Shown here: in pieces, positions 1 to 64,000 of the stretch | How positions within the stretch are numbered: the first letter of the stretch is position 1 | How the letters are laid out: each line of letters begins with the position of its first letter | DNA from: a virus | Direction: 5' to 3' (one strand) | Length of the DNA stretch: 64,000 bases | IMG/VR virus record: IMGVR_UViG_3300048694_001005 | Location: 96,001-160,000 of that record | Made by a program: the position numbers and the translations under genes | The notes under the pieces: model-generated | Seen by the model: only the letters and a program-made list of their open reading frames with translations | Database searches by the model: none | What the model was told of the DNA's origin: nothing

Positions 1-3000
1 AGTGCGGGTTGGCCTCTGGGTGGTAGTGGCGCATATCTAGCAGGTTCTGGCGGTGCTGCTGGTAATTATGTAGTAGGCAGCAATTTTGTGACCTGGAGCG
101 TAACTGGCACACGATTGGGAACAGCAGTAAGTGCAGCTAACAGTAAACGCTGGACCGTGAGCGTTTGGTGCAAGCGCAATAAAATGGGCACATCTGGTTT
201 ATTACAAGCAGGCGACAATCCAAGTGCCTACTATGCAGGCGAAAATATATTTTTCGATGCAGACGATCACATTGATTGGGTAAACGTTGTTGGCGGTAAT
301 CCAAACAGTTATTACTTTTGGGTCAGAACCAGCGCACAATTCAGAGACCCTAATGCTTGGTATCATATCGTAGCAGTTTGTGATATAACCAACGCCACCC
401 AAGCAGAAAGATTAAAAATCTATGTAAATGGGCAGAGGCAAACTCTAGAATTTTACCCCGGATATGCAGGCTATGGTATCAATGCTGGCACAGTATCGCG
501 TTGGGGCAATACTAGTTATAAACAAAATATAGGCAAAGGTTATGGCTATTATTTCAGCGGTAATCTAGCAGAGTTTCATTATGTTGATGGTGTTGCATTA
601 ACACCCGCTTCGTTTGGGCGTACAGATTACAAGACTGGCGAATGGATCGCTAAAAAATACACCGGTGGCTATGGCACTTATGGTGTTTATTTACCCTTTA
701 CTGATATTAGAACATATACAGATGGAAATTTATATCCTGTATCATTGGGATTTGATCAAAGACAAAAAATCACAAGATTGACCACGCCAGGTGCTACTAC
801 GTTTGTGGTACCAAGTTACACAAGTAACATAACCATAGAGGCATGGGGCGCGGGCGGTGGCGGTGGTGCTGGGCGTGTAGGTTATGGCGGCGGCGGATTA
901 GGACAGACTACTACTGTTTCAATCACTAGCCCACATCCTATAGGAACAGTAACATTGACTGCTGGTGGTGGATCAGGTGGCTCTCCTGTGTTCTCGGTTG
1001 GGTCGGGGGGCACAGCTTCGGGCGGAACAGTTAACACAAATGGTGACAGTGGTAGCGGCAATGCTGGCGCCACAGCACCCAGCGGCGGTGGCCCGGGAGG
1101 AGCAACCAGTCTCAATGGTGCACCAGGCTGGGCGCCCGGCGGTGGCGGTGCTGGCGGTTATGATTATGGAACCGGCGATGGCGGCGGCGGCGGCTCTGGT
1201 GCTTATGTCAGAAAAGTTTTTGCAGTAGGTGACTTGACGCCTGGACAAAATATTACAATTTTTGTTGGGAACGGCGGCGCGGGAGATCCTGCATATCCTA
1301 ATCAAGGAACATGGAGTGGCGGCCGCGGTGGCAACGGTATGGTACAGATTACAATAGATGGGAATAATTTGCCCATAAATTGGTATCCTGATGGGTCTTT
1401 AAGTTTATTATCTCCAGCCATTTACGAAAAAGATTTTGATAGCTTGAAAGACAGCCCATCCGCTTTTGGTAACAAAATACAACCAACTGGTAATTATTGT
1501 GTTTGGAATTCTGTTTACCCATCAACGTCTACAATAGCCGATGGCGGACTTTCTGTTGCAGCTGATGGAAATCGCACAGCAGTGGGAACAATGACGGTTA
1601 ACAAAGGCAAATGGTATTATGAAGTAAGAACTGGCGCAACTACAAATACCGGTTACCCAGTTTGGGGTATACATGATTTGTCCCACAATAAAAATGTGAC
1701 CGGCTATCCTGGTAGAGATGGGGTAACAGGTTGGGGCGTAAGTATTGGTCCATACACAGGCGATGGCTATACTAGGATTTATTTAAACGATAACGGTAAT
1801 TACTCTTTAACATATCTCACTTCCCCAGATCCTAGTGGGGTATGGAACACAAGTGACGTGATAATGATAGCTTTTGATGCTGACACAGGTAAATTTTGGG
1901 CTGGACGCAATGGTGTTTGGTACAATAATAGCAGTGGCAACCGAGGAGATCCAGCCGCAGGCACAAACCCGTTAACAACATACACGGTTAAGAGTTCTAG
2001 CGTGTTCGCACCAGGCGGCAGTGTTTATGATAGTACCATATCCTACGCCAATTTTGGTCAACAGTCATTCCGTGGTGCTTATGTATCAGGGTCAGGAAAT
2101 ACTTATACTGGATCCGGATTACCTCCTGCTGGATTTAAAGCTTGGACTAATGCCAATTTGCAATTGCCACAGATATACAAAGGCAACAAATATTTTGATG
2201 TGATAACTAGAACTGGAACAGGGACATCTGTGACAGTTACAGGGTTGGGATTCAAACCTGATCTGGTTTGGACTAAAATAAGAAACGATACCGGCAATCA
2301 TTATTTGGTTGATTCGGTTCGTGGTGTGAACAAATTATTGAGCACTAATGTAGTGACACAGGAAGTTACTGGAAATATTATAACAGGGTTTAGTAATGAC
2401 GGATATACTGTTGATGCAAGCCAAAATGCCACAGGAAAAACTTATGTTGACTGGGTGTGGCGAGCTGGGAATAACACTACTACAAATACAGCTGGACAAA
2501 ATAATGCTACTATTAGTTCTACATATTCGGCAAACACTCTAAGTAAATTTAGTATTGTAACGTATACTGGCAATGGACAAGCCGGCGCAACTATCGCTCA
2601 TGGTTTAGGGGTTAAGCCTGATTTTATAATCATAAAGAATAGAACTTCTGGCGCATTAATTACAGGGTCAGCGCAGTGGCCGGTATTCCATAAAGATCAA
2701 GGTGCGGTAAATGTTCCCTATTTAGAAGAAACAACTGCATATTATACAAGAGCTGGCAATTTCAATAACACCTTACCTACAAACCAAGTATTTTCGGTTG
2801 GTGGTACGGGTCAAACCGATTATCAAAATACTAATAAAAGTAATGACAACTATGTTGCTTATTGTTGGGCAGAAGTGCCGGGTTTTAGTAAATTTGGTAG
2901 TTACATAGGTAATGGCGGTACCGATGGCACATTTGTTTATTGTGGATTTAGGCCTGCTTTTATTTTAATGAAAGCAGTAGAGCAAACAAACTATTGGGCA

Positions 3001-3237
3001 ATTATTGACACAGCTCGTAACAGGTTTAATGTATCAAATTCTGAGCTGAATCCAAATAATCCAGTCCAGGAATTATCCGGTGATGGCAACACTTCAACGA
3101 ATGTTGACATTTTATCAAATGGATTTAAATTACGTGGCCTAGTATCAAATCCTAGTGGTATAAAACAGATATTTGCTGCTTTTGCAGAAGCGCCAGATAA
3201 GTATGCAAATGCATCAAAACCAAAACCTACCCAATAG
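1..3237 (+). CDS. Tail fibre/receptor-binding virion protein (LamG/ConA-like, Gly-rich and SPRY-like modules), 5'-truncated
   Basis: The frame is open from position 1, so the ORF-track start at 88 is internal. Motifs: WYHIVAV and FSGNLAEFHYVDGVAL (LamG-like), WGAGGGGG Gly-rich block, GKWYYEV...IAFDADTGKFWAGRNG (SPRY-like), GFKPDLVWTK/PDFIIIK repeats typical of large myovirus fibres. Confidence 0.8.
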   Translation, partial: SAGWPLGGSGAYLAGSGGAAGNYVVGSNFVTWSVTGTRLGTAVSAANSKRWTVSVWCKRNKMGTSGLLQAGDNPSAYYAGENIFFDADDHIDWVNVVGGNPNSYYFWVRTSAQFRDPNAWYHIVAVCDITNATQAERLKIYVNGQRQTLEFYPGYAGYGINAGTVSRWGNTSYKQNIGKGYGYYFSGNLAEFHYVDGVALTPASFGRTDYKTGEWIAKKYTGGYGTYGVYLPFTDIRTYTDGNLYPVSLGFDQRQKITRLTTPGATTFVVPSYTSNITIEAWGAGGGGGAGRVGYGGGGLGQTTTVSITSPHPIGTVTLTAGGGSGGSPVFSVGSGGTASGGTVNTNGDSGSGNAGATAPSGGGPGGATSLNGAPGWAPGGGGAGGYDYGTGDGGGGGSGAYVRKVFAVGDLTPGQNITIFVGNGGAGDPAYPNQGTWSGGRGGNGMVQITIDGNNLPINWYPDGSLSLLSPAIYEKDFDSLKDSPSAFGNKIQPTGNYCVWNSVYPSTSTIADGGLSVAADGNRTAVGTMTVNKGKWYYEVRTGATTNTGYPVWGIHDLSHNKNVTGYPGRDGVTGWGVSIGPYTGDGYTRIYLNDNGNYSLTYLTSPDPSGVWNTSDVIMIAFDADTGKFWAGRNGVWYNNSSGNRGDPAAGTNPLTTYTVKSSSVFAPGGSVYDSTISYANFGQQSFRGAYVSGSGNTYTGSGLPPAGFKAWTNANLQLPQIYKGNKYFDVITRTGTGTSVTVTGLGFKPDLVWTKIRNDTGNHYLVDSVRGVNKLLSTNVVTQEVTGNIITGFSNDGYTVDASQNATGKTYVDWVWRAGNNTTTNTAGQNNATISSTYSANTLSKFSIVTYTGNGQAGATIAHGLGVKPDFIIIKNRTSGALITGSAQWPVFHKDQGAVNVPYLEETTAYYTRAGNFNNTLPTNQVFSVGGTGQTDYQNTNKSNDNYVAYCWAEVPGFSKFGSYIGNGGTDGTFVYCGFRPAFILMKAVEQTNYWAIIDTARNRFNVSNSELNPNNPVQELSGDGNTSTNVDILSNGFKLRGLVSNPSGIKQIFAAFAEAPDKYANASKPKPTQ

Positions 3238-3322
3238 TACAGGAATATTTGTATTCAACTATATAGTGAGCGGTATTTAATCCTGTGGTCAAATAAATAC
3301 TATATTAACAGGATTAGTGCTC

Positions 3323-5692
3323 ATGAGTAGATTAAGTGTCAATATAGGTAATCAAAATAACGACGGTACTGGTGACGGTATAAGAGATGCTTTTGTCAAA
3401 GTAAACAGCAATTTTACCGAACTTTACAACGTCAATAACATGGGTGCTAGCCAACTTGCGGTTGATGCAGTTAGTGCAGCATTACAAACAGAAATAACAA
3501 ATAGACAGGCCGCAAGTGCCGTTATAGAATCACATGTAAACGCAGTAAGTGCGTCTCTTAATACTATTAGCGTAAACCAAGTCAGCACTGCAAATAAAAT
3601 AAGTGCAATACTTAATAGTAATACGACATTAAATGGTACTACATATGATTTCGCTCACGTAACGAACAGTACTAGCGTGGGATCAGGGACTGTTGTAATA
3701 GCCGGTGGTGCTGGTGTAGCTGGTAATATTTTTGCTGGCGCACTATATACAGACAACTACTATTTGGCCAATGGCGATCCATTTGGCGGTGGTGGCGGTG
3801 GTGGCAGCGGAGTTGTAGGTTCCGGAACTTCTGGACAATTCGCGTACTATCAAAATTCTGGTACGTCAGTCAAAGGTGCAGCAAACGTTGGCTACGATAC
3901 AAATAGATTAACTTTAAGCAGCGGCAACGCGGCAACGTCAACCAGCACAGGAGCATTAGTTATATCTGGCGGTGGTGGTGTTGGCATTGACGGAAATGTT
4001 TATATTGGCGGCAATTTAAATCTAAATGGACAAGATATAAGCGCGGCGGTAGCTTCTATCAATCAAGAAATTAGCGCCATTAGCAACCAAGTTAGCGTGA
4101 TTAGTCAAACACTTAGCGTAGTAAATGTTAACGTAGCAACGGAAACAAGTGCAAGAATTGCAACTAGTGCAGCTTTAGAAGCACACATAAACGCAGTAAG
4201 TGCGGCAGCTGGTGATACTAGTGCAATTAATGCAGCCGTAAATACCTTAAGCAATACTGTATCAGCATTTAATGATAAACTTCTTAGTGTAGGTATCGAA
4301 TTAAGTTCTAGGATTGATTCCGCAGTAGTAAAAATAAACACAGTTAGCAATGCGGTAAGTGTGGTAAGCAATGCCGTGAGTATTGTATCAGTGGCAGCAG
4401 CAAATGCAGTTAGTATAGCCAACGCAGCAAGTAATGCGGTATCGGTAGAAGTAGCAAACCGCCAATCAGCAAGTGCCGCATTACAGAGTGCTATTAATAC
4501 GGTAAGCAATGCAGTAAGCGTTGTTAGCAACGCAGTGAGTGTAGAAACTGCCAACAGAGTTAGCGCAGATTTGGCGCTCAGTGCAGCTATTACAAGTGTA
4601 TTTGCAACCAAAGCAAGTCCAACATTCACCGGCACTGTTACGTTATCAGATAATAATGCAAACACGGTTGTATATTTGAACAGCAGCAAAGCTATTACTA
4701 CAAGTAATTTGCTAACATTTACTGGTACGAATCTGGGCATTGGAACAGGACTCACTACTCCTGTTAACAAACTACACGTGAATGGTTCTATTTCGTTTGG
4801 TGGCACGGCGAATGTTCAAACTATAAGTTCTGATGGCAGTAATAACTTTGTATTAAACAGCTATGCGGCTCAAATCTTCCAAATTGCAAGTTCTGAAAAA
4901 TTACGTGTGGATACTAATGGCAATGTAGGTATAGGCACAAGCTCACCTACAGAACTATTGGCAGTATCTTCTTCAAATTCAAAACCTGCTAGGATTGCAT
5001 CAACCTCGGCCAGCAATAACAATAAGTTAATTTTGGAAACTTCTGGTGTTGGTTCCACTATGGGTGTATGGATAACTAATTCATATGGTAATACCAGCGT
5101 GTCATTTAATGAAACTGCTGGTGCTTTGGTATTTGCGACTGGTGGTAACAATACCGGTGGATCCGACACACCAACAGAACGTATGCGTATTATTTCTACT
5201 GGTAACGTAGGTATTGGCACCAGCTCTCCTGCATACACTTTAGATGTTTCTGGAACCGCGAGGTTCACTGGTAACTTGACGGCAAATAACTTTTCTGGCA
5301 GTGGCGTAACCGCAGTATATGCGGACTTAGCAGAAAATTACACAGCCGATGCTAACTACGAACCTGGTACTGTTTTACAGTTTGGTACGGAAACGGAAGT
5401 AACGGCCTGTGAAAACGATGAAACCAACAAGATAGTGGGAGTTGTTAGTAGACAGCCTGCTTATTTAATGAACTCAACACTAACAGCTTCATATGTCGTA
5501 CCTGTTGCGTTATTGGGACGTGTACCTTGCAAAGTTTTGGGTCCTATCAATAGGGGAGATCTGCTGGTGGGCACAACTGGCGGTAGAGCTCGTGCCGAAC
5601 GATCACCCAAACCCGGTAGTTTGATAGGCAAAGCACTGGAAGATTTTTATGGTACCGATGGTATGATAGAAATCATAGTTGGTTTGAAATAA
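3323..5692 (+). CDS. Tail fibre with gp9/gp10-like N-terminal attachment motif, coiled-coil heptads and C-terminal intramolecular-chaperone (peptidase G2/IMC-like) domain
   Basis: N-terminal NIGNQNNDGTGDGIRDAFVKVNSNFTELY; VSNAVSV heptads; GNVGIGTSSP repeats; C-terminal ADLAENY...PGTV...VVSRQPAYLMN...VALLGRVPCKV. ATG at 3323 preferred; AATAAATA late-promoter-like site at about 3292. Confidence 0.8.
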   Translation: MSRLSVNIGNQNNDGTGDGIRDAFVKVNSNFTELYNVNNMGASQLAVDAVSAALQTEITNRQAASAVIESHVNAVSASLNTISVNQVSTANKISAILNSNTTLNGTTYDFAHVTNSTSVGSGTVVIAGGAGVAGNIFAGALYTDNYYLANGDPFGGGGGGGSGVVGSGTSGQFAYYQNSGTSVKGAANVGYDTNRLTLSSGNAATSTSTGALVISGGGGVGIDGNVYIGGNLNLNGQDISAAVASINQEISAISNQVSVISQTLSVVNVNVATETSARIATSAALEAHINAVSAAAGDTSAINAAVNTLSNTVSAFNDKLLSVGIELSSRIDSAVVKINTVSNAVSVVSNAVSIVSVAAANAVSIANAASNAVSVEVANRQSASAALQSAINTVSNAVSVVSNAVSVETANRVSADLALSAAITSVFATKASPTFTGTVTLSDNNANTVVYLNSSKAITTSNLLTFTGTNLGIGTGLTTPVNKLHVNGSISFGGTANVQTISSDGSNNFVLNSYAAQIFQIASSEKLRVDTNGNVGIGTSSPTELLAVSSSNSKPARIASTSASNNNKLILETSGVGSTMGVWITNSYGNTSVSFNETAGALVFATGGNNTGGSDTPTERMRIISTGNVGIGTSSPAYTLDVSGTARFTGNLTANNFSGSGVTAVYADLAENYTADANYEPGTVLQFGTETEVTACENDETNKIVGVVSRQPAYLMNSTLTASYVVPVALLGRVPCKVLGPINRGDLLVGTTGGRARAERSPKPGSLIGKALEDFYGTDGMIEIIVGLK

Positions 5693-5738
5693 TTCTCCTA
5701 CAATTTAAGCTGATAAGTAGTAGTATATTATTACTACT

Positions 5739-7841
5739 ATGGCAGACAAGATCAAAGAACCAAAACGCATAGACGATGTTGAAAAAAGCAAGTTAGACGT
5801 CGTTTATTGTATACCCTTAGAGCAGCGCGATGCTCAAATGCGTGAAAATATAGCAAGAATACGTCCACGCATACAACCAGGTCCCATCACGCATGAGCCC
5901 ATAGCTATAGTTGGTTTTGGTCCCAGCCTAAATGATACCTGGGAAGAAATTCGCAAGTTTAAATACATTTTCACTGGCAGCGGTAGCCATAAATTTTTGG
6001 TTGATCGCGATATCATACCAACCCATCATGCCGAAGTGGACCCACGCGAGCATAAAATTGATTTGATGGGCACACCACAAGTTGGTACAGAATATTTGAT
6101 AGCAAGTTGTTGCCATCCTAAATTACTGGACCACTTAGAGGGCTACAATACAAAGTTGTGGCACATACATTCCGGTGATAACGCACAAATGTTACCTACA
6201 GTATTTCCTCGTGGCGAATACATTTTAACTGGCGGTAGCAATGTGGGGTTACGCTCCATGGTACTTGCGCGTTTCCTTGGATTTGTAAACATGCATGTAT
6301 TTGGTATGGATTGTAGTATGAGTAATGAAGGTAAAAGTCATGCAGAATTCCATCCCAAAGGTAGCAAAGGATATTATTTAACAGATTATGAAGGCGTAGA
6401 GTACAAGGTTACACAGCCACTAGTGGAATACGCTAGACAGTTCTTTCATGAACTAAAACAAATGCCCGAAGTCAACATTACATTATATGGAAAAGGATTA
6501 CTTCAACATATGGCCGAGAAAAAACTTGAAAAACCAAATCAGCTTAAAAAGCCCAAGAAAGAAATAGCTTACATTAATCCCAAAGTGATTACTGAAGAAT
6601 ATTTAAAGTTGAACAAAACATTGCATGAGCAAAATCCCAATTATGGTGTAAGCGGCGCAAAACGTGCAGATGTAGTAATTAAACTATCAGAAAGCATGAA
6701 TACCAAAAATATATTGGATTACGGCTGCGGCAAAGGTATGTTAGCCAAGAAATTGCCGTTTCCAATATGGGAATATGATCCTGCTATACCGGGCAAAGAT
6801 GCAGCGCCGCGTCCCGCCGAACTTGTAATTTGTACAGATGTATTGGAACACATAGAGCCAGATTTGTTGGATAATGTGCTACAAGACATCGCTCGTTGCA
6901 CTCTACAAACTGCTTACGTTATCATAGCTACTTTCCCTGCACAAAAAACGCTACCAGATGGCAGAAACGCACATCTCATTCAACAAGGTGCTGATTGGTG
7001 GCGTGCTAGATTGGAAAAGTTCTTTGAAGTGGCTAAAATTATAGAAAGTAAAGACAAGGAACTGCATATAGTTCTTGCACCCAAGCTGCCAGAAAAGTCC
7101 ATGGTAAGTACAAAAACTGATCTAACAAAGGTTACTTTTAACAATACAGAATTAGTTTACGCCACACCAAATGATGCTACACGTTGGCGTGCTAATAGTA
7201 TGTTCACTAAAGAACCTATCACTATTGAATGGCTGCAAAAACTTACCGCCAACGATGTATTGTATGATGTAGGTGCAAATATAGGTATTTATAGCATTTT
7301 TGCTGCTAAAATCGCAGGAGCAAAAGTATATGCGTTTGAACCAGAATCACAAAATTACAGTATACTGAATCGTAACATTGTTTTAAATGGTGTGCAGGAT
7401 CTTGTAAATGCATATTGTATAGCACTGAGTGATGAAACTAAGATAACACAACTGCATCTCAGCAGCTTTGACTACGGCGGTAGTTGTCACAGTGTAGACG
7501 ACAAAGTTGATTTTAAACACGAACCCATGACGCCTAAATACAGCCAGGGTTGTGTTAGCAATAGAATTGATGCTTTGATAGCATTTGGATTGCCAGCACC
7601 CACGCATATCAAACTGGATGTAGATGGATTCGAACCTAAGGTCATTGCTGGCGGTCGTGGGGCATTACGTAATGTTCGAAGTTTGATAATTGAAATCAAT
7701 CAAAACCTCGAAGACCATCAGCAGCTAATCAAGTTCTTGGCTGACAATGGGTACAAATTTGACCCTGCTCAAGTCGCAGCCGCAGAAAGACAATCTGGTG
7801 CATTCAAAGGAGTAGCAGAATATGTTTTCACACGCGACTGA
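5739..7841 (+). CDS. Three-domain protein: Maf/MptE-like (DUF115) + class I SAM methyltransferase + FkbM methyltransferase
   Basis: IAIVGFGPSL...LVDRDIIPTHHAEVDP and FGMDCS (Maf/DUF115-like); ILDYGCGKG...VICTDVLEHI; YDVGANIG...AFEPE...IKLDVDGFE (FkbM). Confidence 0.75.
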   Translation: MADKIKEPKRIDDVEKSKLDVVYCIPLEQRDAQMRENIARIRPRIQPGPITHEPIAIVGFGPSLNDTWEEIRKFKYIFTGSGSHKFLVDRDIIPTHHAEVDPREHKIDLMGTPQVGTEYLIASCCHPKLLDHLEGYNTKLWHIHSGDNAQMLPTVFPRGEYILTGGSNVGLRSMVLARFLGFVNMHVFGMDCSMSNEGKSHAEFHPKGSKGYYLTDYEGVEYKVTQPLVEYARQFFHELKQMPEVNITLYGKGLLQHMAEKKLEKPNQLKKPKKEIAYINPKVITEEYLKLNKTLHEQNPNYGVSGAKRADVVIKLSESMNTKNILDYGCGKGMLAKKLPFPIWEYDPAIPGKDAAPRPAELVICTDVLEHIEPDLLDNVLQDIARCTLQTAYVIIATFPAQKTLPDGRNAHLIQQGADWWRARLEKFFEVAKIIESKDKELHIVLAPKLPEKSMVSTKTDLTKVTFNNTELVYATPNDATRWRANSMFTKEPITIEWLQKLTANDVLYDVGANIGIYSIFAAKIAGAKVYAFEPESQNYSILNRNIVLNGVQDLVNAYCIALSDETKITQLHLSSFDYGGSCHSVDDKVDFKHEPMTPKYSQGCVSNRIDALIAFGLPAPTHIKLDVDGFEPKVIAGGRGALRNVRSLIIEINQNLEDHQQLIKFLADNGYKFDPAQVAAAERQSGAFKGVAEYVFTRD

Positions 7842-8523
7842 ATATGTTAAGCATCGTTTTGTAGAATGTAACATAACTGAAACTCCGTATCCACACTTGC
7901 AGATAGATAATATTCTGCCGGCGGATTTGTATGAAGCAATGATGACCAACAAAATAGATGAACGCTACCTTGCCACACTAAAAGAACTAAAGCGTGTAGG
8001 TAGTGCGTATCCCGAAACCAGACGTGTTTTAAGTTTGAAACCTGACATGCCACAGTTGCCGGATAGTTACAAGGCTTTTTGGCAAGAATTAGCTGTTTGG
8101 TTTTTGACCGATTTTAAAAATATAGTACTGGGAAAATTTGATGCTCATATTCGCAGCAGGTTTGGGACGATTCCCATGCTATATCCTGAAGCACTTTATA
8201 CCTATGACAGCACAACTTATGCGTTAGGTCCACATACAGATAGCACAAAGAAAGTACTTACCTTATTGCTATATTTGCCTAAAGATGATACACTAAGTCA
8301 TTTGGGAACAAGTATGTATGAGCCCATTGATTCTAAATTTGTATGTGAAGGTGGGCCACATCACAAATTCCATAAATTTAGATTAGTAAAAACAGCACCC
8401 TTCAAACCTAATACGTTATTTGGTTTCTTTAAAACTAATAATAGTTTTCACGGCGTAGAACCCATCAAGGAAAGTATACGCAGAGATCTGTTAATTTACG
8501 ATATACAAACTGTTAAGACTTAA
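7822..8523 (+). CDS. 2OG-Fe(II) dioxygenase (prolyl-hydroxylase-like)
   Basis: HTD (HxD), distal HGV and R ligands, LTLLLYL strand, FKPNTLFGF. Confidence 0.75.
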   Translation: MFSHATEYVKHRFVECNITETPYPHLQIDNILPADLYEAMMTNKIDERYLATLKELKRVGSAYPETRRVLSLKPDMPQLPDSYKAFWQELAVWFLTDFKNIVLGKFDAHIRSRFGTIPMLYPEALYTYDSTTYALGPHTDSTKKVLTLLLYLPKDDTLSHLGTSMYEPIDSKFVCEGGPHHKFHKFRLVKTAPFKPNTLFGFFKTNNSFHGVEPIKESIRRDLLIYDIQTVKT

Positions 8524-8938
8524 CTGCATTAATCACAGTTTGTATTTTTTGTTGTATCTCATCAATTTTAAAAGTGCCATATACGCCTGGATGCAATGGC
8601 TTGGGATAAGATTCTAAATCACACCAAGCATAACCCTTGTGCTCGTCATTTAGTGTGGGTATAAATTCATTATCTACTAGTATAAGATATGTGTTATAGG
8701 TAAATTGCTCATTTAAACTAGTAAAAAGATCAACGGGTATTATTTTAGCATTACTTAAATCTCTGCCGGTTTCTTCCCGGATCTCACGTAATAAAGCAGC
8801 GGCAGCGGTCTCCCCTAATTCAGTTTTGCCGCCTACTAGTCCCCACGTGTTAGTATAACCCACACCATTACGTAGAAGAAACAGGAACCTATTTGTCGAC
8901 TTTGCGTATATTAACGTACCTACTGCTTGAATTGACAC
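8513..8938 (-). CDS. NUDIX hydrolase
   Basis: Nudix box GGKTELGETAAAALLREIREETG. Confidence 0.9.
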   Translation of the reverse strand: MSIQAVGTLIYAKSTNRFLFLLRNGVGYTNTWGLVGGKTELGETAAAALLREIREETGRDLSNAKIIPVDLFTSLNEQFTYNTYLILVDNEFIPTLNDEHKGYAWCDLESYPKPLHPGVYGTFKIDEIQQKIQTVINAVKS

Positions 8939-8947
8939 TATGACACC

Positions 8948-10327
8948 TTATAAAACTATAGACCAACGCCCGTTTTTATATTCACCTTCGTAACTGCGAA
9001 TCCAATGACTACCGGTCCATTTATATTGTTGATTAGTTGCAATATTTGTTACGTATTTAATTTCCAAAGTTTCCCTAGAATCTAAACTTACTACCCATTG
9101 AGTACCATTATATTGAATAATATCGTTGGCATTGGCAACAAGATCCTGTGACCCTGTGCCTTTCCAAGCATCTGCACCATCAATATTGGCCGCATCACCT
9201 ATGCTTTGCGTCAAAATGTAACGTTGCCCTGTAGTTGCTGCTGGTAATCCTGCGCCAGGACCTTTAGTAAGTGGATTAATTATAGCATTAACCGCAGCTT
9301 CTGTGTCAACAGGTATGGTATCTTGATTTACTGTAAACAATAATACACTATCATCAGTAGGATGAAATGCCACCGTACCAATTACTTCTGTTTCCTCATC
9401 GCTCTGCAACAAACGAATTTGGCTTATACCCTCCGTGAGTTTACCATACACATTGATTAGAGCACGCCAATTGTCTCTTGTACCGTTTTTGCTTAAGTTT
9501 GGATTAGTTGTATCCTGGTATTTTAGTAGAGTAAGTTGATTACCATTTAGTATAACGCCATAGTTCATGGGTGTATAGTAAGAACGATTGCCTAACAAGG
9601 TCCATTGATCAATATTGTCTAGATTTAAATTGCCATGAGCATCATATATGCCGCCTATGATTTTTTGTATCACGCCCAGTTTTTTAATTTTCACTGGTGC
9701 GCTGATCCAGATTGGCATTTCAAAAGTATATGTAAAGATGTCTATTGGGTCATCAGTGCCAACCGGGATAGATCTACTGCTCCAGCTGGTATCAGTTAAT
9801 GTGACTACACTTAAACTGGTCCAGTCAACGTAGTTGTCTGTACTTTGTACTTCGATACTGGGGTTAAACAACCAACCTAACTGTTCAATAATTTGCAGTT
9901 TTTGTTCTGTATTGCTGGTCCATATATCTGCCTTAATTGTTAGCTTATATGGAGCCGGCATTAATCGCTCAATAGTAAAAGCGTTACCCTGCGTAGTTTG
10001 ATATTCACCGGTATGCTCGTCATAAGCACGTTCTCTTATGTGCATATTGCTAACAAAATAGGGATTCTGTACACGCTCACGATCATAGGCTAGTCCAGAA
10101 ATATAACAACTAATCATGGGCACTGTGTTTAAAGTATTTTCGCTATTATTGCGAAGAATATTTGCAGCTTGACGGCTACTGTCGCCATAACGTGCAGGAA
10201 CTCTTTGCAATGTTACATTTCCCTCGGTGTCCTTGCCAAATTGAACTTGAAAGTTACTCATCAGTCTTATAAACTGTATAAGGTAACGTTTGATTTGCTC
10301 ATCATAAAAAAATGGAACTGCGGTCAT
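8948..10327 (-). CDS. Tail terminator/sheath stabiliser (T4 gp15-like) with extended C-terminal domain
   Basis: FFYDEQIKRYLIQFIRLMSNFQV...VPARYGD; MPAPYKLTIKADIWTSNTEQKLQIIEQLGWLFNP; lies next to the neck genes. Confidence 0.7.
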   Translation of the reverse strand: MTAVPFFYDEQIKRYLIQFIRLMSNFQVQFGKDTEGNVTLQRVPARYGDSSRQAANILRNNSENTLNTVPMISCYISGLAYDRERVQNPYFVSNMHIRERAYDEHTGEYQTTQGNAFTIERLMPAPYKLTIKADIWTSNTEQKLQIIEQLGWLFNPSIEVQSTDNYVDWTSLSVVTLTDTSWSSRSIPVGTDDPIDIFTYTFEMPIWISAPVKIKKLGVIQKIIGGIYDAHGNLNLDNIDQWTLLGNRSYYTPMNYGVILNGNQLTLLKYQDTTNPNLSKNGTRDNWRALINVYGKLTEGISQIRLLQSDEETEVIGTVAFHPTDDSVLLFTVNQDTIPVDTEAAVNAIINPLTKGPGAGLPAATTGQRYILTQSIGDAANIDGADAWKGTGSQDLVANANDIIQYNGTQWVVSLDSRETLEIKYVTNIATNQQYKWTGSHWIRSYEGEYKNGRWSIVL

Positions 10328-11466
10328 GTTATTTTATTCCTGTTGCTTAGGGCTTTACTTAGACCCTGTCGACTTTGAACTGTCTCGCCACCTACTGTTA
10401 CATTCGCAGTATTGTTAGCGAATGCAGCTTTGAAGTTAGTACCACTGCCAGGCGTGTAATTATCACGAACTGCGTCTTCAACTTTAACCCAGCGTCGGCC
10501 ATCAAATCTAAATAATCTATGTGGCAAATAATCCATACGCAGTGCATATTCCCCCACAGTGGGATTGTCGGGAAAGTTGATGCCGCTGGTAACCGGAAAA
10601 CCGTTAGGCGCTAACCCATCACCTGTTAAATATCCTTCAATGCTTTTGTCTGGTGTAGTCACTGCGGTATCCACAGTACTGCCATCAGCGCCGATTACTG
10701 TTTCAGGATTTCCCTGTATGTCATTTTCAACTGGTACTGTATACAACTGAGTTGTGTCGTAACCGCTTTGTGGTGTTTCTGCTTCTGCTTGAGTTACAAC
10801 AGCGTCATTTATATTAATATTTTTGTCGTATGTGCTTAAAATTTGCGCCAAGGTATCAGTAGTATCTTCGCCTGCGGTAATATTATTCAATATATCTTTG
10901 TATTCTTGGCTATCAACAAGTGGTGTAATTTTTGCACGTAATAAATGTGGCCACCAAGTTGGACTATAGCCTTCACTGGCAAACGCTACATCCTGAACTA
11001 CATAATAACGCTTCAATGCTACAGGTATGGTCTCGTCCAGGCTCCAATAATCCTTTTTGTGTTGCAGCTCTAATACGTCACCACTTAGCAATTTTCTGCC
11101 TAAAATCTCTACTGTATCTTTTATATGGAAAACTATGAACAGGGTATCGTTGCTAAGGAAAATACCAAACTGCTCCAAGTTAAAATCAACATCTGCGGTT
11201 TGGTATATGCCGCGTAGATTGTAGACGCTGGTATCATATTTCCTATCTCTATTTTCTAAGAACAATAGATCCTGTATATTTTGTGCTGATTGGTTAATGT
11301 AGTCCGGCTTGGTAGCATCTGTGCTGCCAGTTTGCTGGATTGGGCCTAGATATTTGTGTACATTAATGCCAGTACCGCCTATCGTGAACATTTCACTGAT
11401 ACGGCTATCTATAAATTTGTAGTCTTTGCTGTGGGCACCATTCTGCCAAAGCGATAATCTGGGCAA
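10324..11466 (-). CDS. Neck/head-closure protein (T4 gp14-like)
   Basis: LFLENRDRKYDTSVYNLRGIY...FNLEQFGIFLSNDTLFIVFH; context; TAAATA on the minus strand at about 11490. Confidence 0.7.
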   Translation of the reverse strand: MPRLSLWQNGAHSKDYKFIDSRISEMFTIGGTGINVHKYLGPIQQTGSTDATKPDYINQSAQNIQDLLFLENRDRKYDTSVYNLRGIYQTADVDFNLEQFGIFLSNDTLFIVFHIKDTVEILGRKLLSGDVLELQHKKDYWSLDETIPVALKRYYVVQDVAFASEGYSPTWWPHLLRAKITPLVDSQEYKDILNNITAGEDTTDTLAQILSTYDKNININDAVVTQAEAETPQSGYDTTQLYTVPVENDIQGNPETVIGADGSTVDTAVTTPDKSIEGYLTGDGLAPNGFPVTSGINFPDNPTVGEYALRMDYLPHRLFRFDGRRWVKVEDAVRDNYTPGSGTNFKAAFANNTANVTVGGETVQSRQGLSKALSNRNKIT

Positions 11467-11502
11467 TTTAGTAAATCCTTAAATATCAAGTATTTAGCGG
11501 TA

Positions 11503-11531
11503 TTGACATGGTATCCAAAACCATATATAAT
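11503..11531 (+). promoter_or_regulatory. Sigma70-type early promoter
   Basis: TTGACA(11503-08)-N17-TATAAT(11526-31), perfect consensus. Confidence 0.85.
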
Positions 11532-11560
11532 ACTGATACCATTTTAACATTGGAGAAGCA

Positions 11561-12733
11561 ATGAAACGAGCCAAACGTGTGGTCAAACTAACTGCGGATC
11601 AATTGGTGGACGAAAAATATATAGGTAAAGAGCCGGAATGGCATGGCAAGAAGTTCACTGATGCAGAGCTTGAGCATGCCATTATTCGTGGGCTTAATTA
11701 TTATGCACACTTTTTTAGTGGTCCCGAGTTTAAAAAGGAAATTGAAGCATGGCTGCAGGTTAACAGCAAGTTTACCAAAGCTCAAATAGAAGCTTATCGA
11801 AACAGTCCTGACGGCAAAAGTATCTCAACCCTGGGCGGTTTGGTGCGTATGCATACTCGTGGCGCACCGCTGCGACAGAAACATATTGATTACATTCTGC
11901 GCAAAGTGCAGGAAGTGTCGGCCAAAACTGACAGCGTTTTGGAAAAGATCCAAACGGAAACTGTGCCCGCAGTTAAAACAGGCAAAAAGGCTGTGGTCAA
12001 TTTGATTGATGGCATTCAAGCACGTATGCTTAATCAAGCTCGTGATATTGCGGGTGAAATTGATGGTGATTTGGACGATGCTGTTACCACAGGTGCAGGT
12101 AAGTTGGATGTTTACAAGTATTTGGTTGAGAAGCAAATTAGCCGTCCTGTTGCAGCCAAAATTCGTGCATTTTACGAAGGTGACTATGCTGAAATCAAGG
12201 CCAGCAAAGCCAAAGACGCTGATCCGCAATTGGCCGAAGCTTACGCCTTTCTCAAGGGCGCTAATCTAAAACGTGTTTTGGCTTGGTTTGAGAAAACGTT
12301 TAGCGACTTGGATAACTATGTCAAGCTGAAAAGCCTGGACAAGAAACCACGTAAACGTAAGGCCATTAGTGCAGAAAAAACGGTGAGCCGTATGAAGTTT
12401 TTGCGCGAATACAAAGAACTTAATTTGGTCAGTATTAGCCCTACAGAAATTGTAAAAGCTGAACAGCTCTGGGTCTTTAATACCAAGACTCGTAAACTGG
12501 GACGCTATGTAGCTGAATCCGGTAACACACTTACGGTCAAAGGCACTACGATTCAAAACTACAATGAGCGCGAAAGTATTGCTAAAACTGTGCGTAAACC
12601 CAAGGAAAAATTGCCAGAACTTATGAAGGCTGGCAAGGTCAACTTGCGCAAGTTTATGGATACGATCAAAGCTACCAGCACTAAACTAAACGGCAGGATC
12701 AACGCCGATACACTGTTGCTGCGTGTCGCATAA
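11561..12733 (+). CDS. Conserved hypothetical early protein of large myoviruses (basic C-terminus)
   Basis: 390-aa ORF with its own sigma70 promoter, SD GGAG and terminator; WVFNTKTRKLGRY...VKGTTI...KTVRKP block; function not recognised. Confidence 0.7.
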   Translation: MKRAKRVVKLTADQLVDEKYIGKEPEWHGKKFTDAELEHAIIRGLNYYAHFFSGPEFKKEIEAWLQVNSKFTKAQIEAYRNSPDGKSISTLGGLVRMHTRGAPLRQKHIDYILRKVQEVSAKTDSVLEKIQTETVPAVKTGKKAVVNLIDGIQARMLNQARDIAGEIDGDLDDAVTTGAGKLDVYKYLVEKQISRPVAAKIRAFYEGDYAEIKASKAKDADPQLAEAYAFLKGANLKRVLAWFEKTFSDLDNYVKLKSLDKKPRKRKAISAEKTVSRMKFLREYKELNLVSISPTEIVKAEQLWVFNTKTRKLGRYVAESGNTLTVKGTTIQNYNERESIAKTVRKPKEKLPELMKAGKVNLRKFMDTIKATSTKLNGRINADTLLLRVA

Positions 12734-12756
12734 TAAAAGTCCTAAGTAGGTAATTT

Positions 12757-12784
12757 GATCCCGGGCATGACTCGGGATCTTTTT
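12757..12784 (+). terminator. Rho-independent terminator
   Basis: GATCCCG-loop-CGGGATC followed by a T run. Confidence 0.8.
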
Positions 12785-12830
12785 GGGCCTAATTCCTATC
12801 ACAGCGCATAAATAACGGATAGGAAACCAT

Positions 12831-13880
12831 ATGGCCAGTATCGAAGAATTAAACAAATCCAAAGCACAATTACGCGCCAGAATACAAGATTATATAAGAT
12901 TGCGTCTGGGCGATGCCATGGTCGATGTTGAATTAGACGCAGAACATTACAACATGGCCATTGATCAGTCTATTCTACGTTATAGGCAACGTGCTGCAAA
13001 CGCGACAGAAGAAAGCTATGCCTTTCTAGATTTGGTTGGTGAGGTTCAGTCTTACACATTGCCACAGGAAATATTGGAAGTGCGTCAAGTATTCCGTCGT
13101 GGCATAGGCAGTGTAACTGGCACCACAGCAAGCCAGTTTGAACCATTTGCTTCTGGCTATTTGAATACTTATATGTTGGTAGCAGGTCGCGTTGGTGGAC
13201 TAGTCAACTATGAACTGTTTACTCAGTATCAAGAACTGGCAATGCGTATGTTTGGTGGACATGTGAACTTTACCTGGAACCGCGTGGGCAAACAATTAAC
13301 CATAGTTCGTAAAATGCCAAACTTGGGCGGCGCAAGTGGTACCGCTTCTGCTACTGCTATCGTTGGTGATATCATAACTGTAAGTGATACAAGAAAACTA
13401 ACGGTCAATGCTCCCATTACCTTCGTTAATACTACTTTTGGTAACGTAGAATCTGGCAAGCAATATTATGTAAAGTCTATACCAACCAATGGCGCACCAG
13501 GAACTATAACAATAAGTGATACTGTGGGGGGTACCGTAATTCAATTGGACGATGCAACTGGCAATATGAGTTGGGTCAGTGGTAATAAAGATCAAATATC
13601 AGAAACTGTATTGTTATGGTGCAATAACTATAAACCAGAGATAACCTTATTGCAAGATTATCAAATATTTCCCTGGGTTCAAGAATATGCTTTTGCTATT
13701 GCGAAACATACACTGGGAGAAGCGCGAGAAAAGTTCAATACTATAGCTAGTCCGCAGGGTGGCACAAGCCTAAATGGCGCCACGCTTAAAACAGAAGCTA
13801 AAGAATTAATGGATAAACTGGAAGAAGAATTGAAACTTTATGTAGATGGTTCTCAACCCTACTGGTTCGTGATTGGATAA
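12831..13880 (+). CDS. Neck/head-tail adaptor (T4 gp13-like) with an inserted beta domain
   Basis: DYIRLRLGDAMVDVELD..HYNMAIDQSI..YRQR; WVQEYAFAIAKHTLGEAREKF...GGTSLNG; CATAAATA upstream. Confidence 0.8.
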   Translation: MASIEELNKSKAQLRARIQDYIRLRLGDAMVDVELDAEHYNMAIDQSILRYRQRAANATEESYAFLDLVGEVQSYTLPQEILEVRQVFRRGIGSVTGTTASQFEPFASGYLNTYMLVAGRVGGLVNYELFTQYQELAMRMFGGHVNFTWNRVGKQLTIVRKMPNLGGASGTASATAIVGDIITVSDTRKLTVNAPITFVNTTFGNVESGKQYYVKSIPTNGAPGTITISDTVGGTVIQLDDATGNMSWVSGNKDQISETVLLWCNNYKPEITLLQDYQIFPWVQEYAFAIAKHTLGEAREKFNTIASPQGGTSLNGATLKTEAKELMDKLEEELKLYVDGSQPYWFVIG

Positions 13881-13884
13881 ACAT

Positions 13885-14271
13885 ATGAGAGCACGAGAAT
13901 TTATAGTTGAAACAGCACCTGACGGAAAAATGAAAGATGAACACAAAGCATCGCATACTGGTATGTGGCGTATGCGTGATGTTGGTGGCTATGATAGAAC
14001 TTACCACTTAAATCGTTTTATGATGGCTATGGCTATGTCAGATGGTAAAAGTACCGGCAAGATTGATGGTATAGATGCCAGTAGTTGGGTAGAGAAATTC
14101 AATATTGCTCATCCTTATACGCCACAGGAACACAATATGGTGGCCGCTGCAATGGCTACAATACCAACTGATGGTGAACAGCTCAGTGATGATTTAATGA
14201 GCCACGAAACCCCAGACGTCAATAAAACGAGTCCACTACCCAAAAAGAAAAAGAACCGTTACGGAGTTTAA
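13885..14271 (+). CDS. Small virion protein, paralog A (MRAREFIVE N-terminus)
   Basis: ORF; similar to the next ORF, ending SPLPKKKKNRYGV. Confidence 0.7.
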   Translation: MRAREFIVETAPDGKMKDEHKASHTGMWRMRDVGGYDRTYHLNRFMMAMAMSDGKSTGKIDGIDASSWVEKFNIAHPYTPQEHNMVAAAMATIPTDGEQLSDDLMSHETPDVNKTSPLPKKKKNRYGV

Positions 14272-14640
14272 ATGAGATTTAAAGAAATCATGGAGCAGTT
14301 GGAGTTTCATAAAGATCACAAGGATGCTATTCCTGGTGCTGTAAAATCTGGTCTTGATGCAAATCCAGAAGGTCCCAGCAATTATTATCACAAATATAGG
14401 CTGGGTGTAGCAATGGCTGGCAGTCCAGAACATTTAGAGAATATAACTAATACTGGTCCTGCTTGCGATAACATGGTTACTTTGTCTTACACTGACGCTG
14501 ATCGTGACATCATTAAAAAAGCTCATAATAAAATGGGTTACCCATACAAAGAACTTACGTCCCAGGGTAGCAAAGAGCACGAGTCAGTAAACAAGGCAAG
14601 CCCAGTGCCCAAGCGTCGCAAAAATCAACACGGCGTATAA
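14272..14640 (+). CDS. Small virion protein, paralog B (MRFKEIME N-terminus)
   Basis: ORF ending SPVPKRRKNQHGV. Confidence 0.7.
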   Translation: MRFKEIMEQLEFHKDHKDAIPGAVKSGLDANPEGPSNYYHKYRLGVAMAGSPEHLENITNTGPACDNMVTLSYTDADRDIIKKAHNKMGYPYKELTSQGSKEHESVNKASPVPKRRKNQHGV

Positions 14641-14644
14641 AAAT

Positions 14645-14672
14645 TTGACACCGCAGATCCTGATGCTACAAT
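14645..14672 (+). promoter_or_regulatory. Sigma70-type promoter
   Basis: TTGACA-N16-TACAAT upstream of the dNMP kinase. Confidence 0.6.
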
Positions 14673-14690
14673 AGCACAAAGGATCTAACT

Positions 14691-15338
14691 ATGAGCAAAA
14701 TCATTGCAGTATGCGGTTGGCAGGGGTCAGGTAAAGACACCATTGCTGACTATCTCGTAAACAACTATGGCTTTAGACGTGACAGCTTTGCCAGTACTCT
14801 CAAAGATGCGGTAAGTGTGATCTTTGGCTGGGACCGTGAGCTTTTGGAGGGTCGTACTAAAGCCAGCAGAGCTTGGCGTGAGCAAGTGGATCAGTGGTGG
14901 GCCGAGCATTTGAACATACCAGACCTAACCCCACGTTGGATATTGCAGCAGTGGGGCACTGAGGTAGGTCGTAGAGGCTTTCACGACAATATCTGGGTAG
15001 CTAGTTTGGAAAACAAACTACGCAAAACCACCGATGACATCGTGATTTCTGACTGTAGATTTCCCAATGAGATCGAAGCTTTACGCAATGCTGGTGCTAA
15101 ACTGGTGTGGGTTGAGCGTGGTGATAGGCCTGTTTGGTACGACTGGGCGGTACGCTATAACCGGGCCAATGATGAGCAGCGTACCATTATGCGCATCGTA
15201 GCCGATCTAGAAGAAAGCATGTTTCGGTACCGGATCCACGAAAGTGAGTGGGCTTGGGTTGGGCATGAGTTTGACTACAACATTGACAACAATGGTAGCT
15301 TGGAAGATCTATACACCCAAGTTCGTGCCATAGTTTAG
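14691..15338 (+). CDS. Deoxynucleoside monophosphate kinase (T4 gp1-like)
   Basis: P-loop GWQGSGKDT; FASTLKDAV; PRWILQQWGTEVGR; VISDCRFPNE; HESE. Confidence 0.9.
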   Translation: MSKIIAVCGWQGSGKDTIADYLVNNYGFRRDSFASTLKDAVSVIFGWDRELLEGRTKASRAWREQVDQWWAEHLNIPDLTPRWILQQWGTEVGRRGFHDNIWVASLENKLRKTTDDIVISDCRFPNEIEALRNAGAKLVWVERGDRPVWYDWAVRYNRANDEQRTIMRIVADLEESMFRYRIHESEWAWVGHEFDYNIDNNGSLEDLYTQVRAIV

Positions 15339-15718
15339 AAGTCTGGCACCAAATCTCCCTGAGCCCATCCCGTCTTACTTTTAACTATTTCCAGTTCGCA
15401 ATTTAGGCAAATAGTTTTTAAGTTAGTGGGATGGGTATCACCACGACGACCATTTATATGGTAAACGTGTAATTGCTCACGATACTTACTCTTAAAGCCA
15501 CATTTCTCACAGTAAGTTTTCTTCTTGTAGCCTGATCTCATCCAAGCAGGATTTTTAGCTAGCCCCAGTCTTGAGCAACGATCGCATTTGGATCGGTAGT
15601 AAGTGACGCCAGACCTGATTAAGTTAATAGCACAAGGTTTTTTCTGGCACACTGGACAAGTTGGTCTAATTTTTTCCCTTACTTTCATTCTGTATTTATT
15701 GAAAAACCTTAATATCAC
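15335..15718 (-). CDS. HNH-like zinc-finger nuclease
   Basis: CxxC pairs; HVYHINGRRGDTHPTNLKTICLNC. Confidence 0.65.
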   Translation of the reverse strand: MILRFFNKYRMKVREKIRPTCPVCQKKPCAINLIRSGVTYYRSKCDRCSRLGLAKNPAWMRSGYKKKTYCEKCGFKSKYREQLHVYHINGRRGDTHPTNLKTICLNCELEIVKSKTGWAQGDLVPDF

Positions 15719-15791
15719 CTTACTTAGCTCCTAATCAGCACTGATTTTGGGGTTCTAAATAAATATTGTTATTAACGTGAGGAACACAATT

Positions 15792-18700
15792 ATGGTATCA
15801 CTAGTATCCCCAGGAGTAAGTGTACAGGTTATTGACGAGAGCATTTATGCTCCAACAGCAGTGGCAACAGTGCCGCTAGTTATTTTTGCTTCAGCTCAGG
15901 ACAAAACTACGCCCAGTGGCACTACCGCTGCTGGAACGCTAATGGCCAATGCTGGTAAAACATACTTAATTAGCAGTCAGCGTGAACTAGTTTCTACATT
16001 CGGCACACCACAATTTTATAAAGACAGCAATGGTACGCCACTACATGGCTATGAAATTAACGAATACGGACTGATGGCTGCTTATAGCGCATTGGGCGTC
16101 AGCAATCGTGTTTACATGCTACGTGCAGACATTGATCTAGCACAGCTGGTTGGTACAAGTGTTCGTCCAACCGCAGCACCAGCAAATGGTACTGTATGGC
16201 TGGACCTAGCAGACACACGTTGGGGTCTGTTTGAGTGGGACGCAGATACAAAAACCTTCGTTAACATTGATAGCCCAACTTTGATCACATCTGTTAGCCA
16301 GCTTGTGGGTTCAGTAGTAACTGGTGCACCACTACAAACTATTGGCAGTGTGGGTGATTACGCTATTGTAGTAGCCAGCACACAAAATTCAGTTTACTAT
16401 AAATGCCATGACAACACTTGGCAAGAAGTTGGTAGCGATGATTGGTGTAGCCGTATTCCTGCTATCATCAGTGGTTATACTAACCCAAGTATTAACGCTT
16501 CGCATAGTTTGTTTATTAACACTCAGGAAGTTACTTTAACAGCAGCTACTATTGCTAATGTAGCCAGCAGAATTAATACAGCAGCTATAACTGGTATTAC
16601 TGCATTTAATGACAATGGTGTACTAAAAATTTGTGCAGACAGTACAGCAACCAGTGATGGCAGCACCGTGGACGGTCAAATTCACATTACTGCAGGTACT
16701 GGAACATTGTTGGCCAATTTAGGTATTACGGCAGGATTCTATAAACGCGCAACATTTGTAGCTCAGCCTCATACACAGGTTCCTTCTTGGAAAACCAGTG
16801 GTACCGATACTAGACCCAGTGGCAGTGTGTGGGCTAAAACAACTAGTCCAAATGCTGGTGCAAATTATGTGGTTAAGGTCTATAACTCTTTAACTAAAAC
16901 ATGGAATACGTCGGCAGCAACTCTGTCAGTTACAGAATCTAATCTAAACACAATATTAGATCCTGCTGGTGGTGGTGCCAATATTGCGCAGGGTTCTTTT
17001 GCAGTGATAGTAAACAGTATGAGACAATCACCAACTGTGGCGGAGTTTGAACTTCACACCCGTGCGGTTTATGGTGCTACGGTAATTACTGGCACGGCAA
17101 CTAATCCAACCCTAAGCACCCCAGCCAGTTTCACAATTGGTACTAGTGTAGTTGGTGGCACCAGTATTACTAATACTACTTCGGTAACTGTTCCCAGTTC
17201 TAGCCTTGTTGATCTAGTTACCGCAATTCAATCACTTAATATTGAAAACTTAACAGTATCTATAACAACTGCTGGTGCTATACAGTTTACTCATACCAAA
17301 GGCGGAAATATTGTGTTTAATAACACAAGCGGAACTCCGTTGACGACATTGGGTATCACTAGCAGCACACCTTATGTAACTTTGAGAGCAAACGGAACTC
17401 TTGCTGGCAGCAATTGGGTAGCAGCTACCTATACAGCAAGCATGGAAACACCCAGCACTGATCCTGAGACTGGTACATATTGGTACGACAGTGTTACCAA
17501 TGAAGTTGATATTATGATTCACGATGGTAATACATGGAAAGGTTATAAAAACGTAACCAACGATGCTCGTGGATATAATCTATTCAACACAGATCCAGCT
17601 GGTCCCATTGTTAGTGCAAGCGAACCAGAAACACAAACAGATGGTTCAGCATTGGTATACGGTGATCTGTGGATTGATACCAGTGATTTGGAAAATTATC
17701 CTAAGATTTATCGTTATGATAATGTCAGTGGCATGGGCAAATGGCAGTTGATTGACAACACTGATCAAACTACTGAAAACGGTATTTTATTTGCAGATGC
17801 CCGTTGGGCAACTAACGGCACCACTGATGTAATTACCGATGACAAACCCACCATTGTATCACTACAAAGCAGCAATCATTTGGATATTGATGCACCAGTT
17901 GCAGCAAACTATCCACGTGGCATGTTGTTGTGGAATACACGTCGTAGTGGCTACAATGTTAAAAAGTTTGTTTACAATTACTTCAATGCTACGGACTTTC
18001 CAGATGATACGTTGCCAGACTACACTAATGCATGGGTAAATGCCAGCGGAAACAGAAACGACGGCAGCCCATACATGGGACGCAAAGCAGCTCGCGTAAT
18101 CATTACTAGTGCAATGGCCGCTGTGGTTAGTACCAGCACTGAAATACGTGAAGAACAACGTAATTTTAATTTGATCACTTGCCCAGGTTATCCTGAACTA
18201 GCTGATGAAATGATTGCGTTGAATAACGATCGCAAATCTACTGCGTTCATTATTGCTGATACTCCTATGCGTTTAGCAGCAAATGGTACTGTATTGCAGA
18301 ACTGGGCACTGGGCAATGATTATGACAGCATTACAAATGCTGATCCATATGTTGGCGTCTTTTATCCTAGCGGTGTAACTAGCAATCCATTTACAACTGG
18401 TAATGCAGAAATTTTGGTACCACCAAGTCATATGGCATTGCGTGTTATTATTCGCAACGATGATGTGGCATTCCCCTGGTTTGCGCCAGCAGGATTACGT
18501 CGTGGATTAGTTGATAATGCTACTCGTGTAGGTTATATTGATGCAGCTACGGGTGAGCTACAGACGGTGGGTATTACCGAAGCACTGCGTGATACACTTT
18601 ATGAGAACAAGATCAATCCAATTACTTACTTGCCTGGAACAGGCCTAGTAGTGTATGGACAAAAGACCTTGAACCCATACGCCAGCGCACTGGATCGCAT

Positions 18701-19013
18701 CAATGTTGCACGTTTAGTTGTTTACATTCGTGAACGCTTGCAGCAAATCGTCAAGCCATTCTTGTTTGAACCCAACGACAAGATTACACGCGATGAAGCT
18801 AAACAGGTTGTTGAAAGTTTAATGAACGACTTGGTGGCAAAACGTGGTCTGTACGATTATTTGGTAATTTGTGATACGACAAATAATACTCCGGATCGCA
18901 TTGATCGTAATGAGTTGTATATTGACGTAGCTATTGAACCAGTAAAAGCAGTGGAATTTATTTATATTCCAGTGCGTATTAAGAATACTGGTTCAATCGC
19001 AGCAGGTACTTAA
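15792..19013 (+). CDS. Contractile tail sheath protein (gp18-like)
   Basis: LVSPGVSVQVIDES N-terminus; WFAPAGLRRG; LYENKINPI; GQKTL; SALDRINVARL; FLFEPND; EFIYIPVRI. AATAAATA upstream. Confidence 0.95.
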   Translation: MVSLVSPGVSVQVIDESIYAPTAVATVPLVIFASAQDKTTPSGTTAAGTLMANAGKTYLISSQRELVSTFGTPQFYKDSNGTPLHGYEINEYGLMAAYSALGVSNRVYMLRADIDLAQLVGTSVRPTAAPANGTVWLDLADTRWGLFEWDADTKTFVNIDSPTLITSVSQLVGSVVTGAPLQTIGSVGDYAIVVASTQNSVYYKCHDNTWQEVGSDDWCSRIPAIISGYTNPSINASHSLFINTQEVTLTAATIANVASRINTAAITGITAFNDNGVLKICADSTATSDGSTVDGQIHITAGTGTLLANLGITAGFYKRATFVAQPHTQVPSWKTSGTDTRPSGSVWAKTTSPNAGANYVVKVYNSLTKTWNTSAATLSVTESNLNTILDPAGGGANIAQGSFAVIVNSMRQSPTVAEFELHTRAVYGATVITGTATNPTLSTPASFTIGTSVVGGTSITNTTSVTVPSSSLVDLVTAIQSLNIENLTVSITTAGAIQFTHTKGGNIVFNNTSGTPLTTLGITSSTPYVTLRANGTLAGSNWVAATYTASMETPSTDPETGTYWYDSVTNEVDIMIHDGNTWKGYKNVTNDARGYNLFNTDPAGPIVSASEPETQTDGSALVYGDLWIDTSDLENYPKIYRYDNVSGMGKWQLIDNTDQTTENGILFADARWATNGTTDVITDDKPTIVSLQSSNHLDIDAPVAANYPRGMLLWNTRRSGYNVKKFVYNYFNATDFPDDTLPDYTNAWVNASGNRNDGSPYMGRKAARVIITSAMAAVVSTSTEIREEQRNFNLITCPGYPELADEMIALNNDRKSTAFIIADTPMRLAANGTVLQNWALGNDYDSITNADPYVGVFYPSGVTSNPFTTGNAEILVPPSHMALRVIIRNDDVAFPWFAPAGLRRGLVDNATRVGYIDAATGELQTVGITEALRDTLYENKINPITYLPGTGLVVYGQKTLNPYASALDRINVARLVVYIRERLQQIVKPFLFEPNDKITRDEAKQVVESLMNDLVAKRGLYDYLVICDTTNNTPDRIDRNELYIDVAIEPVKAVEFIYIPVRIKNTGSIAAGT

Positions 19014-19030
19014 TTAGCAACAAACAAAAT

Positions 19031-19056
19031 AAAGGGGCTACGGCCCCTTTATTTTT
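19031..19056. terminator. Bidirectional intrinsic terminator between the convergent sheath and endonuclease genes
   Basis: AAAGGGGC-TACG-GCCCCTTTATTTTT. Confidence 0.8.
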
Positions 19057-20695
19057 GAGTCCATGTCCAACGGCTGTTACCGCAGTCCCAAATTCGTAGA
19101 TAGCCCTGTTTTAATCTATTTTCGTATTCGGTCAATTGTTGATCATCCTTTTTATTTTTTCTTAAAGCAAACCTATGAATACGTTTTAGGTTTTTCAAAT
19201 CAATATACCAATAATTGAGAGAAGTGTTGCCTTGGTAATCAAATCCTAAAGTTTGATATAATTTTCCTGAGCCCCACCTAAGGTCACCATAACTTATTAC
19301 ATGCTGTGGTTGATACTGTTTAATGAAAAAAGTAAATAACTTGCTTGCACCGCCCACAACATTTTTTCTTGTGCAGAACCTAACCAATTCCCAGTGGTTA
19401 CATTTTCTCTTTCCCCCTTTGGCTGGGTTTAAGGCTGCAAAGGTCATTACTGCCACTAACTCATTCGCAAAATAAAGTCCAAGTTTAATTTTAGATTTAG
19501 CGGAGCCCTGAATATGCCACAAGTCTAAAAAACCTTTTTCCTGTTCTTTGTTAATAATTTTCACTTCGCATTTTCTAGCATATATTTTTTCATTGGACAT
19601 CCCTAATGCATAGGTGAGTTTTTGTTTTACAATTTCTTTCTTGTGTTCCCATTCATCTTCAAAGATATGAATTAATTTAATACCCTGTTTTTGAGCTGCG
19701 CATAATTTTTCAAAATGATATTTTTTATCAACCCTAGTATCGTTATGCCAAAATAACCCATTGAATTCTATCCCAATCTTTTTTTCTGGAACAAAAATAT
19801 CAATCTCTTGATTACCTAACAATTTTTTATTTTCTAAAATTTCTAATCCTAGACTTTTAATGAATTGCTTGATTTGTTGTTCCTTCAAACTGCCTTTGTT
19901 GATGCCAGAACAGTACAAACAAGGTGTGCCAGCATTACGTATCCTCCATTTGTACGTTTCTGAAGGTAAAGCGTCAACATTGCCGCAATCGCAGGAAAAT
20001 TTTATTACTTTATTTGGATTCTCAAATAAATTTGTTTTTTCTTGATCGGCTGTAATATCTAATAACTTAATTGACGGTGGTGAGAATAATTGATAAGAGG
20101 TCCAACGGTTTTCTTCGCTTTTAGCTTTAAATTCTTCACTCAAATAGTAATGCTTTACTCCATAATTTTCTAACAATGTTTGCTGGCATTTTTCTAAATG
20201 AGTAGACAACTGTCCGGCATTAGTTACCCCATATCTTTCCTTCAATGTTTTCCTGCCTTTTATATTCAATTCTAAAGCTCGTTCTTTGGCTTTTTGAGCA
20301 GTGCGTGGCGAAACCTTTGCTCCGTATTTCTTCAACATAGTTTCGGTTCTTTTTACTTGTATGATTTTAGATTTCTGCGGATTATCCACACCATATTTTT
20401 TGAGGTTGGTGGCTCTAAATTTTGTTAATCGTGCATTAACTTTATCATGTGTTTTGGAAATTTGATCTCTACATTTAGTGCTACAGGTTTGTTTACCTAA
20501 AGATTTGACTGTTACACCACAGCAAATACAATAAGGTGACGTATTGTTCACAATGGAATAGATCTGTAAGTTGAGACTGACACCAGGATACAAAGCATCT
20601 AGAGAATTAATTATTTCTAAATTTTGCCTAGCTCGTCTGGTGCGCCCCTTGGCAGCTATTTTTTCAAAATACTCTTTAAGTTCGTTTTTGGTCAT
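19049..20695 (-). mobile_element. Free-standing Hef-like homing endonuclease (KYGV repeats + Vsr/PD-(D/E)XK-like domain)
   Basis: KKYGVDNPQKS repeats; EIDIFVPEKKIGIEFNGLFWH; IYARKCEVK; WELVRFC; GGASKLF; ISYGDLRWG. AT-rich, on the opposite strand between sheath and tube. Confidence 0.75.
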
Positions 20696-20839
20696 AAGTG
20701 ATTTACTGGTAATTTGTGATTAAAAGTATTTAAGATAAAATATGTCTAATTATATACGTAGTTTATACCTGATATAAGTAGACACCAGAAAACCCGTCAT
20801 CAAATAAATATTAATGTATCCTTTTAAGGAGTAACAAAA

Positions 20840-21457
20840 ATGTCAGTAGCAAGTTTAACTAAATTTACAGTACCACTAGCAAGTGATCAAAGCGCCAGCA
20901 GCCAGGGCCTGTTAATGCCCAAACTGCAATATCGTTTTAGAGTGACCTTTGAAAACTTTGGTGTCAGTACTCCACGTACAGAATTAACAAAGCAAGTTAA
21001 CGATTTTAAACGTCCCACAGTTAGCTTTGGTGATATCGTAATTGATACTTACAACAGCAAAGTAAAGCTAATTGGTAAGCCAGAGTGGCAGGATGTTACA
21101 GTAACCTTCCGTGACGACATGCAGGGACAGGTCAGCAAACTGATTGGTGAACAGCTACAGAAACAGTTTGATTTCATGGAACAGGCCAGTGCATCTTCTG
21201 GTATTGACTACAAGTTCATCACACGTTGCGAAATGCTGGATGGCGGCAATGGTGCAAGCACTCCCACTGTATTAGAAACTTGGGAACTGTATGGTTGCTT
21301 AGTGAGTCAAGTAGATTACCAAACAGTAGACTACAAAAGCAATGATCCAGTTACAATTCAAATGACCATTAAGTTTGACAACGCAGTGCAAACGCCAGTT
21401 GGCACAGGTGTTGGTGCTACAGTAACTCGTGCATTAGGTACTGTAGTAACTGGTTAA
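20840..21457 (+). CDS. Tail tube protein
   Basis: LLMPKLQYRFRVTF; KPEWQDVTVTFRDD; WELYGC; follows the sheath; AATAAATA and AAGGAG upstream. Confidence 0.85.
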   Translation: MSVASLTKFTVPLASDQSASSQGLLMPKLQYRFRVTFENFGVSTPRTELTKQVNDFKRPTVSFGDIVIDTYNSKVKLIGKPEWQDVTVTFRDDMQGQVSKLIGEQLQKQFDFMEQASASSGIDYKFITRCEMLDGGNGASTPTVLETWELYGCLVSQVDYQTVDYKSNDPVTIQMTIKFDNAVQTPVGTGVGATVTRALGTVVTG

Positions 21458-21477
21458 TAATAACTATAAGAAATCTT

Positions 21478-21505
21478 AAGCCCGGCTTCAAAAACCGGGC
21501 TTTTT
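21478..21505 (+). terminator. Rho-independent terminator
   Basis: AAGCCCGG-loop-CCGGGCTTTTT. Confidence 0.85.
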
Positions 21506-21524
21506 CTTATGCATAAATATCTAT

Positions 21525-22568
21525 ATGTCCATATTAGATAGCATTCTTAAACCTATAACCGGTCTCACTGGCAGTGGCTTATTAAAGAGCCTGGGCCAAA
21601 GCGAGAATATGCGTGATTACCAACATGCTAGTAAATTGTTTGTATCAAATGGTTACGAGCTGTCGCCAAAAACACAATTTCTTTATCATGTATACTTCAA
21701 TATTAATTCATCAGCTAGGTCACTGGTTCAAAATTGGGATAGCTTAAAAAAATTAGAAGTAGGAATGTTAGTAAAAAGTGTGGACCTTCCCAAATACAAA
21801 CTTAACACCAAAGTGTTAAATGCTTATAACCGCAAACAGATTGTGCAGAGTAAACTGGATTACGAACCGGTACAGTTAGTAATGCATGACGATTCACAAA
21901 ACGTAGCTCGTGATTTATGGCAAGCTTATCTTAAATATTATTACAGAGATACAGACTATGGCGTTGACAAGTATAAAGTTATAAACACATATGATCCTAG
22001 AATTACTGATCAGTGGGGATATACAATACGTGGTGATACCGGTGCTGCGCAAAACTTTTTTACAAGTATAAAGATTTACAGCCTTAGTTTGAAAAAATAC
22101 AGTTTATATGAATTAATTAATCCCAAGATTGACGGTTTTGAACATGGTAGGCACGATGTAAGTCAGGGCACAGGCACAATGGAACATACCATGCGTGTAA
22201 GTTATGAAACTGTGAAGTATAGTCAGGGATATGTAGGCAGTGGTAATGTAAGCGGATTTGCACAACAGCATTATGACACACAGCCAAGTCCATTAAGTCC
22301 CTTGGGTGGTGGAACAAAAAGTATATTGGGTCCAGGTGGCCTTATTGATAGTGCCGCAAACATTGCAGATAATTTGGGAGAAGGTAACTTTGGTGCTGCT
22401 GCGTTGGGTGCACTACGTGCTAGTCAAAATCTTAAAAACTTTGATTTTAAAGCCGTGGCCAAACAGGAATCTATAGACAGCATTCGCAATGTTATACGTA
22501 ATACTGCTAATGGCCCATTTAAATTTCCCAGCCCTAACAGTGAAAAACCTAATCAAGCTACTCCATAA
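21525..22568 (+). CDS. Tail-tube-like/baseplate tube-cap protein
   Basis: VKSVDLPKYKLNTKVLNAYNRK...YEPVQLVMHDD resembles the tube fold; CATAAATA upstream. Confidence 0.6.
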   Translation: MSILDSILKPITGLTGSGLLKSLGQSENMRDYQHASKLFVSNGYELSPKTQFLYHVYFNINSSARSLVQNWDSLKKLEVGMLVKSVDLPKYKLNTKVLNAYNRKQIVQSKLDYEPVQLVMHDDSQNVARDLWQAYLKYYYRDTDYGVDKYKVINTYDPRITDQWGYTIRGDTGAAQNFFTSIKIYSLSLKKYSLYELINPKIDGFEHGRHDVSQGTGTMEHTMRVSYETVKYSQGYVGSGNVSGFAQQHYDTQPSPLSPLGGGTKSILGPGGLIDSAANIADNLGEGNFGAAALGALRASQNLKNFDFKAVAKQESIDSIRNVIRNTANGPFKFPSPNSEKPNQATP

Positions 22569-22571
22569 ACT

Positions 22572-22937
22572 ATGGCCAACTACAGCAATTTACCAGTAAT
22601 AGACAAACCAGAAACACAGAGATATTTTGAAGAATATTTTGTGAAAGAACGTGGAGTCAGTCAGAATTTCTACGACAGTGCTATAGCTTTTTTTGAACAA
22701 CAAACTAATGGCAACAAGTTGGCCGCAGCTAATATTGTTGCTGCATTAATTGAAGTAGTTAAAACACAAAACTTAGACCCAAACGAACTATTAGATAATT
22801 TTAGGACCATGAGCATGCAAGACATTAATATGTTCATGGTTACCGCACTAAATTTCAATAGAAAAAACACAAGCTTTTTGGGATTTAGAACAGTACGTCG
22901 CAGCAATGCATTAGTAGATAGAACACTTTTGCCCTAA
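22572..22937 (+). CDS. Hypothetical protein (structural operon)
   Basis: ORF track; contiguous with its neighbours. Confidence 0.6.
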   Translation: MANYSNLPVIDKPETQRYFEEYFVKERGVSQNFYDSAIAFFEQQTNGNKLAAANIVAALIEVVKTQNLDPNELLDNFRTMSMQDINMFMVTALNFNRKNTSFLGFRTVRRSNALVDRTLLP

Positions 22938-23374
22938 TGGCCAATAGATTTTTAAAGGGTGAATATAAACTACAGAATCCAGAAAAGTATACTGGTACAA
23001 GAGCGCCTCTATATAGAAGTTCTTGGGAATATGGGGTCATGCGATTGTTTGATAATAATCCAGCGGTAATTGCCTGGGCCAGTGAAAGTGTAGTTATACC
23101 CTATATAGATCCACTAACTGGGCACAAGAAAAATTATATACCGGATTTTCTCGTAGTTTATCAGGATCGCAAGGGTCAAAATCATGCGGAGATAGTGGAA
23201 GTCAAACCCAGCAAAGAAGCATCACTAACCGAAGCTAAGAGCATCAGAGACAAGGCCCTAGTAGCACGTAATCAAGCTAAATGGCGTGCTGCCACTGCAT
23301 TTTGCAAAGGTGCCGGCATGAGCTTTAGAGTAGTAACCGAAAACCAAATTTTTGGCGCTGCTCGCAAGCGGTAA
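22937..23374 (+). CDS. Head completion nuclease (T4 gp4-like, TnsA-type)
   Basis: YRSSWE; WASESVVIPY; YIPDFLV; EIVEVKP; NQAKWRAA. Confidence 0.85.
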   Translation: MANRFLKGEYKLQNPEKYTGTRAPLYRSSWEYGVMRLFDNNPAVIAWASESVVIPYIDPLTGHKKNYIPDFLVVYQDRKGQNHAEIVEVKPSKEASLTEAKSIRDKALVARNQAKWRAATAFCKGAGMSFRVVTENQIFGAARKR

Positions 23375-23381
23375 ATACAGC

Positions 23382-23873
23382 ATGACCAAACATTTAGAAG
23401 AATTGTTCAACATACCACCAACTCCCACTCAGTTAGAAGAAAATTTACCCATAGAAGTATTGGAGGAAGTTGATGCAGCTTTGGATAAAATAGATAATGC
23501 ATTGCCGCAAGTGCGAGCATTAGAGTCCAGTGACAGTGAACTAGACGAACTAGCTAATTTGGCCAAAGACAAGTTTAACGATCTCATGGATCTAGGAATG
23601 AATGTAGAACCGCGCATCAGTGGGCAAATATTTCAAACTGCTGGTGTGCTTTTAGGACATGCCATAACTGCCAAACAGGCAAAGATAGACAAAAAACTGC
23701 GTATGGTACAGTTACAAATACAAAAAGCTAGGCTGGATAAAACAAATAATTCAGCACCGGCCGGGGCGCAACCTGCAGAACCAGAGGAAATTGAGGGCAA
23801 AGCTACGGTAATAGATCGTAATAGCTTGTTAAAAACTATACTTGCAGAAGCAAAAAAGAATGAAAACGAATAA
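23382..23873 (+). CDS. Helical protein, possible terminase small subunit
   Basis: MTKHLEELF; LMDLGMNVEPR; AKIDKKLRMVQLQ; the assignment is tentative. Confidence 0.45.
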   Translation: MTKHLEELFNIPPTPTQLEENLPIEVLEEVDAALDKIDNALPQVRALESSDSELDELANLAKDKFNDLMDLGMNVEPRISGQIFQTAGVLLGHAITAKQAKIDKKLRMVQLQIQKARLDKTNNSAPAGAQPAEPEEIEGKATVIDRNSLLKTILAEAKKNENE

Positions 23874-23895
23874 ATATTGTGATAGGATAAAGACA

Positions 23896-24489
23896 ATGAA
23901 ATCACTAACCCATTACCTAACCGAAAGTGCAAGAACCTACAGTTTTAAAATAAAGATTGCTGTAGATAGCCTAACTGATGAACAAATTGATGCTATAGAG
24001 CAACAACTACAGGCATACAAATTGGTCAACATAAGCAAACCAAAACGACTGCCCATTCAACAAAATCCCTTGGGTTTTGAACATTTGGGTGCTGTTACTG
24101 TACAAGCTATGGAAGCTGAACTAGCTTACCCAGCAACTGATGTACAGGTAAAAGAAGCTGTAAGACTGGGTTGCAAATGTGCTGGCAATCACATTTATGT
24201 TGGTAGCGAAGCGCAAGAGCAAGATACTGTTCGTTTAGACCTGGACGAAAAAGATGGCAAGCCCATACTAATGCAGGATTATGATAAAAGTGATCCCAAA
24301 GTAAAAGAACTTTATGGTGATGAAAACATTAAGATCATACTAAAAGATTTTGACAGCAAGAAACGCAAGTATGAATTTGAAGTAGTTAACAACACCGAAG
24401 CAAAAAGCACGAATGATTTACCGCAGGGTAAGATGAGTCCTGTTGGCAGTACGCAAAACAAGATTCCAGACCCATATAAGAACCGTTAA
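23896..24489 (+). CDS. Putative internal head/core protein (MKSLTHYLTE N-terminus)
   Basis: ATG 23896 follows AATAAATA; LxE motif near the N-terminus. Confidence 0.55.
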   Translation: MKSLTHYLTESARTYSFKIKIAVDSLTDEQIDAIEQQLQAYKLVNISKPKRLPIQQNPLGFEHLGAVTVQAMEAELAYPATDVQVKEAVRLGCKCAGNHIYVGSEAQEQDTVRLDLDEKDGKPILMQDYDKSDPKVKELYGDENIKIILKDFDSKKRKYEFEVVNNTEAKSTNDLPQGKMSPVGSTQNKIPDPYKNR

Positions 24490-24500
24490 GGACCTGTACC

Positions 24501-26159
24501 ATGAAAATGATAAACGTATTGAACAAGCTAACTGAACTAAGCAAAGAAAACACCAGTCCCGATGTCAAACAGGCCCTGGAAAGTACACGTAAGATAAATG
24601 GTGATGCTAACCTACAGGTCATTGAAGAACACATCGTGGAAGGTCGCATTGACGATTTGAACGATCGTCGCGCAGCTAAAAAACGCAAAAGCAAAAAGCA
24701 CAAAGACAAAGCTGGCACCAAGGAAAAGCCACGTATGGTCAAGGGTCATCGTTATGGTGGTAGCAAACAAAAAGATGATGATGACAGAGAAGATTTGGAT
24801 GAAAGCGATGAGCTAGCACGCCGCGCTGATTTACGCGCCAAGTCTGGTGAAGGTATTTTGACTAAGAGAAAATATGGTCCTGAATACAAAGCTCACATGC
24901 GCAATAAAAAGAATTTAAAGCAGGATCCTTACAAGATTGCTGGACCAAAAGGTGCATTGCCCGAATCAGAAGTGCAAGAAGTAATCACTAAGAAAACACC
25001 TGCTGGTGAGATCATTAGTGATTTCCAAAAGAGCAAGAACCCAAAGTTTAAGGGTAAGAGCAAAGCCAAGCGCAAGGACATGGCGCTGGGAGCATACTAT
25101 GGCATGCATCCCGAAAAAAGCAAAGTTAAAGAAACAGCAATGACACCCAAGCAAAAGAAATTCGCAGCATTAGCAAAGCCTACGAACAAAATTACCTATG
25201 CTGACAAAATTGCTGGCGCACGTAAGAACACTGGAGTAAAAGAAACTAAACTAACACCCAAGCAAATGAAGATTGCTAAAGCAGCCAAGCCAACCAATGC
25301 AATTACCGGTGCTGATTTTGCAGCATTGCGTAAGGGACGTAAAGTTGAAAGCGCATTAGTTCGTGAAGGTACTGAGCGCAAAGCTAAAAACCTAACTGAA
25401 AGCAAAATGATCACAGAGACCAATGATTTGGTTGACTTGAGAAAACTAGCTGGCTTAAATGAATGCGGCATGATGGGTACCACAATGGGTGCACATACAC
25501 CAGCAAACATCAGTATTAATGCAAGTGCAGCCAGCGGCAGTGAAGTAGCCAGCATGATGCGTGACTTGATGCGTTTAGCCGGTGGCGAAACTTCGGCACA
25601 TGTGCCCGAGATTGCAGTAATGGATGGTGCAGCCTGCGGTGGTATGGAAGAAATGGTGGATGAAAGCGAACAAGACGGACACTTTGCTGATGCTACCACA
25701 GAACCAGCAGAGCAAGTATTTGACGAGAATCCAGTTGTTTCAATGACTGGTAAACAAGTGCAAACACCCAATGGTAATGCACGTCAAAACGACAATCCAC
25801 TAGAAGAAAGTCTTTGGAAAAAATACCAAGCACAGGTAAACGAAGGATTCGATCCTGAAAGTTTTGAAGGCAGCACAGATGTAACTTGGATTGGTGACGA
25901 TGGTGAAGAAGTGGAGGGATATGTAAATTATATCGCTACACCTGATCCACAAACCGGACATTTACATGTTAAGTTAACTGGTGGTGCTGTAACTGGTAAC
26001 AATATTGCTGCTAAAGTTGACGATCACATGATTCAGTATCTAATCACTGATCCAGACTACAGTGCGGAATATCAACAGGCTGCTGAACAGGATGCACAAG
26101 CACAGTGGGACTCACGTGACGCTAAACAGCACGACTTGGGCGATCCAGCAGCTATGTAA
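24501..26159 (+). CDS. Modular Lys-rich putative internal head polyprotein
   Basis: Basic blocks separated by LxE/VxE motifs; internal duplication TPKQ..A..AKPTN.IT.AD.A..RK. Confidence 0.55.
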   Translation: MKMINVLNKLTELSKENTSPDVKQALESTRKINGDANLQVIEEHIVEGRIDDLNDRRAAKKRKSKKHKDKAGTKEKPRMVKGHRYGGSKQKDDDDREDLDESDELARRADLRAKSGEGILTKRKYGPEYKAHMRNKKNLKQDPYKIAGPKGALPESEVQEVITKKTPAGEIISDFQKSKNPKFKGKSKAKRKDMALGAYYGMHPEKSKVKETAMTPKQKKFAALAKPTNKITYADKIAGARKNTGVKETKLTPKQMKIAKAAKPTNAITGADFAALRKGRKVESALVREGTERKAKNLTESKMITETNDLVDLRKLAGLNECGMMGTTMGAHTPANISINASAASGSEVASMMRDLMRLAGGETSAHVPEIAVMDGAACGGMEEMVDESEQDGHFADATTEPAEQVFDENPVVSMTGKQVQTPNGNARQNDNPLEESLWKKYQAQVNEGFDPESFEGSTDVTWIGDDGEEVEGYVNYIATPDPQTGHLHVKLTGGAVTGNNIAAKVDDHMIQYLITDPDYSAEYQQAAEQDAQAQWDSRDAKQHDLGDPAAM

Positions 26160-26173
26160 TTTCAAAGCAATGA

Positions 26174-26611
26174 ATGATTGTTTATTCAAATTCTGTGGAC
26201 ACCTACGTTTTAAGTCGGTTGTCTGAACTCAAACGAATCCGCCGTGGCTATCATGCCACGGCAGTGCCCTGGTACTATCAATGCAATGTGAACAACTGGG
26301 ATTGCCTTAGTGGGTTTCCAGTTGACATCACTAGTGTTAAACTAGTCAAAGTATCAGCAAAGCTATACAAAAAAACGGCAGTTAATTCTCTCACCTTGGC
26401 CAAGACTGAAGCCCTGGACTTTGACTGTGTTCGTATTGCGATACCACTTAGCGATCAAGGGCATTATGAGCTGCATGCTGGTGCTGACACCGTGTCGCTA
26501 AAATATGGGCGTGTTTATGTGTTCACAGCAGTGGATACTATGAAATTATCAGTTAAAAAACTCAGCAGTAAAGACTATTACCTATTGATGATTGATTGCA
26601 TATTAGTATAA
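26174..26611 (+). CDS. Hypothetical protein
   Basis: 145-aa ORF. Confidence 0.5.
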   Translation: MIVYSNSVDTYVLSRLSELKRIRRGYHATAVPWYYQCNVNNWDCLSGFPVDITSVKLVKVSAKLYKKTAVNSLTLAKTEALDFDCVRIAIPLSDQGHYELHAGADTVSLKYGRVYVFTAVDTMKLSVKKLSSKDYYLLMIDCILV

Positions 26612-26614
26612 ATA
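26607..26614 (+). promoter_or_regulatory. T4-type late promoter TATAAATA
   Basis: Exact TATAAATA 22 nt before ATG 26637. The same exact motif occurs at 49779, 54370, 59358 and 61729, and (A/C)TAAATA variants precede most structural genes. Confidence 0.75.
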
Positions 26615-26636
26615 CTGATATCCTGAGGACAGAAAC

Positions 26637-29351
26637 ATGCATGTATTAGATTTATTTGGTGAAGAGTCGCAGCCGTTAAATGAGGGTTCGGTAAAGAATA
26701 GAGATATCGAGCGTCAAGACTATGAAAACATGTCAGGACGAGAATTTTTGGCGGCTTATAAAATGGGCAAAGCAGAATGGGCGCTTAAAAACCCTGACAT
26801 TGTGCCAAAAAAATCTAAACCCAAAACCACCAACGAAGCTAAACCTGTGGCACATAGTATTGAACATGCTGTTTGGAGTAAAAAGTCCCCTGATGAACAA
26901 AAGTTTTTGAAACAGTTGCATCCCGACTTAAAAATCAAAAACGTACCACCAGCACCACGTCCTGAGCGAGTTAAAAAGACACCAATTGATTACGCCGCTA
27001 TTGCGCGTAAAGCCGAGAATGTCTGGGGCAATATATTTCCTGATGGCGATCCCGTAGATTGGATGTATCCGTATTTAAAACGCATGGGTATTCCTGCTGA
27101 AAAGCAATACAAGGTATTGGATCGAGCTATTAGATTGCATGTAGACAAAAAAGGTTATGATCATTGGTTGGAATCAAGCTGGGATCAAGTAGCTGACGAC
27201 AATATGATGCCAGGTACGGTTACTCGTGAAAATAATCCATGGCGAGTTTCTGAAGGTGTGACAGAAAATAGCGGAGACACAAGGGCTAAACTGGCCAAAA
27301 TCATTGCACGTGAAATGAAGACAGCAAAGTCCAGTGAGTTGACAAAGACACAACGCAAACACGCATTCGCGGTACTAACACGCGCCAAAGAAGCTAAACG
27401 TATGTTGGATGCTGGTGCAGATGAATCCACAGCATGGGCACACTTCCAAGGTACCAAGCAGGAAATGGCGGAAGGCAAATGGTTCCGCACCACTTATGGT
27501 TGGGCCGGTGGTGAGAAGCCTGGTGGCGGCAAATATGTTCATCCTGAGGTCGCAGCCGAACGTCGCCGTGAAAAAGCCAAGAAAAAGCGTGAACAGGAAC
27601 GACAAGCAAAGTCAGGTACAGGTGCCAAACCTACTACCAGTACACATTGCCCGGGCTGTTACAGTACCGATATCAAAACCTACAGTGATGGTGAGAAAGA
27701 ATGCCATCAATGCGGTAAAACTTGGCATGTTTTTGGAAATAGAATTTTTATAGATCATCAGGGCGAATGGGAGGAGAAAATCAGTAAAGTTTGGCCAAGA
27801 TCACAGATAGAATACTCCGGCGAAGATATGTATGCCGCTCGTCTAACAAATGGTTATCTCGTAGGAGCATTCAAAATAGATCAAGGTGGTTGGATAGAAA
27901 AGCCAAGGAAAGGTGTGGCGGAAGGCTCCAAAACTCCTTGGAAAGATTTAGATAAACCTTTTGACCGAGATGTTAAAAAAATGAAAAACCAAGGCAGCGC
28001 CAATCCATTGTACAAAAAGAAGGTTGGTGAGCAAGGTGTGGCGGAAGGCTCGGCGTATCAACATCATGTTGTATCAAAATTAGATGGCAATGTATTGGCT
28101 TCTTATAAGACGCGAGAAGAAGCTCAGAAAAATGCTCATGGTAATCCAGTTGTTTCTGGTTCTTTAGAGACCATTGGTGATAGACAATATACCAGAGAGC
28201 AAGGTGTGGCGGAAGGCTATTGGCAAGATGCCATACAGGATGTGGAAGCAGCACGTAAAGCACGTAAAGGCAAACCGTTTGAAAAGAATCCGCTAAGCCA
28301 TGATGAACAGGGAGTTTACATCGGTGATAAGGATTTAGCTGGCAATCCTGTACCTAAACCCAACGAAAAGGACGTGGCAGAAGCTAAGCCAGGACTGTAT
28401 GCCAATGTACAGGCCAAGCGCAGGAGAATCAAACAGGGATCTGGGGAGCGTATGCGCAAGCCTGGAACTAAGGGCGCACCCACTGCACAAGCTTGGCGCG
28501 ATGCAGCAAAAACAGCTAAGAAGGAAAGCATGGAGGAAAACATGAAACTTGTTGAATATTTGACACGTCCCGGAGAATCATTTGACGCAATTTTAGGTCT
28601 TAATGTTTTCGCTGATCTAGTAGGTGATGTTCAAGACATGGATGAAATGTTTGGAGAAAGTAGAGAATGGCGCAGGATTAGAAAGAAATACACCAAGATA
28701 GCCAAATACTATATTGATCTAGTTAACCAAATTTCCGCCACAGGTAGAAAGCTGACAAAGGAAGAGTCAGACGCTATTGAAATTTGGTGGTATGATGGCA
28801 ATGATATGTATGATGATGAAGAAATGTCTGGATTGGCGGAAACATACGATGGCCAACTTAAATTAGTTGAAAGACTAATTGGATCAGGACAATCGGGAGT
28901 GACCGAAGATTTGATGAATGAACTGTCCCGAGACACGCTAAAGAGTTATTTTGGTAAACGCATGGCATCAGCCACGTCCATGGACAAACGCAAAAATTTT
29001 AAAAAGGCTACTAAAATCATCAAAACTAATTTACCACTTGCTATGAAAAAACTTAAAGATCCAGCGTATGGTAAAGCTACGCCCAAATTAGTTGATGAAG
29101 CTGCCTTACCAGAAGAACTGTTTAAGACTACATCAGAAATCAATAACCCAACTGATGCCGTAAAAATGGATATCCCTCTACTGATTAGAATTATGGAATA
29201 CGCACGTGAAGATGCCAAAACTGACTTAGAGCTGCATGATGTAGCAGAACGATTAATTAGTTTGGGCAAGGCAGGTAACACATTAAGCATGCGTGACTAT
29301 GATAAGATTGTTGGCACTGATGCAAAGGCAATGATCAATAACAAACTATGA
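26637..29351 (+). CDS. 904-aa modular putative internal head polyprotein with repeated GVAEG junctions
   Basis: Unrelated modules separated by PLNE, TTNE, GVTE, EMAEG, GVAEG x3, DVAEA; includes a CxxC..CxxC zinc finger and the basic peptide KPGLYANVQAKRRRIKQGSGERMRKPG. Confidence 0.65.
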   Translation: MHVLDLFGEESQPLNEGSVKNRDIERQDYENMSGREFLAAYKMGKAEWALKNPDIVPKKSKPKTTNEAKPVAHSIEHAVWSKKSPDEQKFLKQLHPDLKIKNVPPAPRPERVKKTPIDYAAIARKAENVWGNIFPDGDPVDWMYPYLKRMGIPAEKQYKVLDRAIRLHVDKKGYDHWLESSWDQVADDNMMPGTVTRENNPWRVSEGVTENSGDTRAKLAKIIAREMKTAKSSELTKTQRKHAFAVLTRAKEAKRMLDAGADESTAWAHFQGTKQEMAEGKWFRTTYGWAGGEKPGGGKYVHPEVAAERRREKAKKKREQERQAKSGTGAKPTTSTHCPGCYSTDIKTYSDGEKECHQCGKTWHVFGNRIFIDHQGEWEEKISKVWPRSQIEYSGEDMYAARLTNGYLVGAFKIDQGGWIEKPRKGVAEGSKTPWKDLDKPFDRDVKKMKNQGSANPLYKKKVGEQGVAEGSAYQHHVVSKLDGNVLASYKTREEAQKNAHGNPVVSGSLETIGDRQYTREQGVAEGYWQDAIQDVEAARKARKGKPFEKNPLSHDEQGVYIGDKDLAGNPVPKPNEKDVAEAKPGLYANVQAKRRRIKQGSGERMRKPGTKGAPTAQAWRDAAKTAKKESMEENMKLVEYLTRPGESFDAILGLNVFADLVGDVQDMDEMFGESREWRRIRKKYTKIAKYYIDLVNQISATGRKLTKEESDAIEIWWYDGNDMYDDEEMSGLAETYDGQLKLVERLIGSGQSGVTEDLMNELSRDTLKSYFGKRMASATSMDKRKNFKKATKIIKTNLPLAMKKLKDPAYGKATPKLVDEAALPEELFKTTSEINNPTDAVKMDIPLLIRIMEYAREDAKTDLELHDVAERLISLGKAGNTLSMRDYDKIVGTDAKAMINNKL
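27910..28218 (+). repeat. Exact direct repeats AAGGTGTGGCGGAAGGCT (18 bp x3; extends to 22 bp in two copies)
   Basis: Copies at 27910-27927, 28033-28050 and 28201-28218; GAGC extension at 28029 and 28197; 11-bp core TGGCGGAAGGC also at 27466-27476. Confidence 0.95.
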
Positions 29352-29509
29352 GCCCAAAAGAGCAGCGTAACGCTTATATTCAATACCTTTTAATGAAGGT
29401 TGAGCAAGCTGACTGGCATGGTGTAAGTGATGCCGCAAATGACCTGCGTGAACTAGAAGCTCGTTACACTGCATTGCGCGATGAGGAAATAAACCTGAAT
29501 AGATCATGA
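29348..29509 (+). CDS. Small protein (53 aa, DWHGVSDAANDLRELE), absent from the ORF track
   Basis: Hand-translated; ATGA overlaps with both neighbours. Confidence 0.65.
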   Translation: MSPKEQRNAYIQYLLMKVEQADWHGVSDAANDLRELEARYTALRDEEINLNRS

Positions 29510-30012
29510 GCAACTATCAAATCTATCTACAGACCTGTAGAGAATTGGTAATTGAAGCGGAATCATCAGCCCATCTTGATCTTAATGACAGCGTGAACGC
29601 ATATTTGGTTGCATTGCTAGCCAAAAATTTTGACAAACCCAACTGTATACAATACAATTACGATCTATTAACTCGCACCACTAGCAAAGAAGACAGCTAT
29701 CTAGCACGTACCGAATGTGTAGCGGCCGCGGAACAATGTTTAATGATTAGTGGCATTACACCATTTGTTGCAGAACGACGTGGCATTGAGCCCAAGCATT
29801 TCACTCAATGTGGTCGCACTTTTTATCACAGAGCAGCACATTGCACTAGACCACCTGATGATTTTATGACTGAACTTGCTGGGCAATTTGCTGTTATGCG
29901 TGACATTGTAGGCACTGCATTTGACCGCGGAATTAAAACATTTGCGCAGCGTAGACAGCTTGTGGCGGCAGGAAGCTGTGCCATCAAACACTACTCTATA
30001 AATATCAAGTAA
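29506..30012 (+). CDS. Hypothetical protein
   Basis: 168-aa ORF. Confidence 0.55.
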   Translation: MSNYQIYLQTCRELVIEAESSAHLDLNDSVNAYLVALLAKNFDKPNCIQYNYDLLTRTTSKEDSYLARTECVAAAEQCLMISGITPFVAERRGIEPKHFTQCGRTFYHRAAHCTRPPDDFMTELAGQFAVMRDIVGTAFDRGIKTFAQRRQLVAAGSCAIKHYSINIK

Positions 30013-30032
30013 TTTAGTTTTGCTCAAATTGC

Positions 30033-30061
30033 TAGATTTAATCATCACATTCATATACAAT
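30033..30061 (+). promoter_or_regulatory. Promoter variant TAGATT-N17-TACAAT before the dsDNA-binding/polymerase operon
   Basis: Same hexamers and spacing as 34045-34073. Confidence 0.5.
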
Positions 30062-30083
30062 TTAATTTCAAAGGAGACTTATA

Positions 30084-30344
30084 ATGAGTAACAGAGTAAT
30101 CACTGCTGAACAAAAGGCCAAACTAAATCAGCTTTTCAATGAAGGGATTTCGGTCCTTACAGAAATCGAGGATTTGACCGCTGGACTAAACGATACTATC
30201 AAAGCAGTGGCAGAAGAAATGGAAATTAAACCTGCCGTGCTAAAGAAGGCAATTAAAATTGCTAAGAAAAGCGAATTCGGCAAAGAAACCGAAGATCACG
30301 AATTGCTGGAAACCATTCTTACTACGGTGGGACGTACTGTTTAA
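30084..30344 (+). CDS. Double-stranded DNA-binding protein (T4 DsbA-like)
   Basis: 86 aa; LNDTIKAVAEEMEIKPAVLKKAIKIA; SD AAGGAG; precedes the polymerase. Confidence 0.6.
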   Translation: MSNRVITAEQKAKLNQLFNEGISVLTEIEDLTAGLNDTIKAVAEEMEIKPAVLKKAIKIAKKSEFGKETEDHELLETILTTVGRTV

Positions 30345-33004
30345 TGAGTTACGTTGATGCTTACCTAAACAAAGAAGAAGATCGTATATATGTAGTAGAA
30401 CGCATAGATGGCAAAAGGATATTTACTGAATATCCTGCCGAATATAGGTTCTACTACGATGATCCACGTGGAAAATTTCAAACTATCTATGGCACGCCGG
30501 TAAGCAGGTTCACAACACGTAACAGCAAAGAGTTCCATAAAGAGCTGCGCATTAACAGCAATAATCGTATTTGGGAAGGTGACATCAATCCCGTATTGCG
30601 ATGCCTAAGTGAGAACTATCTTAACGCAGCAGCACCACAATTACAAACCGCGTTTTTTGATATTGAAGTCGCGTTTGATCAGGATCGCGGCTTTAGTTCG
30701 CCCACAGATCCGTTCAATCCCATCACTGCAATCAGTGTGTATTTGGATTGGTTGGATCAGTTAATCACACTGGTCATACCGCCCAATCATATTAGTGATG
30801 AATCTGCGGCTGAAATAGCCAACAAGTTTGAAAACTGTTTGGTTTTTAGGTCTGAGGCGGATCTACTTAATACGTTCTTGGAAATAATTGATGATGCTGA
30901 CATACTGAGCGGCTGGAACAGTGAAGGCTATGATATTCCCTACACTGTTAACAGAACTGTGCGCGTATTAAGCAAAAACGATATACGACGATTCTGTTTA
31001 TGGGATCAAAATCCACGCAAGCGAACCTTTGAACGATTTGGTAACGAAGAAACTACCTTTGACTTGATTGGTCGTGTGCATTTGGACTACATGCAGCTAT
31101 ATCGCAACTATACCTATCATGAAATGCATAGTTATAGCTTGGATGCTATTTCGGAATATGAGCTAGGTGAGAAAAAGGTAGCTTATGAAGGCACACTGGA
31201 TCAGTTATACAACAAAGACTTTCAAAAGTTCATAGACTATAACCGCCAGGATACCATGTTGCTGGCTAAACTAGACAAGAAGCTGAGATTTATTGATCTC
31301 AGTAATGAACTGGCACATGAAAACACGGTGTTGTTGGCAAAAACCATGAGCGCAGTGGCACTGACTGAGCAAGCAATTATCAATGAAGCACATGCTCAGG
31401 GTTTAATTATTCCAAACCGCAAAGAATATGCCACAGATGACAATAGACCTGCTGCGGGTGCGTATGTTGCATATCCCAAAAAGGGTATGCATGAGTGGAT
31501 TGGTGCAATAGATATTAACTCACTGTATCCTTCGGCTATTCGCGCATTAAACATGGCTCCAGAAACTATTGTGGGACAATTACGACCCATAATGACTGAT
31601 AACTATATTCAGGAAAAGATCGATGGCGGCGCGCATTTTGCAGCAGCATGGGAAGGCTTGTTTGGTAGTTTGGAATATTCGGCCGTAATGAACCAGGAGC
31701 GCGGTACTGAGATTACTGTAGACTGGGAATCTGGTGACAGCACTACACACAGCGCAGCAGAATTGTGGCGACTGATCTTTGACAGTCACAATAAATGGAC
31801 CCTAAGTGCGAATGGTACTATCTTTAGTTATGAACGTGATGGTATTGTACCGGGATTATTGGCGCGTTGGTATGCAGAACGTAAAGAACTACAGGCCAAA
31901 AAGAAAGATGCTACAGATAAAGCTGAAATAGCGTTTTGGGACAAGCGCCAGCTAGTAAAAAAGATTAACCTAAACAGTTTGTATGGTGCCATTTTGAATC
32001 CAGGCTGTAGGTTCTTTGATGCCCGCATTGGACAAAGCACCACGCTAACAGGTCGTCAAGTAGTTAAACACATGAACGCCAAAATCAATGAGTTGGTGGC
32101 TGGCGAATATAACCACGTGGGTGTAAGTAATATCTACGCTGACACTGATAGTGCGTATTTTAGCATTTGGCCTGTTATCAAAGAATCAGTTGAACGCGGT
32201 GACATGGTCTGGAATAAAGATGCTTGTGTTGAACTTTATGATGCCATAGCAGAGCAGGTTAACGAAAGCTTTCCAGCATTTATGGAACAGAACTTCCACT
32301 GCCCACGACGTTTAGGTGAGCTGATACGTGGTGGTCGCGAACTAATCGCTAGCAAGGGGCTATATATCACCAAGAAACGTTATGCGGTATTGATATATGA
32401 CTTAGAAGGCAAGCGACTGGATGTCAATGGTGAGCAAGGTAAAACTAAAGCCATGGGACTGGACCTTAAACGCAGCGATACGCCAAAAATTGTGCAGGAT
32501 TTCCTAAGCAAAGTATTGATGGAAGTGTTAACTGGTGCAGATCGCGAACAAGTAATAGACATGATCAAGGAGTTTAAGGCTAAGTTTTCCGATCTTCCTG
32601 CCTGGCAAATGGGAACACCAAAACGTGTGAACAATTTAACCAAATTTACACGTGAAGAAGAACGACTGGGCAAAGCAAATATGCCAGGGCATGTTCGAGC
32701 AGCTATGAACTGGAACAATTTGCGAAGAATGCATGGTGATAATCACAGCATGAAGATCACTGATGGCATGAAGACCATTGTTTGTAAGCTCAAAAATAAT
32801 CCCTTGGGTTTAACAAGTGTGGGCTATCCTATTGATCAGCTAAACTTGCCAGAGTGGTACAAAGAGCTGCCTTTTGACAATGCGGAAATGGAAGATACTA
32901 TCGTGGATCAAAAGATTGACAATCTTTTGGGCATATTGGACTGGAATCTACGTGATGCTACCACAACTAAAACAAAAATTAACGATCTATTCAGCTTCGA
33001 ATGA
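30344..33004 (+). CDS. Family B DNA polymerase (T4 gp43-like)
   Basis: Exo motifs FFDIEV, GWNSEGYDIPY, YNRQDT; pol motifs DINSLYPS, KKINLNSLYG, YADTDS, KKRY. No intein seen. Confidence 0.97.
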   Translation: MSYVDAYLNKEEDRIYVVERIDGKRIFTEYPAEYRFYYDDPRGKFQTIYGTPVSRFTTRNSKEFHKELRINSNNRIWEGDINPVLRCLSENYLNAAAPQLQTAFFDIEVAFDQDRGFSSPTDPFNPITAISVYLDWLDQLITLVIPPNHISDESAAEIANKFENCLVFRSEADLLNTFLEIIDDADILSGWNSEGYDIPYTVNRTVRVLSKNDIRRFCLWDQNPRKRTFERFGNEETTFDLIGRVHLDYMQLYRNYTYHEMHSYSLDAISEYELGEKKVAYEGTLDQLYNKDFQKFIDYNRQDTMLLAKLDKKLRFIDLSNELAHENTVLLAKTMSAVALTEQAIINEAHAQGLIIPNRKEYATDDNRPAAGAYVAYPKKGMHEWIGAIDINSLYPSAIRALNMAPETIVGQLRPIMTDNYIQEKIDGGAHFAAAWEGLFGSLEYSAVMNQERGTEITVDWESGDSTTHSAAELWRLIFDSHNKWTLSANGTIFSYERDGIVPGLLARWYAERKELQAKKKDATDKAEIAFWDKRQLVKKINLNSLYGAILNPGCRFFDARIGQSTTLTGRQVVKHMNAKINELVAGEYNHVGVSNIYADTDSAYFSIWPVIKESVERGDMVWNKDACVELYDAIAEQVNESFPAFMEQNFHCPRRLGELIRGGRELIASKGLYITKKRYAVLIYDLEGKRLDVNGEQGKTKAMGLDLKRSDTPKIVQDFLSKVLMEVLTGADREQVIDMIKEFKAKFSDLPAWQMGTPKRVNNLTKFTREEERLGKANMPGHVRAAMNWNNLRRMHGDNHSMKITDGMKTIVCKLKNNPLGLTSVGYPIDQLNLPEWYKELPFDNAEMEDTIVDQKIDNLLGILDWNLRDATTTKTKINDLFSFE

Positions 33005-34047
33005 CAATACAAATAAAAGACGCACAATTAAGGCAGCTGATTGAAACCGAGACAGAAATTAGTCGTATAATGGCCAAATTTCCAGTAATAACCACAAATG
33101 CTAGGCACGAATTTAGTGAGATGCTTGGTCAATTACATGATATATCTCCAGTCGCTCTTAAAAAAGAATTATACCCTATGCAAGGTCGCATAGATGAAAT
33201 TTTCCATCTATCCGGCCAATTGCATTACGACTATAATGAGTTTTTACAGAAACTAAAAGCGGAAATAAAGAGAATTAAATCAGAAAAACAGCTTTTGTTA
33301 GCGAAAAATCTCAATATTAAATCGAAATCTTTTACCAACTACCCACTATCTGGCGACCTAGACCCAAATACAGATAATGAATTGACTTTATTTTTACAAG
33401 GCTTATTGGACTACAATGTAAGTTTTAAATTTCCTGGTTTAATATTAGGAGGTGAAGTAGACCAATGTCTAAATACTATGGTAGCTAATGATCCTTTGTA
33501 TACCTGCGTAAATAATTCTAAAATGGAAAAATATCAAACCATGTTAAACAATGACTTTTATTTTTCCAAACGACTAAGAAAATATAATTATGACAACTTC
33601 AGTTTAGAAAGCTTGGACGCTTTACCTAAAGGACAGTTTGGGCTAATTGTTGCAACTGGTCATATTGACATGTTGCCACGATATAATATACAAGCGTATA
33701 TGACACAGATAGGTCAACTGTTGCGTCTGGGTGGTACTTTTATTTTTAGTTTCTTTGATATTGATATTTTAAAAGCTGCCGAGGCTATGGAATTGCATTT
33801 AATTAATGAAAATATCAAGCATCAAGCAGCTATCAACAGCGACCCTATTTGGTGGCATAAATTAGAACCATATCCCAGTTGTTTAACACTACATGACTAT
33901 CTACCCATTATCAATTCTACTCAAATGAGGTTCATTAGTTACAATCAATTTGCATATCACAGTATCGTAGTATGCAAAAGACTGGGCGATATTCAAACTA
34001 TAAAATTATCACAGAATTTAGGCGAAATAAAATCTACACAAGACTAG
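33001..34047 (+). CDS. Hypothetical protein, possibly a degenerate class I methyltransferase fold
   Basis: LLRLGGTFIFSF resembles the MTase C-terminal motif; no clear GxGxG; AT-rich. Confidence 0.4.
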   Translation: MTIQIKDAQLRQLIETETEISRIMAKFPVITTNARHEFSEMLGQLHDISPVALKKELYPMQGRIDEIFHLSGQLHYDYNEFLQKLKAEIKRIKSEKQLLLAKNLNIKSKSFTNYPLSGDLDPNTDNELTLFLQGLLDYNVSFKFPGLILGGEVDQCLNTMVANDPLYTCVNNSKMEKYQTMLNNDFYFSKRLRKYNYDNFSLESLDALPKGQFGLIVATGHIDMLPRYNIQAYMTQIGQLLRLGGTFIFSFFDIDILKAAEAMELHLINENIKHQAAINSDPIWWHKLEPYPSCLTLHDYLPIINSTQMRFISYNQFAYHSIVVCKRLGDIQTIKLSQNLGEIKSTQD

Positions 34048-34073
34048 ATTTTTCTAAATACATGTAATACAAT
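34045..34073 (+). promoter_or_regulatory. Promoter variant TAGATT-N17-TACAAT before the clamp/DpdA operon
   Basis: Matches 30033-30061. Confidence 0.5.
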
Positions 34074-34092
34074 AATTCCATTGGAGAAAACT

Positions 34093-34827
34093 ATGAAAGA
34101 CTATCTATCAGATCTAGTAGCACACACGCAGGGCTTGGGAAGTATTGGCTTTGTAAAAATCACAGGCAACACGAAAGATACAAAAATCGAAGCAGTGAGC
34201 GAAGATAAAGCAATTATTTTGCAGGGTGCTTTCAACGCGCCAATCGCAGAATTTATTGGTGTTTTTGGTATGCCAGATTTGAACAAGCTTAATATCATAT
34301 TGAACATTAGTGAATATGAGGAAGATGCAGTAATCAGTGTAACTAAAAAGACAGTGGGCAGTGATGAAGTACCCAGCGGTTTGCATTTTCAAAACAAAGC
34401 TGGTGACTTTGAGAACATTTATAGGTTCATGACTACAGATGTGGTTAACGAAAAACTTAAATTTATCAAATTGAAGAATACGCCAAAGTGGAATATCACT
34501 TTTAATCCCAGTGTGGCTAGTATTCAGCGTTTCAAGTTTCAGAGTCAAGCGCACAGCGAGGAACCCTTGTTTACGGCCAAGACTGAAAAGAAGAACTTAG
34601 TGTTCCAGCTGGGTGATGTAAGTAGTCATGCTGGTAACTTTGTGTTTGAAAACAATTTCACTGGCAGCATTAGTAAACCCTGGAGTTATCCGGTACAGTC
34701 AGTGTTAAGCATCATGGGACTATTGGGCGACAAAACTATGATGTTCAGTGACGAAGGTCTATTGCAAATTACAGTAGATAGCGGCATTGCCAAATATAAC
34801 TATATGTTGCCTCCACACACCAAATAA
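34093..34827 (+). CDS. Sliding clamp (gp45-like)
   Basis: 244 aa, beta-rich; FIGVFGMPDLNKL; QITVDSGIAKYNYMLP; position after the polymerase. Confidence 0.6.
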   Translation: MKDYLSDLVAHTQGLGSIGFVKITGNTKDTKIEAVSEDKAIILQGAFNAPIAEFIGVFGMPDLNKLNIILNISEYEEDAVISVTKKTVGSDEVPSGLHFQNKAGDFENIYRFMTTDVVNEKLKFIKLKNTPKWNITFNPSVASIQRFKFQSQAHSEEPLFTAKTEKKNLVFQLGDVSSHAGNFVFENNFTGSISKPWSYPVQSVLSIMGLLGDKTMMFSDEGLLQITVDSGIAKYNYMLPPHTK

Positions 34828-36590
34828 TGCAAAATTTAACCAACTATCAAAGCGATTACTCGATTTTTCTGCCAGCTATGAGTGGTTTCTATACCACTTA
34901 TATTGGCAGACAGCGCAGTGACCCCAATTATGTTGATGCCAATCGCATGCCCAAGGCATTTCCACATGGCATGGAAAGTCTCAATATTATAAATGACAAG
35001 CAAGCCATGTTTTATTATAAGTGGTTTTTGTACAGCGGTGGTCATGCCAACTTAAACATACATGAGGAAGATCCCTGCGAAGACATGATTCGCAAGCGTG
35101 ATCGTAACACCAGCTTCATGTTGGCTGACTCTGGTGGCTTTCAGATAGGTAAGGGGGTATGGGCGGGTGAGTGGAATGATCCCACTGGTCCAGTAGTAGC
35201 ACAACGCATGGCTGATTGTATGGCGCGAAAAACAGAAAATAGACCTGTCTTGGATAAGAATGGTAATCCTGCTCTAGACAAGAATGGTAACCCTAAGGTT
35301 AAAGTAGTTGATCTTGTGAAGGAATATCAAGATAAACTGGATACTGTTGAGCGTCAACGTCGTTCTGTATTGGAGTGGATCGACGAATATGCGGATTACG
35401 GTATGATTTTGGACGTGCCTAGTTGGATCAGCAAAGACGCCTACGCAGTAAAGCAAACAGGTATCACTAGTTTTGATGAAGCACTGTCAGCGACAGAATA
35501 TAATAATGAATACTTTATCAAGCATAGAAAAGGCAAAGCCAAATTTCTAAACGTGCTACAGGGCATGGACCACGGAACTGCCGATAAATGGTATGACGTG
35601 ATGAAAAAATACTGTGATCCTAAACAGTATCCTGGGCGTCATTTTAATGGCTGGGCTATGGGTGGTCAGAATGGTAGTGATATTACACTCATACTTAGGC
35701 GTATAATTACTATGATGCATGATGGTTTGCTGGAACCTGGTGTGCATGATTGGATGCACTTCCTGGGAACTAGCAAGTTAGAAGTAGCATTGGTACTTAC
35801 TGACATACAACGTGCGGTACGCAAATATCATAATCCAAATTTCACTATTAGTTATGACTGTGCGAGTCCCTTTTTAGCTACGGCTAATGGGCAGATCTAC
35901 ACAGATATTATCACTGAAAAAGATGGCAACTGGACCTATAGAATGTTACGTGGTCTAGACGATAAAAAATATGCTACCGATCAAAGAACCTATGCGGATG
36001 CGGTTATTCAGGATGACATATTTGAAAGTGGGTTCATGAGTAGCCCTATTACAGACGCGATCAAAGTGTCTGATGTATGTGTTTACAAGCCTGGTGACCT
36101 CAATAAAATTGGCAAGGAAGGTAGAACTAGCTGGGACAGCTTCAGTTATACACTGCAAATGGCACATAATATTTGGATGCATATCGTAGCAGTGCAGTCG
36201 GCCAATGCCAAATACGACAATAATGTTATACCAAAAATGTTAATTGACATGGAGGTAGAACGGAAAACCTTTCGTGATATGATTGAGCATGTTTTTGCTT
36301 TACAAGATAAAGATAAAGCTATACAATTTATCAACAGTGAAGAAAACATGACATTTTGGCAAAAATTCAAAAGTAGTGTTGGTAATACCGGCAAAAATAC
36401 GCATAATGCCGGTCCAGAGTACAACAAAAAATTTGAAGCTCAAGGTAACATTAAAATGGAAAAATTGATGAAATCTGTAAGTAAAGTAATCAACACTGGA
36501 CATCTTGATGTTCAAACAAACTATGAGACTAAAAAAACTGCCAAAAAACCACTCACCACAATTAACAGCAGTATCGTAGAGGTAATGTAA
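34827..36590 (+). CDS. tRNA-guanine-transglycosylase-fold protein (DpdA-like 7-deazaguanine DNA transglycosylase)
   Basis: DSGGFQ; MILDVP; FLNVLQG; GWAMGG; MHFLG; SYDCASP; heads the deazaguanine cluster. Confidence 0.8.
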   Translation: MQNLTNYQSDYSIFLPAMSGFYTTYIGRQRSDPNYVDANRMPKAFPHGMESLNIINDKQAMFYYKWFLYSGGHANLNIHEEDPCEDMIRKRDRNTSFMLADSGGFQIGKGVWAGEWNDPTGPVVAQRMADCMARKTENRPVLDKNGNPALDKNGNPKVKVVDLVKEYQDKLDTVERQRRSVLEWIDEYADYGMILDVPSWISKDAYAVKQTGITSFDEALSATEYNNEYFIKHRKGKAKFLNVLQGMDHGTADKWYDVMKKYCDPKQYPGRHFNGWAMGGQNGSDITLILRRIITMMHDGLLEPGVHDWMHFLGTSKLEVALVLTDIQRAVRKYHNPNFTISYDCASPFLATANGQIYTDIITEKDGNWTYRMLRGLDDKKYATDQRTYADAVIQDDIFESGFMSSPITDAIKVSDVCVYKPGDLNKIGKEGRTSWDSFSYTLQMAHNIWMHIVAVQSANAKYDNNVIPKMLIDMEVERKTFRDMIEHVFALQDKDKAIQFINSEENMTFWQKFKSSVGNTGKNTHNAGPEYNKKFEAQGNIKMEKLMKSVSKVINTGHLDVQTNYETKKTAKKPLTTINSSIVEVM

Positions 36591-37057
36591 TGTCGGATAA
36601 GATTGTAAGCATACTTGAGCAACGCAGGCAAGCGTTGCTGGAACGTGCGTCTAAAACCAAAGATATCGCGGAACGTATGATATGGGTCACCTTCCGAAAG
36701 GAGGGTATTCACCAATATCCCGCGGCCTCCACTGATCCCGGCCTAGCAGATGTAAATTTTTTGGGTTATCCGCATAGACACATATTTCATTTTACTGTTT
36801 GGATTACAGTATGGCACAATGATCGTGACCTTGAATTCATACAATTCAAGCGTTGGTTAGAATCACTATATGGTGATGGCATACTGGACCTAAATAATCA
36901 GAGTTGCGAAATGATGTCTGACGCACTCTATGACAAGATCACAGAACGATATCCAGATCGCAATATTTGGATTGAAGTCAGTGAAGATGGTGAAAACGGC
37001 TGTTTAATCAAATATAAATTGCCGGAAGCACCTGTTAATCAACCTAAATATCGTTAA
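36590..37057 (+). CDS. QueD-like T-fold protein with LxxxHRHxF motif (DpdL-like)
   Basis: FLGYPHRHIFHF; HNDRDLEFIQFKRWLE; SCEMM; VSEDGENG. Confidence 0.7.
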   Translation: MSDKIVSILEQRRQALLERASKTKDIAERMIWVTFRKEGIHQYPAASTDPGLADVNFLGYPHRHIFHFTVWITVWHNDRDLEFIQFKRWLESLYGDGILDLNNQSCEMMSDALYDKITERYPDRNIWIEVSEDGENGCLIKYKLPEAPVNQPKYR

Positions 37058-37077
37058 TCAACTAAAGGAAACAAAAA

Positions 37078-37260
37078 ATGGCACAACCTGCTTGGCTCAA
37101 AAAATACCTCACCATGAAACCCGAGGTCGTTAAACTCTTCGAAACCATCGAAGCCTATCATGATTACTGTAGGTTTGAATTGTTGCCGTTCGACCCTGCA
37201 GCCGTAAACAATAAACGAAGTAAACAGTGGAAAGAGTACGTTAAAAGTTTGGAAAATTAA
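37078..37260 (+). CDS. Hypothetical protein
   Basis: 60 aa, SD AAGGA. Confidence 0.6.
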   Translation: MAQPAWLKKYLTMKPEVVKLFETIEAYHDYCRFELLPFDPAAVNNKRSKQWKEYVKSLEN

Positions 37261-38336
37261 TGAAGATTTATATAGTTGGCCTAGAAGCTGTAGATACTCG
37301 ATACACTGGTCAATGGAAAACTCATATCCCTGAACTTTTGTCTAATCATGGATACGATTTCCGTGTTATATCTGGATCAGAAGATATACCTACTGCTACT
37401 ACACCCGGTGCTTTTTTAAACTTTGGTGGTACCAATGTTTACAAATCTACACAGGTTGAAGCTATTGCTAGGCTCTTCTGTGCTGGACATGTAAAACCTG
37501 GTGATCACTTTATCTTTACTGATGCGTGGCACCCCGGTATCATTAATCTCAAATACATGAGTGAGCTATTGGGTACAAAAGTAGTCATTCATGCCTTGTG
37601 GCATGCGGGGTCATACGATCCACAGGACTTTTTGGGTAGACTAATTGGTGATGAACCCTGGGTTAGACACGCTGAAAAAAGTTTCTTCCATGCTATCGAT
37701 CATAACTATTTTGCAACACAGTTTCATATTGATATGTTTTTTGAAAACTTACTTGAAGCCAATTTCAACACAGGATTCAATGTTGCAGACAAAATAGTTC
37801 GTACTGGTTGGCCCATGGAATATATGCCCAGCATCTTGCAGCAGTATTCACAGATTAAGAAACGAGACTTGATCTTATTCCCACATCGTATCGCACCAGA
37901 AAAGCAAGTGAATATTTTCCGTGATCTAGCACAGCAATTACCAGAGTATGAGTTTGTGGTATGCCAGGATCAGCAATTAACCAAGGATCAATACCATAAT
38001 TTGCTAGGTACTGCCAAGATTGTGTTCAGTGCTAACTTGCAAGAAACTTTGGGTATTAGTTGTTATGAAGGCGCATTGGTAAATGCAATTCCCATGGTTC
38101 CAGATAGATTGTCCTATTCAGAAATGTATTATGATGGGTTCAAATATCCCAGTCAGTGGACTGAACGTTGGGACTCTTATATACAACATAGGCAAGAATT
38201 GTGCCATCATATTGTAGTGACAATGACACATTACGAAAAACGTCTGCAGCAACTACAAAATCAAACAAATGATCTCACCAATAACTTTTTTAGTGCAAAT
38301 GGATTATTGGGGCAATTGGCAAAATATAAATCATAA
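37260..38336 (+). CDS. GT-B glycosyltransferase (GT4-like)
   Basis: FPHRIAPEKQ; SANLQETLGISCYEG (Ex7E); HALWHAGSYD. Confidence 0.75.
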   Translation: MKIYIVGLEAVDTRYTGQWKTHIPELLSNHGYDFRVISGSEDIPTATTPGAFLNFGGTNVYKSTQVEAIARLFCAGHVKPGDHFIFTDAWHPGIINLKYMSELLGTKVVIHALWHAGSYDPQDFLGRLIGDEPWVRHAEKSFFHAIDHNYFATQFHIDMFFENLLEANFNTGFNVADKIVRTGWPMEYMPSILQQYSQIKKRDLILFPHRIAPEKQVNIFRDLAQQLPEYEFVVCQDQQLTKDQYHNLLGTAKIVFSANLQETLGISCYEGALVNAIPMVPDRLSYSEMYYDGFKYPSQWTERWDSYIQHRQELCHHIVVTMTHYEKRLQQLQNQTNDLTNNFFSANGLLGQLAKYKS

Positions 38337-38387
38337 AGCCTTGCGTCCACGATCTAAATAAAGTAACATACAGTCTAAGGAGAATAT

Positions 38388-39065
38388 ATGGAAAACAAAA
38401 AAATTTCTGATGCAATACGACAAAGAATTAAGGAGGCTGGCGCATCATTTAATTGCAATGACAATATCAGTCGTTACGTCAAACGTGGTGAGCTTGATCG
38501 TTTGACTGCAGAAGTTGAGGCTAATTTACAAGCGGTATTGGACAGCTTGGTAATTGATACAGCAAACGATCACAATACTCAGGAAACAGCACATAGAGTA
38601 GCAAAGATGTTTGTGCATGAGATCTTTGGCGGGCGTTATCAGCCGCAGCCTAAGATTACTGCGTTCCCAAACGTGACCGCATACGATCAACTTTATGTAA
38701 CAGGACCAATTACAGTACGTAGCACATGTGCTCATCACATGATGCCTATTGTTGGTAAAGCATATATTGGCGTTTTTCCTGGTAAGAACGTAATTGGTCT
38801 AAGTAAGTTTAATCGTATTGCTGATTGGATTGCCAGTAGACCACAGATCCAGGAAGAAATGACCGTGCAGCTGGCCAATGAGGTTGAACGCGTCACAGAA
38901 GCCGAAGGTATCGCAGTGTTGGTACAAGCTGAACATTTTTGCTTAACGCATAGAGGAGTTCGCGAGCACGATAGCGATATGTCTACCAGTATTGTGCGTG
39001 GAATATTGCGCGAAGAACCAGCACTTAAACAGGAATTTTTCAGTATCGTTGGGAGAATGAAATAA
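38388..39065 (+). CDS. folE: GTP cyclohydrolase I
   Basis: ETAHRVAKM; STCAHH; GLSKFNRI; PQIQE; HFCLTHRGV. Confidence 0.95.
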   Translation: MENKKISDAIRQRIKEAGASFNCNDNISRYVKRGELDRLTAEVEANLQAVLDSLVIDTANDHNTQETAHRVAKMFVHEIFGGRYQPQPKITAFPNVTAYDQLYVTGPITVRSTCAHHMMPIVGKAYIGVFPGKNVIGLSKFNRIADWIASRPQIQEEMTVQLANEVERVTEAEGIAVLVQAEHFCLTHRGVREHDSDMSTSIVRGILREEPALKQEFFSIVGRMK

Positions 39066-39066
39066 C

Positions 39067-39627
39067 ATGACTGCCATGGTTCAAATTGGCTACCAAGAAT
39101 ATGTGGGATTGACTGCTGATCTATGCAGGCAAATCGCTAATACAACTTGGCGACCTGACTATATCGTAGGTATTGCACGTGGTGGGTTAATTCCTGCTGT
39201 TTACATGAGTCAATACTTTGATGTGCCCATGCATAGTCTCAAGGTCAGCTTACGCCACGGCGCTGAAGATACCGAAAGCAATCTTTGGATGGCCGAAGAT
39301 GCTTTTGGTTATGTGGACAAGGAAGAACGCGGCGATGAAGTAACGTGGAGCGATATAGAACGTCGCAAAAATATATTGATCGTAGATGATATAAACGACA
39401 CTGGTGCAACGTTTAACTGGATACGTGACGACTGGCAATCTGGTTGTTTGGGTGCAAGGGCCCAGGACATTTGGAATGGTATTTGGGGCGGCAACGTAAG
39501 ATTTGCAGTGTTGGTTAATAATGAAGCAAGCAGTTTTAAGGACATTAACTTCTCGGCTAGAACTGTAAATAAAGCTGATGATCCACAATGGCTAGTCTTT
39601 CCCTGGGAAGATTGGTGGAAAAATTAA
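39067..39627 (+). CDS. Type I phosphoribosyltransferase (xanthine/guanine PRT-like)
   Basis: IVGIARGGLIPA; ILIVDDINDTGAT; WLVFPWE. Confidence 0.9.
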   Translation: MTAMVQIGYQEYVGLTADLCRQIANTTWRPDYIVGIARGGLIPAVYMSQYFDVPMHSLKVSLRHGAEDTESNLWMAEDAFGYVDKEERGDEVTWSDIERRKNILIVDDINDTGATFNWIRDDWQSGCLGARAQDIWNGIWGGNVRFAVLVNNEASSFKDINFSARTVNKADDPQWLVFPWEDWWKN

Positions 39628-39639
39628 AAGGACATAAAC

Positions 39640-40056
39640 ATGGCTATTTGGAAAATCACAAACCTTGAAAAGAAAAATGCAGTAGAAAGACAGTTTTGGA
39701 CTCGAGAAGGAAAAACTATAACTAGGGAAGATGGTTTTAGATGGGGTATTTGGACCTGCGAAAGCGAATCTAAACCCGATATCAATTTGGATAATCCTGA
39801 TGGTTACCAAGTAGGTTTTGGTGAGTGTGATTGGGAAATGGAAGAGATGCAGGATGGGTGTTGGAGTGACATCACATACCCAGAAGATATGACGGACGAA
39901 GAACAAGAAGCATGGCAGACAGCATGGGACGAAGACTTTTTTGAAGGTGTAGAAAAATTGGGATGGATTAATGATGAAACAGAATATTGGATATATGGTC
40001 CCATACAATTGACAAATGAAGATACCGGAGAAACTTATGATGGACAGTCAAATTAA
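39640..40056 (+). CDS. Acidic Trp-rich hypothetical protein
   Basis: 138-aa ORF with SD AAGGA. Confidence 0.6.
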   Translation: MAIWKITNLEKKNAVERQFWTREGKTITREDGFRWGIWTCESESKPDINLDNPDGYQVGFGECDWEMEEMQDGCWSDITYPEDMTDEEQEAWQTAWDEDFFEGVEKLGWINDETEYWIYGPIQLTNEDTGETYDGQSN

Positions 40057-40327
40057 AAAGATTAATGAAATCTTAACAATCACACAGGAAGAATGTGCAG
40101 AAGTTATTCAAGTCATAAGTAAAATACATCGCTTTGGTATTGGACATGAGCATGTTAGTAGTCATCGTGGAATCACTAATACAGAAAAGCTGGAAGAAGA
40201 AGTTGGTGATTTACTGGCTATGATTGATCTGTTAATTGAGAATAAGATCCTGGCTACTGACAAACTAAACGAAGCCAAACAGAAAAAGATTGAAAAATTG
40301 CATGTTTGGTCAGATATTTTTAAATGA
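40037..40327 (+). CDS. MazG-like nucleotide pyrophosphohydrolase
   Basis: TQEECAEVIQ...LEEEVGDLLAM. Confidence 0.8.
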   Translation: MMDSQIKKINEILTITQEECAEVIQVISKIHRFGIGHEHVSSHRGITNTEKLEEEVGDLLAMIDLLIENKILATDKLNEAKQKKIEKLHVWSDIFK

Positions 40328-40761
40328 TTGTATTTTGGTTTTTCTTATGGACACTATGCCTATATTTCGTACATAGATTGGCACATGCTATCCCATTCAT
40401 ACAGACTATACATAACGATCATCATGCCTTTATAGCAAACAATACTCCACCTGTGTGGCAGTGGAACAATTTGCTTTTGTTCAATGATACCTGGCTAAGT
40501 ACATTGGATCTCTGGCTTACCGAAGTGTTACCTACGATTATCTTTGCTTGGTTAACAGGACAGTGGTGGATTATGGTATTTTATTATTTTTGGGCCGCGC
40601 TGTTGCAAGAAAGAATAGAACACAATCCACAATTTGATATCTTTCCAATATTACCTAGTGGATGCTGGCATTTGTTGCATCATGATAATTGCAGGGTTAA
40701 CTTTGGTCCTTTCGTTGTAATATGGGATATAATTTTTGGGACTTACAAATGCTCGCAATAG
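40324..40761 (+). CDS. Sterol desaturase/fatty-acid hydroxylase family membrane protein
   Basis: His boxes HRLAH, HNDHH and HLLHH; NFG..WD.IFGT. Confidence 0.85.
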   Translation: MIVFWFFLWTLCLYFVHRLAHAIPFIQTIHNDHHAFIANNTPPVWQWNNLLLFNDTWLSTLDLWLTEVLPTIIFAWLTGQWWIMVFYYFWAALLQERIEHNPQFDIFPILPSGCWHLLHHDNCRVNFGPFVVIWDIIFGTYKCSQ

Positions 40762-41633
40762 GTCATAATGACTGGTTTCAAATTAGTTTGTCAAAAGGCG
40801 ACATTTCTAATATTCAGTCCCCTTTTACAATTTCTTTCAATTTATCATCAAAAGTGCCTGACATGGATTTTAATTCTGCGGCTGACTATACTGCGCGGAT
40901 AATTAATCAAAAATATAATAATTTACATCTATGTCTCAGTGGAGGCTTAGATAGTGAGTTTGTAGCTAAAGTGCTATTAAGAAACCAAATTCCTTTTACA
41001 CCAGTGGTGGTAAATACGCCACACAATTCTGAAATCTGGTACGCACAAAAATTTTGTTATGAACACAATCTTAAGCCTATAGTTTTTGATTTCTCTAGCA
41101 AAACGCAAGTGCAAAATAACTTTTATATGGGAGATTTAATTTGTTTAGCTTATGAAAAAGCTATTTCAATGAATTTACCAGTAGTTGAAGCACTTATATC
41201 TAATGTTATATCAAATTTATTACGGGATGACTCGATTAACTTAATAACAGGATTTGGAGACCCTTTGCCTATATCAAAAACATATGATGAACCCATGGGC
41301 GAAGTTGTAGAAATTAGTGATCACGATTATTATTTGGAATTGGAATATCAATCAAAACATCCCGGAGCTTTTTTCTCTTTTACTCCGGAACTCTTCAAAT
41401 CAATGTTACAAAATATCGATACAACTCTCAATAGTCAGACAGCTAAGTCAAAGTTATATGACTTGCCGGTTAGACCTAAGTCTTTCTCATCTTTTGAATT
41501 TTGCAAGTACGTACTTGCGTCGCGAAATGCGGTCTATCAAAAAATAAATGAGAAGTTTCGTCGTTCCGACCAGTTGGCGTTTTTACAATTACCTAGATCA
41601 GAAGTTTATCAAATGTTGAGTGTCGATAAATAG
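40749..41633 (+). CDS. PP-loop adenine-nucleotide alpha-hydrolase-like protein
   Basis: LCLSGGLDSEF; lacks the QueC C-terminal Zn-binding Cys cluster; AT-rich. Confidence 0.6.
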   Translation: MLAIGHNDWFQISLSKGDISNIQSPFTISFNLSSKVPDMDFNSAADYTARIINQKYNNLHLCLSGGLDSEFVAKVLLRNQIPFTPVVVNTPHNSEIWYAQKFCYEHNLKPIVFDFSSKTQVQNNFYMGDLICLAYEKAISMNLPVVEALISNVISNLLRDDSINLITGFGDPLPISKTYDEPMGEVVEISDHDYYLELEYQSKHPGAFFSFTPELFKSMLQNIDTTLNSQTAKSKLYDLPVRPKSFSSFEFCKYVLASRNAVYQKINEKFRRSDQLAFLQLPRSEVYQMLSVDK

Positions 41634-41639
41634 ATGTAC

Positions 41640-41712
41640 AGCGGTCTTTTGGCGTCATCCCGCTTTACGAAATTCTGCCGCCTATGCTATAATCTAACAT
41701 AGGAGAAATAAC
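41640..41712 (+). promoter_or_regulatory. Candidate preQ1-I-like riboswitch/translational switch
   Basis: AGCGG/CCGCT stem with a CATC-CC junction; loop GGCG pairs with TGCC/CGCC; CCTATG/CATAGG hairpin occludes SD AGGAG; ATAAATA just upstream; precedes queD. Confidence 0.55.
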
Positions 41713-41889
41713 ATGGCACAAGAACTAACTTACGAAGAATGGCGTTCTCTAAATACTGTAGTAATTGATACAGGTGTGAGCGCAGCATTGAAACAACTGC
41801 ACAACATCGATGCAGACGCTGAGGTTGAATCAGCAATGCGACGAGAATATGAAGCCTATCTCGCTCATGAAACATCTAAGGGAGATTAA
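41713..41889 (+). CDS. Small protein (58 aa) between the riboswitch candidate and queD, absent from the ORF track
   Basis: Hand-translated MAQELTYEEW...TSKGD; SD AGGAG. Confidence 0.65.
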   Translation: MAQELTYEEWRSLNTVVIDTGVSAALKQLHNIDADAEVESAMRREYEAYLAHETSKGD

Positions 41890-41890
41890 T

Positions 41891-42367
41891 ATGGCCAAAT
41901 ACATCAGCACAAAAACCTACAGACAAATCGGACCAGTAGCCTACCGTCAGTGGCGCGCCGATAGTCATTGCAATCTCGTCCATGGATACGCACTGAGTTT
42001 CCACTTTGAGTTTGAATGTGATACTCTGGATGCTAGAAACTGGTGCATGGATTTCGGTGGTCTCAAACCACTCAAAGACAAACTGGAAGAATGGTTTGAT
42101 CATACCCTGCTAGTGGCAGAAGATGATCCTCAGCGCGAAGAATTAATTCGACTAGGCAAGTTAGGACTAGCCAAGATCACTGAAGTGGAAAAGACTGGTT
42201 GCGAAGGTCTAGCGGATTTTCTCTATGAGTATGTAAACACCATTTTCCTGCCGCAATACGGCGCAGCCGAAGCTGAACGTATTTGGTGCTGTAGAGTAGA
42301 AGTTCGTGAAACTGACAGCAACATGGCTATGCGGGTGGGTCATAGGTCGGACGCTGAGTTTGAATAA
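41891..42367 (+). CDS. queD: 6-carboxy-5,6,7,8-tetrahydropterin synthase
   Basis: CNLVHGY; MDFGGLK; FDHTLL; CEGLA; EVRETDSN; SD GGAG. Confidence 0.9.
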   Translation: MAKYISTKTYRQIGPVAYRQWRADSHCNLVHGYALSFHFEFECDTLDARNWCMDFGGLKPLKDKLEEWFDHTLLVAEDDPQREELIRLGKLGLAKITEVEKTGCEGLADFLYEYVNTIFLPQYGAAEAERIWCCRVEVRETDSNMAMRVGHRSDAEFE

Positions 42368-42572
42368 AGAGTTTGTTCTTAAGTGGCTGTCACATGCCAT
42401 CATTGTGGCGGCCACAGTAGCCAATGCATTTGACTTTGTACCCTTAAACAAAGTATTATTTTTACTTGGCTGCGTTTTATGGACTTGGGTAGGTTTGATT
42501 TGGCGGCAACCTAGTTTATGGACACTCAATATATTTTGTGGTTTGATTTACGTTATAGGATTAATTAAATGA
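42360..42572 (+). CDS. Small membrane protein (PnuC-like short family)
   Basis: Hydrophobic helices; probable TTG start overlapping the queD stop (track start 42306). Confidence 0.5.
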   Translation: MNKEFVLKWLSHAIIVAATVANAFDFVPLNKVLFLLGCVLWTWVGLIWRQPSLWTLNIFCGLIYVIGLIK

Positions 42573-42862
42573 AATTGTTTGATCGATGGTTTATGAAAAA
42601 GTTTCGCTGGGCGTGGCAACATAGGCACGATGACGGTATTGAACCAGCAGTGCGTTCAACCGCATCAATTGAAGAGGATAATCATAATCTAACTGATGGC
42701 GTAACCATTTACCTTAAACAAGTTATAGGTGGTAGATTAGTTTCTTTCCGCACTTACGATCGTAAGATGGATGAAAACAACACAAGAACCTATGTTATTA
42801 CAGAAGATCAAAATTTTGAGCTGGAGTTAGGTAAGATTATTACACTGGAGAGCATGAGATAA
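42569..42862 (+). CDS. Hypothetical protein, paralog A
   Basis: GGRLVSFRTYD...ITLESMR. Confidence 0.6.
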   Translation: MKLFDRWFMKKFRWAWQHRHDDGIEPAVRSTASIEEDNHNLTDGVTIYLKQVIGGRLVSFRTYDRKMDENNTRTYVITEDQNFELELGKIITLESMR

Positions 42863-43182
42863 TGGGAAACTGGACTTTTACTGGTTGGTTTAGTAAAAAC
42901 AAAAATAGGAATTTGGTTGGTTCCTCGTCGACAACATCACCTATGGTTTTTATGAATGCTCAAACTGCGGGTCCAACGTCTGATAGAGATAAATTTATCA
43001 ACGCTAATGGAATTACATTTACCGTTTACCCTGCAACTGGTGGTCATATTGTAGAATTTAGATCCTATGACTCTACAATGGATAGATTAACAACACGGTT
43101 GCATGTTATCCCAGAGGGCGAAGAATTCGCTCAACGGATAGCAGAAACTGTTACTTTGGAATGTTTGAGAGGAAAACAATGA
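42862..43182 (+). CDS. Hypothetical protein, paralog B
   Basis: GGHIVEFRSYD...VTLECLR. Confidence 0.6.
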   Translation: MGNWTFTGWFSKNKNRNLVGSSSTTSPMVFMNAQTAGPTSDRDKFINANGITFTVYPATGGHIVEFRSYDSTMDRLTTRLHVIPEGEEFAQRIAETVTLECLRGKQ

Positions 43183-44024
43183 GCAAAATTAAGATTGCAG
43201 AGCTGTTCTACAGTATACAGGGAGAGGGCAGATACATGGGTGTGCCCAGTGTTTTCCTTAGAACCTTTGGTTGTAACTTTACTTGTAGTGGCTTTGGCAT
43301 GCCGATTGGACAAAAGTCCACAGAGCGTGATGCGATTGCAGAACGTATTGATGAATATAAAAATTATAATGAATTACCTTTGGTTTCTACAGGTTGCGAC
43401 AGTTTCGCCAGTTGGGACGTGAGATTTAAACATCTTAGTCCAGTAATAGATACCAATGACATTGCAACAAAAATAATTGATATATTGCCCTACAAGGCCT
43501 GGCGTGATGAGCATTTGGTTATTACTGGCGGTGAGCCACTACTGGGTTGGCAGCGTAGCTATCCAGACTTGTTGAATCATCCATTAATGATCAACCTTAA
43601 AGAACTTACTTTTGAAACTAATGGAACGCAGCCCTTAAGTGACGAATTCGCACAGTATCTAATTGACAAATGGTTGTATCGCAAAGACAGTTTGACTTTT
43701 AGTGTCAGTCCAAAATTGTCGGCATCTGGCGAATGTTGGTGTGACGCTATTAAACCTGAGATTGTAGTGGACTATGAGCGGCATGGTTACACGTATCTTA
43801 AGTTTGTAGTATCTACTGAAATGGATGTCAAAGAAGCATTGCAGGCAGTATCAGAATATCGTGCAGCGGGATTTACGGGTCCGGTATATTTGATGCCAGT
43901 GGGCGGAGTTGAAAGTGTTTATTCACTTAACAATAGGCGGGTTGCAGAGCTAGCTATGAAACATGGGCTACGCTACAGTGACAGATTACAAGTGCCGCTT
44001 TTCAAGAATGCATGGGGAACCTAA
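43179..44024 (+). CDS. queE: 7-carboxy-7-deazaguanine synthase (radical SAM)
   Basis: ELFYSIQGEG; FLRTFGCNFTC...GCDS; ITGGEP; FETNG; SVSPKL; SDRLQV. Confidence 0.9.
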   Translation: MSKIKIAELFYSIQGEGRYMGVPSVFLRTFGCNFTCSGFGMPIGQKSTERDAIAERIDEYKNYNELPLVSTGCDSFASWDVRFKHLSPVIDTNDIATKIIDILPYKAWRDEHLVITGGEPLLGWQRSYPDLLNHPLMINLKELTFETNGTQPLSDEFAQYLIDKWLYRKDSLTFSVSPKLSASGECWCDAIKPEIVVDYERHGYTYLKFVVSTEMDVKEALQAVSEYRAAGFTGPVYLMPVGGVESVYSLNNRRVAELAMKHGLRYSDRLQVPLFKNAWGT

Positions 44025-44035
44025 AAGGAAAAATT

Positions 44036-44737
44036 ATGTCTTTAACTATTAAAATGATTACATTATTGAAAAATCTTTTAAACACACAACAATCAGTAGC
44101 TACGCCGCCTAAAGCTGCGCCGGCTAAAGCTGCACCACCTAAAATTAGGAAAAAATCTAATAAATTGACTAAGAAGCAAATAAGAATTATAGAATCATTA
44201 GAGGGACACCAATTGCCTATTAATATAGCAACTGGTGCAGATAATGCAGTTGGTCATTATGTTGAAAATTGGTTAGAAAATCAAGGCATCCCAATTGATA
44301 AATTTGCTGTTTGCGATTTGGCTGATGGCAAGGAGATCAAAACAAGGAAAAAAAGCAGCAGTGCCAAACACACCGTTGGGATTATGACATATGACAAAAT
44401 TAATTGGTGTTCCTATGATACAAGCGATGTCAAGAAAAAACTTACATACCAAATAAGATTGGAATGGAATGAACAGTTTTTTACCATAGACAAGGTTCAG
44501 TTCATGGATTTTAGAGATAAAGAAATACAGAAATTGCTTAAAAAAAGATATGATGCTTCTAAAGCAGCAGTAATTGCTGCTCAAAAGAATGGGTTTATCC
44601 GGCACAATTCATATGGTGATTTTGAGTATAAAGACGGTAACTGCTTTGCCTTTAGACTTCCAGATGCGATTATGAAGCAAATTATTTCAATGTCAAAATC
44701 TTCTGGCTCGAGAAAAAATATATTTGATATCAAGTAA
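44036..44737 (+). CDS. PD-(D/E)XK endonuclease-like protein (MutH/restriction-like)
   Basis: VGHYVE...CDLADGKEIKTR; AT-rich; basic N-terminus. Confidence 0.5.
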   Translation: MSLTIKMITLLKNLLNTQQSVATPPKAAPAKAAPPKIRKKSNKLTKKQIRIIESLEGHQLPINIATGADNAVGHYVENWLENQGIPIDKFAVCDLADGKEIKTRKKSSSAKHTVGIMTYDKINWCSYDTSDVKKKLTYQIRLEWNEQFFTIDKVQFMDFRDKEIQKLLKKRYDASKAAVIAAQKNGFIRHNSYGDFEYKDGNCFAFRLPDAIMKQIISMSKSSGSRKNIFDIK

Positions 44738-44749
44738 AAAAGGATCCAA

Positions 44750-45091
44750 ATGTTTGACTATTTCAAAAAGCTATTTGGCAAGAAAACAAAAACCACAAAG
44801 GAACTGGCCACAGAACGTGGTGAGCCATATGTTAATGTATTAAGTGTGGATATTGATCCTAAAAGTCCCAAGACTGGTAGTTTTGAATTAGATTGGAATA
44901 TTCACTTTATAGAACTGTTGCGTAAAAGTGGGTATGTAGGCAAAACGCAAGAACAAGTTATAGATCAATGGTTTAACGACGTTTGCAGAAATGTGGTGTT
45001 GGAAAGCTATGAGCAAGAGCAAGCGGATCCTGCTAATCGCTCATTCGTTACCCGCAAACCTGTGGATAAAAATCGTAGCGAAATTGGTTAG
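44750..45091 (+). CDS. Hypothetical protein
   Basis: GSFELDWN..F...L...GY.G block; SD AAGGA. Confidence 0.65.
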   Translation: MFDYFKKLFGKKTKTTKELATERGEPYVNVLSVDIDPKSPKTGSFELDWNIHFIELLRKSGYVGKTQEQVIDQWFNDVCRNVVLESYEQEQADPANRSFVTRKPVDKNRSEIG

Positions 45092-45098
45092 ATTCTAC

Positions 45099-45127
45099 TT
45101 GACTGCATAATTATATGCTGCTATTAT
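45099..45127 (+). promoter_or_regulatory. Sigma70-type promoter
   Basis: TTGACT-N17-TATTAT. Confidence 0.6.
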
Positions 45128-45133
45128 AGCTGC

Positions 45134-46123
45134 ATGACTAGATACCTTATTGTTGACTTAGCGAATACATTTTTCCGTGCCCGGCATGCCGCACATCGCA
45201 GTGCTGACATGTGGGATCGGTTAGGCTTTGCGGTACATGTGTCACTGGCTAGTATAGCCAAATGTTGGCGTGAGCAACGAGCTGATCATTGTGTAATTTG
45301 CTTGGAAGGTAGATCCTGGCGCAAGGACTTTTATAAGCCCTACAAAGCTAATCGTGCTGTAGCTCGCGCAGCCCTTACCGAAACAGAGCAGGAAGAAGAT
45401 AAACTGTTTTGGGAAGCTTTTGATAATCTCAAAACATTCCTTGCTGAAAAATCTAACTGTACTGTATTGCATCATAAAGAGCTTGAAGCTGATGATTTGA
45501 TTGCAGGTTGGATTCGCAATCATCCCAACGATCATCACACCATTGTTAGCAGTGACAGTGACTTCCATCAACTACTTGCAGAAAATGTGAACCAATACAA
45601 TGGTATTGCAGAAGAACTGCATACCCTAACAGGGATCTTTGATGATCGTGGTCGCGCAGTAGTTGACAAGAAAACTAAAGAACCCAAGAAGATACCGGAT
45701 CCCAAGTGGATTCTGTTTGAAAAATGTATGCGTGGTGATCCTACTGATAACGTGTTCAGTGCATTTCCTGGTGTGCGTGAAAAAGGCAGCAAGAACCGCG
45801 TTGGGTTACGCGAAGCATTTGCTGATAAAAACAGCAAGGGATTTGCTTGGAATAATCTCATGCTCCAACGATGGCTTGATCACAACAAAGAAGAACATCG
45901 CGTTTTGGATGATTACAATCGCAATGTGACATTAGTTGATTTGACCGCACAACCTGATGGTATTAAACTTAAGATTGATGAAACAATTCAAAACGTCCAG
46001 CCTAAGAATTCAAAAATGGTAGGTGCAAACTTTTTGAAATTCTGCGGCAAATATGAACTAAAACGCATCAGTGACCAAGTGGAAAGATATGTTGAATTTC
46101 TCCAAGCTGCTTACAAAAAATAA
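45134..46123 (+). CDS. rnh: RNase H / 5'-3' flap exonuclease (T4 Rnh-like)
   Basis: LIVDLAN; SWRKDFY..YKANR; EADDLIA; SSDSDFHQL; GDPTDNV. Confidence 0.9.
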   Translation: MTRYLIVDLANTFFRARHAAHRSADMWDRLGFAVHVSLASIAKCWREQRADHCVICLEGRSWRKDFYKPYKANRAVARAALTETEQEEDKLFWEAFDNLKTFLAEKSNCTVLHHKELEADDLIAGWIRNHPNDHHTIVSSDSDFHQLLAENVNQYNGIAEELHTLTGIFDDRGRAVVDKKTKEPKKIPDPKWILFEKCMRGDPTDNVFSAFPGVREKGSKNRVGLREAFADKNSKGFAWNNLMLQRWLDHNKEEHRVLDDYNRNVTLVDLTAQPDGIKLKIDETIQNVQPKNSKMVGANFLKFCGKYELKRISDQVERYVEFLQAAYKK

Positions 46124-46784
46124 ACGTAAAGACCTAAAATGGTTTGATGGTGAAGTGACGTGCGTCAATGCTGGTCCAGGCGCCGAAGAAAGTTTTTTTG
46201 AAAAGTTATTCAAACGACCTGCACCACTGATCCACAAAGATGATCGCAGGCTAGTGGGTAATTTCCTTAAACCCAATTTGGAACAAGGTCCCTGGATCGC
46301 AGGAGGTGCTCCGCTGCGTTGGTATCAAAACTTGTCTGTGGGTGATCATGATATTGATGTGTTTTTTGCCAACCAACAGCAGTTTGATGAACTATCAGAA
46401 ATCGTTACTAAGCGACTGAGCGGATACATACTGTTCAATAGTGAACATGCACTAACGCTCAAGGCCTACGTAAATAATTTGGATTACAAGGTTCAATTGA
46501 TCAAAAAATTCCGACCATCACTGGCTGATCTTTTGGATAATTTTGATATTACAGTATGCAAAATTGCCACAGATGGTGAATACTGGGTCAAGGGCCAAGA
46601 CTTTGATCGTGATCTAGCTGCACGGGCATTGGTATTACACAATGAATTGAGGCCGGACAGCATTAAACGAGTGGTAAAATATATGCTGTATGGCTATGAG
46701 CCCAGCAATGAATTACTGGACCAAATTTACAACAACGCAGACCTACAGGTGAAATTTAGCGATGATGAAGACTATAGAATGTGA
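46071..46784 (+). CDS. Class II nucleotidyltransferase head domain (CCA/poly(A)-polymerase-like)
   Basis: IAGGAPLR...DIDVFF; FDITVCKIA; R..KY..YGY. True start uncertain. Confidence 0.7.
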   Translation: MTKWKDMLNFSKLLTKNKRKDLKWFDGEVTCVNAGPGAEESFFEKLFKRPAPLIHKDDRRLVGNFLKPNLEQGPWIAGGAPLRWYQNLSVGDHDIDVFFANQQQFDELSEIVTKRLSGYILFNSEHALTLKAYVNNLDYKVQLIKKFRPSLADLLDNFDITVCKIATDGEYWVKGQDFDRDLAARALVLHNELRPDSIKRVVKYMLYGYEPSNELLDQIYNNADLQVKFSDDEDYRM

Positions 46785-47121
46785 TGAGCGGTATGGTGGT
46801 GTGTTGGCCTGGAGTCGCATCGACCCCAAACCCGTGTTAGTGCATGATACCAAGACTGGACAATATATCACGTGTTGGAATGGTGCGGCCTTTCCCAGAC
46901 GTGTTGGACTGGTATTAGCAGCCAAGTTTCTTTTTGGGTTGTACCCATCGCCGTCAGTGGTTAAGGAACTAGCCCAGGAATGTGCAGGTCTAAAGATGAA
47001 ACTTAACCTTAGCAAAGTAGAGAATAGCATCGCCGCTGCCATTTTAATCTTGCGAAATAACACAGAGGATCGCAAGGATGTTTTGCGATGGTTTGATAAA
47101 CGTAACGCAATGGAGGTTTAA
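46762..47121 (+). CDS. Hypothetical protein
   Basis: ORF track. Confidence 0.45.
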   Translation: MMKTIECDERYGGVLAWSRIDPKPVLVHDTKTGQYITCWNGAAFPRRVGLVLAAKFLFGLYPSPSVVKELAQECAGLKMKLNLSKVENSIAAAILILRNNTEDRKDVLRWFDKRNAMEV

Positions 47122-47340
47122 ATGAACACACTGGAAGATCTGATAGTAAATTCTGATATTTTCGACACCATCATGACGCGACGACTGGCAGAAGATATCA
47201 AATCAGTTAGTGATGATATCGCTCGCTTGCGTAAGATTAAACGACTGAAGCCATATCAGCAGGAGGATCTGGAAGCAAATCTGGAGATATTAGCAGCATT
47301 GAATCACGTTTATGACTATTATGGTGGACATCTGGAATGA
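47122..47340 (+). CDS. Hypothetical protein
   Basis: SD GGAGG; ORF. Confidence 0.6.
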   Translation: MNTLEDLIVNSDIFDTIMTRRLAEDIKSVSDDIARLRKIKRLKPYQQEDLEANLEILAALNHVYDYYGGHLE

Positions 47341-47507
47341 ATAGCTATGTAGTAGAGTTGGAAGAAGACGAATACGGTTACCTCATACTGCCATTGCCCG
47401 AAGATTTACTACGCAAAATGGGCTGGCGCGAGGGTGATACTATTAAATGGCATGACAATGGTGATGGATCTTACAGTTTAACTAAAAAGAAGGCACAAGA
47501 TGCGTAA
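47337..47507 (+). CDS. AbrB/MazE-like DNA-binding protein (56 aa), absent from the ORF track
   Basis: Hand-translated; LILPLPEDLLRKMGWREGDTIKW. Confidence 0.7.
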   Translation: MNSYVVELEEDEYGYLILPLPEDLLRKMGWREGDTIKWHDNGDGSYSLTKKKAQDA

Positions 47508-48051
47508 AGAATTTGATGAATTACTGTGCAGCAAATATCCCCTAATCTTCAAAGATAGGCATGGAGATATGACTAAAACAGCTATGGTCTGGGGGTTTGA
47601 ATGTAGCGATGGATGGTTTACATTAATTGATAACCTTTGCCGCCAGTTGATGAATGATGTGACGCAATGTCAATATAGGCTTGAGCGCCAGGAACATATG
47701 GCCACCGTCACTGATAGGTCAGAATGGAATCAATGGCAGCTGGATAATTTCTCTGATGAGCAGTTACAACTGGCGCGCACAGAATTAGCAGAAGCCATGG
47801 CCAAAGTACCAGTGGCAGTGCAGGTCAAGGAAAAATTTGGTGGTCTACGTTTTTATGTGCATGGTGGCACTGATAAACATCATGCCTTGATAAGTTTTGC
47901 AGAAGAGCTCAGCTACAAAATCTGTGAAGATTGTGGTGCGATGCAGGATACAAAAACTTATACGCAGGGCTGGAATAGAACGCTGTGTCCTACGCATGCG
48001 CTACAACATTATGGGGCTGATGCATTGGAACCTGAGGTAGGTCCAGTATGA
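47500..48051 (+). CDS. Hypothetical phage protein
   Basis: GFECSDGW; QVKEKFGGLRFY; CEDCG. Confidence 0.7.
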   Translation: MRKEFDELLCSKYPLIFKDRHGDMTKTAMVWGFECSDGWFTLIDNLCRQLMNDVTQCQYRLERQEHMATVTDRSEWNQWQLDNFSDEQLQLARTELAEAMAKVPVAVQVKEKFGGLRFYVHGGTDKHHALISFAEELSYKICEDCGAMQDTKTYTQGWNRTLCPTHALQHYGADALEPEVGPV

Positions 48052-48470
48052 GCAACCTAGTTAAGCATGCAGAAAACGAACTCAAATCGGTGGGTATGTT
48101 AGACAGTGGCGAGGAAATGAATGAGTTCATGTGCAAGAATTTGCTGGACTTGATAAAAGTATTCTCAGAGCAGGGACATAGTGGCATGAGTGCTAGCTAT
48201 TGCGTGGATATGTTTAGCAAATTGGCTAGATTTGAGCCGCTGGGTCCGTTAACTGGTGAGGACTGGGAATGGGTTGAAATCGCACAGCAAGATGGACCAC
48301 TGTATCAAAATATTCGATGCAGCCATGTATTCAAGGATAATAACGGCGCATACGATATAGATGGCAAAGTTTTTATTGGAACATCTGGTGGGGCCTATAC
48401 CAATAAGGACAGCAGAGTACCAGTGACCTTTCCCTATACACCCAAGACAGAGTATGTAAACGTATTATGA
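48048..48470 (+). CDS. Hypothetical phage protein
   Basis: FSEQGHSGMSA; PLGPLTGEDWEW. Confidence 0.7.
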   Translation: MSNLVKHAENELKSVGMLDSGEEMNEFMCKNLLDLIKVFSEQGHSGMSASYCVDMFSKLARFEPLGPLTGEDWEWVEIAQQDGPLYQNIRCSHVFKDNNGAYDIDGKVFIGTSGGAYTNKDSRVPVTFPYTPKTEYVNVL

Positions 48471-48826
48471 TTGATCATATTGTCATTACTGATCCGTTGC
48501 TTACCGCGTCACTGACGCCTAAGCCTTATATTTCTCAGCCAGCATATATAAATTCCCAACCCATGCGTAATGTAGTGGGCGAAGTCCATTACAACACTAC
48601 CACTCAAATGATGGAAATCTTTGATGGACAGTCTTGGCGCTCAGTATCACAGGCCGTTACGCTTAATGCAGGGCCTAGATTACATGCAGTAGTGAGCTGG
48701 GCCGAAAACAAGATGCGTGAAGAAGCAGAACTTGAAGCATTAATGGCAAAACATCCAGGGTTAAAAGAATCCAAGGAACGATTTGATATTATGCTGGCAT
48801 TAACTAAAGAAACAACAAATGAGTGA
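48467..48826 (+). CDS. Hypothetical protein
   Basis: ORF; ATGA-coupled. Confidence 0.6.
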   Translation: MIDHIVITDPLLTASLTPKPYISQPAYINSQPMRNVVGEVHYNTTTQMMEIFDGQSWRSVSQAVTLNAGPRLHAVVSWAENKMREEAELEALMAKHPGLKESKERFDIMLALTKETTNE

Positions 48827-49085
48827 TAACAAAACCTGGAACGATTTGGTTCAAAGTATTTGGCCCAACGTAACTGCCGAACAAGCGGAGATATTGCTAT
48901 GGGAAACCACTTGTTTTCCCATGGGCACAGCGGAGGACGTTGAGCGGCAATTACGAGAAAATTATCAACGCAGCGGTGGCGATGTTGATCTAATTGTTAA
49001 GTTAGTGTATGCTGACATAGATCAACATATACAGGAGAATAGATTTTGGGAAGCACTAACAGATGACTATGAAAACCGCAAATAA
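48819..49085 (+). CDS. Hypothetical protein
   Basis: ORF. Confidence 0.6.
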   Translation: MSDNKTWNDLVQSIWPNVTAEQAEILLWETTCFPMGTAEDVERQLRENYQRSGGDVDLIVKLVYADIDQHIQENRFWEALTDDYENRK

Positions 49086-49554
49086 AGTAGACCCTATCAC
49101 TAGTAATTGCAACATCAAATTGAAAGCAAAACCAGTCATAAACGACAGGTTTTGGATAGTGGACAACGGTTCACAAAACGTTGGCACTATTGAAAAAACA
49201 CAGGAAGGTGTAGTTTATTATTCTGGGCGCAAGCGTACCTTTTTTAAGAACATTAAAAGTCTTACTAACGATCTAAATATTGTTATCAGCTACAGCGACA
49301 GCGCAAAAACTAAGCCAATTACTGATACTGGTAGTTTTCCTACAGCTACTAAACCACATAATGTTTTGTACGATGTAAAACATAAAACCTACGTGTTTAC
49401 TAAAACATCTAAAAGCAAAAGTTATTATTGCGCTGGTTATTTTGCTGTACAATTAGCAGGCGTTTGGCAACAGGTATACTGCCCTAAGTTAATCACGATA
49501 CAAAGATACCCATATCTTGGTCCATTTATGTCCGCTAAAGATATCAAAGTATAA
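49063..49554 (+). CDS. Hypothetical protein
   Basis: KSKSYYCAGY...CPKLITIQRYPYLGPF. Confidence 0.6.
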   Translation: MTMKTANKVDPITSNCNIKLKAKPVINDRFWIVDNGSQNVGTIEKTQEGVVYYSGRKRTFFKNIKSLTNDLNIVISYSDSAKTKPITDTGSFPTATKPHNVLYDVKHKTYVFTKTSKSKSYYCAGYFAVQLAGVWQQVYCPKLITIQRYPYLGPFMSAKDIKV

Positions 49555-49763
49555 TGGGGTTACATTTACAAAAGTTCAATCAACGACTACAAAATATGAA
49601 TCAATCTGGTGGTCGAGAGCTGATATTGGGGGCTAAGGAAGCACGTGATCTACAGCATGAAATCTTTGCTTTGCTGGATCAAGTGTCAGAAATGGAGAAA
49701 AAACTTAAAAACCCTAATAATAACAGTACTGAACTAGCCGCAGATGGCGGTGGGTTCAAATAG
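49554..49763 (+). CDS. Hypothetical protein
   Basis: ORF ending DGGGF. Confidence 0.6.
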   Translation: MGLHLQKFNQRLQNMNQSGGRELILGAKEARDLQHEIFALLDQVSEMEKKLKNPNNNSTELAADGGGFK

Positions 49764-49791
49764 TTCATTAACTGATAGTATAAATATTAAT

Positions 49792-50091
49792 ATGTCTAGA
49801 CCTAAACCAACCATATTAATTGAGCAAGTAAATAAAACCAATTATCGTTGCGATCAAATACTCAGTAGTGAAGGTATTTGGTCTGTAACTTTTGAAGGCA
49901 AGCCTATCAATTTGAAAAGTAGCAATATGCTAGTTAATTATCCTGGTCCAAAATACAAGAAAACCAGTTTCAGTAATCCAGGACATGCTATTAACCTAGC
50001 AAAAAAGTTAAATACGCAATTCAAAACTGACAAGTTTGAAGTAGTTTTATTGACGCACGGTGAAAAAATCTTTCCTAAAACGCAAGCATGA
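49792..50091 (+). CDS. Conserved hypothetical late protein
   Basis: TATAAATA at 49779; MSRPKP...YKKTSFSNPGHAINLAKKLN. Confidence 0.7.
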   Translation: MSRPKPTILIEQVNKTNYRCDQILSSEGIWSVTFEGKPINLKSSNMLVNYPGPKYKKTSFSNPGHAINLAKKLNTQFKTDKFEVVLLTHGEKIFPKTQA

Positions 50092-50440
50092 TTATACAGA
50101 TGCCTTTATTCGTGAGGCAGGTATAGATCCCAATTTACACACGGAAGTTTTTAATCGTTGGTGGTATGCTCCTAAAGAACCTAATCTTAGATTAAGTGTA
50201 CATGGATATGATTACCTAACCCAAGTGCTAAAGCTCACCAGTTACAAGATAGAACTGGGTGATGCGCAAAGCAAGTTGCTGTTACTGTTACAAAAGAAAA
50301 TGGATAGCCCATACTATTTGCATCAACGGCGCAATTATGCGGTCTATTCGGATGTAAGTATTTTCGCCAGCAGTGATGCTACAATGATTCTCTTGGCTGA
50401 CAATAACTTAGAGCGATACCTACGTGATATGAAAGGTTGA
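50060..50440 (+). CDS. Hypothetical protein
   Basis: ORF. Confidence 0.55.
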   Translation: MKKSFLKRKHDYTDAFIREAGIDPNLHTEVFNRWWYAPKEPNLRLSVHGYDYLTQVLKLTSYKIELGDAQSKLLLLLQKKMDSPYYLHQRRNYAVYSDVSIFASSDATMILLADNNLERYLRDMKG

Positions 50441-50465
50441 CAACATCAACCAAAACTGCTATACT
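50437..50465 (+). promoter_or_regulatory. Sigma70-type early promoter
   Basis: TTGACA-N17-TATACT. Confidence 0.75.
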
Positions 50466-50471
50466 AGCAGT

Positions 50472-50858
50472 ATGAAAAATATCCATTATAGGTATTTCAA
50501 AAACAGGTTTGCAGTTGATCGCAACTGGGGCAATGTCCACGAAGATTGCAGGGAAGCGATCTTTAATTACCTTGCCTATGGTTATGACCCTGGTGGTTTT
50601 TTAACCGCAGTATTGACCAACGATCTCTACCGAGCTGCAGGAATTTCTGATTTTGAAAATAAAAAACGCTTGGCATTTGTGGCTAACTTTGTGGCCATGA
50701 ACCTGCCACTTGCATGTTACGGCACCGCAAAGAAAATGCGAGCTTGGATGGAATTGAGCAATGAAGATCGCGAAAAGATTATGACTGAAGCGCGGTTATT
50801 CCCAACATTGTTTGACATCATACGTGATCCCAACATGGAATCAGAGCCAAACTTTTAG
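50472..50858 (+). CDS. Hypothetical early protein
   Basis: PGGFLTAVLTNDL..A. Confidence 0.65.
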   Translation: MKNIHYRYFKNRFAVDRNWGNVHEDCREAIFNYLAYGYDPGGFLTAVLTNDLYRAAGISDFENKKRLAFVANFVAMNLPLACYGTAKKMRAWMELSNEDREKIMTEARLFPTLFDIIRDPNMESEPNF

Positions 50859-50883
50859 TAATAAATCAAGAATTTAGCGGTTG

Positions 50884-50912
50884 TTGACACAGCAGTAATT
50901 TGGTAGTATAAT
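50884..50912 (+). promoter_or_regulatory. Sigma70-type early promoter
   Basis: TTGACA-N17-TATAAT. Confidence 0.85.
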
Positions 50913-50936
50913 TGCTTTTTAACTTAGGAGTCTGGC

Positions 50937-51089
50937 ATGGAAAACTTTGTCATTGGTATCGACTACGATCAACAAAATTTCAACTATCGTGCTGCACTGG
51001 CTGACGGTCAAGTAATTGAGCTTGATGCCGAATCCTATGAGGATGCGGTGTTGGAAGCTGACACGCTGGACCTTGAGCAGTATGCCTAA
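50937..51089 (+). CDS. Small acidic early protein (50 aa), absent from the ORF track
   Basis: SD AGGAG; hand-translated MENFVIGID...EQYA. Confidence 0.6.
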   Translation: MENFVIGIDYDQQNFNYRAALADGQVIELDAESYEDAVLEADTLDLEQYA

Positions 51090-51870
51090 GGTAGATCTCG
51101 TTTCAGACCTGCATCTTGAATGCAAGGAACTCACGTTGCCCGGCGGTGATATTTTGGTCATCGCCGGGGACGCTATGGAGTTTAGGAATTATCTGCAGGC
51201 CTTTCACTCTACTAGGTCGCTGGGAGAACCTACAGATAGATTCCTACGTTTCTTTGAAGTAGAGTGCGCCAAGTATCAAACTGTTCTCTACTTGCCGGGC
51301 AATCACGAGTTTTATGGATCGGAGATTGAGTCCGTGTCACAGCGTATGCAGTCTGGCGTATTGCCTGACAACGTGCGAATACTTGATCGTTCAGTCTATG
51401 ACGCTGGCGACGTTCTGTTTGTGGGTGCTACACTATGGACCAACTGCAACAATGGCGACTGGTACACTCACTATCACCTAAAACGCTGCATGAACGATTT
51501 CCATGTGATTAAGTATAAGGAAAAACGTTTTACCACTCATGATATGATTGATTTACACAATCGTGACTTTAGCTATATCAAAACCGTAGTTGAGCAAAAC
51601 GCTGATCGCAAGATCTTTGTGGCCACGCATCACACGCCCAGCTTCATTAACTGTGCAGCCAAATACGCCAATGATAAGCTCATGAATGGTGGCTATCACA
51701 CGGAATTGAGTGAGTTCATTTTGGATCACACCAACATCACACATTGGGCTTTTGGTCATACGCATGAACCTTTTGATCATTACATTGGAACCTGCAGATT
51801 AGTATGCAATCCGCGTGGTTATTGGCCTCATGAAGGTAGCAAAGGCTACATGCCCAAGACCATAATGTAA
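51082..51870 (+). CDS. Calcineurin-like metallophosphoesterase
   Basis: SDLHLE; AGD; GNHE; THH; GHTH; NPRGY. Confidence 0.9.
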   Translation: MPKVDLVSDLHLECKELTLPGGDILVIAGDAMEFRNYLQAFHSTRSLGEPTDRFLRFFEVECAKYQTVLYLPGNHEFYGSEIESVSQRMQSGVLPDNVRILDRSVYDAGDVLFVGATLWTNCNNGDWYTHYHLKRCMNDFHVIKYKEKRFTTHDMIDLHNRDFSYIKTVVEQNADRKIFVATHHTPSFINCAAKYANDKLMNGGYHTELSEFILDHTNITHWAFGHTHEPFDHYIGTCRLVCNPRGYWPHEGSKGYMPKTIM

Positions 51871-51911
51871 TAAATACGTTACCCACTCGGAATGGGAAGG
51901 CGGTATTGATT

Positions 51912-51937
51912 AAGCCCTGAGAAATCAGGGCTTTTTC
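51912..51937 (+). terminator. Rho-independent terminator
   Basis: AAGCCCTGA-GAAA-TCAGGGCTTTTT. Confidence 0.85.
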
Positions 51938-51971
51938 ATTATAGATTCTAGGTAAATACTGTGGATCTATA

Positions 51972-52205
51972 ATGAATAACTCTGTCGTAATACAACATAA
52001 TCTTAACAGCACGTGACATAAAACCACTCTGTTCATAGAAGATCATTTAACTGAAATGATTCATTGGACTGAGTCGAATTGCAGAAGCAAGGTGCAATGT
52101 TTTGGAGTGCCAGGGGATAATAATGTGGTTGAATTTGTTTTTGAAAGCGGAGAAGACGCAGTGTTATTTGCGCTCAAATGGAGTGGAAGTAGTTGCAATC
52201 AATAA
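51972..52205 (+). pseudogene. Small ORF with an in-frame TGA at codon 15 (pseudogene, readthrough, or shorter gene from ATG 52056)
   Basis: ATG 51972, TGA 52014-16, then the frame stays open to FVFESGEDAVLFALKW...TAA 52205. Confidence 0.4.
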
Positions 52206-52245
52206 ATTTATAGTTTATACTTCGTAAATAACTCTTAAATAATAG

Positions 52246-53823
52246 ATGTGGTTTAATTTCTTAACATTAATCACCGCACTCACAATAAGTGGAGTAGCGG
52301 CCTATTACAGTATAATTGGCTTAACCGCCATCTTCGCTGCGGCGTTTTGGCCTATTGTTATTATGGGCAGCGTGTTGGAAGCTGGAAAAATTGTTACTAG
52401 TGTTTGGCTTAAGAAGTTTTGGCACAAAACAAGTTGGCAGTTAAAAACCTATTTGACTTTCGCAGTATCTATTTTAATGCTCATAACAAGTATGGGTATA
52501 TTTGGCTTTCTTAGCAAAGCCCACATGGATCAAGGAGTACCTTCTGGGGATATCGCCGCACAGGTCAGTTTGATTGACGAAAAGATTAAGACACAGCGTG
52601 ATAATATCGAAGCTAACCGCAAAGCACTGGCACAAATGGATGCAACTGTTGATCAAACTATCAGTCGCAGTAGCACAGAGCAAGGAGCCACCAACGCAGC
52701 TAATCTACGTCGTAGCCAACAGCGAGAACGTGGTGCATTGCAGAATGAGATCGCCACCGCACAAAAGGCTATAGCTAAGTTGAATGAAGAACGTGCTCCG
52801 GTGGCCAGCCAATTGCGCAAAGTTGAAGCAGAAGTTGGTCCCATCAAATACGTAGCTGCATTGATCTACGGTGACAATCCTGATCAAAACCTATTAGAAA
52901 AGGCAGTGCGTTGGGTTATCATTATATTAGTTTTGGTGTTTGATCCTTTAGCGGTAGCTCTTATATTAGCAGCAAACAGTAGTATGCGTTGGCAACAAGA
53001 AGCACCACAGCAAAGTAAAGAATCAAACACGGAACCTAAAATAGAAGCGGATGGTAATGATCTAGAAGATATAAATCAAAAGTTAGGTGCTATTCCGCAG
53101 CAGGTTGACGCCGAAGCGGAGGCTATTGCTAGTACTGTACAGGAAACAGCCCATAGCGATCTGCAGGTGGAGCGAGATAGATTATTTGTGGCACATAGCG
53201 CGGAGTTAACTAGAGCGGATCAATTACAAATTGCGTTGGATAATAAGCAGCAAGAGTTAAACAATGCGCAAGAGCAGTTACTACAAAAAGAACAGGAACT
53301 ATCAGAAATAGCTGATAAATTAACAGAATACTTGTCTTCAACACCGCAGACTGCTGAAACAGATGCTCAAACATTACAAAAAGAGTCGGAAATCTTTTTA
53401 TTAAAAGAAACAATAAACCAGCAGCAAACAAAGATTGCTGACCTACAAAAACATATAGATGATTTAGAACAATTACGTGGACTTTACAAGTTAGTTGAGC
53501 AGATGCGTGGAGAACCAGAAGGAGTAGACCTTAATCAAAAAAACCAACCTAGCGAAGCAGGTTTTGGTTCAGATTTCCCCAACAATCCACGCAAGTCAGA
53601 CATGTTTGTGCGAGTAGATATGTTGCCACATAAAGTATTTAAATTCAATGGTAACAAGTGGATAGAAGTAGACAAAAATTCAACTGACACATACATTTTT
53701 AATGATGAATACGTACGACATTTGGTGGATATGCTAGCACGTGGGGAAATAGAGTTGGACCATATCAACGAAACCGAGCAGGCACAAATAAAAGCATTGC
53801 TGCGTAGAGAAAGTCGTGGCTAG
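52246..53823 (+). CDS. Membrane protein with long coiled coil (DUF4407-like N-terminus)
   Basis: N-terminal TM helices; GIFGFLSKAH; VEAEVGPIKYVA; VFDPLAV; coiled coil. Confidence 0.7.
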   Translation: MWFNFLTLITALTISGVAAYYSIIGLTAIFAAAFWPIVIMGSVLEAGKIVTSVWLKKFWHKTSWQLKTYLTFAVSILMLITSMGIFGFLSKAHMDQGVPSGDIAAQVSLIDEKIKTQRDNIEANRKALAQMDATVDQTISRSSTEQGATNAANLRRSQQRERGALQNEIATAQKAIAKLNEERAPVASQLRKVEAEVGPIKYVAALIYGDNPDQNLLEKAVRWVIIILVLVFDPLAVALILAANSSMRWQQEAPQQSKESNTEPKIEADGNDLEDINQKLGAIPQQVDAEAEAIASTVQETAHSDLQVERDRLFVAHSAELTRADQLQIALDNKQQELNNAQEQLLQKEQELSEIADKLTEYLSSTPQTAETDAQTLQKESEIFLLKETINQQQTKIADLQKHIDDLEQLRGLYKLVEQMRGEPEGVDLNQKNQPSEAGFGSDFPNNPRKSDMFVRVDMLPHKVFKFNGNKWIEVDKNSTDTYIFNDEYVRHLVDMLARGEIELDHINETEQAQIKALLRRESRG

Positions 53824-54121
53824 CAAAATCAAATTAATAACACCTCCAGATTCTATCAATGATAGTGGGTGTAATGTATTGCTAATTAACATAACCATGG
53901 AAAATTTGACTAAATTAATTAATGATTTATGGGATCATGATCTTGCTTTAAACCTATATTTGTGCAATAATTTAGATGATGCTTGGCTGGATACAGTCTT
54001 ACCAAAGATGTCTAAAATATTAGCATATGATGTAGCCGCATACAGTGCAAAATTATGCGATCATATTGGATTCGCTAAATATCGAAACTATGAGGAAATA
54101 CTAAATGAACTTTCAACGTGA
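53816..54121 (+). CDS. Hypothetical protein
   Basis: ORF. Confidence 0.55.
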   Translation: MASKIKLITPPDSINDSGCNVLLINITMENLTKLINDLWDHDLALNLYLCNNLDDAWLDTVLPKMSKILAYDVAAYSAKLCDHIGFAKYRNYEEILNELST

Positions 54122-54350
54122 AGATAACAGGATGTGTAAGGGTTCCACAGTAGAAGTTAAAAATGATAACTTTGAAAAGGCTGTACGTAAATGGAAGAAA
54201 AAGGTACAGGAAAGTGGATTAATGAATGATTTACGTGAGCGCGAAGCTTATGAAAAACCCACGGTGAAACGCAAACGTCTTAAAAATCTGGCACGTCGTC
54301 GTTGGCAAAAATGGTTACAAAGCCAACAGCTTCCAGCCAAAAATTATTGA
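54105..54350 (+). CDS. rpsU: 30S ribosomal protein S21 homolog
   Basis: VEVKNDNFEKAVRKWKKKVQESGL..DLREREAYEKPTVKRKR....ARRR. Confidence 0.9.
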   Translation: MNFQREDNRMCKGSTVEVKNDNFEKAVRKWKKKVQESGLMNDLREREAYEKPTVKRKRLKNLARRRWQKWLQSQQLPAKNY

Positions 54351-54377
54351 CAATTACGGGTATATCCTGTATAAATA
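54347..54377 (+). promoter_or_regulatory. Overlapping sigma70 and late promoters for Hsp20
   Basis: TTGACA(54347)-N17-TATAAA, which overlaps TATAAATA(54370-77). Confidence 0.65.
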
Positions 54378-54381
54378 CTAT

Positions 54382-54449
54382 TGTAACAAATGCCCATGGT
54401 GGGGTTTGTTACAGTAAAATGTTCGCTTAATTTTAAGGAGACAATTATG
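54382..54449 (+). promoter_or_regulatory. ROSE-like RNA thermometer candidate
   Basis: 9-bp hairpin TGTAACAAA/TTTGTTACA, then a hairpin with TTCGCT (bulged G) opposite SD AGGAG. Confidence 0.55.
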
Positions 54450-54878
54450 AACAAACTAACTACTCTTGATTTATCCCCCTTTTATCGCAATTCCGTTGGA
54501 CTGGATCGACTGTTTGATACCATGTTGAACCGTGGTGACAACAACGTCAATGCAGGTTACCCTCCCTATAACTTGATCAAAAATGATGATGATCACTATG
54601 AAGTTCAGTTGGCTTTAGCTGGTTTTAAAAGTACCGAGATCGATGTCAGTGTAAAAGATGGTCAGTTAATCGTCAAGGCAGATCGTGCTGAAACTGAGGA
54701 ATCTGGCGAATACATACATCGTGGTATTGGGGTACGTAGTTTTATACGCACCTTCCAACTAGGGGATTATGTTGAAGTAGTGACCGCGCAGTTAGTTGAC
54801 GGCATACTGAGCATTAAACTAGAACGTTTAGTGCCAGAAGGCTTGAAACCTCGCAAGATCACTATTGAAACAAAATAA
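54447..54878 (+). CDS. Small heat-shock protein Hsp20 (IbpA-like)
   Basis: VGLDRLFD; YPPYN; LALAGF; YIHRGI..RSF.RTF.L; LVDGILSI.LER.VPE. Confidence 0.95.
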   Translation: MNKLTTLDLSPFYRNSVGLDRLFDTMLNRGDNNVNAGYPPYNLIKNDDDHYEVQLALAGFKSTEIDVSVKDGQLIVKADRAETEESGEYIHRGIGVRSFIRTFQLGDYVEVVTAQLVDGILSIKLERLVPEGLKPRKITIETK

Positions 54879-54934
54879 GCGGTGTAAATACAGTGGGGGA
54901 GTAAAATCCCCCACACTAAAATGGCAGAAAGGCT

Positions 54935-55237
54935 ATGAGCGTAGAAATTAAAGAAGTGATTAAAGTCGATACAACCGTTACCCCTCCTGTAGATTTTAAC
55001 GTAATTTACGAAAATGACGAAGTAACTACTCAGGATTTTGTTGTAGAAACGTTAGTATTAATTTTTAACCATGATCAACCTCATGCAGAAGAATTAACTA
55101 TGCGTGTGCACACTGAAGGTCGTGCGGTTGTTGCAACATTGCCTTATGAGATAGCAGAGCAAAAAGGTGTAGAAGTTACTATGCTTGCTCGCAACAATGG
55201 ATTTCCTTTGTCCATCAAATTAGAACCCAATACATGA
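54935..55237 (+). CDS. clpS: ATP-dependent Clp protease adaptor ClpS
   Basis: VIYENDEVTTQDFVV..L..IF; VHTEGRAVV; EIAEQK; GFPL. Confidence 0.9.
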   Translation: MSVEIKEVIKVDTTVTPPVDFNVIYENDEVTTQDFVVETLVLIFNHDQPHAEELTMRVHTEGRAVVATLPYEIAEQKGVEVTMLARNNGFPLSIKLEPNT

Positions 55238-55725
55238 TTATTCAAAACGGCAAGGAACAGCGTGTTGGCTTTACGGCCAGCGCCTTTGATTTGCTTCATG
55301 CTGGGCATATAAGCATGTTACATGAAGCCAAACAACAATGCGATTATTTGATCTGTGGCTTACAAAACGATCCCACTGCGGATAGACCCACAAAGAATCG
55401 CCCAGTGCAAAGTGTAGTTGAACGACAAATCCAGCTTAAAGCCTGCAGGTATGTGGATGAAATTTGGGTTTACAACACGGAAAAAGAACTAGAAGACCTA
55501 TTACTGACTTTGCCCATAGATATAAGGATCCTGGGTGTAGAGTATCAGGATAAGGACTTTACAGGTAAAAAGATCTGCGAACATAGAAATATTGATCTTT
55601 ATTACAACAAAAGAGATCATAGTTTCAGCAGCAGTGATCTTAGGCGCAGAGTATATCAAGCTGAGTTTTTCAAAAACGCAACTGATCAAATTGATTTTGA
55701 CGTAGATCCAGAAAACGTCGTATAA
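55234..55725 (+). CDS. Cytidylyltransferase (TagD-like)
   Basis: FDLLHAGH; ERQIQLKACRYVDE; R.HSFSSS.LR. Confidence 0.85.
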   Translation: MIIQNGKEQRVGFTASAFDLLHAGHISMLHEAKQQCDYLICGLQNDPTADRPTKNRPVQSVVERQIQLKACRYVDEIWVYNTEKELEDLLLTLPIDIRILGVEYQDKDFTGKKICEHRNIDLYYNKRDHSFSSSDLRRRVYQAEFFKNATDQIDFDVDPENVV

Positions 55726-55731
55726 TACACG

Positions 55732-56268
55732 ATGGATGTAACAATCGATTTAGAAACTCTGGACTTTAGGCCCACGTCAGTTGTATTGACGCTGGGTGCT
55801 ATCAAGTTTGACCCCTATAGCAGTCGTGAGCCGGGCCCTGGTTATTATGTGAGATTTAATGTAGACCAGCAGTTAGCTCTGGGCAGAACTGTGGATGATG
55901 CCACACTAAAGTGGTGGCGGCAACAGCCCGACCACATTCGTGATGAGGCTATGCAGGAACAGGATCGCACAGACATAAATCAAGCATTGGATGAGTTATG
56001 CAAATTCCTAGTAGGTGTTGACAATATATGGGCGCAGGGCCCGGTGTTTGATATAGCTATGCTGGAGAATCTACTAAGTCAATTGAAGCGGCCCTATCCC
56101 TGGCAGTATTATCAAATACGTGACAGTAGAACACTGTTTGGCCTTGGCTGGGATCCGCGACGAGAGATGCGAACTGAAGCGCACAATGCACTGGCTGACT
56201 GTTATTATCAAAGCATCGCAGTGCAAAAGGTCTACGCAAAATTTGGTATCAAAAAGGATAGCAAGTGA
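55732..56268 (+). CDS. DEDD 3'-5' exonuclease (Rv2179c-like)
   Basis: IDLETL; WAQGPVFD; RDSRT; HNALADC. Confidence 0.85.
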   Translation: MDVTIDLETLDFRPTSVVLTLGAIKFDPYSSREPGPGYYVRFNVDQQLALGRTVDDATLKWWRQQPDHIRDEAMQEQDRTDINQALDELCKFLVGVDNIWAQGPVFDIAMLENLLSQLKRPYPWQYYQIRDSRTLFGLGWDPRREMRTEAHNALADCYYQSIAVQKVYAKFGIKKDSK

Positions 56269-57149
56269 GAAGTATTTTTGGTTTAATTTTATTTATTGGT
56301 TTTATCGCGCCGTTGCATGCACAAAATAACCTACAAATTGTGGTACCATTCGCTGCTGGTGGTCTCAACGACAGGTTGGCAAGACTGCTAGCATTGCAAA
56401 TACCCAATGTTATCGTGGAAAATATCACAGGTGCTGGTGGGCTTGTGGGGGCAAATGCAGTAGCTAAAACAAATAAATTAGAAAATATGGTAGTGTTACA
56501 CAGTGACGCTATTATGATTGCACCAATGCTTGCTACCGAAAAATTCTACACATTTCCGCAAGACTTTTCGTGCATTGCTGAAATAGGTGAAACTTACTTA
56601 GTTCTTTATAAATCTAAAAAAGCAAATTTCCCACCAAAAAACAACGAAATTTTGACCATTGCTGATGGTGGCTTTGGTTCTACTGCTAATCTTGCAAGCA
56701 CTTTATTAAAACAATATGTAAACGTCACACACATAAATTATAGAGGTGCTGCCCCCGCATTGGTTGGATTCTTGGCCGGAGATACTAATTTTTTAATGGA
56801 ATTTGCTCCAATTGGAAAGGAACATGTTAATCGAGGAACAATAGATGTTGTTGCAGTGACTTCTCTTAAACGTCAAAGTGACTTTCCAACTGCGCCAACA
56901 TTTCATGAACTAGGATATAAAAATGTCGTGGTAACTCCCACGATATTTGTTTTCGGCAATACGAAAATGTCGGTCCAAAGAAAACTAGAGTTAAATCAGA
57001 AATTAAATCAAATAATGGCATCTAATACAATGACTGCGCAGTTAGAACAAATTTCTGTTAAACACACAAGTTATGACTTAGAACAATGTCAAAATGCAGT
57101 AAGTCGAATTCACAGTAGATGGCAAAATGTCCTCAATGCCGTTAAATAA
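56265..57149 (+). CDS. Bug/TctC tripartite tricarboxylate transporter substrate-binding protein
   Basis: Signal peptide; VVPFAAGGLNDRLARLLA; VENITGAGG.VG; HINYRGAAPAL; AVTS.KR..FPTAPT..ELGY. Confidence 0.85.
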   Translation: MRSIFGLILFIGFIAPLHAQNNLQIVVPFAAGGLNDRLARLLALQIPNVIVENITGAGGLVGANAVAKTNKLENMVVLHSDAIMIAPMLATEKFYTFPQDFSCIAEIGETYLVLYKSKKANFPPKNNEILTIADGGFGSTANLASTLLKQYVNVTHINYRGAAPALVGFLAGDTNFLMEFAPIGKEHVNRGTIDVVAVTSLKRQSDFPTAPTFHELGYKNVVVTPTIFVFGNTKMSVQRKLELNQKLNQIMASNTMTAQLEQISVKHTSYDLEQCQNAVSRIHSRWQNVLNAVK

Positions 57150-58275
57150 CCCTGATATCTTTGGATATTATACGGTAGGTGGTTACAAAACCTATAGCAA
57201 ATTAGAAGCCATTGAGTTACACACCAAAACTGGAATACACCCGTCTTGGCATTTTAACGATGAAGTTTTTAGGTCATACGATTGGACTAAAGAGCCCGAT
57301 CTATCGCTACCCGAGTTGTACAAAATTAGAGCACAGCAAATCCGTGAAAAATACGACTACATAGTTTTGTTTTACAGTAGCGGTGCAGACAGTCAAAACG
57401 TACTGAATACCTTTATACAAAATGATATTCATTTGGATGAAATTTTAAGTTTATGGGCTAAGGATGGTGATGGTAGTTATGACACCTTTTTTAATCGAGA
57501 GATTTATCATGATGCAATCCCCCAAGTACAGTCAATTTTAAAAAAAGATCCTACAGTTAAGCATCGATTAGTTGATTTGACATATATTATAGATAAACTT
57601 TATAATGACAAGAATATAAAATTTGATTTTTTATATGACATGAACGGAATGTTTAGCCCTAATAACTATGCCAGAAGCTTTATTAGGGAATTAACACCTG
57701 AATTTAAAGATATTATTGATAGTGGCAAAAAGATGTGTTTTTTATATGGCAGCGAAAAACCCAGGATTTATAAACAATCAGGCAAATATTGTCTTAAATT
57801 TTTAGATTTAATCGATAGTGTGGTTAGTCCAAGAACACAAAGACTAAATAGATCCTGGGAAAATAACGAACTTTTTTATTGGTCACCAGACCTGCCGCAA
57901 CTAATTATTAAACAAGCACATCTAGTTATCAACTTTCTAAAGTCAGCGAAAGTTGATCCTATTTATTTTAGTGACACCCCGGTGTATGGTAACTTTGGCA
58001 CAACCGAAATAGACGGTAAAATATATTATCTCACAGCTCATGGTGTTCATCAAATCTTATATGGTTTTATGAATCGCAATATTTACAAATCTCCCAGCGT
58101 AGTTTTCAGTAAGAGAGATTTTTGGTTTTTAAAAAACCCGCATCATTTAATTAGTGCCACAAATTATATGAATGGTATCAAAAAACTATCCGATATTTTA
58201 CCAAAATATTGGTTAAATGGCACTATTGATAAAGGAATAAAGGGTTGCATTAGTCAGCCCTATTGGTTAGAATGA
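57127..58275 (+). CDS. PP-loop/AANH-like protein
   Basis: IREKYDYIVLFYSSGADS..VL..F; G.EKP; FYWSPD.P.L..KQAH; AT-rich. Confidence 0.55.
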   Translation: MSSMPLNNPDIFGYYTVGGYKTYSKLEAIELHTKTGIHPSWHFNDEVFRSYDWTKEPDLSLPELYKIRAQQIREKYDYIVLFYSSGADSQNVLNTFIQNDIHLDEILSLWAKDGDGSYDTFFNREIYHDAIPQVQSILKKDPTVKHRLVDLTYIIDKLYNDKNIKFDFLYDMNGMFSPNNYARSFIRELTPEFKDIIDSGKKMCFLYGSEKPRIYKQSGKYCLKFLDLIDSVVSPRTQRLNRSWENNELFYWSPDLPQLIIKQAHLVINFLKSAKVDPIYFSDTPVYGNFGTTEIDGKIYYLTAHGVHQILYGFMNRNIYKSPSVVFSKRDFWFLKNPHHLISATNYMNGIKKLSDILPKYWLNGTIDKGIKGCISQPYWLE

Positions 58276-58541
58276 GCAAATACGAACCAAGAGTAAAAGA
58301 AATACGCGAGTTAGCTGACGCCATGAATTGGAAGATCAGTTGGCGCCGACGCGGTTCACGTGTCTATGTAACTGTGATTACAAAGGATGGTAATCCGCTG
58401 TTGGGTGGGTATGATAATGTTCGAGAGTTTTTACAACGGTATTATAAAAATGTAGAAATAACCGCAGGTGGATATGGACGTTGGCATTTTTTGGTATATG
58501 ACCTAATAGAATTACTAAAAGGAGAATGCAGTGCAGATTGA
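58272..58541 (+). CDS. Hypothetical protein
   Basis: ORF. Confidence 0.55.
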   Translation: MSKYEPRVKEIRELADAMNWKISWRRRGSRVYVTVITKDGNPLLGGYDNVREFLQRYYKNVEITAGGYGRWHFLVYDLIELLKGECSAD

Positions 58542-58959
58542 TCTAGAAAAATACAAAGAGTTTGTGGAGGCAGTAACTAGCGAGCCCAGTAATAACCTAA
58601 CAGCTTTTATGAATCGCTGTGACGAACTGGATGCTAACTATGACAATGGTCAGCATGGACCGAATATCAATGTTCCATTATTGCTTACCGCATGCCTGGG
58701 TCTTGCAGCAGAATCCGGCGAGTTCATTGAAATTCCCAAAAAGATCTTCTTTCAGGGTAAACCACTCAACGAAGAAAACGTATTCCATATGAAACGTGAA
58801 TTGGGCGACCTTCTTTGGTATTGGGTCAATGCTTGCCGTGCATTAAATCTTGACCCCAATGATGTCATTGCAGAAAATGTGCGCAAACTGGAAGCGCGTT
58901 ATCCCGGTGGTTCCTTTAACGTATATAACAGTGAGAATCGTAAAGATGGAGACATATAA
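58531..58959 (+). CDS. MazG-like nucleotide pyrophosphohydrolase
   Basis: GLAAESGEF.EI.KK..FQGK; ELGDLLWY; NVRKLEARYP. Confidence 0.9.
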   Translation: MQIDLEKYKEFVEAVTSEPSNNLTAFMNRCDELDANYDNGQHGPNINVPLLLTACLGLAAESGEFIEIPKKIFFQGKPLNEENVFHMKRELGDLLWYWVNACRALNLDPNDVIAENVRKLEARYPGGSFNVYNSENRKDGDI

Positions 58960-59302
58960 TTTAGGTGATGATCTGGCAAAATGCCAGTGGTTGGTTAACA
59001 AAGTGAAGACCAGCGAAACCTATGCGCAGAATCTTTATGCATCTCTTTGTAATATGCGGTGGCAACGAGCCGAAGCTTGGCCCATATTAAAGGGCGAATT
59101 ATGTGGCTATACTTGGCGCAGTGCCGGTGGTTTGATAGCTGATTTGCGCGAAGAAGGTGATTACCTCACGTGGTATTGCAGTGGTATTGGCGATGATAAA
59201 CTTACACAGGGATATGTAGGCGAGGGAGTAGTTACTGATGAAATACGTGATGATCTAAAACGCTTGGGATGGTTCCCTGTTCCCTACGACGATGATCTGT
59301 AA
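58946..59302 (+). CDS. Conserved hypothetical phage protein
   Basis: YAQNLYASLCN; WRSAGGLIADLR; GVVTDEIR.DL..LGW. Confidence 0.7.
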   Translation: METYNLGDDLAKCQWLVNKVKTSETYAQNLYASLCNMRWQRAEAWPILKGELCGYTWRSAGGLIADLREEGDYLTWYCSGIGDDKLTQGYVGEGVVTDEIRDDLKRLGWFPVPYDDDL

Positions 59303-59346
59303 AATCAAGCGGTTAGAAAATATTTCATCAAAATAATAAAAAATGC

Positions 59347-59375
59347 TTGACCGCAGGTATAAATAAAGTTATATT
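59347..59375 (+). promoter_or_regulatory. Dual promoter of the tRNA operon (sigma70 with a nested late promoter)
   Basis: TTGACC(59347)-N17-TATATT(59370), with TATAAATA at 59358-65 inside the spacer. Confidence 0.7.
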
Positions 59376-59397
59376 AGATGCACAGTTAAACAAAGAG

Positions 59398-59499
59398 ATG
59401 AACATGAAAACCTATTTCAACAACCAAAGCAATCAGCAAAATCAGAGTGATAATAACTCTGATAGCGCACGGCTTTTGGGTGAAGGATGGGATGAATAA
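59398..59499 (+). CDS. Attenuator leader peptide with a 16-codon Asn/Gln/Ser/Asp run
   Basis: Hand translation MNMKTYFNNQSNQQNQSDNNSDSARLLGEGWDE*; the second ATG (59404) is better spaced from AGAG; absent from the ORF track. Confidence 0.85.
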   Translation: MNMKTYFNNQSNQQNQSDNNSDSARLLGEGWDE

Positions 59500-59517
59500 G
59501 TAACAACAGATTCCAAC

Positions 59518-59552
59518 AAAGACCCCAGAAGCCCAAAGCGACTGGGGTTTTT
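59518..59552 (+). terminator. Conditional intrinsic terminator (attenuator 3:4)
   Basis: ACCCCAG(59522-28)/CTGGGGT(59542-48) plus T run; the 5' arm can instead pair with GGCTTTTGGG(59471-80). Confidence 0.85.
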
Positions 59553-59553
59553 C

Positions 59554-59670
59554 ATTGCTGTATGTGTGGCGCAACGCGGGCGCGGCAGGCACATTAAACA
59601 TCTGTAAAAAGGGCGGCCTGGTGGATGAACTCCCTCTTGTGGGACGAAAAATACCAGCGTAATATTTTGT
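59554..59670 (+). ncRNA. Unidentified GC-rich structured RNA between the attenuator and the first tRNA
   Basis: CTGGT/ACCAG enclosing TCCC/GGGA with purine-rich internal loops; no ORF. Confidence 0.4.
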
Positions 59671-59747
59671 AGGGGTGAGATGCGACGGGAAGCATACCAG
59701 CCTTTGAAGTTGGGTCTTAGTGGGTTCGAATCCCTCCACCCCCGCCA
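59671..59747 (+). tRNA. tRNA-Gln(UUG)
   Basis: Anticodon arm CCAGC-CTTTGAA-GTTGG; TTCGAAT T-loop; encoded CCA; 1-72 mismatch. Confidence 0.85.
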
Positions 59748-59767
59748 AAATGTTAAGTGTTATTTGT

Positions 59768-59854
59768 TCCGGAGTACCCGAGTTGGTAGCAGGGGGCAGA
59801 CTGTTAATCTGTTGCGCGGAAGCGCCATCGCTGGTTCGAGCCCAGCCTCCGGAG
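59768..59854 (+). tRNA. tRNA-Asn(GUU) with a long variable arm, CCA not encoded
   Basis: TCCGGAG/CTCCGGA acceptor; GCAGA-CTGTTAA-TCTGT; GCGC-GGAA-GCGC extra arm; GCTGG-TTCGAGC-CCAGC. Confidence 0.85.
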
Positions 59855-59868
59855 CAAATAACATTTAT

Positions 59869-59944
59869 ACCGTAGAGTCCACCGGGTGGTGATACCTGAC
59901 TGTCTATCAGGTCGCGGCGGGTTCGAGTCCCGTCTACGGTGCCA
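59869..59944 (+). tRNA. tRNA-Asp(GUC)
   Basis: ACCGTAG/CTACGGT; CCTGA-CTGTCTA-TCAGG; CCA. Confidence 0.9.
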
Positions 59945-59950
59945 AAATTT

Positions 59951-60037
59951 GGAGACGTGGCTGAATTGGTAAAAGCGTCGGATTGCTACTCCGAAGACCG
60001 AAAGGTTGCGCAGGTTCGAACCCTGTCGTCTCCGCCA
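59951..60037 (+). tRNA. tRNA-Ser(GCU)
   Basis: GGAGACG/CGTCTCC; TCGGA-TTGCTAC-TCCGA; long variable arm; GCCA. Confidence 0.92.
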
Positions 60038-60074
60038 ATATCGCAATAAATACAGCATTAACAAGGAACATTCA

Positions 60075-60779
60075 ATGAAGCAAGTTTATGGCTGGTGGTT
60101 TCCTGACTGGGAACAACATTTTCAAGATTATTTCAAAAGCTTTTCTAAACAATGTAAAGAAATTCCCTGCCCCTATCAAAAGGCACAAAGAGATTTTGCA
60201 TTACAATTTGTAAAGAAACATCGAAAAATAATAGATGTAGGCGGCAATGTAGGTACGTGGAGTCATCCACTTAGTAAGATATTTGCAGAAGTTCATGCAT
60301 TTGAGCCGCATCCAGAGAATCGTGAATGTTTTCAGCGCAACATGGAAGCAGTTAAAAACTACACTCTATATCCCTATGCGCTAAGTGAACGCGCTGGTCG
60401 TTTTCCACTCTATATACATGATACTAGCTGCGGTAATATAAGTTTAAACCTAACAGGAGTATTGCAGGGCCCTACTCCAGATATCAGCAAGCCTTCAATG
60501 GAACATATCAAAACTATTGAAGTTGAAGTACGAACCTTAGATAGTTTTAACTTTAGCGAAGTTGATTTTATCAAGATTGATGTGCAAGGGCACGAGTTTG
60601 GTGTGTTGAAAGGTGCCACGGAATTATTGAGGATGCAAAGTCCAGCTTTAGTTATGGAATTAGCCACACGAACACCTGAGGAGATTGCAGAAAAGAATTC
60701 TATCACCCAATGGTTACAGCAGTTTGGTTATGTGTTACGTGGCAATAGAAATAAAGAAACAGTTTACACTAAACAATGA
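60075..60779 (+). CDS. FkbM-family methyltransferase
   Basis: IDVGGNVGTW; HAFEP; IKIDVQGHEFGVLKGA. Confidence 0.9.
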   Translation: MKQVYGWWFPDWEQHFQDYFKSFSKQCKEIPCPYQKAQRDFALQFVKKHRKIIDVGGNVGTWSHPLSKIFAEVHAFEPHPENRECFQRNMEAVKNYTLYPYALSERAGRFPLYIHDTSCGNISLNLTGVLQGPTPDISKPSMEHIKTIEVEVRTLDSFNFSEVDFIKIDVQGHEFGVLKGATELLRMQSPALVMELATRTPEEIAEKNSITQWLQQFGYVLRGNRNKETVYTKQ

Positions 60780-61594
60780 CAGTTAGCTGTTATTTGCAGG
60801 GCACAAGTAAGGGTGACAATATTGTTAGACTCTTTGCTGGTGGGTGTGCTGGCACTTTAGCTCGCACCACAGACTACATACAGACGCGACTGCTACCAAG
60901 TACTCCGGTTTTTCTCTGGGGATGTTTGCGTGGCAGTGATTTAATACTCAAACAATGCCTAGCAACAGGGCATGAATTTTACTATGCGGATAATTGTTAT
61001 TACGGTAACACGGATTTTTTACGTATAACACGAAACGGACTGCAAAACACTAAGTTTATCCAACGCCACGGTGATAGGCTCAGTAATAACCCAGTCAAAA
61101 TTAAAAGTTGGCGTCGCAGTGGTTCACATATTGTGATTTTGCCGCCAACAGAAAGCTTTGCTCAATTGTTTGGCAAGCAAACCTGGGTGCAGGATACAGT
61201 AAATGAATTAAAGCAATACACCGATAGGCAGATCATTGTACGTTACAAGCCCAACGAAACGAAAATAGGCTGGGAAAATGGTTACATGGTAAATGCTGGC
61301 GCTATAACAAGACAGGATGCTACGACACGTAGTTTACAGCAGGATTTAGCTGATGCTTGGGCAGTGGTGGCATTTCAAAGCAGTGCGGTCTGGGAAGCAA
61401 TTGCGCAGGGTGTGCCGGCATTTGTTGATCCCATGAATGCTGCTAGTGTGTTAGGCAATACAGATTTAAGCAAAATTGAAACGCCCGTGTATCCGGATCA
61501 GGAACCGTATTTTAGGCATATCAATTATTGTCAGTTTACAAGAGCGGAGATAGCAAGTGGCTTCGCTTGGCAGATTTTGAGCACAGCGGTATGA
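60776..61594 (+). CDS. Capsule-biosynthesis (KpsS-like)/GT-B-like protein
   Basis: AWAVVAFQSSAVWEAIAQGVPAF; C-terminal CQFTRAEIASG. Confidence 0.5.
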   Translation: MTVSCYLQGTSKGDNIVRLFAGGCAGTLARTTDYIQTRLLPSTPVFLWGCLRGSDLILKQCLATGHEFYYADNCYYGNTDFLRITRNGLQNTKFIQRHGDRLSNNPVKIKSWRRSGSHIVILPPTESFAQLFGKQTWVQDTVNELKQYTDRQIIVRYKPNETKIGWENGYMVNAGAITRQDATTRSLQQDLADAWAVVAFQSSAVWEAIAQGVPAFVDPMNAASVLGNTDLSKIETPVYPDQEPYFRHINYCQFTRAEIASGFAWQILSTAV

Positions 61595-61599
61595 ACGCT

Positions 61600-61723
61600 C
61601 ACTCCTGTGGAGGTCGGATGGGAGTGTCTGGTGCGTGTGGGCGAGCCGACGTCAATCTACATTGCTTCTTTTGATGATAGGCCAGAAAGTGGGTGCAGGG
61701 GGTTCGAATCCCTCAATCCCACC
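61600..61723 (+). ncRNA. tRNA-like RNA with a T-arm and acceptor-like stem but no canonical D/anticodon arms
   Basis: GGGGG-TTCGAAT-CCCTC T-arm at 61698-61714; AATCCCACC can pair with TGGGAGT(61619-25) or GTGGG(61689-93); TCTGG/CCAGA long-range stem. Confidence 0.5.
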
Positions 61724-61740
61724 TCAAATATAAATACGTG

Positions 61741-62190
61741 ATGCACATTACAGAAATAGAAGATCAGGAAGATAAAGTTGGTGAGGCCATGGAGAGTTGG
61801 TTTGAGATGTGGCAACCCAGTAAACAGATACCCATAATCTTATCTGCTCCTGAAGCAAAGGATTTTAAAACAGCTAATGCCGACACCATTTATCGCTGTT
61901 ATGTTTTGACACGGGATGGTAAGATACGTGGTCAAAAGAAGAATTCAAAGGTGGCAGTTTATACCATGGATCAGCGCATGGCTCATGAGTTTTATCATTC
62001 ACTGGACATTGCAAACAAATATATTGTTGTGGCCAAGCAATTCCATCCCAAAGATTTGATACTGAATTTCAGTGCATTTGCTAACAGCAAAGGTCGCAGT
62101 GGTGGCTGGGACGAAAAAGAGTTATGGATGAAACCAACTCCATACTATACTTCAGTGCAGCCCAGCGAAATCGTATTCAGAAGTAAATAA
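61741..62190 (+). CDS. Hypothetical late protein
   Basis: ATG 61741 after TATAAATA 61729; the track start at 61693 lies inside the ncRNA. Confidence 0.6.
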   Translation: MHITEIEDQEDKVGEAMESWFEMWQPSKQIPIILSAPEAKDFKTANADTIYRCYVLTRDGKIRGQKKNSKVAVYTMDQRMAHEFYHSLDIANKYIVVAKQFHPKDLILNFSAFANSKGRSGGWDEKELWMKPTPYYTSVQPSEIVFRSK

Positions 62191-62192
62191 TT

Positions 62193-62284
62193 GGAGAGTT
62201 GGCAGAGCCCGGCTTATTGTACCGCATTGGAAGTGCGGAGGTGCGTTTACGTGCCCGCGAGTTCGAATCTCGCACTCTCCGCCA
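62193..62284 (+). tRNA. tRNA-Ser(GGA)
   Basis: GGAGAGT/ACTCTCC; CCGCA-TTGGAAG-TGCGG; long variable arm; GCCA. Confidence 0.92.
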
Positions 62285-62286
62285 AA

Positions 62287-62565
62287 TTATTTGTAACCAA
62301 TACGATTAAGGATATTAATAGCTCTATTGCGCAGTTTAGTTTCAAACTGGCTTTCAGTTAATACACCTTTTTCCGTGTTACATTTTCTGCAGGTAACTTG
62401 CAGATTAGCATATGATGTGGCACCACCCTGTGATTCAGGAACAACGTGGTCCAAGTGTACTTCAGATTTATCCAAGTCCACACCACAATAAACGCAACGT
62501 AACCCATCGCGTTCAATTACCATGCGACGCAGGTTAACGGGGATTCGTTCTTTTGTTTTGGACAT
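62287..62565 (-). CDS. HNH endonuclease
   Basis: RDGLRCVYCG...HLDHVVPESQGGATSYANLQVTCRKCNTEKG. Confidence 0.9.
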   Translation of the reverse strand: MSKTKERIPVNLRRMVIERDGLRCVYCGVDLDKSEVHLDHVVPESQGGATSYANLQVTCRKCNTEKGVLTESQFETKLRNRAINILNRIGYK

Positions 62566-62607
62566 ATCGTTATTTACTTTGGTTGATGTACCAAATTAAG
62601 AATCTCC

Positions 62608-62729
62608 GCCTACAGGACGCTGTAGGTATGATAGCTGCGACTCCGATGGCACTGCGGGGTCTGGAAATACCGGATTTTAGTCTCCGGTGCAACCGTCAAG
62701 CCGGGAAAGAAACCATAACAGGTGTCAGC
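62608..62729 (+). ncRNA. Unidentified multi-hairpin structured element upstream of tRNA-Gln(CUG)
   Basis: GCCTACAG/CTGTAGGT; GACTCCG/CGGGGTC; ACCGGA/TCCGGT; closed by GCTG/CAGC. Confidence 0.45.
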
Positions 62730-62736
62730 GAACAAT

Positions 62737-62805
62737 TGGGGTGAGACTGGGAGTCACACCTGCCTCTGAAGCAGGATGGAGTTGGTTCGAGCCCAACCGC
62801 CCCCG
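62737..62805 (+). tRNA. tRNA-Gln(CUG), CCA not encoded
   Basis: CCTGC-CTCTGAA-GCAGG; GTTGG-TTCGAGC-CCAAC; short D arm; 1-72 mismatch; followed by CCC. Confidence 0.8.
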
Positions 62806-62831
62806 CCCAGTGATTCAAGCTAAATACTGAC

Positions 62832-64000
62832 ATGAGATCCTACGAATTTTTAAACGAAAACATCAGTGATGATATGTACCTGCTGCATCTGGCCCGGGAC
62901 CTAAAACAGGCGGTCTTCAAATGGTGGGTGATACACGGCAAGATAGATTCAAAAAAAAAGGTATTGGTTGGCAAAGTAAAAGATTTGGTCACGACCCCTT
63001 ATCAGGGCGATAATCCCAATATACCAGAACTATTTAATACCAGAATTTATATTGGTGACCCCTACTATGACTGGGAGGGGCGGCGAGCCGGCGCCTATGC
63101 CAGCTCTAGTGAAATAGTTTTACGTGATAAAGACAGAATAAGAGAAAAAACATTTGCACATGAATTAAGGCATGTGTTAGATAGCATATCTTTGTACATC
63201 TATAAAGGAAATAGACAGAGAAAACGAGACCCAGAAAACACTTGGTCCAGTGATCTCGAGCTTGATGCGATATTCACAGAAGTTTTGCATAGTATCTATG
63301 AACAGTTAATCTTCGATCAAGCGTACGGAAACCCAAGGAAAGAAACTCGTTCTAGTAATTTGATTCGAACCGTTGACAAGGCATTCAATTGGTTCGGTGA
63401 TCGGATAACATCTTTGCAAAGTGGTGATGCTCGAGATCAAGCGCTCTATAAAAACTATCGGCGCAAGGCCATGACCTACGCAGTACATGTCTATGACAAC
63501 GCACAATCTTATCTGGAGAAAAACCCAGTACAAATAAATTGGAATGAACGACAAAGACCCGCCTCAGGTTGGACACAAGGCTATGTACCAATAAACCTAA
63601 ATGTGCGTTCGCTGGTGAGATTTTATCTCTGGGATCAGGCCCGGAAAAATCCCAGCCTATACAATATGTCGCTGGGTCAACTCAAGCAGTACATAATCAA
63701 CTCTCCGGATGTGGGGGATTACGCGAAATACGGCGATGGTAAAACGCCAAAAGAAGACATCATCAAACTCATGAACTACAACCACAAAAATGCAACGTTG
63801 TTGAATCGATATGCAGGGGAATACTATGTTGATGATGAAAATGACAGTGAAGAGGACCAAGAATTCTATTCCGATATGGACCCTTATGAAATACAATTGG
63901 CCGATGGTACTAGGATGATAGTCCCCAGCACCATAATATCGTACACAAATCCCAACTATAACTACGAATATGATGAACGAGGACGGAGACGTTATGAAAA
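62832..64000 (+). CDS. Putative virion-packaged zincin-like metallopeptidase, 3'-truncated, absent from the ORF track
   Basis: Hand-translated, open to the window end; MRSYEFLNE N-terminus; FAHELRHVLD (HExxH) plus downstream ELDA; TAAATA upstream. Confidence 0.65.
   Translation, partial: MRSYEFLNENISDDMYLLHLARDLKQAVFKWWVIHGKIDSKKKVLVGKVKDLVTTPYQGDNPNIPELFNTRIYIGDPYYDWEGRRAGAYASSSEIVLRDKDRIREKTFAHELRHVLDSISLYIYKGNRQRKRDPENTWSSDLELDAIFTEVLHSIYEQLIFDQAYGNPRKETRSSNLIRTVDKAFNWFGDRITSLQSGDARDQALYKNYRRKAMTYAVHVYDNAQSYLEKNPVQINWNERQRPASGWTQGYVPINLNVRSLVRFYLWDQARKNPSLYNMSLGQLKQYIINSPDVGDYAKYGDGKTPKEDIIKLMNYNHKNATLLNRYAGEYYVDDENDSEEDQEFYSDMDPYEIQLADGTRMIVPSTIISYTNPNYNYEYDERGRRRYE

Follow-up and report, generated by a model that had tools for sequence, protein, structure and literature searches.

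In-frame exchange of small protein modules at a short linker in a gene of a T4-superfamily jumbo phage

A modular gene in a lake jumbo phage

Whole protein modules have been gained, lost and replaced at a short linker sequence, both between genes of one phage genome and between phages. The gene in which this was seen lies in the 64-kb stretch of DNA analysed here (hereafter the window), which is part of an uncultured freshwater (lake) T4-superfamily jumbo phage of approximately 350 kb. It encodes a chain of about 13 small modules with short linkers of the form hydrophobic-x-Glu between them, the main form being (K/Q)GVAEG. The open reading frame proposed in the initial annotation is real (26637..29351, + strand, stop codon included; 904 aa). 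It is found between tail genes and the DNA polymerase gene, with the head-gene cluster elsewhere (C1:45-52 kb). The late promoter suggested earlier corresponds to a T4-late-promoter-like octamer, TATAAATA (26607..26614, + strand), 22 nt ahead of the ATG, with a ribosome site, GAGGA, at 26625-26629 (+ strand) preceding the same ATG. Across 180 kb of the genome, 10 of 19 copies of TATAAATA have an ATG opening at least 60 aa within 60 nt downstream, compared with 164 of 767 for permuted 8-mers; the octamer is not over-represented in these 180 kb (11 + 8 copies, with approximately 10.7 per strand expected from composition). We judge the chances to be about even that a T4-related jumbo phage here carries a hypervariable ‘cargo’ gene of the late type.

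A second modular gene of the same system lies upstream (24501..26159, + strand; 552 aa), and its C-terminal part is found again in P0025, behind GVAE linkers. This gene and two genes adjoining the terminase (a large-terminase-like ORF, judged by eye, at C1:7282-8865) share the module pool of the 904-aa gene.

The linker repeat

The 18-nt sequence AAGGTGTGGCGGAAGGCT occurs exactly three times in the window, at 27910, 28033 and 28201, and no further copy with up to three mismatches is present in the 64 kb. The chance expectation is 0.04, and three matches were reached in 0 of 100 shuffles. Two copies, at 28029-28050 and 28197-28218, agree over all of 22 nt. This 22-nt form is matched at 86% by the sequence at 27906-27927 and at 73% by that at 27456-27477, within which the 11-nt core TGGCGGAAGGC lies at 27466-27476. 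This agrees with the repeats described in the initial annotation (18 nt exact at three sites, 22 nt at two and an 11-nt core at 27466). All of the copies are in frame, reading RKGVAEG in copy 1 (27906..27927, + strand, with the 18-nt exact core from 27910), EQGVAEG in copy 2 (28029..28050, + strand), EQGVAEG in copy 3 (28197..28218, + strand, the same 22 nt as copy 2 and the right-hand breakpoint of a block replaced in the relative L005) and QEMAEG in the most divergent. Weaker linkers of the same type are present at aa 205-211 (SEGVTEN), 578-583 (KDVAEA), 630-635 (ESMEEN) and 752-758 (QSGVTED), and the joints read V-A-E, M-A-E, V-T-E or M-E-E.

Modules of the 904-aa protein

The modules range from 35 to 146 aa (median 69 aa), are mutually unrelated and each have a different set of relatives, in agreement with the unrelated modules noted initially. 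All are given here on the + strand. The chain opens with an N-terminal leader, MHVLDLFGEE (aa 1-10; 26637..26666), of the type M-x-h-x-[DENQ]-h-F, a candidate capsid-targeting propeptide, followed by M0 (aa 11-65; 26667..26831), which is common to alleles P0001 and P0002. M1 (aa 66-210; 26832..27266) is helical, ends in GVTE, is missing from allele P0002 and is found in P0003-P0006 at 57-72% identity in other chain positions. M2 (aa 211-279; 27267..27473) is a basic helical hairpin that ends in EMAE, with the 11-nt repeat core (27466-27476) at this end. Basic M3 (aa 280-330) and the zinc ribbon M4 (aa 331-365) together span 27474..27731, and a paralogous copy of this pair (85% aa) is present in a second gene of the same genome; the ribbon motif, CPGC...CHQC, occupies aa 338-359, with strands predicted at a pLDDT of approximately 90.

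M5 (aa 366-429; 27732..27923) has no linker on its left side, at the M4/M5 joint (27731/27732), and none is found at the M3/M4 border. M5 is missing from L005, P0002 and the paralogue; in P0009 it is present at 92% identity, behind a DMAEE joint. M6 (aa 430-470; 27924..28046) has a paralogous copy (90% aa) at G000 C1:11312-12508, while M7 (aa 471-526; 28047..28214) is found as a tandem duplicate in P0108, with joints of another kind, KFVKE/S. M8 (aa 527-582; 28215..28382) ends in DVAE and is widespread, being covered by approximately 44 of 93 hits. M9 (aa 583-634; 28383..28538) is a basic helical peptide that matches phrog_16028. Acidic M10 (aa 635-757, ending in GVTE) and basic M11 (aa 758-820, ending in LVDE) occupy 28539..29096. 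The C-terminal module M12 (aa 821-904; 29097..29348) is kept in all three alleles and also occurs in proteins of 125-225 aa, one of which, P0124, has the same kind of leader.

Net charge is +8 for aa 280-330, +9 for aa 583-634 and +11 for aa 759-820; it is −11 for M10 and −5 for M12. The basic peptides and Zn-finger noted initially are thus present as three basic pieces and the ribbon at aa 338-359. The 904-aa protein was modelled with AF2 (mean pLDDT 59, pTM 0.29) as confident islands between low-confidence joints, and dips at residues 205-213, 576-615, 751-753 and 812-825 correspond to four joints. Residues 374-526 (M5-M7) were predicted with pLDDT below 50, and these modules may be disordered peptides instead of effectors. 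Besides M9, no module matched a Pfam or PHROG family, a Pfam search of the 904-aa protein at E ≤ 0.01 returned 0 families, and an anti-defence function could be assigned to no module.

Modules are exchanged between relatives

L005 is colinear with window positions 21162-34486 at 93-97% nucleotide identity, with indels only in the two modular genes. Where the window has 27731-28199, L005 has 1471 nt; it carries 183 additional nt with a copy of the DVAEA joint (28374-28388) on either side and is without window positions 28548-29084 (the M10/M11 region). In the upstream gene there are 327 additional nt and, elsewhere, 199 nt replace 4; two additional cassettes follow LDE and LPE, and the first of them ends in EQGVAE. 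The proteins P0001 (1124 aa) and P0002 (526 aa) are 90-98% identical to the window protein over the first 65 and last 88 residues and differ from it in their middle modules. Module content therefore differs between near-identical relatives, with breakpoints at linkers, as the cassette claim of the initial annotation required, and the fixed module order that would have spoken against that annotation is not seen in L005, P0001 and P0002.

The pattern extends to the wider set of module matches. Match ends lie within 6 aa of a linker Glu in 70 of 145 cases (16.8 expected; maximum of 29 in 2000 randomisations), and different kinds of neighbour were seen for 44 of 53 module families. We consider it very probable that cassettes are exchanged at the linkers. 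Since modules are gained, lost and replaced across genes and phages, they constitute a common pool, passed horizontally between phages whose core genes diverged long ago. Logan contigs fragment between about 27600 and 28300. The loose contig ends at linkers correspond at least partly to the paralogous gene of the same genome, so the contig test does not demonstrate variation within the population.

Linker DNA in metagenomes

IMG/VR was scanned with a linker pattern left open at every synonymous site, which yielded at least 126 stretches. Among the distinct sites, 82 of 85 (80 loci) were in frames of at least 100 aa. The form GGTGTGGCGGAAGGC was present in 61% of those 82 sites, whereas codon use in these ORFs predicts 0.2%, with GCG at 90% (9% expected) and GTG at 88% (21% expected); it was also the form used at 96 of all 152 G-V-A-E-G sites in those ORFs. 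In variant linkers, V/M-A/T-E is kept and the flanking glycines are the most variable positions. Exact copies of the 21-mer were present in at least 122 metagenome stretches, and 83 of 83 sites (80 loci) were in an open frame, with 75 distinct upstream and 78 distinct downstream flanks. At least 75 different module contexts in metagenome contigs are connected by this one linker DNA. Conservation stops sharply at 21 nt, with none outside in the sequence logo.

To put this identity in context, a DNA polymerase is present on 17 of 25 linker-bearing contigs. Over 136 polymerase pairs (amino acid identity 0.57-0.86), the fraction of identical residues using the same codon has a mean of 0.46 (range 0.38-0.59). 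The same fraction is 0.80 for linkers with unrelated flanks and 0.71-0.74 for homologous flanking modules, with which linker values of 0.78-0.80 were compared. The linker thus shows no measurable excess of conservation over the adjacent exchanged modules, which makes no case for selection as a handle over identity by descent or conversion. The proposal that the repeat is a recombination handle consequently stands in part: exchange at linkers, one linker in many contexts and the retention of rare codons all agree with it, while selection as a handle is unsupported. The DNA-level result stands alone, in that module and linker DNA are common to phages with a same-codon fraction of 0.46 in their polymerases and 0.80 in their linkers.

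Leader, protease and possible packaging

The initial annotation went on to read the gene as encoding a head protein with cleavage sites that release injected effectors, which is plausible. The short N-terminal leader would take the chain into the prohead core, where the gp21-type (Peptidase_S77) protease of the phage would cleave after the Glu of each linker; the freed basic peptides, zinc ribbon and small helical domains would remain with the packaged DNA and enter the host. Cutting and packaging of the chain seem to us evenly balanced between true and false, and host-directed effector roles for most modules are a more tentative proposal.

The protease gene is found at G000 C1:48684-49322 (PF03420 at C1:48819-49253, E 5.4e-30), and a gp23-type capsid protein (PF07068, E 3.6e-99) is encoded at C1:45853-46803, adjoined by portal and scaffold genes. 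The N-terminal part of the capsid protein has ALLE/G, [VIC]LE/N and L-x-E/[TNS]A kept in six of six relatives. Two findings detailed below also fit the protease reading: joints that lack the DNA repeat still follow hydrophobic-x-Glu, and M9 is a stand-alone gene among head genes of cultured podoviruses. In T4, the gp21 motif is L/I-X-E and internal proteins are targeted by N-terminal propeptides of 10-20 residues (PMC9026906, PMC5694885). The third residue before the putative cut is V or M in the main linker and L/I in T4. Hydrophobic-x-Glu is a short motif, frequent by chance. Also against the packaging reading are the M3/M4 and M4/M5 borders, which have no such site, the strict leader being confined to a minority of linker-rich proteins, and the placement of the gene outside the head-gene cluster.

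The leader motif M-x-h-x-[DENQ]-h-F was present in 16 of 54 distinct N-termini of proteins with at least two linkers and in 1 of 26 with fewer. It was also found in 10 of 89 shorter proteins. The sequence after the leader is unrelated from protein to protein, and Glu occupies one of positions 8-11 in 15 of 26 leaders (counted by eye). No significant sequence match to the T4 leader was obtained.

The strongest alternative, though an unlikely one, is that the chain stays uncut and works as one multidomain protein, be it a virion protein of the polyvalent type or a different late protein, with linkers that act as flexible spacers and recombination joints and have no dealings with the protease. 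The beads-on-a-string AF2 model (pTM 0.29) would fit such a protein, as would the V three residues before the Glu, unlike the L/I of T4. Relatives of the modules occur in long proteins that also carry SLT, DUF6321, RMF and Sigma70_r4, together with a match to ART-PolyVal below threshold, a mix typical of polyvalent proteins (PMC5512222). However, hydrophobic-x-Glu persists at joints that lack the DNA repeat, namely LDE and LPE in the upstream gene and KFVKE/S and SVLE/N in P0108, and variant linkers keep V/M-A/T-E while their glycines vary most. In P0108, the same module begins directly after the LFE of the leader and again directly after KFVKE. The 904-aa protein also has neither a polyvalent hallmark domain nor an embedded peptidase. 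These observations count against an uncut protein.

Even if the chain is cut, its pieces might be prohead core or scaffold-like filler, or DNA-neutralising peptides, that are mostly expelled or stay inside the capsid. The strongly basic pieces (+8, +9 and +11) and the low confidence of M5-M7 are in keeping with this, the T4 core proteins gp22, gp67 and gp68 are cleaved to short fragments (PMC5694885), and M9 forms an ORF of its own (approximately 50 aa), flanked by the scaffold and capsid genes, in both of the two cultured T7-like marine podoviruses inspected. We nevertheless regard such a role as somewhat less likely again than an uncut protein: such rapid turnover between phages with 93-97% identity is not what one would expect of filler, nor is membership of a pool that also contains zinc-ribbon, SLT, RMF-like and sigma-region-4-like modules, and acidic, folded M10 and M12 are unfit as counter-ions.

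How modules might be exchanged

The 18-21-nt linker is one in-frame stretch of homology that recurs at many joints, and it is there that modules are exchanged. The exchange agent is most likely general homologous recombination, because a RecA/UvsX-type gene is present and no integrase was seen (0 matches to the tyrosine integrase family PF00589) in the 180 kb, about half of the genome, that was searched.

A bolder reading, which we think improbable on present evidence but worth stating, is that the 21-nt linker is a dual-use DNA and protein element of a whole clade of lake jumbo phages of approximately 350 kb, an ‘integron for protein modules’. Direct repeats would let cassettes loop out and re-enter any linker in frame, in any cargo gene of any co-infecting relative; once translated, the linker would provide the site at which the protease releases each module inside the capsid; the modules together would make up a communal, quickly reassorted arsenal of injected host-takeover and anti-defence peptides; and the linker would be under selection as DNA. 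Integrons move whole genes by means of attC hairpins and a tyrosine integrase. The resemblance lies in an array that can grow, made of exchangeable units with the same recombination sequence at their borders, whereas here the units are in-frame protein modules, with no hairpin and no integrase in 180 kb.

A dedicated sequence-specific machine, such as a homing-type nuclease or site-specific recombinase that recognises the 21-mer, might instead keep the linker identical. The sharp end of conservation at 21 nt, the rare codons and the identity of the linker in phages with polymerases that are 14-43% divergent as proteins could all be explained by such an enzyme, and homing-type endonuclease genes are present in the window (19049-20695 and 22937-23374). 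However, neither an inverted repeat nor a hairpin is present in the linker (self-fold −0.7 kcal/mol), the 180 kb (about half of the genome) held no tyrosine integrase, and certain breakpoints fall at joints without the repeat. With the linker no better conserved than the adjacent modules, a shared pool suffices without a special enzyme, and we give the dedicated machine little credence compared with general recombination. The notion that the mosaic is an assembly artefact, with contigs misjoined at a short repeat that is common to many genes and lies where Logan contigs fragment (about 27600-28300), can be discounted almost entirely, as the 18-22 nt repeat is shorter than assembly words, the independent IMG/VR contig L004, a separate record, matches 28092-32781 at 99.85% identity, linker 1 is spanned with no mismatch by contigs from runs X2 and X6 (two studies), X2 contigs span linkers 2 and 3 with no mismatch and at least 31 nt on each side, and all 83 metagenome sites are in an open reading frame.

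Comparison with known systems

The system is a new form of the T4 internal-protein and polyvalent-protein systems, and we found no published account of such a swappable cargo gene in the literature. If the proposed steps hold, it would be a natural form of plug-and-play capsid loading, in which many small proteins travel on one address tag and each joint is both a recombination point and a release site. This would explain how giant phages renew injected proteins far faster than their core genes diverge, and would make the pool a large source of small phage proteins that are candidate early-acting modifiers of the host or its defences. It would also suggest a design rule (leader, cargo, VAE joint) for placing foreign proteins in T4-type heads.

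In T4, IPI, IPII, IPIII and Alt combine a capsid targeting sequence with gp21 processing (PMC9026906, PMC5694885, PMC3012670). Common to both systems are T4-type head genes, including a gp21-family protease in this genome, a short N-terminal leader on otherwise unrelated cargo (here a candidate targeting propeptide), hydrophobic-x-Glu candidate cut sites, diverse and fast-changing cargo and a late-type promoter. T4 has one gene and one leader per cargo, whereas here up to about 13 modules stand behind one leader in one frame, split by repeated internal sites that are conserved as DNA and also serve as exchange points; and the T4 cargo is cut and packaged, which for the present chain is predicted from its genes.

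Polyvalent proteins combine 2-15 distinct domains per polypeptide, in phages with a portal and terminase, and their hallmarks are a zincin-like peptidase, ART, helicase, methylase and lysozyme, commonly with release by an embedded peptidase (Iyer et al. 2017, PMC5512222). The 904-aa protein resembles them in its extensive mosaicism and in bringing many unrelated domains into one polypeptide predicted to accompany DNA, and its approximately 13 modules fall within the 2-15 range, in a phage with a portal gene and the terminase-like ORF at C1:7282-8865. None of the hallmarks zincin-like peptidase, ART, helicase or methylase was detected in it by Pfam (E ≤ 0.01), its modules are much smaller (median 69 aa), and, unlike the polyvalent proteins as portrayed there, it would need the separate head protease for release, having no embedded peptidase. 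The term ‘linker’ has 0 occurrences in the available text of PMC5512222, so no repeated, DNA-conserved joint is described in that text.

Head-internal proteins of phiKZ, 201phi2-1 and SPN3US are cut after Glu, at S/A-X-E or A-X-E (PMC9026906, PMC5694885). With these inner-body and ejection proteins the present chain shares the possibility of several sites per protein, and there the proteins are ejected into the host. In the portions of both papers at hand, they have long propeptides and a fixed architecture, belong to another phage lineage and lack an organisation into chains of exchangeable modules, and no joint conserved as DNA is described for them.

A parallel for the DNA element itself is the PeSL cassette system, in which T4-type genomes are shuffled by recombination between short promoter/stem-loop elements (Arbiol et al. 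2010, PMC2839356). Both have short conserved DNA at the borders of units that are gained, lost or replaced between close relatives, and as a border element of this type the linker qualifies; it is not an intergenic promoter and stem-loop. PeSL elements, as set out in the available part of that account, are an intergenic promoter plus terminator hairpin that shuffle whole genes, whereas the linker is coding, in frame and free of hairpins and shuffles modules, and its 18-21 nt are also translated into a candidate protease site.

Linkers of the modular, putative cargo gene

The modular gene, a candidate cargo gene, is a real feature of this virus, related to known systems but with a new, in-frame arrangement of cassettes. 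Its open reading frame (26637–29351, +) encodes 904 aa, within which the modules (M0–M12) are joined by short linkers, mainly of the (K/Q)GVAEG type. The sequence AAGGTGTGGCGGAAGGCT is present in exactly three copies in the 64-kb window (27910, 28033 and 28201), with no further copy there when up to three mismatches are allowed, and three matches were reached in none of 100 shuffles. Two of the copies share 22 identical nt (28029–28050 and 28197–28218) and an 11-nt core is found again at 27466, so a sequence search of the window bears out the threefold 18-nt repeat, its extension and its core as described in the initial annotation. All copies are in frame and are translated as (R/E)(K/Q)GVAEG. 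Similarly built but weaker joints occur as GVTE (aa 207–210 and aa 754–757), MAE (aa 277–279), DVAE (aa 579–582), SMEE (aa 631–634) and LVDE (aa 817–820). No hairpin was found in the linker, and a role as a Shine-Dalgarno-like pause site was rejected: its pairing with the anti-SD decamer (−6.6 kcal/mol) is not unusual, as 13% of the gene's own 21-mers pair as well or better.

A late promoter had also been proposed ahead of the gene. The octamer TATAAATA lies 22 nt 5′ of the ATG and its placement is promoter-like (10 of 19 copies, compared with 21% for permuted octamers), but it shows no genome-wide enrichment (19 copies, approx. 21 expected).

Modules are exchanged at the linkers

The focal protein has no Pfam family anywhere along its length, and its PHROG match is confined to aa 578–635. 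None of 93 related database proteins is colinear with it over the full length; each has one or a few pieces in common. Two relatives, P0001 (1124 aa) and P0002 (526 aa), share its first 65 residues (98%) and its last 88 (95 and 90%, respectively), with P0001 remaining 96% identical over the first 367 residues, while their middle parts consist of other modules, likewise linked via KGVAEG, KQGVAEG or EQGVAEG. The contig encoding P0001 (L005) is colinear with window positions 21162–34486 at 93–97% DNA identity, and all indels fall within the focal gene and the gene upstream (24501–26159, +; 552 aa). In the focal gene, 1471 nt take the place of 27731–28199, a 183-nt cassette has a copy of a DVAEA joint on either side, and 28548–29084 is missing from L005; in the upstream gene, one cassette follows LDE and ends in EQGVAE, and a second extra cassette follows LPE. 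Module content, whose comparison the initial annotation had suggested, changes between close relatives, with breakpoints at the linkers.

The same pattern was quantified across module matches, 70 of 145 match ends lying no more than 6 aa from a linker Glu where 16.8 were expected and the maximum of 2000 randomisations was 29. We also surveyed 97 proteins, comprising the 93 matches and four genes of the same genome. Two or more linkers were present in 62 of them, inner segments had a median length of 69 aa, and 44 of 53 module families had more than one kind of neighbour; as the 97 proteins were picked through their likeness to the query, these figures hold for that set and not for the whole family. 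We conclude that modules are exchanged at the linkers. Contigs from sequencing runs also show joints and loose ends at linker edges (27730, 27909, 27928, 28046–51, 28194–98 and 28217), but these were not counted as population-level variation because two of the loose ends correspond to a paralogous gene (C1:11312–12508 of the full 180-kb record, whose coordinates are prefixed C1 here).

A cysteine-bearing peptide, ..CW.GY...G.KKK.G..VPNCVPK, recurs in P0003–P0006, P0007, P0086, P0165 and P0206. It is the C-terminal module in many chains and once lies close to an N-terminus, and may represent either a further widespread cassette or an end piece that serves as an anchor.

Several modular genes per genome

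A genome carries several genes of this modular system. A second locus (C1:9076–12526, −), adjoining an ORF that resembles a large terminase, holds two such genes of 398 aa (start MKLVEFHDEE) and 564 aa (start MNLFNIFEGLW), both bearing a short N-terminal leader. M3, M4 and M6 are common to this locus and the focal gene: one second-locus gene carries a copy of M3–M4 (85% aa identity) followed directly by a linker and M6 (90%), with the M5 of the window missing. P0025 contains the C-terminal portion of the upstream gene again, behind GVAE linkers.

The upstream gene also contains an imperfect 81-nt tandem repeat (25124–25204 and 25235–25315, 72% identity) encoding a duplicated basic peptide of the form VKET..TPKQ..AKPTN.IT.AD. 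Near the head genes, C1:41448–41747 (−) encodes a very basic 99-aa protein with a leader-like start (MKINEIICEAE) and a C-terminus (..RKWNC) like those of P0079 and P0082.

Linker DNA in viruses, metagenomes and cells

To search IMG/VR we back-translated the linker heptapeptide with every synonymous position left free, which yielded at least 126 stretches. Among the matches listed, 80 loci gave 85 distinct sites, 82 of them within frames of at least 100 aa and with unrelated flanks. The DNA form GGT GTG GCG GAA GGC was used at 61% of these 82 sites, whereas codon use in these ORFs would predict 0.2%; GCG reached 90% (9% predicted) and GTG 88% (21% predicted). When all G-V-A-E-G sites in those ORFs were considered, 96 of 152 had this form and another 22 differed from it at the last base only; the less common linker types seem to have arisen from the main form by single-base changes. 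The exact 21-mer was found in at least 122 metagenome stretches, and all 83 sites fetched among the matches listed lay in an open frame, with 75 distinct upstream and 78 distinct downstream flanks. A search with the 18-mer across 596 Gb of bacterial and archaeal genome sequence gave 56 stretches, 55 of which were single copies in G+C-rich or otherwise unrelated DNA (42–78% G+C) and look like chance. The single exception was an 8.9-kb MAG contig (L207, 41% G+C) with three copies in one frame.

Core genes of the 25 longest linker-bearing contigs among the matches listed served as relatedness controls. A DNA polymerase was present in 17 of the 25, 54–72% identical to that of the window, and amino acid identity across the 136 pairs ranged from 0.57 to 0.86. 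At identical polymerase residues the same codon was used in a fraction of 0.46 (range 0.38–0.59), or 0.50 when limited to K, Q, G, V, A and E. Between linker sites with unrelated flanks this fraction was 0.80, and for homologous linker-flanking modules in different contigs it was 0.71–0.74. At the DNA level, modules and linkers therefore resemble each other much more closely than do the core genes of the phages carrying them, so they are exchanged horizontally. Conservation in the linker does not clearly exceed that in the exchanged modules flanking it, however, so its identity is explainable by descent and conversion within a shared pool, with no need to invoke extra selection on the DNA. The initial annotation had read the repeat as a recombination handle: the breakpoints at linkers agree with that reading, while the conservation of the linker does not single it out.

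The linker as a candidate protease site

The best reading of the linker peptide is as a candidate head-protease site. Passages of PMC9026906, PMC5694885 and PMC3012670 describe cleavage by T4 gp21 after Glu in L/I-X-E, cleavage by phiKZ-type proteases at S/A-X-E, and N-terminal targeting propeptides of 10–20 residues on the internal proteins of T4 as well as on Alt. The gp21-family protease of this phage is 61–65% identical among six relatives, and the phage's capsid protein has three hydrophobic-x-Glu sites within the N-terminal 42 residues, kept in six of six relatives. Joints without the DNA repeat, such as LDE and LPE in the upstream gene and KFVKE|S and SVLE|N in P0108, nevertheless fit hydrophobic-x-Glu. 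In P0108, one module starts directly after the LFE of the leader and then again directly after KFVKE. The leader itself, M-x-h-x-[DENQ]-h-F (h, hydrophobic), is present in 16 of 54 linker-rich proteins compared with 1 of 26 others, and also starts single-module proteins such as P0124. On this reading, the modules would be packaged in the head. Several features speak against the protease reading: the linkers have V or M in place of L/I at the third position ahead of the cut, the motif is short, the M4–M5 border has no joint, the strict leader is missing in most relatives, and the focal gene sits outside the T4-type head cluster (C1:45.8–52.5 kb, with portal and acidic scaffold genes, a Peptidase_S77 protease, a gp22-like scaffold and a gp23-type capsid protein).

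The arrangement resembles T4 internal proteins in its address tag, head protease and diverse cargo, with tag and processing here predicted from motifs; polyvalent proteins in that many domains would be delivered together; and, on the DNA side, the PeSL-mediated shuffling of T4-type phages (PMC2839356). Unlike all three, the focal gene is an in-frame chain of small cassettes in which one joint is both exchange point and candidate release site. The word 'linker' is not used in the polyvalent-protein paper (PMC5512222), and a full-text literature search with the linker pentapeptide returned four papers, none of them on phages going by their titles.

Module M9 and structural models

In tblastn searches of cultured phages, M9 was the sole module matched (67 records), and none of these records covered 80% of the query; blastn returned polymerase scraps only. 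Homologues of M9 are separate ORFs of approximately 50 aa, without annotated function, in two cultured marine phages of the T7-like type, Pelagibacter phage HTVC168P (L218 5001–5144) and Synechococcus phage S-SBP1 (L219 5001–5153), where they are flanked by the scaffold and major capsid genes; this placement counts in favour of the protease reading of the linkers.

Modelled in full with AF2 (48 sequences, pTM 0.29), the chain consists of confident islands with low-confidence joints between them, which also counts in favour of the protease reading, but residues 374–526 are poorly predicted throughout. A model of aa 431–640 (38 sequences) reached pLDDT 62 and pTM 0.24, with M6 and M7 below 50, so that no fold can be assigned to them. 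A PDB sequence search with the focal protein gave no match at E ≤ 1, and Foldseek with the full model gave none in the PDB at E ≤ 0.001. The viral structure library BFVD gave one match (E 6.6e-5). The matched protein is labelled 'large polyvalent protein associated domain', but the match was discarded as structurally meaningless, given a TM of 0.07 and an rmsd of 50. For aa 66–211, the best ESM Atlas feature score (0.76) and TM (0.35) were both under the bars of the tool.

Phage and genome context

The window covers bases 96001–160000 of an IMG/VR virus record of 180,565 bp; as the completeness of this record is rated at 51%, the genome should measure approximately 350 kb. A similar size is again implied by the 25 longest linker contigs, mostly 14–76% complete at 49–262 kb, the two exceptions being two chance-type matches. 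The surroundings of the focal gene include genes for the tail sheath, the tail tube, a homing endonuclease and a family-B DNA polymerase. This polymerase shares 49% identity with its counterpart in Sinorhizobium phage Phosso, 45.6% with the one in Atu_ph07 and 41% with those of jumbo phages of the GAP32, CBB and fHe-Yen9 group. All 15 sequencing runs with part of the stretch are labelled freshwater metagenome. A RecA/UvsX-type gene is present in the 180-kb record, in which no tyrosine integrase was found.

A homing/HNH-type endonuclease gene (19049–20695, −; 548 aa, with DUF7487 and Mom-family matches) is encoded on the opposite strand and has the tail sheath gene on one side and the tail tube gene on the other. 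The product of 22937–23374 (+) has a Pfam match to the TnsA-like endonuclease N-terminal domain (E 7e-23), in conflict with its best PHROG, 'head closure'. In a related contig (G004 C1:65117–69503) the DNA polymerase is in three pieces (query residues 1–111, 115–602 and 599–886), apparently through an interruption of its gene, for which an intein, an intron or a gene insertion are possible causes.

Follow-up and report, generated by a model that had tools for sequence, protein, structure and literature searches.

Positions 41640–41718 on the plus strand of the window, the 64 000-nucleotide stretch of viral DNA analysed here, probably act in cis as an RNA switch within a phage queD operon leader, and the full explanation, in which a ligand switches translation on, is given a probability of roughly 0.6. 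The P1 and P2 helices of the pseudoknot in this leader are real; more than 100 other uncultured phages keep the pseudoknot through compensating changes, and uncultured phage contigs were the only carriers in the searches made.

The first-pass annotation had read an H-type pseudoknot of preQ1-I-like architecture ahead of the queD operon, and the parts that it named (P1, GGCG, CGCC, CCTATG/CATAGG, AGGAG and the 58-aa ORF) were all present where it had placed them (Table 1). The pseudoknot was borne out by covariation in 45 and 110 homologues, and its placement in the queD operon leader also holds. The 58-aa ORF does adjoin queD as annotated, with its stop codon 1 nt upstream of the queD ATG at 41891. 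No family match was found for this ORF, which among the relatives occurs only in the window and in locus L001; in most relatives the leader adjoins queD itself, with no intervening ORF. A PDB sequence search with the 303-aa protein encoded upstream returned no match. The element is present as a single copy, no second copy being found in the 180-kb phage record. The phage carrying it is an uncultured jumbo phage.

Table 1. Window coordinates of the putative switch and of the features around it
Feature	Position	Strand	Remarks
P1 5′ strand AGCGG	41640–41644	+	Pairs with 41660–41664
L1 loop UCUUUU	41645–41650	+	N-C-U conserved, then spacer; length variable
P2 5′ strand GGCG (41651–41654) and possible extension	41651–41657	+	U55 mismatched, then C56, A57
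L2 (U, C)	41658–41659	+	C41659 directly 5′ of P1 3′ strand; candidate specificity base
P1 3′ strand CCGCU	41660–41664	+	Pairing and covariation with 41640–41644
L3 tail (UUACGAAAUUC, then UGC)	41665–41678	+	A/U-rich, A residues invariant, 3′ end conserved UCUGC
P2 3′ strand CGCC	41679–41682	+	Covaries with 41651–41654; common to predicted anti-RBS structure
Predicted anti-RBS (OFF) structure	41676–41703	+	CCUAUG 41681–41686 with CAUAGG 41698–41703; UGCCG 41676–41680 with UGGCA 41714–41718
Shine–Dalgarno AGGAG (41701–41705) and start codon ATG (41713–41715)	41701–41715	+	Of the putatively gated cistron
58-aa ORF	41713–41889	+	Cistron gated directly by the predicted switch
queD-like gene (PTPS family)	41891–42367	+	PF01242, 7.4e-16; phrog_2389, 3.6e-39
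Embedded sigma-70-type promoter (putative)	41664–41693	+	−35 TTTACG 41664–41669, spacer 18 nt, TG 41685–41686, −10 TATAAT 41688–41693

The pairings were assessed in an alignment of 45 distinct homologous leaders (A1), for which P2 pairing was not a selection criterion. In A1, 95.9% of the P1 and P2 cells were paired, compared with 45–58% when the partners were slid. The covariation score was 0.551 against 0.181 after shuffling and was reached by none of 500 shuffles; homologous sequences are kin, hence shuffle statistics of this kind overstate significance, a weakness from which the slid-partner controls are free. Two-sided changes were found in 7 of 10 pairs (all five of P2 and two of P1), and the picture of pairing and covariation in a larger set of 110 distinct elements agreed with that from the 45. 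P1 was paired at 99% in both sets; its positions 2 and 3 covary (GC/CG and CG/AU/UA respectively), GC occupies the two top pairs in 110/110 elements and the G-C pair closing the helix is conserved. All five columns of P2 covary in both sets, and the covariation among homologues that had been proposed as a check is therefore present in both helices. The window pairs of P2 are G51-C82, G52-C81, C53-G80 and G54-C79 (last two digits of 416xx). Two partners had been offered for GGCG in the first-pass annotation; CGCC at 41679–41682 is backed by the covariation and the alternative, TGCC at 41676–41679, is not.

The single-sequence fold was at chance level (minimum free energy z-score −0.29, with 70 of 200 shuffles folding as well or better); the comparative evidence for the pseudoknot is decisive. 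The possible P2 extension (C56-G77 and A57-U76) is paired in 106/110 elements and invariant, and is therefore neither supported nor refuted, apart from a single compensatory case, the UCG/UCCGC variant common to loci L019 and L033. P2 is shorter and less well kept in the subtype to which the window belongs, where fixed-register pairing is 73%, compared with 94% for the other subtype; this counts against the switch reading.

The unpaired positions are also constrained. The cytosine directly 5′ of the P1 3′ strand is invariant in 45/45 and 110/110 aligned elements, and in the larger set the nucleotide before it is U in 76, C in 18 and A in 12. The first L1 nucleotide is U in 51 (including the window), A in 34 and C in 25 of the 110. 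The C-U that follows in L1 was imposed by the search patterns, yet it is also found in every element of the loci that were selected by QueD. The stretch from the P1 5′ strand to P2, which comprises L1 and the spacer, ranges from 3 to 10 nt. The tail is 13 nt long in 107 of the 110 elements, the window being among the three with 14; it is A/U-rich with invariant A residues, and the nucleotides just before P2 are a conserved UCUGC. To judge by the alignments, the invariant C and the tail of fixed length would fit a binding pocket or tertiary contacts. Tertiary packing or the binding of a protein, in place of a small molecule, could also account for the conserved loops.

The window, the 501-nt region 41450–41950 and seven relatives were searched against Rfam 15 at gathering thresholds and at E ≤ 10, yielding only tRNAs and noise. 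RF00522 (PreQ1) at E ≤ 10 had no hit in the 501-nt region or in the seven relatives, and none at the element when the whole 180-kb record was searched; its best scores elsewhere in that record were 8.5–16 bits against a gathering score of 39 bits. R1, our own model of the element, found 0/19 genuine preQ1-I riboswitches. By these searches the element matches no catalogued RNA family. The departure from the preQ1-I consensus recorded in the first-pass annotation holds, whereas membership of preQ1-I is not supported.

Genuine preQ1-I elements fetched for comparison read AGAGGUUCGCGAACUCCCUCUAUAAAAAACUAAG. The family comprises types I–III (for example B. subtilis queC, T. tengcongensis, C. antarcticum and E. 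coli). With these the element shares a small H-type pseudoknot of P1 and P2, a P1 of 5 bp (AGAGG/CCUCU in many cases) closed by a G-C pair, which in preQ1-I is the floor of the pocket, and an A-containing tail after P1; like them, it sits in a leader ahead of a gene of the 7-deazaguanine pathway. The strictly conserved cytosine specificity base of preQ1-I lies directly 5′ of the P1 3′ strand, after U in type I or A in types II and III (PMC11625349); the element likewise has C at this position, mostly with U before it as in type I. The element differs in its P2, which is longer, canonical and 4–5 bp, possibly with two more, and in its longer and variable L1, the first nucleotide of which is not conserved, whereas preQ1-I has a conserved U that reads N9-H of preQ1. 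Its 13-nt tail ends in UCUGC, whereas that of preQ1-I is A-rich and its last adenine, beside P2, reads the ligand edge. Finally, the P2 3′ strand of the element appears to be an anti-RBS strand, unlike the bound preQ1-I knot, which sequesters the Shine–Dalgarno or favours a terminator (OFF).

SAM-II, SAM-V, guanidine-III, preQ1-II and fluoride riboswitches are also small pseudoknot aptamers, and they regulate translation by making the RBS more or less accessible. Those H-type families gave no Rfam match at E ≤ 10, and they differ from the element in gene association and conserved nucleotides. The guanidine-III riboswitch is likewise considered an ON switch. The 2024 review of the preQ1 family lists no preQ1 riboswitch that naturally turns expression on.

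The minimum free energy structure of the window leader is the anti-RBS (OFF) fold. Its CCUAUG/CAUAGG hairpin is present in 47 elements, the subtype of the window, and, being invariant, does not itself covary; anti-RBS helices of equivalent function covary in other subtypes. Complementarity to the RBS was 15.2 for the region of the P2 3′ strand, against 10.5 for shuffles and 9.9–10.2 for other aptamer segments. A helix of 4–8 bp to the Shine–Dalgarno or the start codon can be drawn in 109/110 elements. The start-codon helix is sharply bounded at 7 bp, with 81–100% of positions paired inside and 5–16% outside; its position −1 covaries (CG 47, UA 4, AU 3, GC 1), as does +4. Nucleotides shared by both helices fit both partners, a C facing G and G in 7/7 cases. 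The minimum free energy folds of the platform paired the P2 3′ strand with RBS nucleotides in 101/110 elements. An anti-Shine–Dalgarno role for the P1 3′ strand was also considered and was dropped, as the Shine–Dalgarno is unchanged where P1 changes.

The pseudoknot 3′ strand overlaps the hairpin that sequesters the Shine–Dalgarno, as first annotated, C81 and C82 being also the first two bases of that hairpin. Because this P2 strand serves as the anti-RBS strand, the knot and the anti-RBS helix exclude each other; the Shine–Dalgarno lies at least 19 nt downstream of P2. It follows that knot formation should free the ribosome site (ON), the reverse of the wiring in every described preQ1 riboswitch, and the end-product feedback repression implied in the first-pass annotation is not supported. 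The mean energy of the P2 duplex was −4.7 kcal/mol compared with −8.7 kcal/mol for the platform hairpin; the hairpin is the more stable, so the knot would need extra stabilization. The 5′ leader combines a conserved candidate aptamer with covarying, mutually exclusive platform structures, as riboswitches in general do. The wiring predicted from these alignments is likely that of a translational ON switch, and from it we infer the direction in vivo. Such wiring would be unexpected for a biosynthetic gene, if the ligand is the end product of the pathway.

A sigma-70-type promoter in the hairpin loop and the A/U-rich tail had been overlooked in the first-pass annotation. The site, TTTACG-18-TGcTATAAT, was the top promoter-like site in a 2.5-kb scan (10/12 matches, with TG), its −35 overlapping the aptamer tail and its −10 the loop of the platform hairpin. 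A TAnnnT −10 and a TTGACA-like −35 occur together at 17–18 nt spacing in 41/47 elements of the window's subtype, the −35 forms including TTTACA, TCGACA, TTGATA and TATACA and the variation in both hexamers being confined to tolerant positions; the four elements lacking the −10 also lack the −35. Such an embedded promoter would permit queD expression without the switch, which counts against a switch in this subtype. The 63 type-B elements keep the knot without an internal promoter, and in 15/60 type-B loci a near-consensus TTGACA/TATAAT promoter ends 6–9 nt before P1, which supports a leader position. A terminator formed by P1 and UUU was rejected, as no terminator-like site was found on the strand, the P1 loop is 15 nt and only three U follow.

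The association with queD is close. Among the matches listed for loci found by RNA pattern alone, the downstream ORF fell into one QueD/PTPS cluster in 123/127. Across 144 loci a QueD-family gene lies downstream in 141, FolE upstream in 46 and QueE downstream in 41, the FolE and QueE counts being those within the available flanks. The element is present in about three-quarters of the 80 closest QueD loci and in more than 70 further contigs among the pattern matches listed. The cultured phages ACP17, vB_Ade_ART, X1, BUDD, Phosso, PhiXhv-15 and IME-SM1 carry a related queD without the element, and a blastn search of 50 697 phage records with the element gave no meaningful match. A pattern scan of bacterial and archaeal genomes yielded 0 genuine elements among 120 matches listed, R1 had no match in 151 genomes of the order Burkholderiales or in three single genomes, and a description of the motif was not found in full-text literature searches.

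In the mechanism that we propose, the sensor would be a small H-type pseudoknot formed from a 5-bp P1 and a 4–5-bp P2, the latter joining the P1 loop to a downstream segment, together with the invariant C beside the P1 3′ strand and the tail of fixed length. The alternative partners of the P2 3′ strand CGCC and its neighbours (UGCCGCCUAUG) would be the Shine–Dalgarno (CAUAGG) and the start-codon region (UGGCA). A small ligand with a guanine-like face may dock where P1 meets P2, like preQ1 in class I riboswitches, and stabilize the knot; candidates are a compound of the 7-deazaguanine pathway, a pterin such as the QueD substrate, or guanine. The stabilized knot would withdraw the anti-RBS strand, and the 58-aa ORF and the coupled queD would be translated. 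In the window's subtype a transcript from the embedded promoter would begin near 41699–41701, in the 3′ arm of the hairpin that masks the Shine–Dalgarno, and would thus evade the switch; only RNA reading through from the folE…PP-loop genes upstream would there be subject to it. A more specific reading is held tentatively, at somewhat less than even odds: a riboswitch class peculiar to phages, structurally either descended from preQ1-I or convergent on it, would turn QueD translation on in response to a precursor or intermediate instead of the end product. This reading takes QueD to be the committed enzyme of a 7-deazaguanine DNA-modification pathway of the phage. Candidates for precursor sensing are 7,8-dihydroneopterin triphosphate (the pterin substrate of QueD), CDG, preQ0 and 7-amido-7-deazaguanine.

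Other explanations of the conserved leader were weighed. The two covarying, mutually exclusive structures might form a ligand-independent folding device, in which the knot forms first, while the RNA is being transcribed, and later relaxes to the anti-RBS hairpin as a kinetic timer or thermometer. The RBS would then be open only on nascent or fresh mRNA or at certain temperatures. The greater computed stability of the OFF hairpin over the P2 duplex is consistent with such a device, and the conserved loops and fixed tail could represent triple-helix packing as in other H-type pseudoknots; a metabolite better explains why the element is tied strictly to a single enzyme gene from one pathway and why C is invariant where preQ1-I reads its ligand, and the device is considered unlikely. 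Protein-bound pseudoknots are known in phage mRNA leaders, for example that of T4 gene 32. On this precedent the leader could be a translational operator at which a phage pathway enzyme or regulator stabilizes the knot or the hairpin, with the single-stranded motifs UCA-YC and UCUGC as a protein site. However, no gene for an RNA-binding protein is consistently linked, QueD alone being near-universal and FolE and QueE each present at about one-third of loci, and the small size and preQ1-I-like junction favour a small ligand, making an operator quite unlikely.

A diverged but ordinary preQ1-I member, with preQ1 or preQ0 as its ligand and feedback repression of queD as the outcome, would account for the shared architecture, the P1 consensus of many relatives, the C at the specificity position and the que gene downstream. 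The failure of RF00522 and R1 to recognize each other's targets, the inverted logic of the P2 3′ strand, the different tail and the lack of conservation at the L1 nucleotide equivalent to U6 make this reading very unlikely. A purely DNA-level reading, in which an intergenic promoter and perhaps a weak terminator occupy the region and the RNA pairings are incidental, would agree with the best local promoter-like site and with the conservation of both hexamers in the window's subtype. A promoter does not explain the compensatory changes in P1 and P2 or the knot in type-B elements that have none; the covariation refutes this reading as a sole explanation, and its probability is very slight indeed.

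Under the preferred ligand-ON switch, the element would represent a riboswitch class that is widespread and found so far only in phages. Phage-borne riboswitches are rare, and those reported, for example glutamine riboswitches in Melnitz-like phages and pelagiphages, copy known bacterial classes (PMC9004378). The element would similarly be a metabolite-type RNA switch regulating the phage's own genes, but in contrast it has no bacterial counterpart in the genomes searched. At approximately 45 nt it is a compact and well-sampled candidate aptamer, which should make it an easy subject in vitro and an attractive tool. The overlap of a promoter with the aptamer in one subtype would be an unusual case of two codes in one sequence, and, if the ON wiring holds, the element would be the first among natural relatives of the preQ1-I fold to activate expression. 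The gene controlled encodes the enzyme at the entry to a pathway by which phages hypermodify their DNA, and the identity of the ligand would reveal the metabolite that these jumbo phages track as they rebuild the guanine pool.

Folded as a single sequence, the queD leader was unremarkable (MFE −18 kcal/mol, z = −0.29), and the comparison with Rfam preQ1 models that the first-pass annotation had proposed gave no match to these or any other family, even at E ≤ 10. The motifs which that annotation had named were all found at their positions, and the proposed H-type pseudoknot, formed by P1 (41640–44/41660–64) and P2 (41651–54/41679–82), was assessed by comparison with related phages. A QueD protein search yielded 80 viral contigs, with QueD 82–94% identical, and about three quarters of these had a recognisably homologous leader directly 5′ of queD. 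Forty-five distinct leaders, chosen without regard to P2 pairing, were aligned. P1 and P2 were paired in 95.9% of cells, compared with 45–58% when the 3′ partners were slid by 1–3 columns, and the covariation score was 0.551 against 0.181 in shuffled alignments, 0 of 500 of which reached 0.551. P1 positions 2 and 3 varied on both sides (AGCGG/CCGCU, AGAGG/CCUCU, AGUGG/CCACU, ACCGG/CCGGU), while two-sided changes were present in all five P2 pairs (GGCG/CGCC, GGCAU/AUGCC, GACAU/AUGUC, GACGC/GUGUC, GGAC/GUCC, GACUU/AAGUC, GGUGU/ACACU and others). The covariation in homologues on which the first-pass proposal depended is therefore present in both helices of the alignment.

With the conserved letters written as a degenerate pattern, a scan of the viral collection gave at least about 75 further genuine elements, and a set of 110 distinct aptamers, including the pattern matches listed, gave the same statistics. 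This larger set retains N-C-U after P1 and UCA-Y-C 5′ of the P1 3′ strand, the final C being invariant; in 107/110 elements the tail is 13 nt long, and it has invariant A residues and ends in UCUGC. Past a U-C mismatch, two more P2 pairs could form between the UCA and the UG of UCUGC. This extension is tentative because its pairs never vary, except in two related sequences that share one compensatory UCG/UCCGC variant.

The source IMG/VR virus record, of which the window is bases 96001–160000, is 180.5 kb, with an estimated completeness of about 51%, and a model built from the element (R1) locates a single copy in it, in the window, at 59 bits. The element lies within a 7-deazaguanine module on the + strand, the features of which are listed below.

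Features of the 7-deazaguanine module surrounding the element (window positions)
Feature	Position	Strand	Remarks
FolE	38388-39065	+	PF01227 at 3.6e-49; phrog_2197
Purine-type phosphoribosyltransferase-like protein	39067-39627	+	
MazG-like NTP pyrophosphohydrolase	40016-40327	+	
PP-loop protein, 303 aa	40722-41633	+	weak Asn_synthase match
79-nt gap containing the element	41634-41712	+	
58-aa ORF, without family	41713-41889	+	between switch and queD
queD	41891-42367	+	PF01242 and phrog_2389
DUF6552 ORF plus two small ORFs	42306-43182	+	
QueE-like radical-SAM gene	43161-44024	+	

The company of FolE, the phosphoribosyltransferase-like, MazG-like and PP-loop proteins, QueD and QueE is unusual. 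The closest Atlas clusters to the PP-loop protein are viral, some with QueC or Asn_synthase among their members. The DUF6552 ORF (42306–42572, 88 aa; match 5.8e-10) is in a different frame from queD, whose 3′ end it overlaps, and it probably starts further downstream. The leader directly adjoins queD in most relatives; the 58-aa ORF was seen only in the window and in one related locus, L001 (91% identical), and an unrelated 88-aa ORF occupies its position in another, L002. These small ORFs retain an AUGGCA start, the pairing partner of the anti-RBS strand. A cluster of three tRNA genes is located at 59671–60034 (Rfam tRNA, 38–65 bits).

Among the loci listed, QueD was encoded downstream of the element in 141/144, FolE upstream in 46/144 and QueE downstream in 41/144. 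For loci recovered by the RNA pattern only, 123 of the 127 first downstream ORFs, among the matches listed, fell into a single QueD/PTPS cluster. Three related loci (L005, L007 and L008) with 90% identical QueD have no knot upstream of queD, their leader being just A/T-rich and promoter-like (TATTATAAT); the switch is therefore dispensable or replaced in some lineages. The element was not found in seven cultured phages whose QueD genes are nearest, a blastn search of 50,697 phage records gave nothing meaningful, a pattern scan of bacterial and archaeal genomes gave 0/120 genuine elements among the matches listed, and R1 had no match in 151 Burkholderiales-order genomes. No description of the motif was found in the literature searched.

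The 3′ strand of P2 is used twice, in P2 and in an anti-RBS pairing, which is the MFE fold of the window leader. In the window's subtype (type A, 47 elements), CGCC (41679–82) overlaps CCUAUG (41681–86), which pairs with CAUAGG (41698–703) across the SD, and UGCCG (41676–80) pairs with UGGCA (41714–18) across the start codon. In a second subtype (type B), the P2 3′ strand plus three bases, UG(C/U)CAUC, complements the start-codon sequence GAUG(G/A)CA, and an inner helix of CUU-A-CUC with GAG-GC-AAG covers the SD. In L017 (2220–2295), for example, the stretch from the knot to the start codon contains the conserved AAACUUACUC...GGAGGCAAGAG, which forms the inner helix. As the inner helix is nested within the start-codon helix, the type-B OFF state hides SD and AUG alike. 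Smaller groups use ACUCC/GGAGU or UGUCUUC/GGAGACA instead.

An anti-RBS helix is possible in 109/110 elements, and complementarity to the RBS was 15.2 for the P2 3′ segment, against 10.5 for shuffles and 9.9–10.2 for three further segments of the aptamer. The helix at the start codon spans exactly 7 bp (81–100% paired inside, 5–16% just outside), with compensatory changes at −1 (C-G 47, U-A 4, A-U 3, G-C 1) and also at +4 and +6. Nucleotides common to both helices suit both partners, C with G and G in 7/7 cases and A with U and U in four others. P2 and the anti-RBS helix are both under selection and, since the P2 3′ strand serves both covarying helices, they cannot coexist. The computed P2 duplex (mean −4.7 kcal/mol) is weaker than the platform hairpin (mean −8.7), therefore the default state should be OFF: the anti-RBS hairpin would form and translation would be blocked, and any stabiliser of the knot would turn translation ON. 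The element thus probably activates rather than represses, the inverse of the repression that the feedback regulation first suggested would imply.

In 15/60 type-B elements a near-consensus TTGACA-16/17-TATAAT promoter ends 6–9 nt 5′ of the first base of P1, and there the mRNA opens with the knot; among type-A elements, just 2/47 have a promoter on the 5′ side of P1. Of the promoter-like sites near the element in the window, the best is TTTACG (41664–69), an 18-nt spacer, TGc and TATAAT (41688–93). A promoter scan alone was not significant (8 sites, 8.1 expected), yet 41/47 type-A elements have TAnnnT in the hairpin loop and a TTGACA-like hexamer in the tail, 17–18 nt apart. In these the hexamers vary at tolerant positions only (−10: TATAAT, TAAAAT, TATTAT, TACAAT, TATACT; −35, one or two mismatches to TTGACA: TTTACA, TCGACA, TTGATA, TATACA), and the four elements without a −10 also have no −35. 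These conservation patterns are read as those of a real, if predicted, promoter of sigma-70 type that shares its sequence with the aptamer tail and the platform loop. The RNA made from it would start near 41699–41701, in the 3′ arm of the anti-SD hairpin, therefore escaping the switch, which in type A would act on read-through mRNA from upstream genes only. In a fixed register, P2 is 73% paired in type A and 94% paired in type B, looser in type A yet maintained.

The preQ1-I riboswitch is an H-type knot in which a G-C pair closes P1 and forms the pocket floor. Its specificity base is a strictly conserved C on the 5′ side of the P1 3′ strand, following a U or an A; L1 opens with a conserved U, the final A of an A-rich L3 reads the ligand, and either the SD is buried or a terminator forms (PMC11625349). 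The phage element shares the knot, the pocket floor and the conserved C. However, the uridine opening L1 is not kept (U 51, A 34, C 25), the tail differs and the regulatory logic is predicted to be inverted; neither phages nor activating members are mentioned in that 2024 review (PMC11625349). The Rfam preQ1-I model (RF00522), run over the 180-kb record, gave nothing at the element at E ≤ 10, the weakest listed match elsewhere scoring 8.5 bits, and R1 found 0/19 genuine preQ1-I elements taken with RF00522 from Paenibacillales-order genomes. In its putative working the element resembles a preQ1-I relative, but by the tests available it falls outside the family. The first-pass reading of a preQ1-I-like variant is partly supported: the element is real, phage-borne and a preQ1-I-like putative switch, and neither model supports membership of preQ1-I.

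The invariant C suggests a candidate ligand with a guanine-like Watson-Crick face, a feature common to 7-deazaguanines, guanine and pterins. It is also possible that the knot is a ligand-free folding timer or a protein operator. The encoded pathway comprises FolE, QueD, QueE and a QueC/Asn-synthase-like PP-loop enzyme, and suggests that CDG, 7-amido-7-deazaguanine or preQ0 is made. TGT/DpdA gave no Pfam match in the window's record, nor in five large related records, of which three are 98–100% complete (353–400 kb); this hints at base- or nucleotide-level handling rather than base exchange in DNA. For a ligand-bound switch, the predicted ON wiring speaks against plain repression by the end product and would fit a precursor or substrate, such as 7,8-dihydroneopterin triphosphate, the substrate of QueD, or a signal.

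Follow-up and report, generated by a model that had tools for sequence, protein, structure and literature searches.

A probable leader-peptide attenuator of tRNA genes in a large phage, with two copies dividing the genetic code

Introduction

The leaders trpL, hisL, thrL and ilvL are leader-peptide attenuators, of which thrL and ilvL are multivalent. The pheM attenuator of the E. coli pheST operon provides ribosome-sensed feedback on the machinery of tRNA charging. In pheL of E. coli, fast decoding of the leader leads to termination and a lag of the ribosome to formation of the antiterminator (PMC3082878), a logic equal to that proposed below for a phage locus. As to phage tRNAs, a study on tRNA-cutting defences describes the rescue of infection by T5 tRNAs against PARIS AriB (PMC12409363), in agreement with an initial annotation of the present locus, which had stated that phage tRNAs can rescue infection from host anticodon nucleases. 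Candidate reasons for the large tRNA arrays of phages include compensation of codon usage, replacement of degraded host tRNAs and escape from anticodon nucleases; a sensor wired to an array tells which condition the phage uses its tRNAs for. Here we present a locus of a large phage that is very likely a ribosome-mediated transcription attenuator controlling tRNA genes, together with its paralog in the same genome and its relatives in other phages.

Results and discussion

The phage and its first tRNA block

The window, that is, the whole stretch of 64,000 nucleotides that was analysed, corresponds to positions 96001-160000 in a viral contig of 180,565 bp, whose completeness is estimated at 51%. 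Genes for virion proteins, a tail sheath and a DNA polymerase identify the phage as a large myovirus. Freshwater metagenomes hold DNA near-identical to that of the phage, and a blastn search of 50,697 phage records returned no cultured relative, only matches of the tRNA-Asn to phiKZ-like phages and chance hits. The contig contains 36 tRNA genes, all on a single strand, at genome positions 155671-179334. The first four of these, Gln-UUG, Asn-GUU, Asp-GUC and Ser-GCU (Table 1), had been named in the initial annotation as the tRNAs behind the leader and are indeed there, but the block that they open extends past them: block 1 occupies genome positions 155671-162377, codes for tRNAs for Gln, Asn, Asp and Ser only, and also holds Ser-CGA and a second Ser-GCU ahead of the next attenuator.

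The long variable arm of the tRNA-Asn(GUU) is unusual for Asn, and its best matches are the tRNA-Asn genes of phiKZ-like Pseudomonas phages. Within block 1 there are three ORFs (60075-60779, 60776-61594 and 61693-62190), coding for a methyltransferase (phrog_8156) and two unknown products. Late-type promoter boxes are present in the block at ~60045 and ~61729, and these may transcribe the distal tRNAs apart from the switch described below.

Table 1. Coordinates of the features of attenuator 1 and block 1 (window numbering), and examples of an additional ORF seen in relatives
Feature	Position	Strand	Remarks
sigma70-type promoter (TTGACC, 17 nt, TATATT)	59347..59375	+	promoter match
T4-late-type TATAAATA box	59358-59365	+	inside sigma70 spacer
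Leader ORF, 33 codons + TAA	59398..59499	+	second ATG at 59404
Segment 1	59411..59430	+	pairs with 59472-59491; inner hairpin ~59441-59463
Control run, 16 codons: Asn 6, Gln 4, Ser 4, Asp 2	59419..59466	+	
Segment 2	59471..59491	+	partner is segment 1 or segment 3
Antiterminator core 2:3	59471-59480 with 59524-59533	+	
Intrinsic terminator hairpin (segments 3 and 4) and five-U run	59518..59552	+	z -4.1
Conserved ~105-nt structured RNA	59562..59665	+	H-type pseudoknot, then two-helix domain
Pseudoknot helix P1	59562-67/59589-94	+	
Pseudoknot helix P2	59569-72/59580-83	+	
Pseudoknot helix P3	59585-89/59601-05	+	
tRNA-Gln(UUG)	59671..59747	+	
tRNA-Asn(GUU)	59768..59855	+	long variable arm
tRNA-Asp(GUC)	59869..59944	+	
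tRNA-Ser(GCU)	59951..60037	+	
tRNA-Ser(GGA)	62193..62284	+	distal in block 1; reads single TCT codon of leader 1
tRNA-Gln(CUG)	62736..62809	+	distal in block 1; under ARAGORN default score; cloverleaf fold; reads CAG codons
38-60 aa ORF, example	L148:9059-9223	-	
38-60 aa ORF, example	L055:6307-6486	+	
38-60 aa ORF, example	L062:1085-1237	-	

The promoter and the leader reading frame

The dual promoter of the initial annotation corresponds to a sigma70-type match that carries the TATAAATA box in its spacer. About 33 bp of this promoter region are repeated identically ahead of the second attenuator, and the regions upstream of 28 leaders contain TTGAC in 17 cases and TAAATA in 18. The TATAAATA box marks gene starts in the phage genome, with 28 of 54 genomic ATAAATA sites lying at most 60 nt ahead of an ORF against 4% by chance. 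No match to the sigma70-region-2 family was detected in the 51%-complete genome, and a phage late sigma factor was not found there.

The leader ORF and its 16 consecutive Asn, Gln, Ser and Asp codons occur where the initial annotation had placed them and with the same codon counts; the Ser codons are AGY plus a single TCT. In the six frames of the genome this is the longest run of these four residues, the runner-up being a 10-residue poly-Ser, and its chance per position, computed from the protein composition of the phage, is 6e-11; as the set of amino acids was picked after seeing the run, the fair test is provided by the partition tests presented below. The control run samples six of the seven anticodons of block 1, and among codons 2-7 of the leader there are also ones for Met, Lys, Thr, Tyr and Phe, the tRNAs for which belong to block 2. 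Strain variants, few in number and taken from contigs of DNA runs, include two inside the control run, a Ser-to-Ser change at 59430 and an Asn-to-Ser change at 59441, both of which stay within the same four amino acids.

Rival folds of the leader transcript

The initial annotation had proposed a four-segment logic, in which segment 2 pairs either with segment 1 or with segment 3. The coordinates, the fold with 1:2 and 3:4 and the fold with 2:3 were all recovered, with the qualifications that the U-run is only five long (59548-59552, 53 nt from the stop codon) and that 1:2 alone is weaker than 2:3. When both conformers are folded, a check that had been suggested at the outset, 59380-59560 adopts 1:2 plus the terminator (z -4.7), and 59465-59540, which is without segments 1 and 4, adopts the 2:3 antiterminator (z -3.8); 59502-59560 folds as the terminator (z -4.1), and the protector helix 1:2 is present with a z of -3.3. 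Constrained energies amount to -27.9 kcal/mol for 1:2 and -37.2 kcal/mol for 2:3, so that only the combination of 1:2 and 3:4, at -46.8 kcal/mol, outcompetes the antiterminator. Given that 1:2 by itself is the weaker helix at equilibrium, the default state of a ribosome-free transcript would rest on the order and kinetics of folding; among the homologs, the modelled probability of ribosome-free termination lies anywhere from 0 to 1. The C>T variant at 59430 keeps the pairing of segment 1 as a G-U pair. Segment 3 of leader 1 finds its best partner in its own segment 2, ahead of the segment 2 of other leaders. In a narrow duplex test against shuffles, 2:3 scores p 0.21 for leader 1, where a 13-nt probe cut the helix, and p 0.53 for leader 2, whereas the whole-fragment folds of both leaders did beat their shuffles. 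The hairpin of attenuator 1 is absent from the list of a simple terminator scanner.

The relation of the ribosome to these helices was explored with a thermodynamic footprint model, in which RNA is blocked to 12-15 nt past the A site (an assumed leading edge), the transcript ends before segment 4 and RNA behind the ribosome is barred from refolding. For 19 of 20 leaders, this model releases segment 3 from sequestration only once the ribosome has come to within ~10-13 codons of the stop. In leader 1 the switch point is reached at codons 22-24, where the Asn/Gln/Ser/Asp run ends. A modelled stall at any codon ahead of the switch point frees segment 2; in the leaders with all amino acids, most of the 20 precede the switch point. 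The model agrees with the earlier proposal that a ribosome at the stop codon would cover segment 2 and one stalled in the run would free it.

Relatives found through the downstream RNA

Behind the terminator lies a conserved structured element of ~105 nt, and patterns and a covariance model of this element, made without any leader sequence, served as bait. They retrieved at least 35 further loci, and a leader ORF with a terminator was found upstream at 35 of 35; a tRNA array follows at every one of these loci with enough contig. The element pattern has one exact match per record in the 16 records searched. Among the matches listed, the filter by model R1 kept nine viral loci and none of the 80 screened bacterial-genome loci. 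Other baits were less productive: the upstream gene led to nine loci, none of which has a leader or an array behind it, so that the module is not tied to this gene, and a spacer motif after the stop yielded one true locus (L001) in eight.

All 20 amino acids are represented, within 38-53 codons, in 19 of the 23 complete distinct leaders. From protein windows of the same length, 0.23 such leaders would be expected by chance among the 16 tested, or 0.2-3% per leader. Two complete genomes of 364 kb have a single leader of this kind ahead of the whole array, with 28 or 25 tRNAs. The distance from the stop to the U-run is 52-62 nt in 27 of 28 leaders, where 30-100 nt were allowed, and such an ORF occurs at only two of 133 control terminators; the geometry does not fit at L050. 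The 2:3 duplex has a mean energy of -14.2 kcal/mol in the 28 leaders, versus about -3 for the first 12 codons, and is stronger than shuffles (p<=0.05) in 21 of the 28, with lineage-specific sequences. The homologs are related, and these counts of leaders and loci are accordingly non-independent trials.

The leader frame is under coding constraint, as judged from alignments: all six codons that vary among three close relatives do so synonymously, and of the 53 gaps in an alignment of 15 leaders, 49 have a length divisible by three. The preservation of the decoding tRNA by synonymous changes was also considered as evidence and dropped, every change being a third-position transition.

Some further features of the relatives may be recorded. 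A single tRNA-Met(CAU) often lies just ahead of the attenuated promoter and outside the controlled block (L024, L056, L082, L150), and may be kept constitutive. The array of L173 includes a tRNA called with the anticodon UUA (stop). About one-third of the relatives have a related ORF of 38-60 aa between the terminator and the structured RNA (Table 1), of which no homolog was found in the present genome fragment.

A second attenuator and the division of the code

A second module composed of promoter, leader, terminator and structured RNA is located 7 kb downstream, just past the window (genome 162430-162800, equal to L018:2430-2800). A terminator scan of the tRNA region brought up only one more hairpin of like frame, at genome 162640-162675. 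The initial annotation, which holds for the locus that it described, did not include this second attenuator or the structured RNA. Leader 2 has the same promoter and comprises 39 codons for 18 amino acids, without Asn and Asp; its RNA likewise folds as rival helices. The tRNAs that follow (block 2, ~30 tRNAs) are those for the other amino acids and a Ser-UGA. The first tRNA-like gene of this block is a cloverleaf resembling tRNA-Cys(GCA), whose T arm is atypical (L018:2917-2990, genome ~162917-162990) and which was called by neither ARAGORN nor Rfam. An RNase P RNA was not matched by Rfam at gathering score in this block (L018 ~14720-14980).

Co-variation of leader codons with tRNA sets had been put forward as a check of the initial proposal, and the leader codons do track the tRNA sets. 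When all 969 distributions of the amino acids over two blocks of these sizes are compared, the leaders are fitted best by the one that the genome actually has (exact p 1/969). The match extends to isoacceptors: the AGY/TCT codons for Ser and CAA/CAG codons for Gln in leader 1 are decoded by block-1 tRNAs, and the sole Ser codon of leader 2, TCA, is decoded by the Ser-UGA of block 2. Of the 30 block-2 anticodons, 22 are sampled by the control zone of leader 2. Exceptions to the match are codon 2 of leader 2, which specifies Gln, and codons 3-7 of leader 1 (Met, Lys, Thr, Tyr and Phe). L037, the nearest unsplit relative of leader 2, has kept Asp, Asn, Ser and Gln codons, with tRNAs for Gln and Asn in its block. 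From these comparisons of sequence, the module appears to have been duplicated in this phage, and leader 2 probably shed most codons for those tRNAs that went to block 1. Distinctive of this locus is the division of one genome's code into 4 + 16 amino acids, beside relatives in which it is unsplit.

A different split is seen in an unrelated phage, represented by a 56-kb viral contig (G010) that was reached via L001. It has two leaders with terminators, each with a boxA directly behind the terminator (L299-L301, minus strand). Codons for Thr, Phe, Glu, His, Pro, Ala and Met abound in one leader, which precedes tRNAs for Pro, Glu, Ala, Phe, Thr, His, Met and Arg. In the second leader, codons for Gln, Ile, Asp, Arg, Val and Ser abound, and the tRNAs behind it are for these six amino acids and no others. 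The code is here divided into Pro/Glu/Ala/Phe/Thr/His/Met and Gln/Ile/Asp/Ser/Val, with Arg in both, which differs from the division in the present phage, and the real split is again the best fit, in this case of 792 (p 1/792). The placement of boxA suggests that host Nus antitermination is in use. Sequences of the boxA type are also present inside the tRNA arrays of two complete genomes, G001 and G002 (L302, L305).

The structured RNA behind the terminator

The structured RNA occurs in two copies in the present genome, each between a terminator and the first tRNA, and in at least 37 copies in all, always ahead of tRNA arrays where the sequence reaches. It matches no Rfam family (59562-59665). 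Two-sided changes are seen at 17 of the 22 predicted pairs. The helices P2 and P3 are paired in 95-98%, with a covariation score above that of 500 of 500 shuffles and of all slid controls, in an alignment that is itself fitted to the model. P1, which crosses P3, could be assessed in 23 sequences whose flanks were usable; each of them has five to six pairs, compared with ~2.5 in shuffles, and compensatory variants are seen. A further helix, P4, is misaligned by the model (35% paired), yet it covaries in a MAFFT alignment. A strain variant at 59605 (T>C) converts a G-U pair into a G-C pair.

This RNA does not decide attenuation, since it comes after the terminator on the 3' side, at a distance that reaches ~220 nt in some phages. 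From its position, its best tentative assignment would be a signal for processive antitermination or for processing of the long untranslated transcript; a put-like role in processive antitermination is the leading guess since boxA occupies the equivalent place in the unrelated phage with two leaders, and a function in processing or as a ribozyme would be a further candidate. In rrn operons, boxA is an element in cis that sits close to where a long transcript begins. The same holds for the put RNA of HK022 (PMC9378689), and the structured RNA resembles it in this position, but has no sequence or Rfam similarity to put or to rrn boxA. Genomes that carry the structured RNA can also have boxA sites within the array.

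A model of the switch and its rivals

From sequence, folds, geometry, codon/tRNA co-variation and coding constraint, all of which were computed, we infer translation of the leader, switching in vivo and the trigger along the following lines. RNA polymerase would start at the dual promoter and a ribosome would follow onto the leader. With fast decoding of Asn, Gln, Ser and Asp, the ribosome would move past codon 22-23 and cover segment 2, the terminator would form and transcription would stop before the tRNAs. Should any of these aminoacyl-tRNAs be short, the ribosome would lag in the run and segment 2 would capture segment 3 before segment 4 has been transcribed; with 2:3 formed, the polymerase would read through the structured RNA into the Gln/Asn/Asp/Ser block. 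The paralogous attenuator 2 would act likewise for the tRNAs of the other amino acids, and in the relatives one all-20 leader would serve one undivided array. The codons under test are those that the resulting tRNAs decode, so that the loop would constitute negative feedback on tRNA supply. The phage probably makes a tRNA set only when the matching codons are read slowly.

Provided that the locus is an attenuator, a functional shortage of tRNA, arising from host anticodon nucleases or from demand outrunning supply, is rather likely to be its trigger, and tRNA loss mediated by defence is a plausible case of it. On the same premise, limitation of amino acids is a somewhat unlikely trigger. Amino-acid starvation would, on the modelled switch, flip it too. 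Extra tRNA, however, does not cure starvation, for which reason the match at the level of isoacceptors suits a sensor of tRNA supply over one of amino acids. The all-20 leaders of the relatives suggest a broad sensor of decoding capacity. We tentatively consider an on-demand counter-defence, in which the leader would be a checklist that detects the loss of isoacceptors to nucleases and opens the matching block, the pseudoknot RNA would confer processivity, and duplication would re-partition checklist and block alike.

The same switch might instead have been selected as a sensor of amino acids or nitrogen, its purpose lying in the protein genes of the block or in a re-balancing of charging; Asn, Gln and Asp are tied to nitrogen status, and block 1 does contain protein genes. 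Classical attenuators sense limitation of amino acids (PMC3082878). For such a sensor a match down to the isoacceptor, with AGY and TCT going with block 1 and TCA with the Ser-UGA of block 2, would be superfluous, and the embedded protein genes have late-type boxes of their own. As more tRNA would not relieve starvation either, we consider this reading unlikely.

Very improbable is a codon-blind attenuator of translation stress of the whiB7 uORF kind (PMC10727445), which any slowing of ribosomes would open and for which the codons would be incidental. Almost any stress would open the leaders of most relatives, as these hold all 20 amino acids, and a modelled stall anywhere before the switch point frees segment 2; but the packing of 20 amino acids into 38-53 codons is far from what chance gives, and in two unrelated phages each split leader follows the block that it heads. 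A sensor of this kind may apply to the all-20 leaders, but does not explain the split ones.

The peptide itself could be a functional small protein or an arrest peptide, with a constitutive terminator and with the tRNAs expressed via antitermination by the downstream RNA or a phage factor. The coding constraint is compatible with any functional peptide, many leaders have a short Tyr-Trp ... Asn-Asp-Arg pattern in common, and the conserved RNA adjoins the terminator. Leader 1 and both leaders of the unrelated phage, however, are without this pattern and keep the geometry; the structured RNA is 3' of the terminator and hence unmade when termination is decided; and the 2:3 helix is conserved, all of which makes this alternative hard to credit. 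Sensing of the T-box kind, in which uncharged tRNA would bind directly to the leader codons as specifier triplets, with no ribosome involved, has the terminator/antiterminator pair and codon-anticodon matching in common with attenuation, and is of negligible likelihood given that no Rfam T-box match was obtained at gathering score or E<=5, that the codons lie in an open frame with its stop fixed relative to the terminator, and that indels keep the frame.

Implications

On the attenuator reading, tRNA genes join the targets of classical attenuation, in a loop that feeds back directly on tRNA supply. As a small genetically encoded device, the leader would report on the health of the tRNAs for 4, 16 or all 20 amino acids, and the duplicated module, with two leaders and two blocks dividing the code, offers a natural experiment.

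Comparison with known systems

Several amino acids are sensed together by thrL and ilvL, as would be the case in the phage leaders. The pheM attenuator concerns one synthetase and one amino acid; the phage attenuator would concern the tRNAs themselves and many amino acids. The initial annotation had assigned the locus to the trp/thr/his/pheST architecture, and the structural part of this assignment stood when tested in silico; the locus falls outside the narrow class of attenuators of amino-acid biosynthesis or synthetase genes, for its downstream genes, tRNAs followed by a methyltransferase and unknown ORFs, neither make nor charge amino acids. A literature search, with subscription journals mostly outside its coverage, found no attenuator for tRNA genes, in line with the initial annotation, which knew of no earlier description; PMC10914365, considered as a precedent, is unrelated.

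The defence of T5 by its tRNAs against PARIS AriB likely has its purpose in common with the present system, and the available part of that study describes rescue and no sensor for tRNA genes (PMC12409363). In the whiB7/wblC uORF, the reading frame likewise overlaps the antiterminator and stalling suppresses intrinsic termination, but it responds to antibiotics or general stalling, has a transcription factor as output and shows no match of codons to product (PMC10727445). The pheL-pheA leader of E. coli has a comparable plan: a short leader ORF in which control codons follow one another, helices 1:2, 2:3 and 3:4 that exclude each other, and a U-tailed terminator (PMC3082878). The phage locus would work like such a classical leader-peptide attenuator and is neither an amino-acid-operon attenuator nor a T-box. 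It differs from the attenuators of amino-acid operons in its location in a phage and in its output, which is tRNA genes instead of biosynthetic enzymes, and its leaders differ from theirs in covering from 4 to all 20 amino acids, in their match to isoacceptors and in the paralogs that divide the code.
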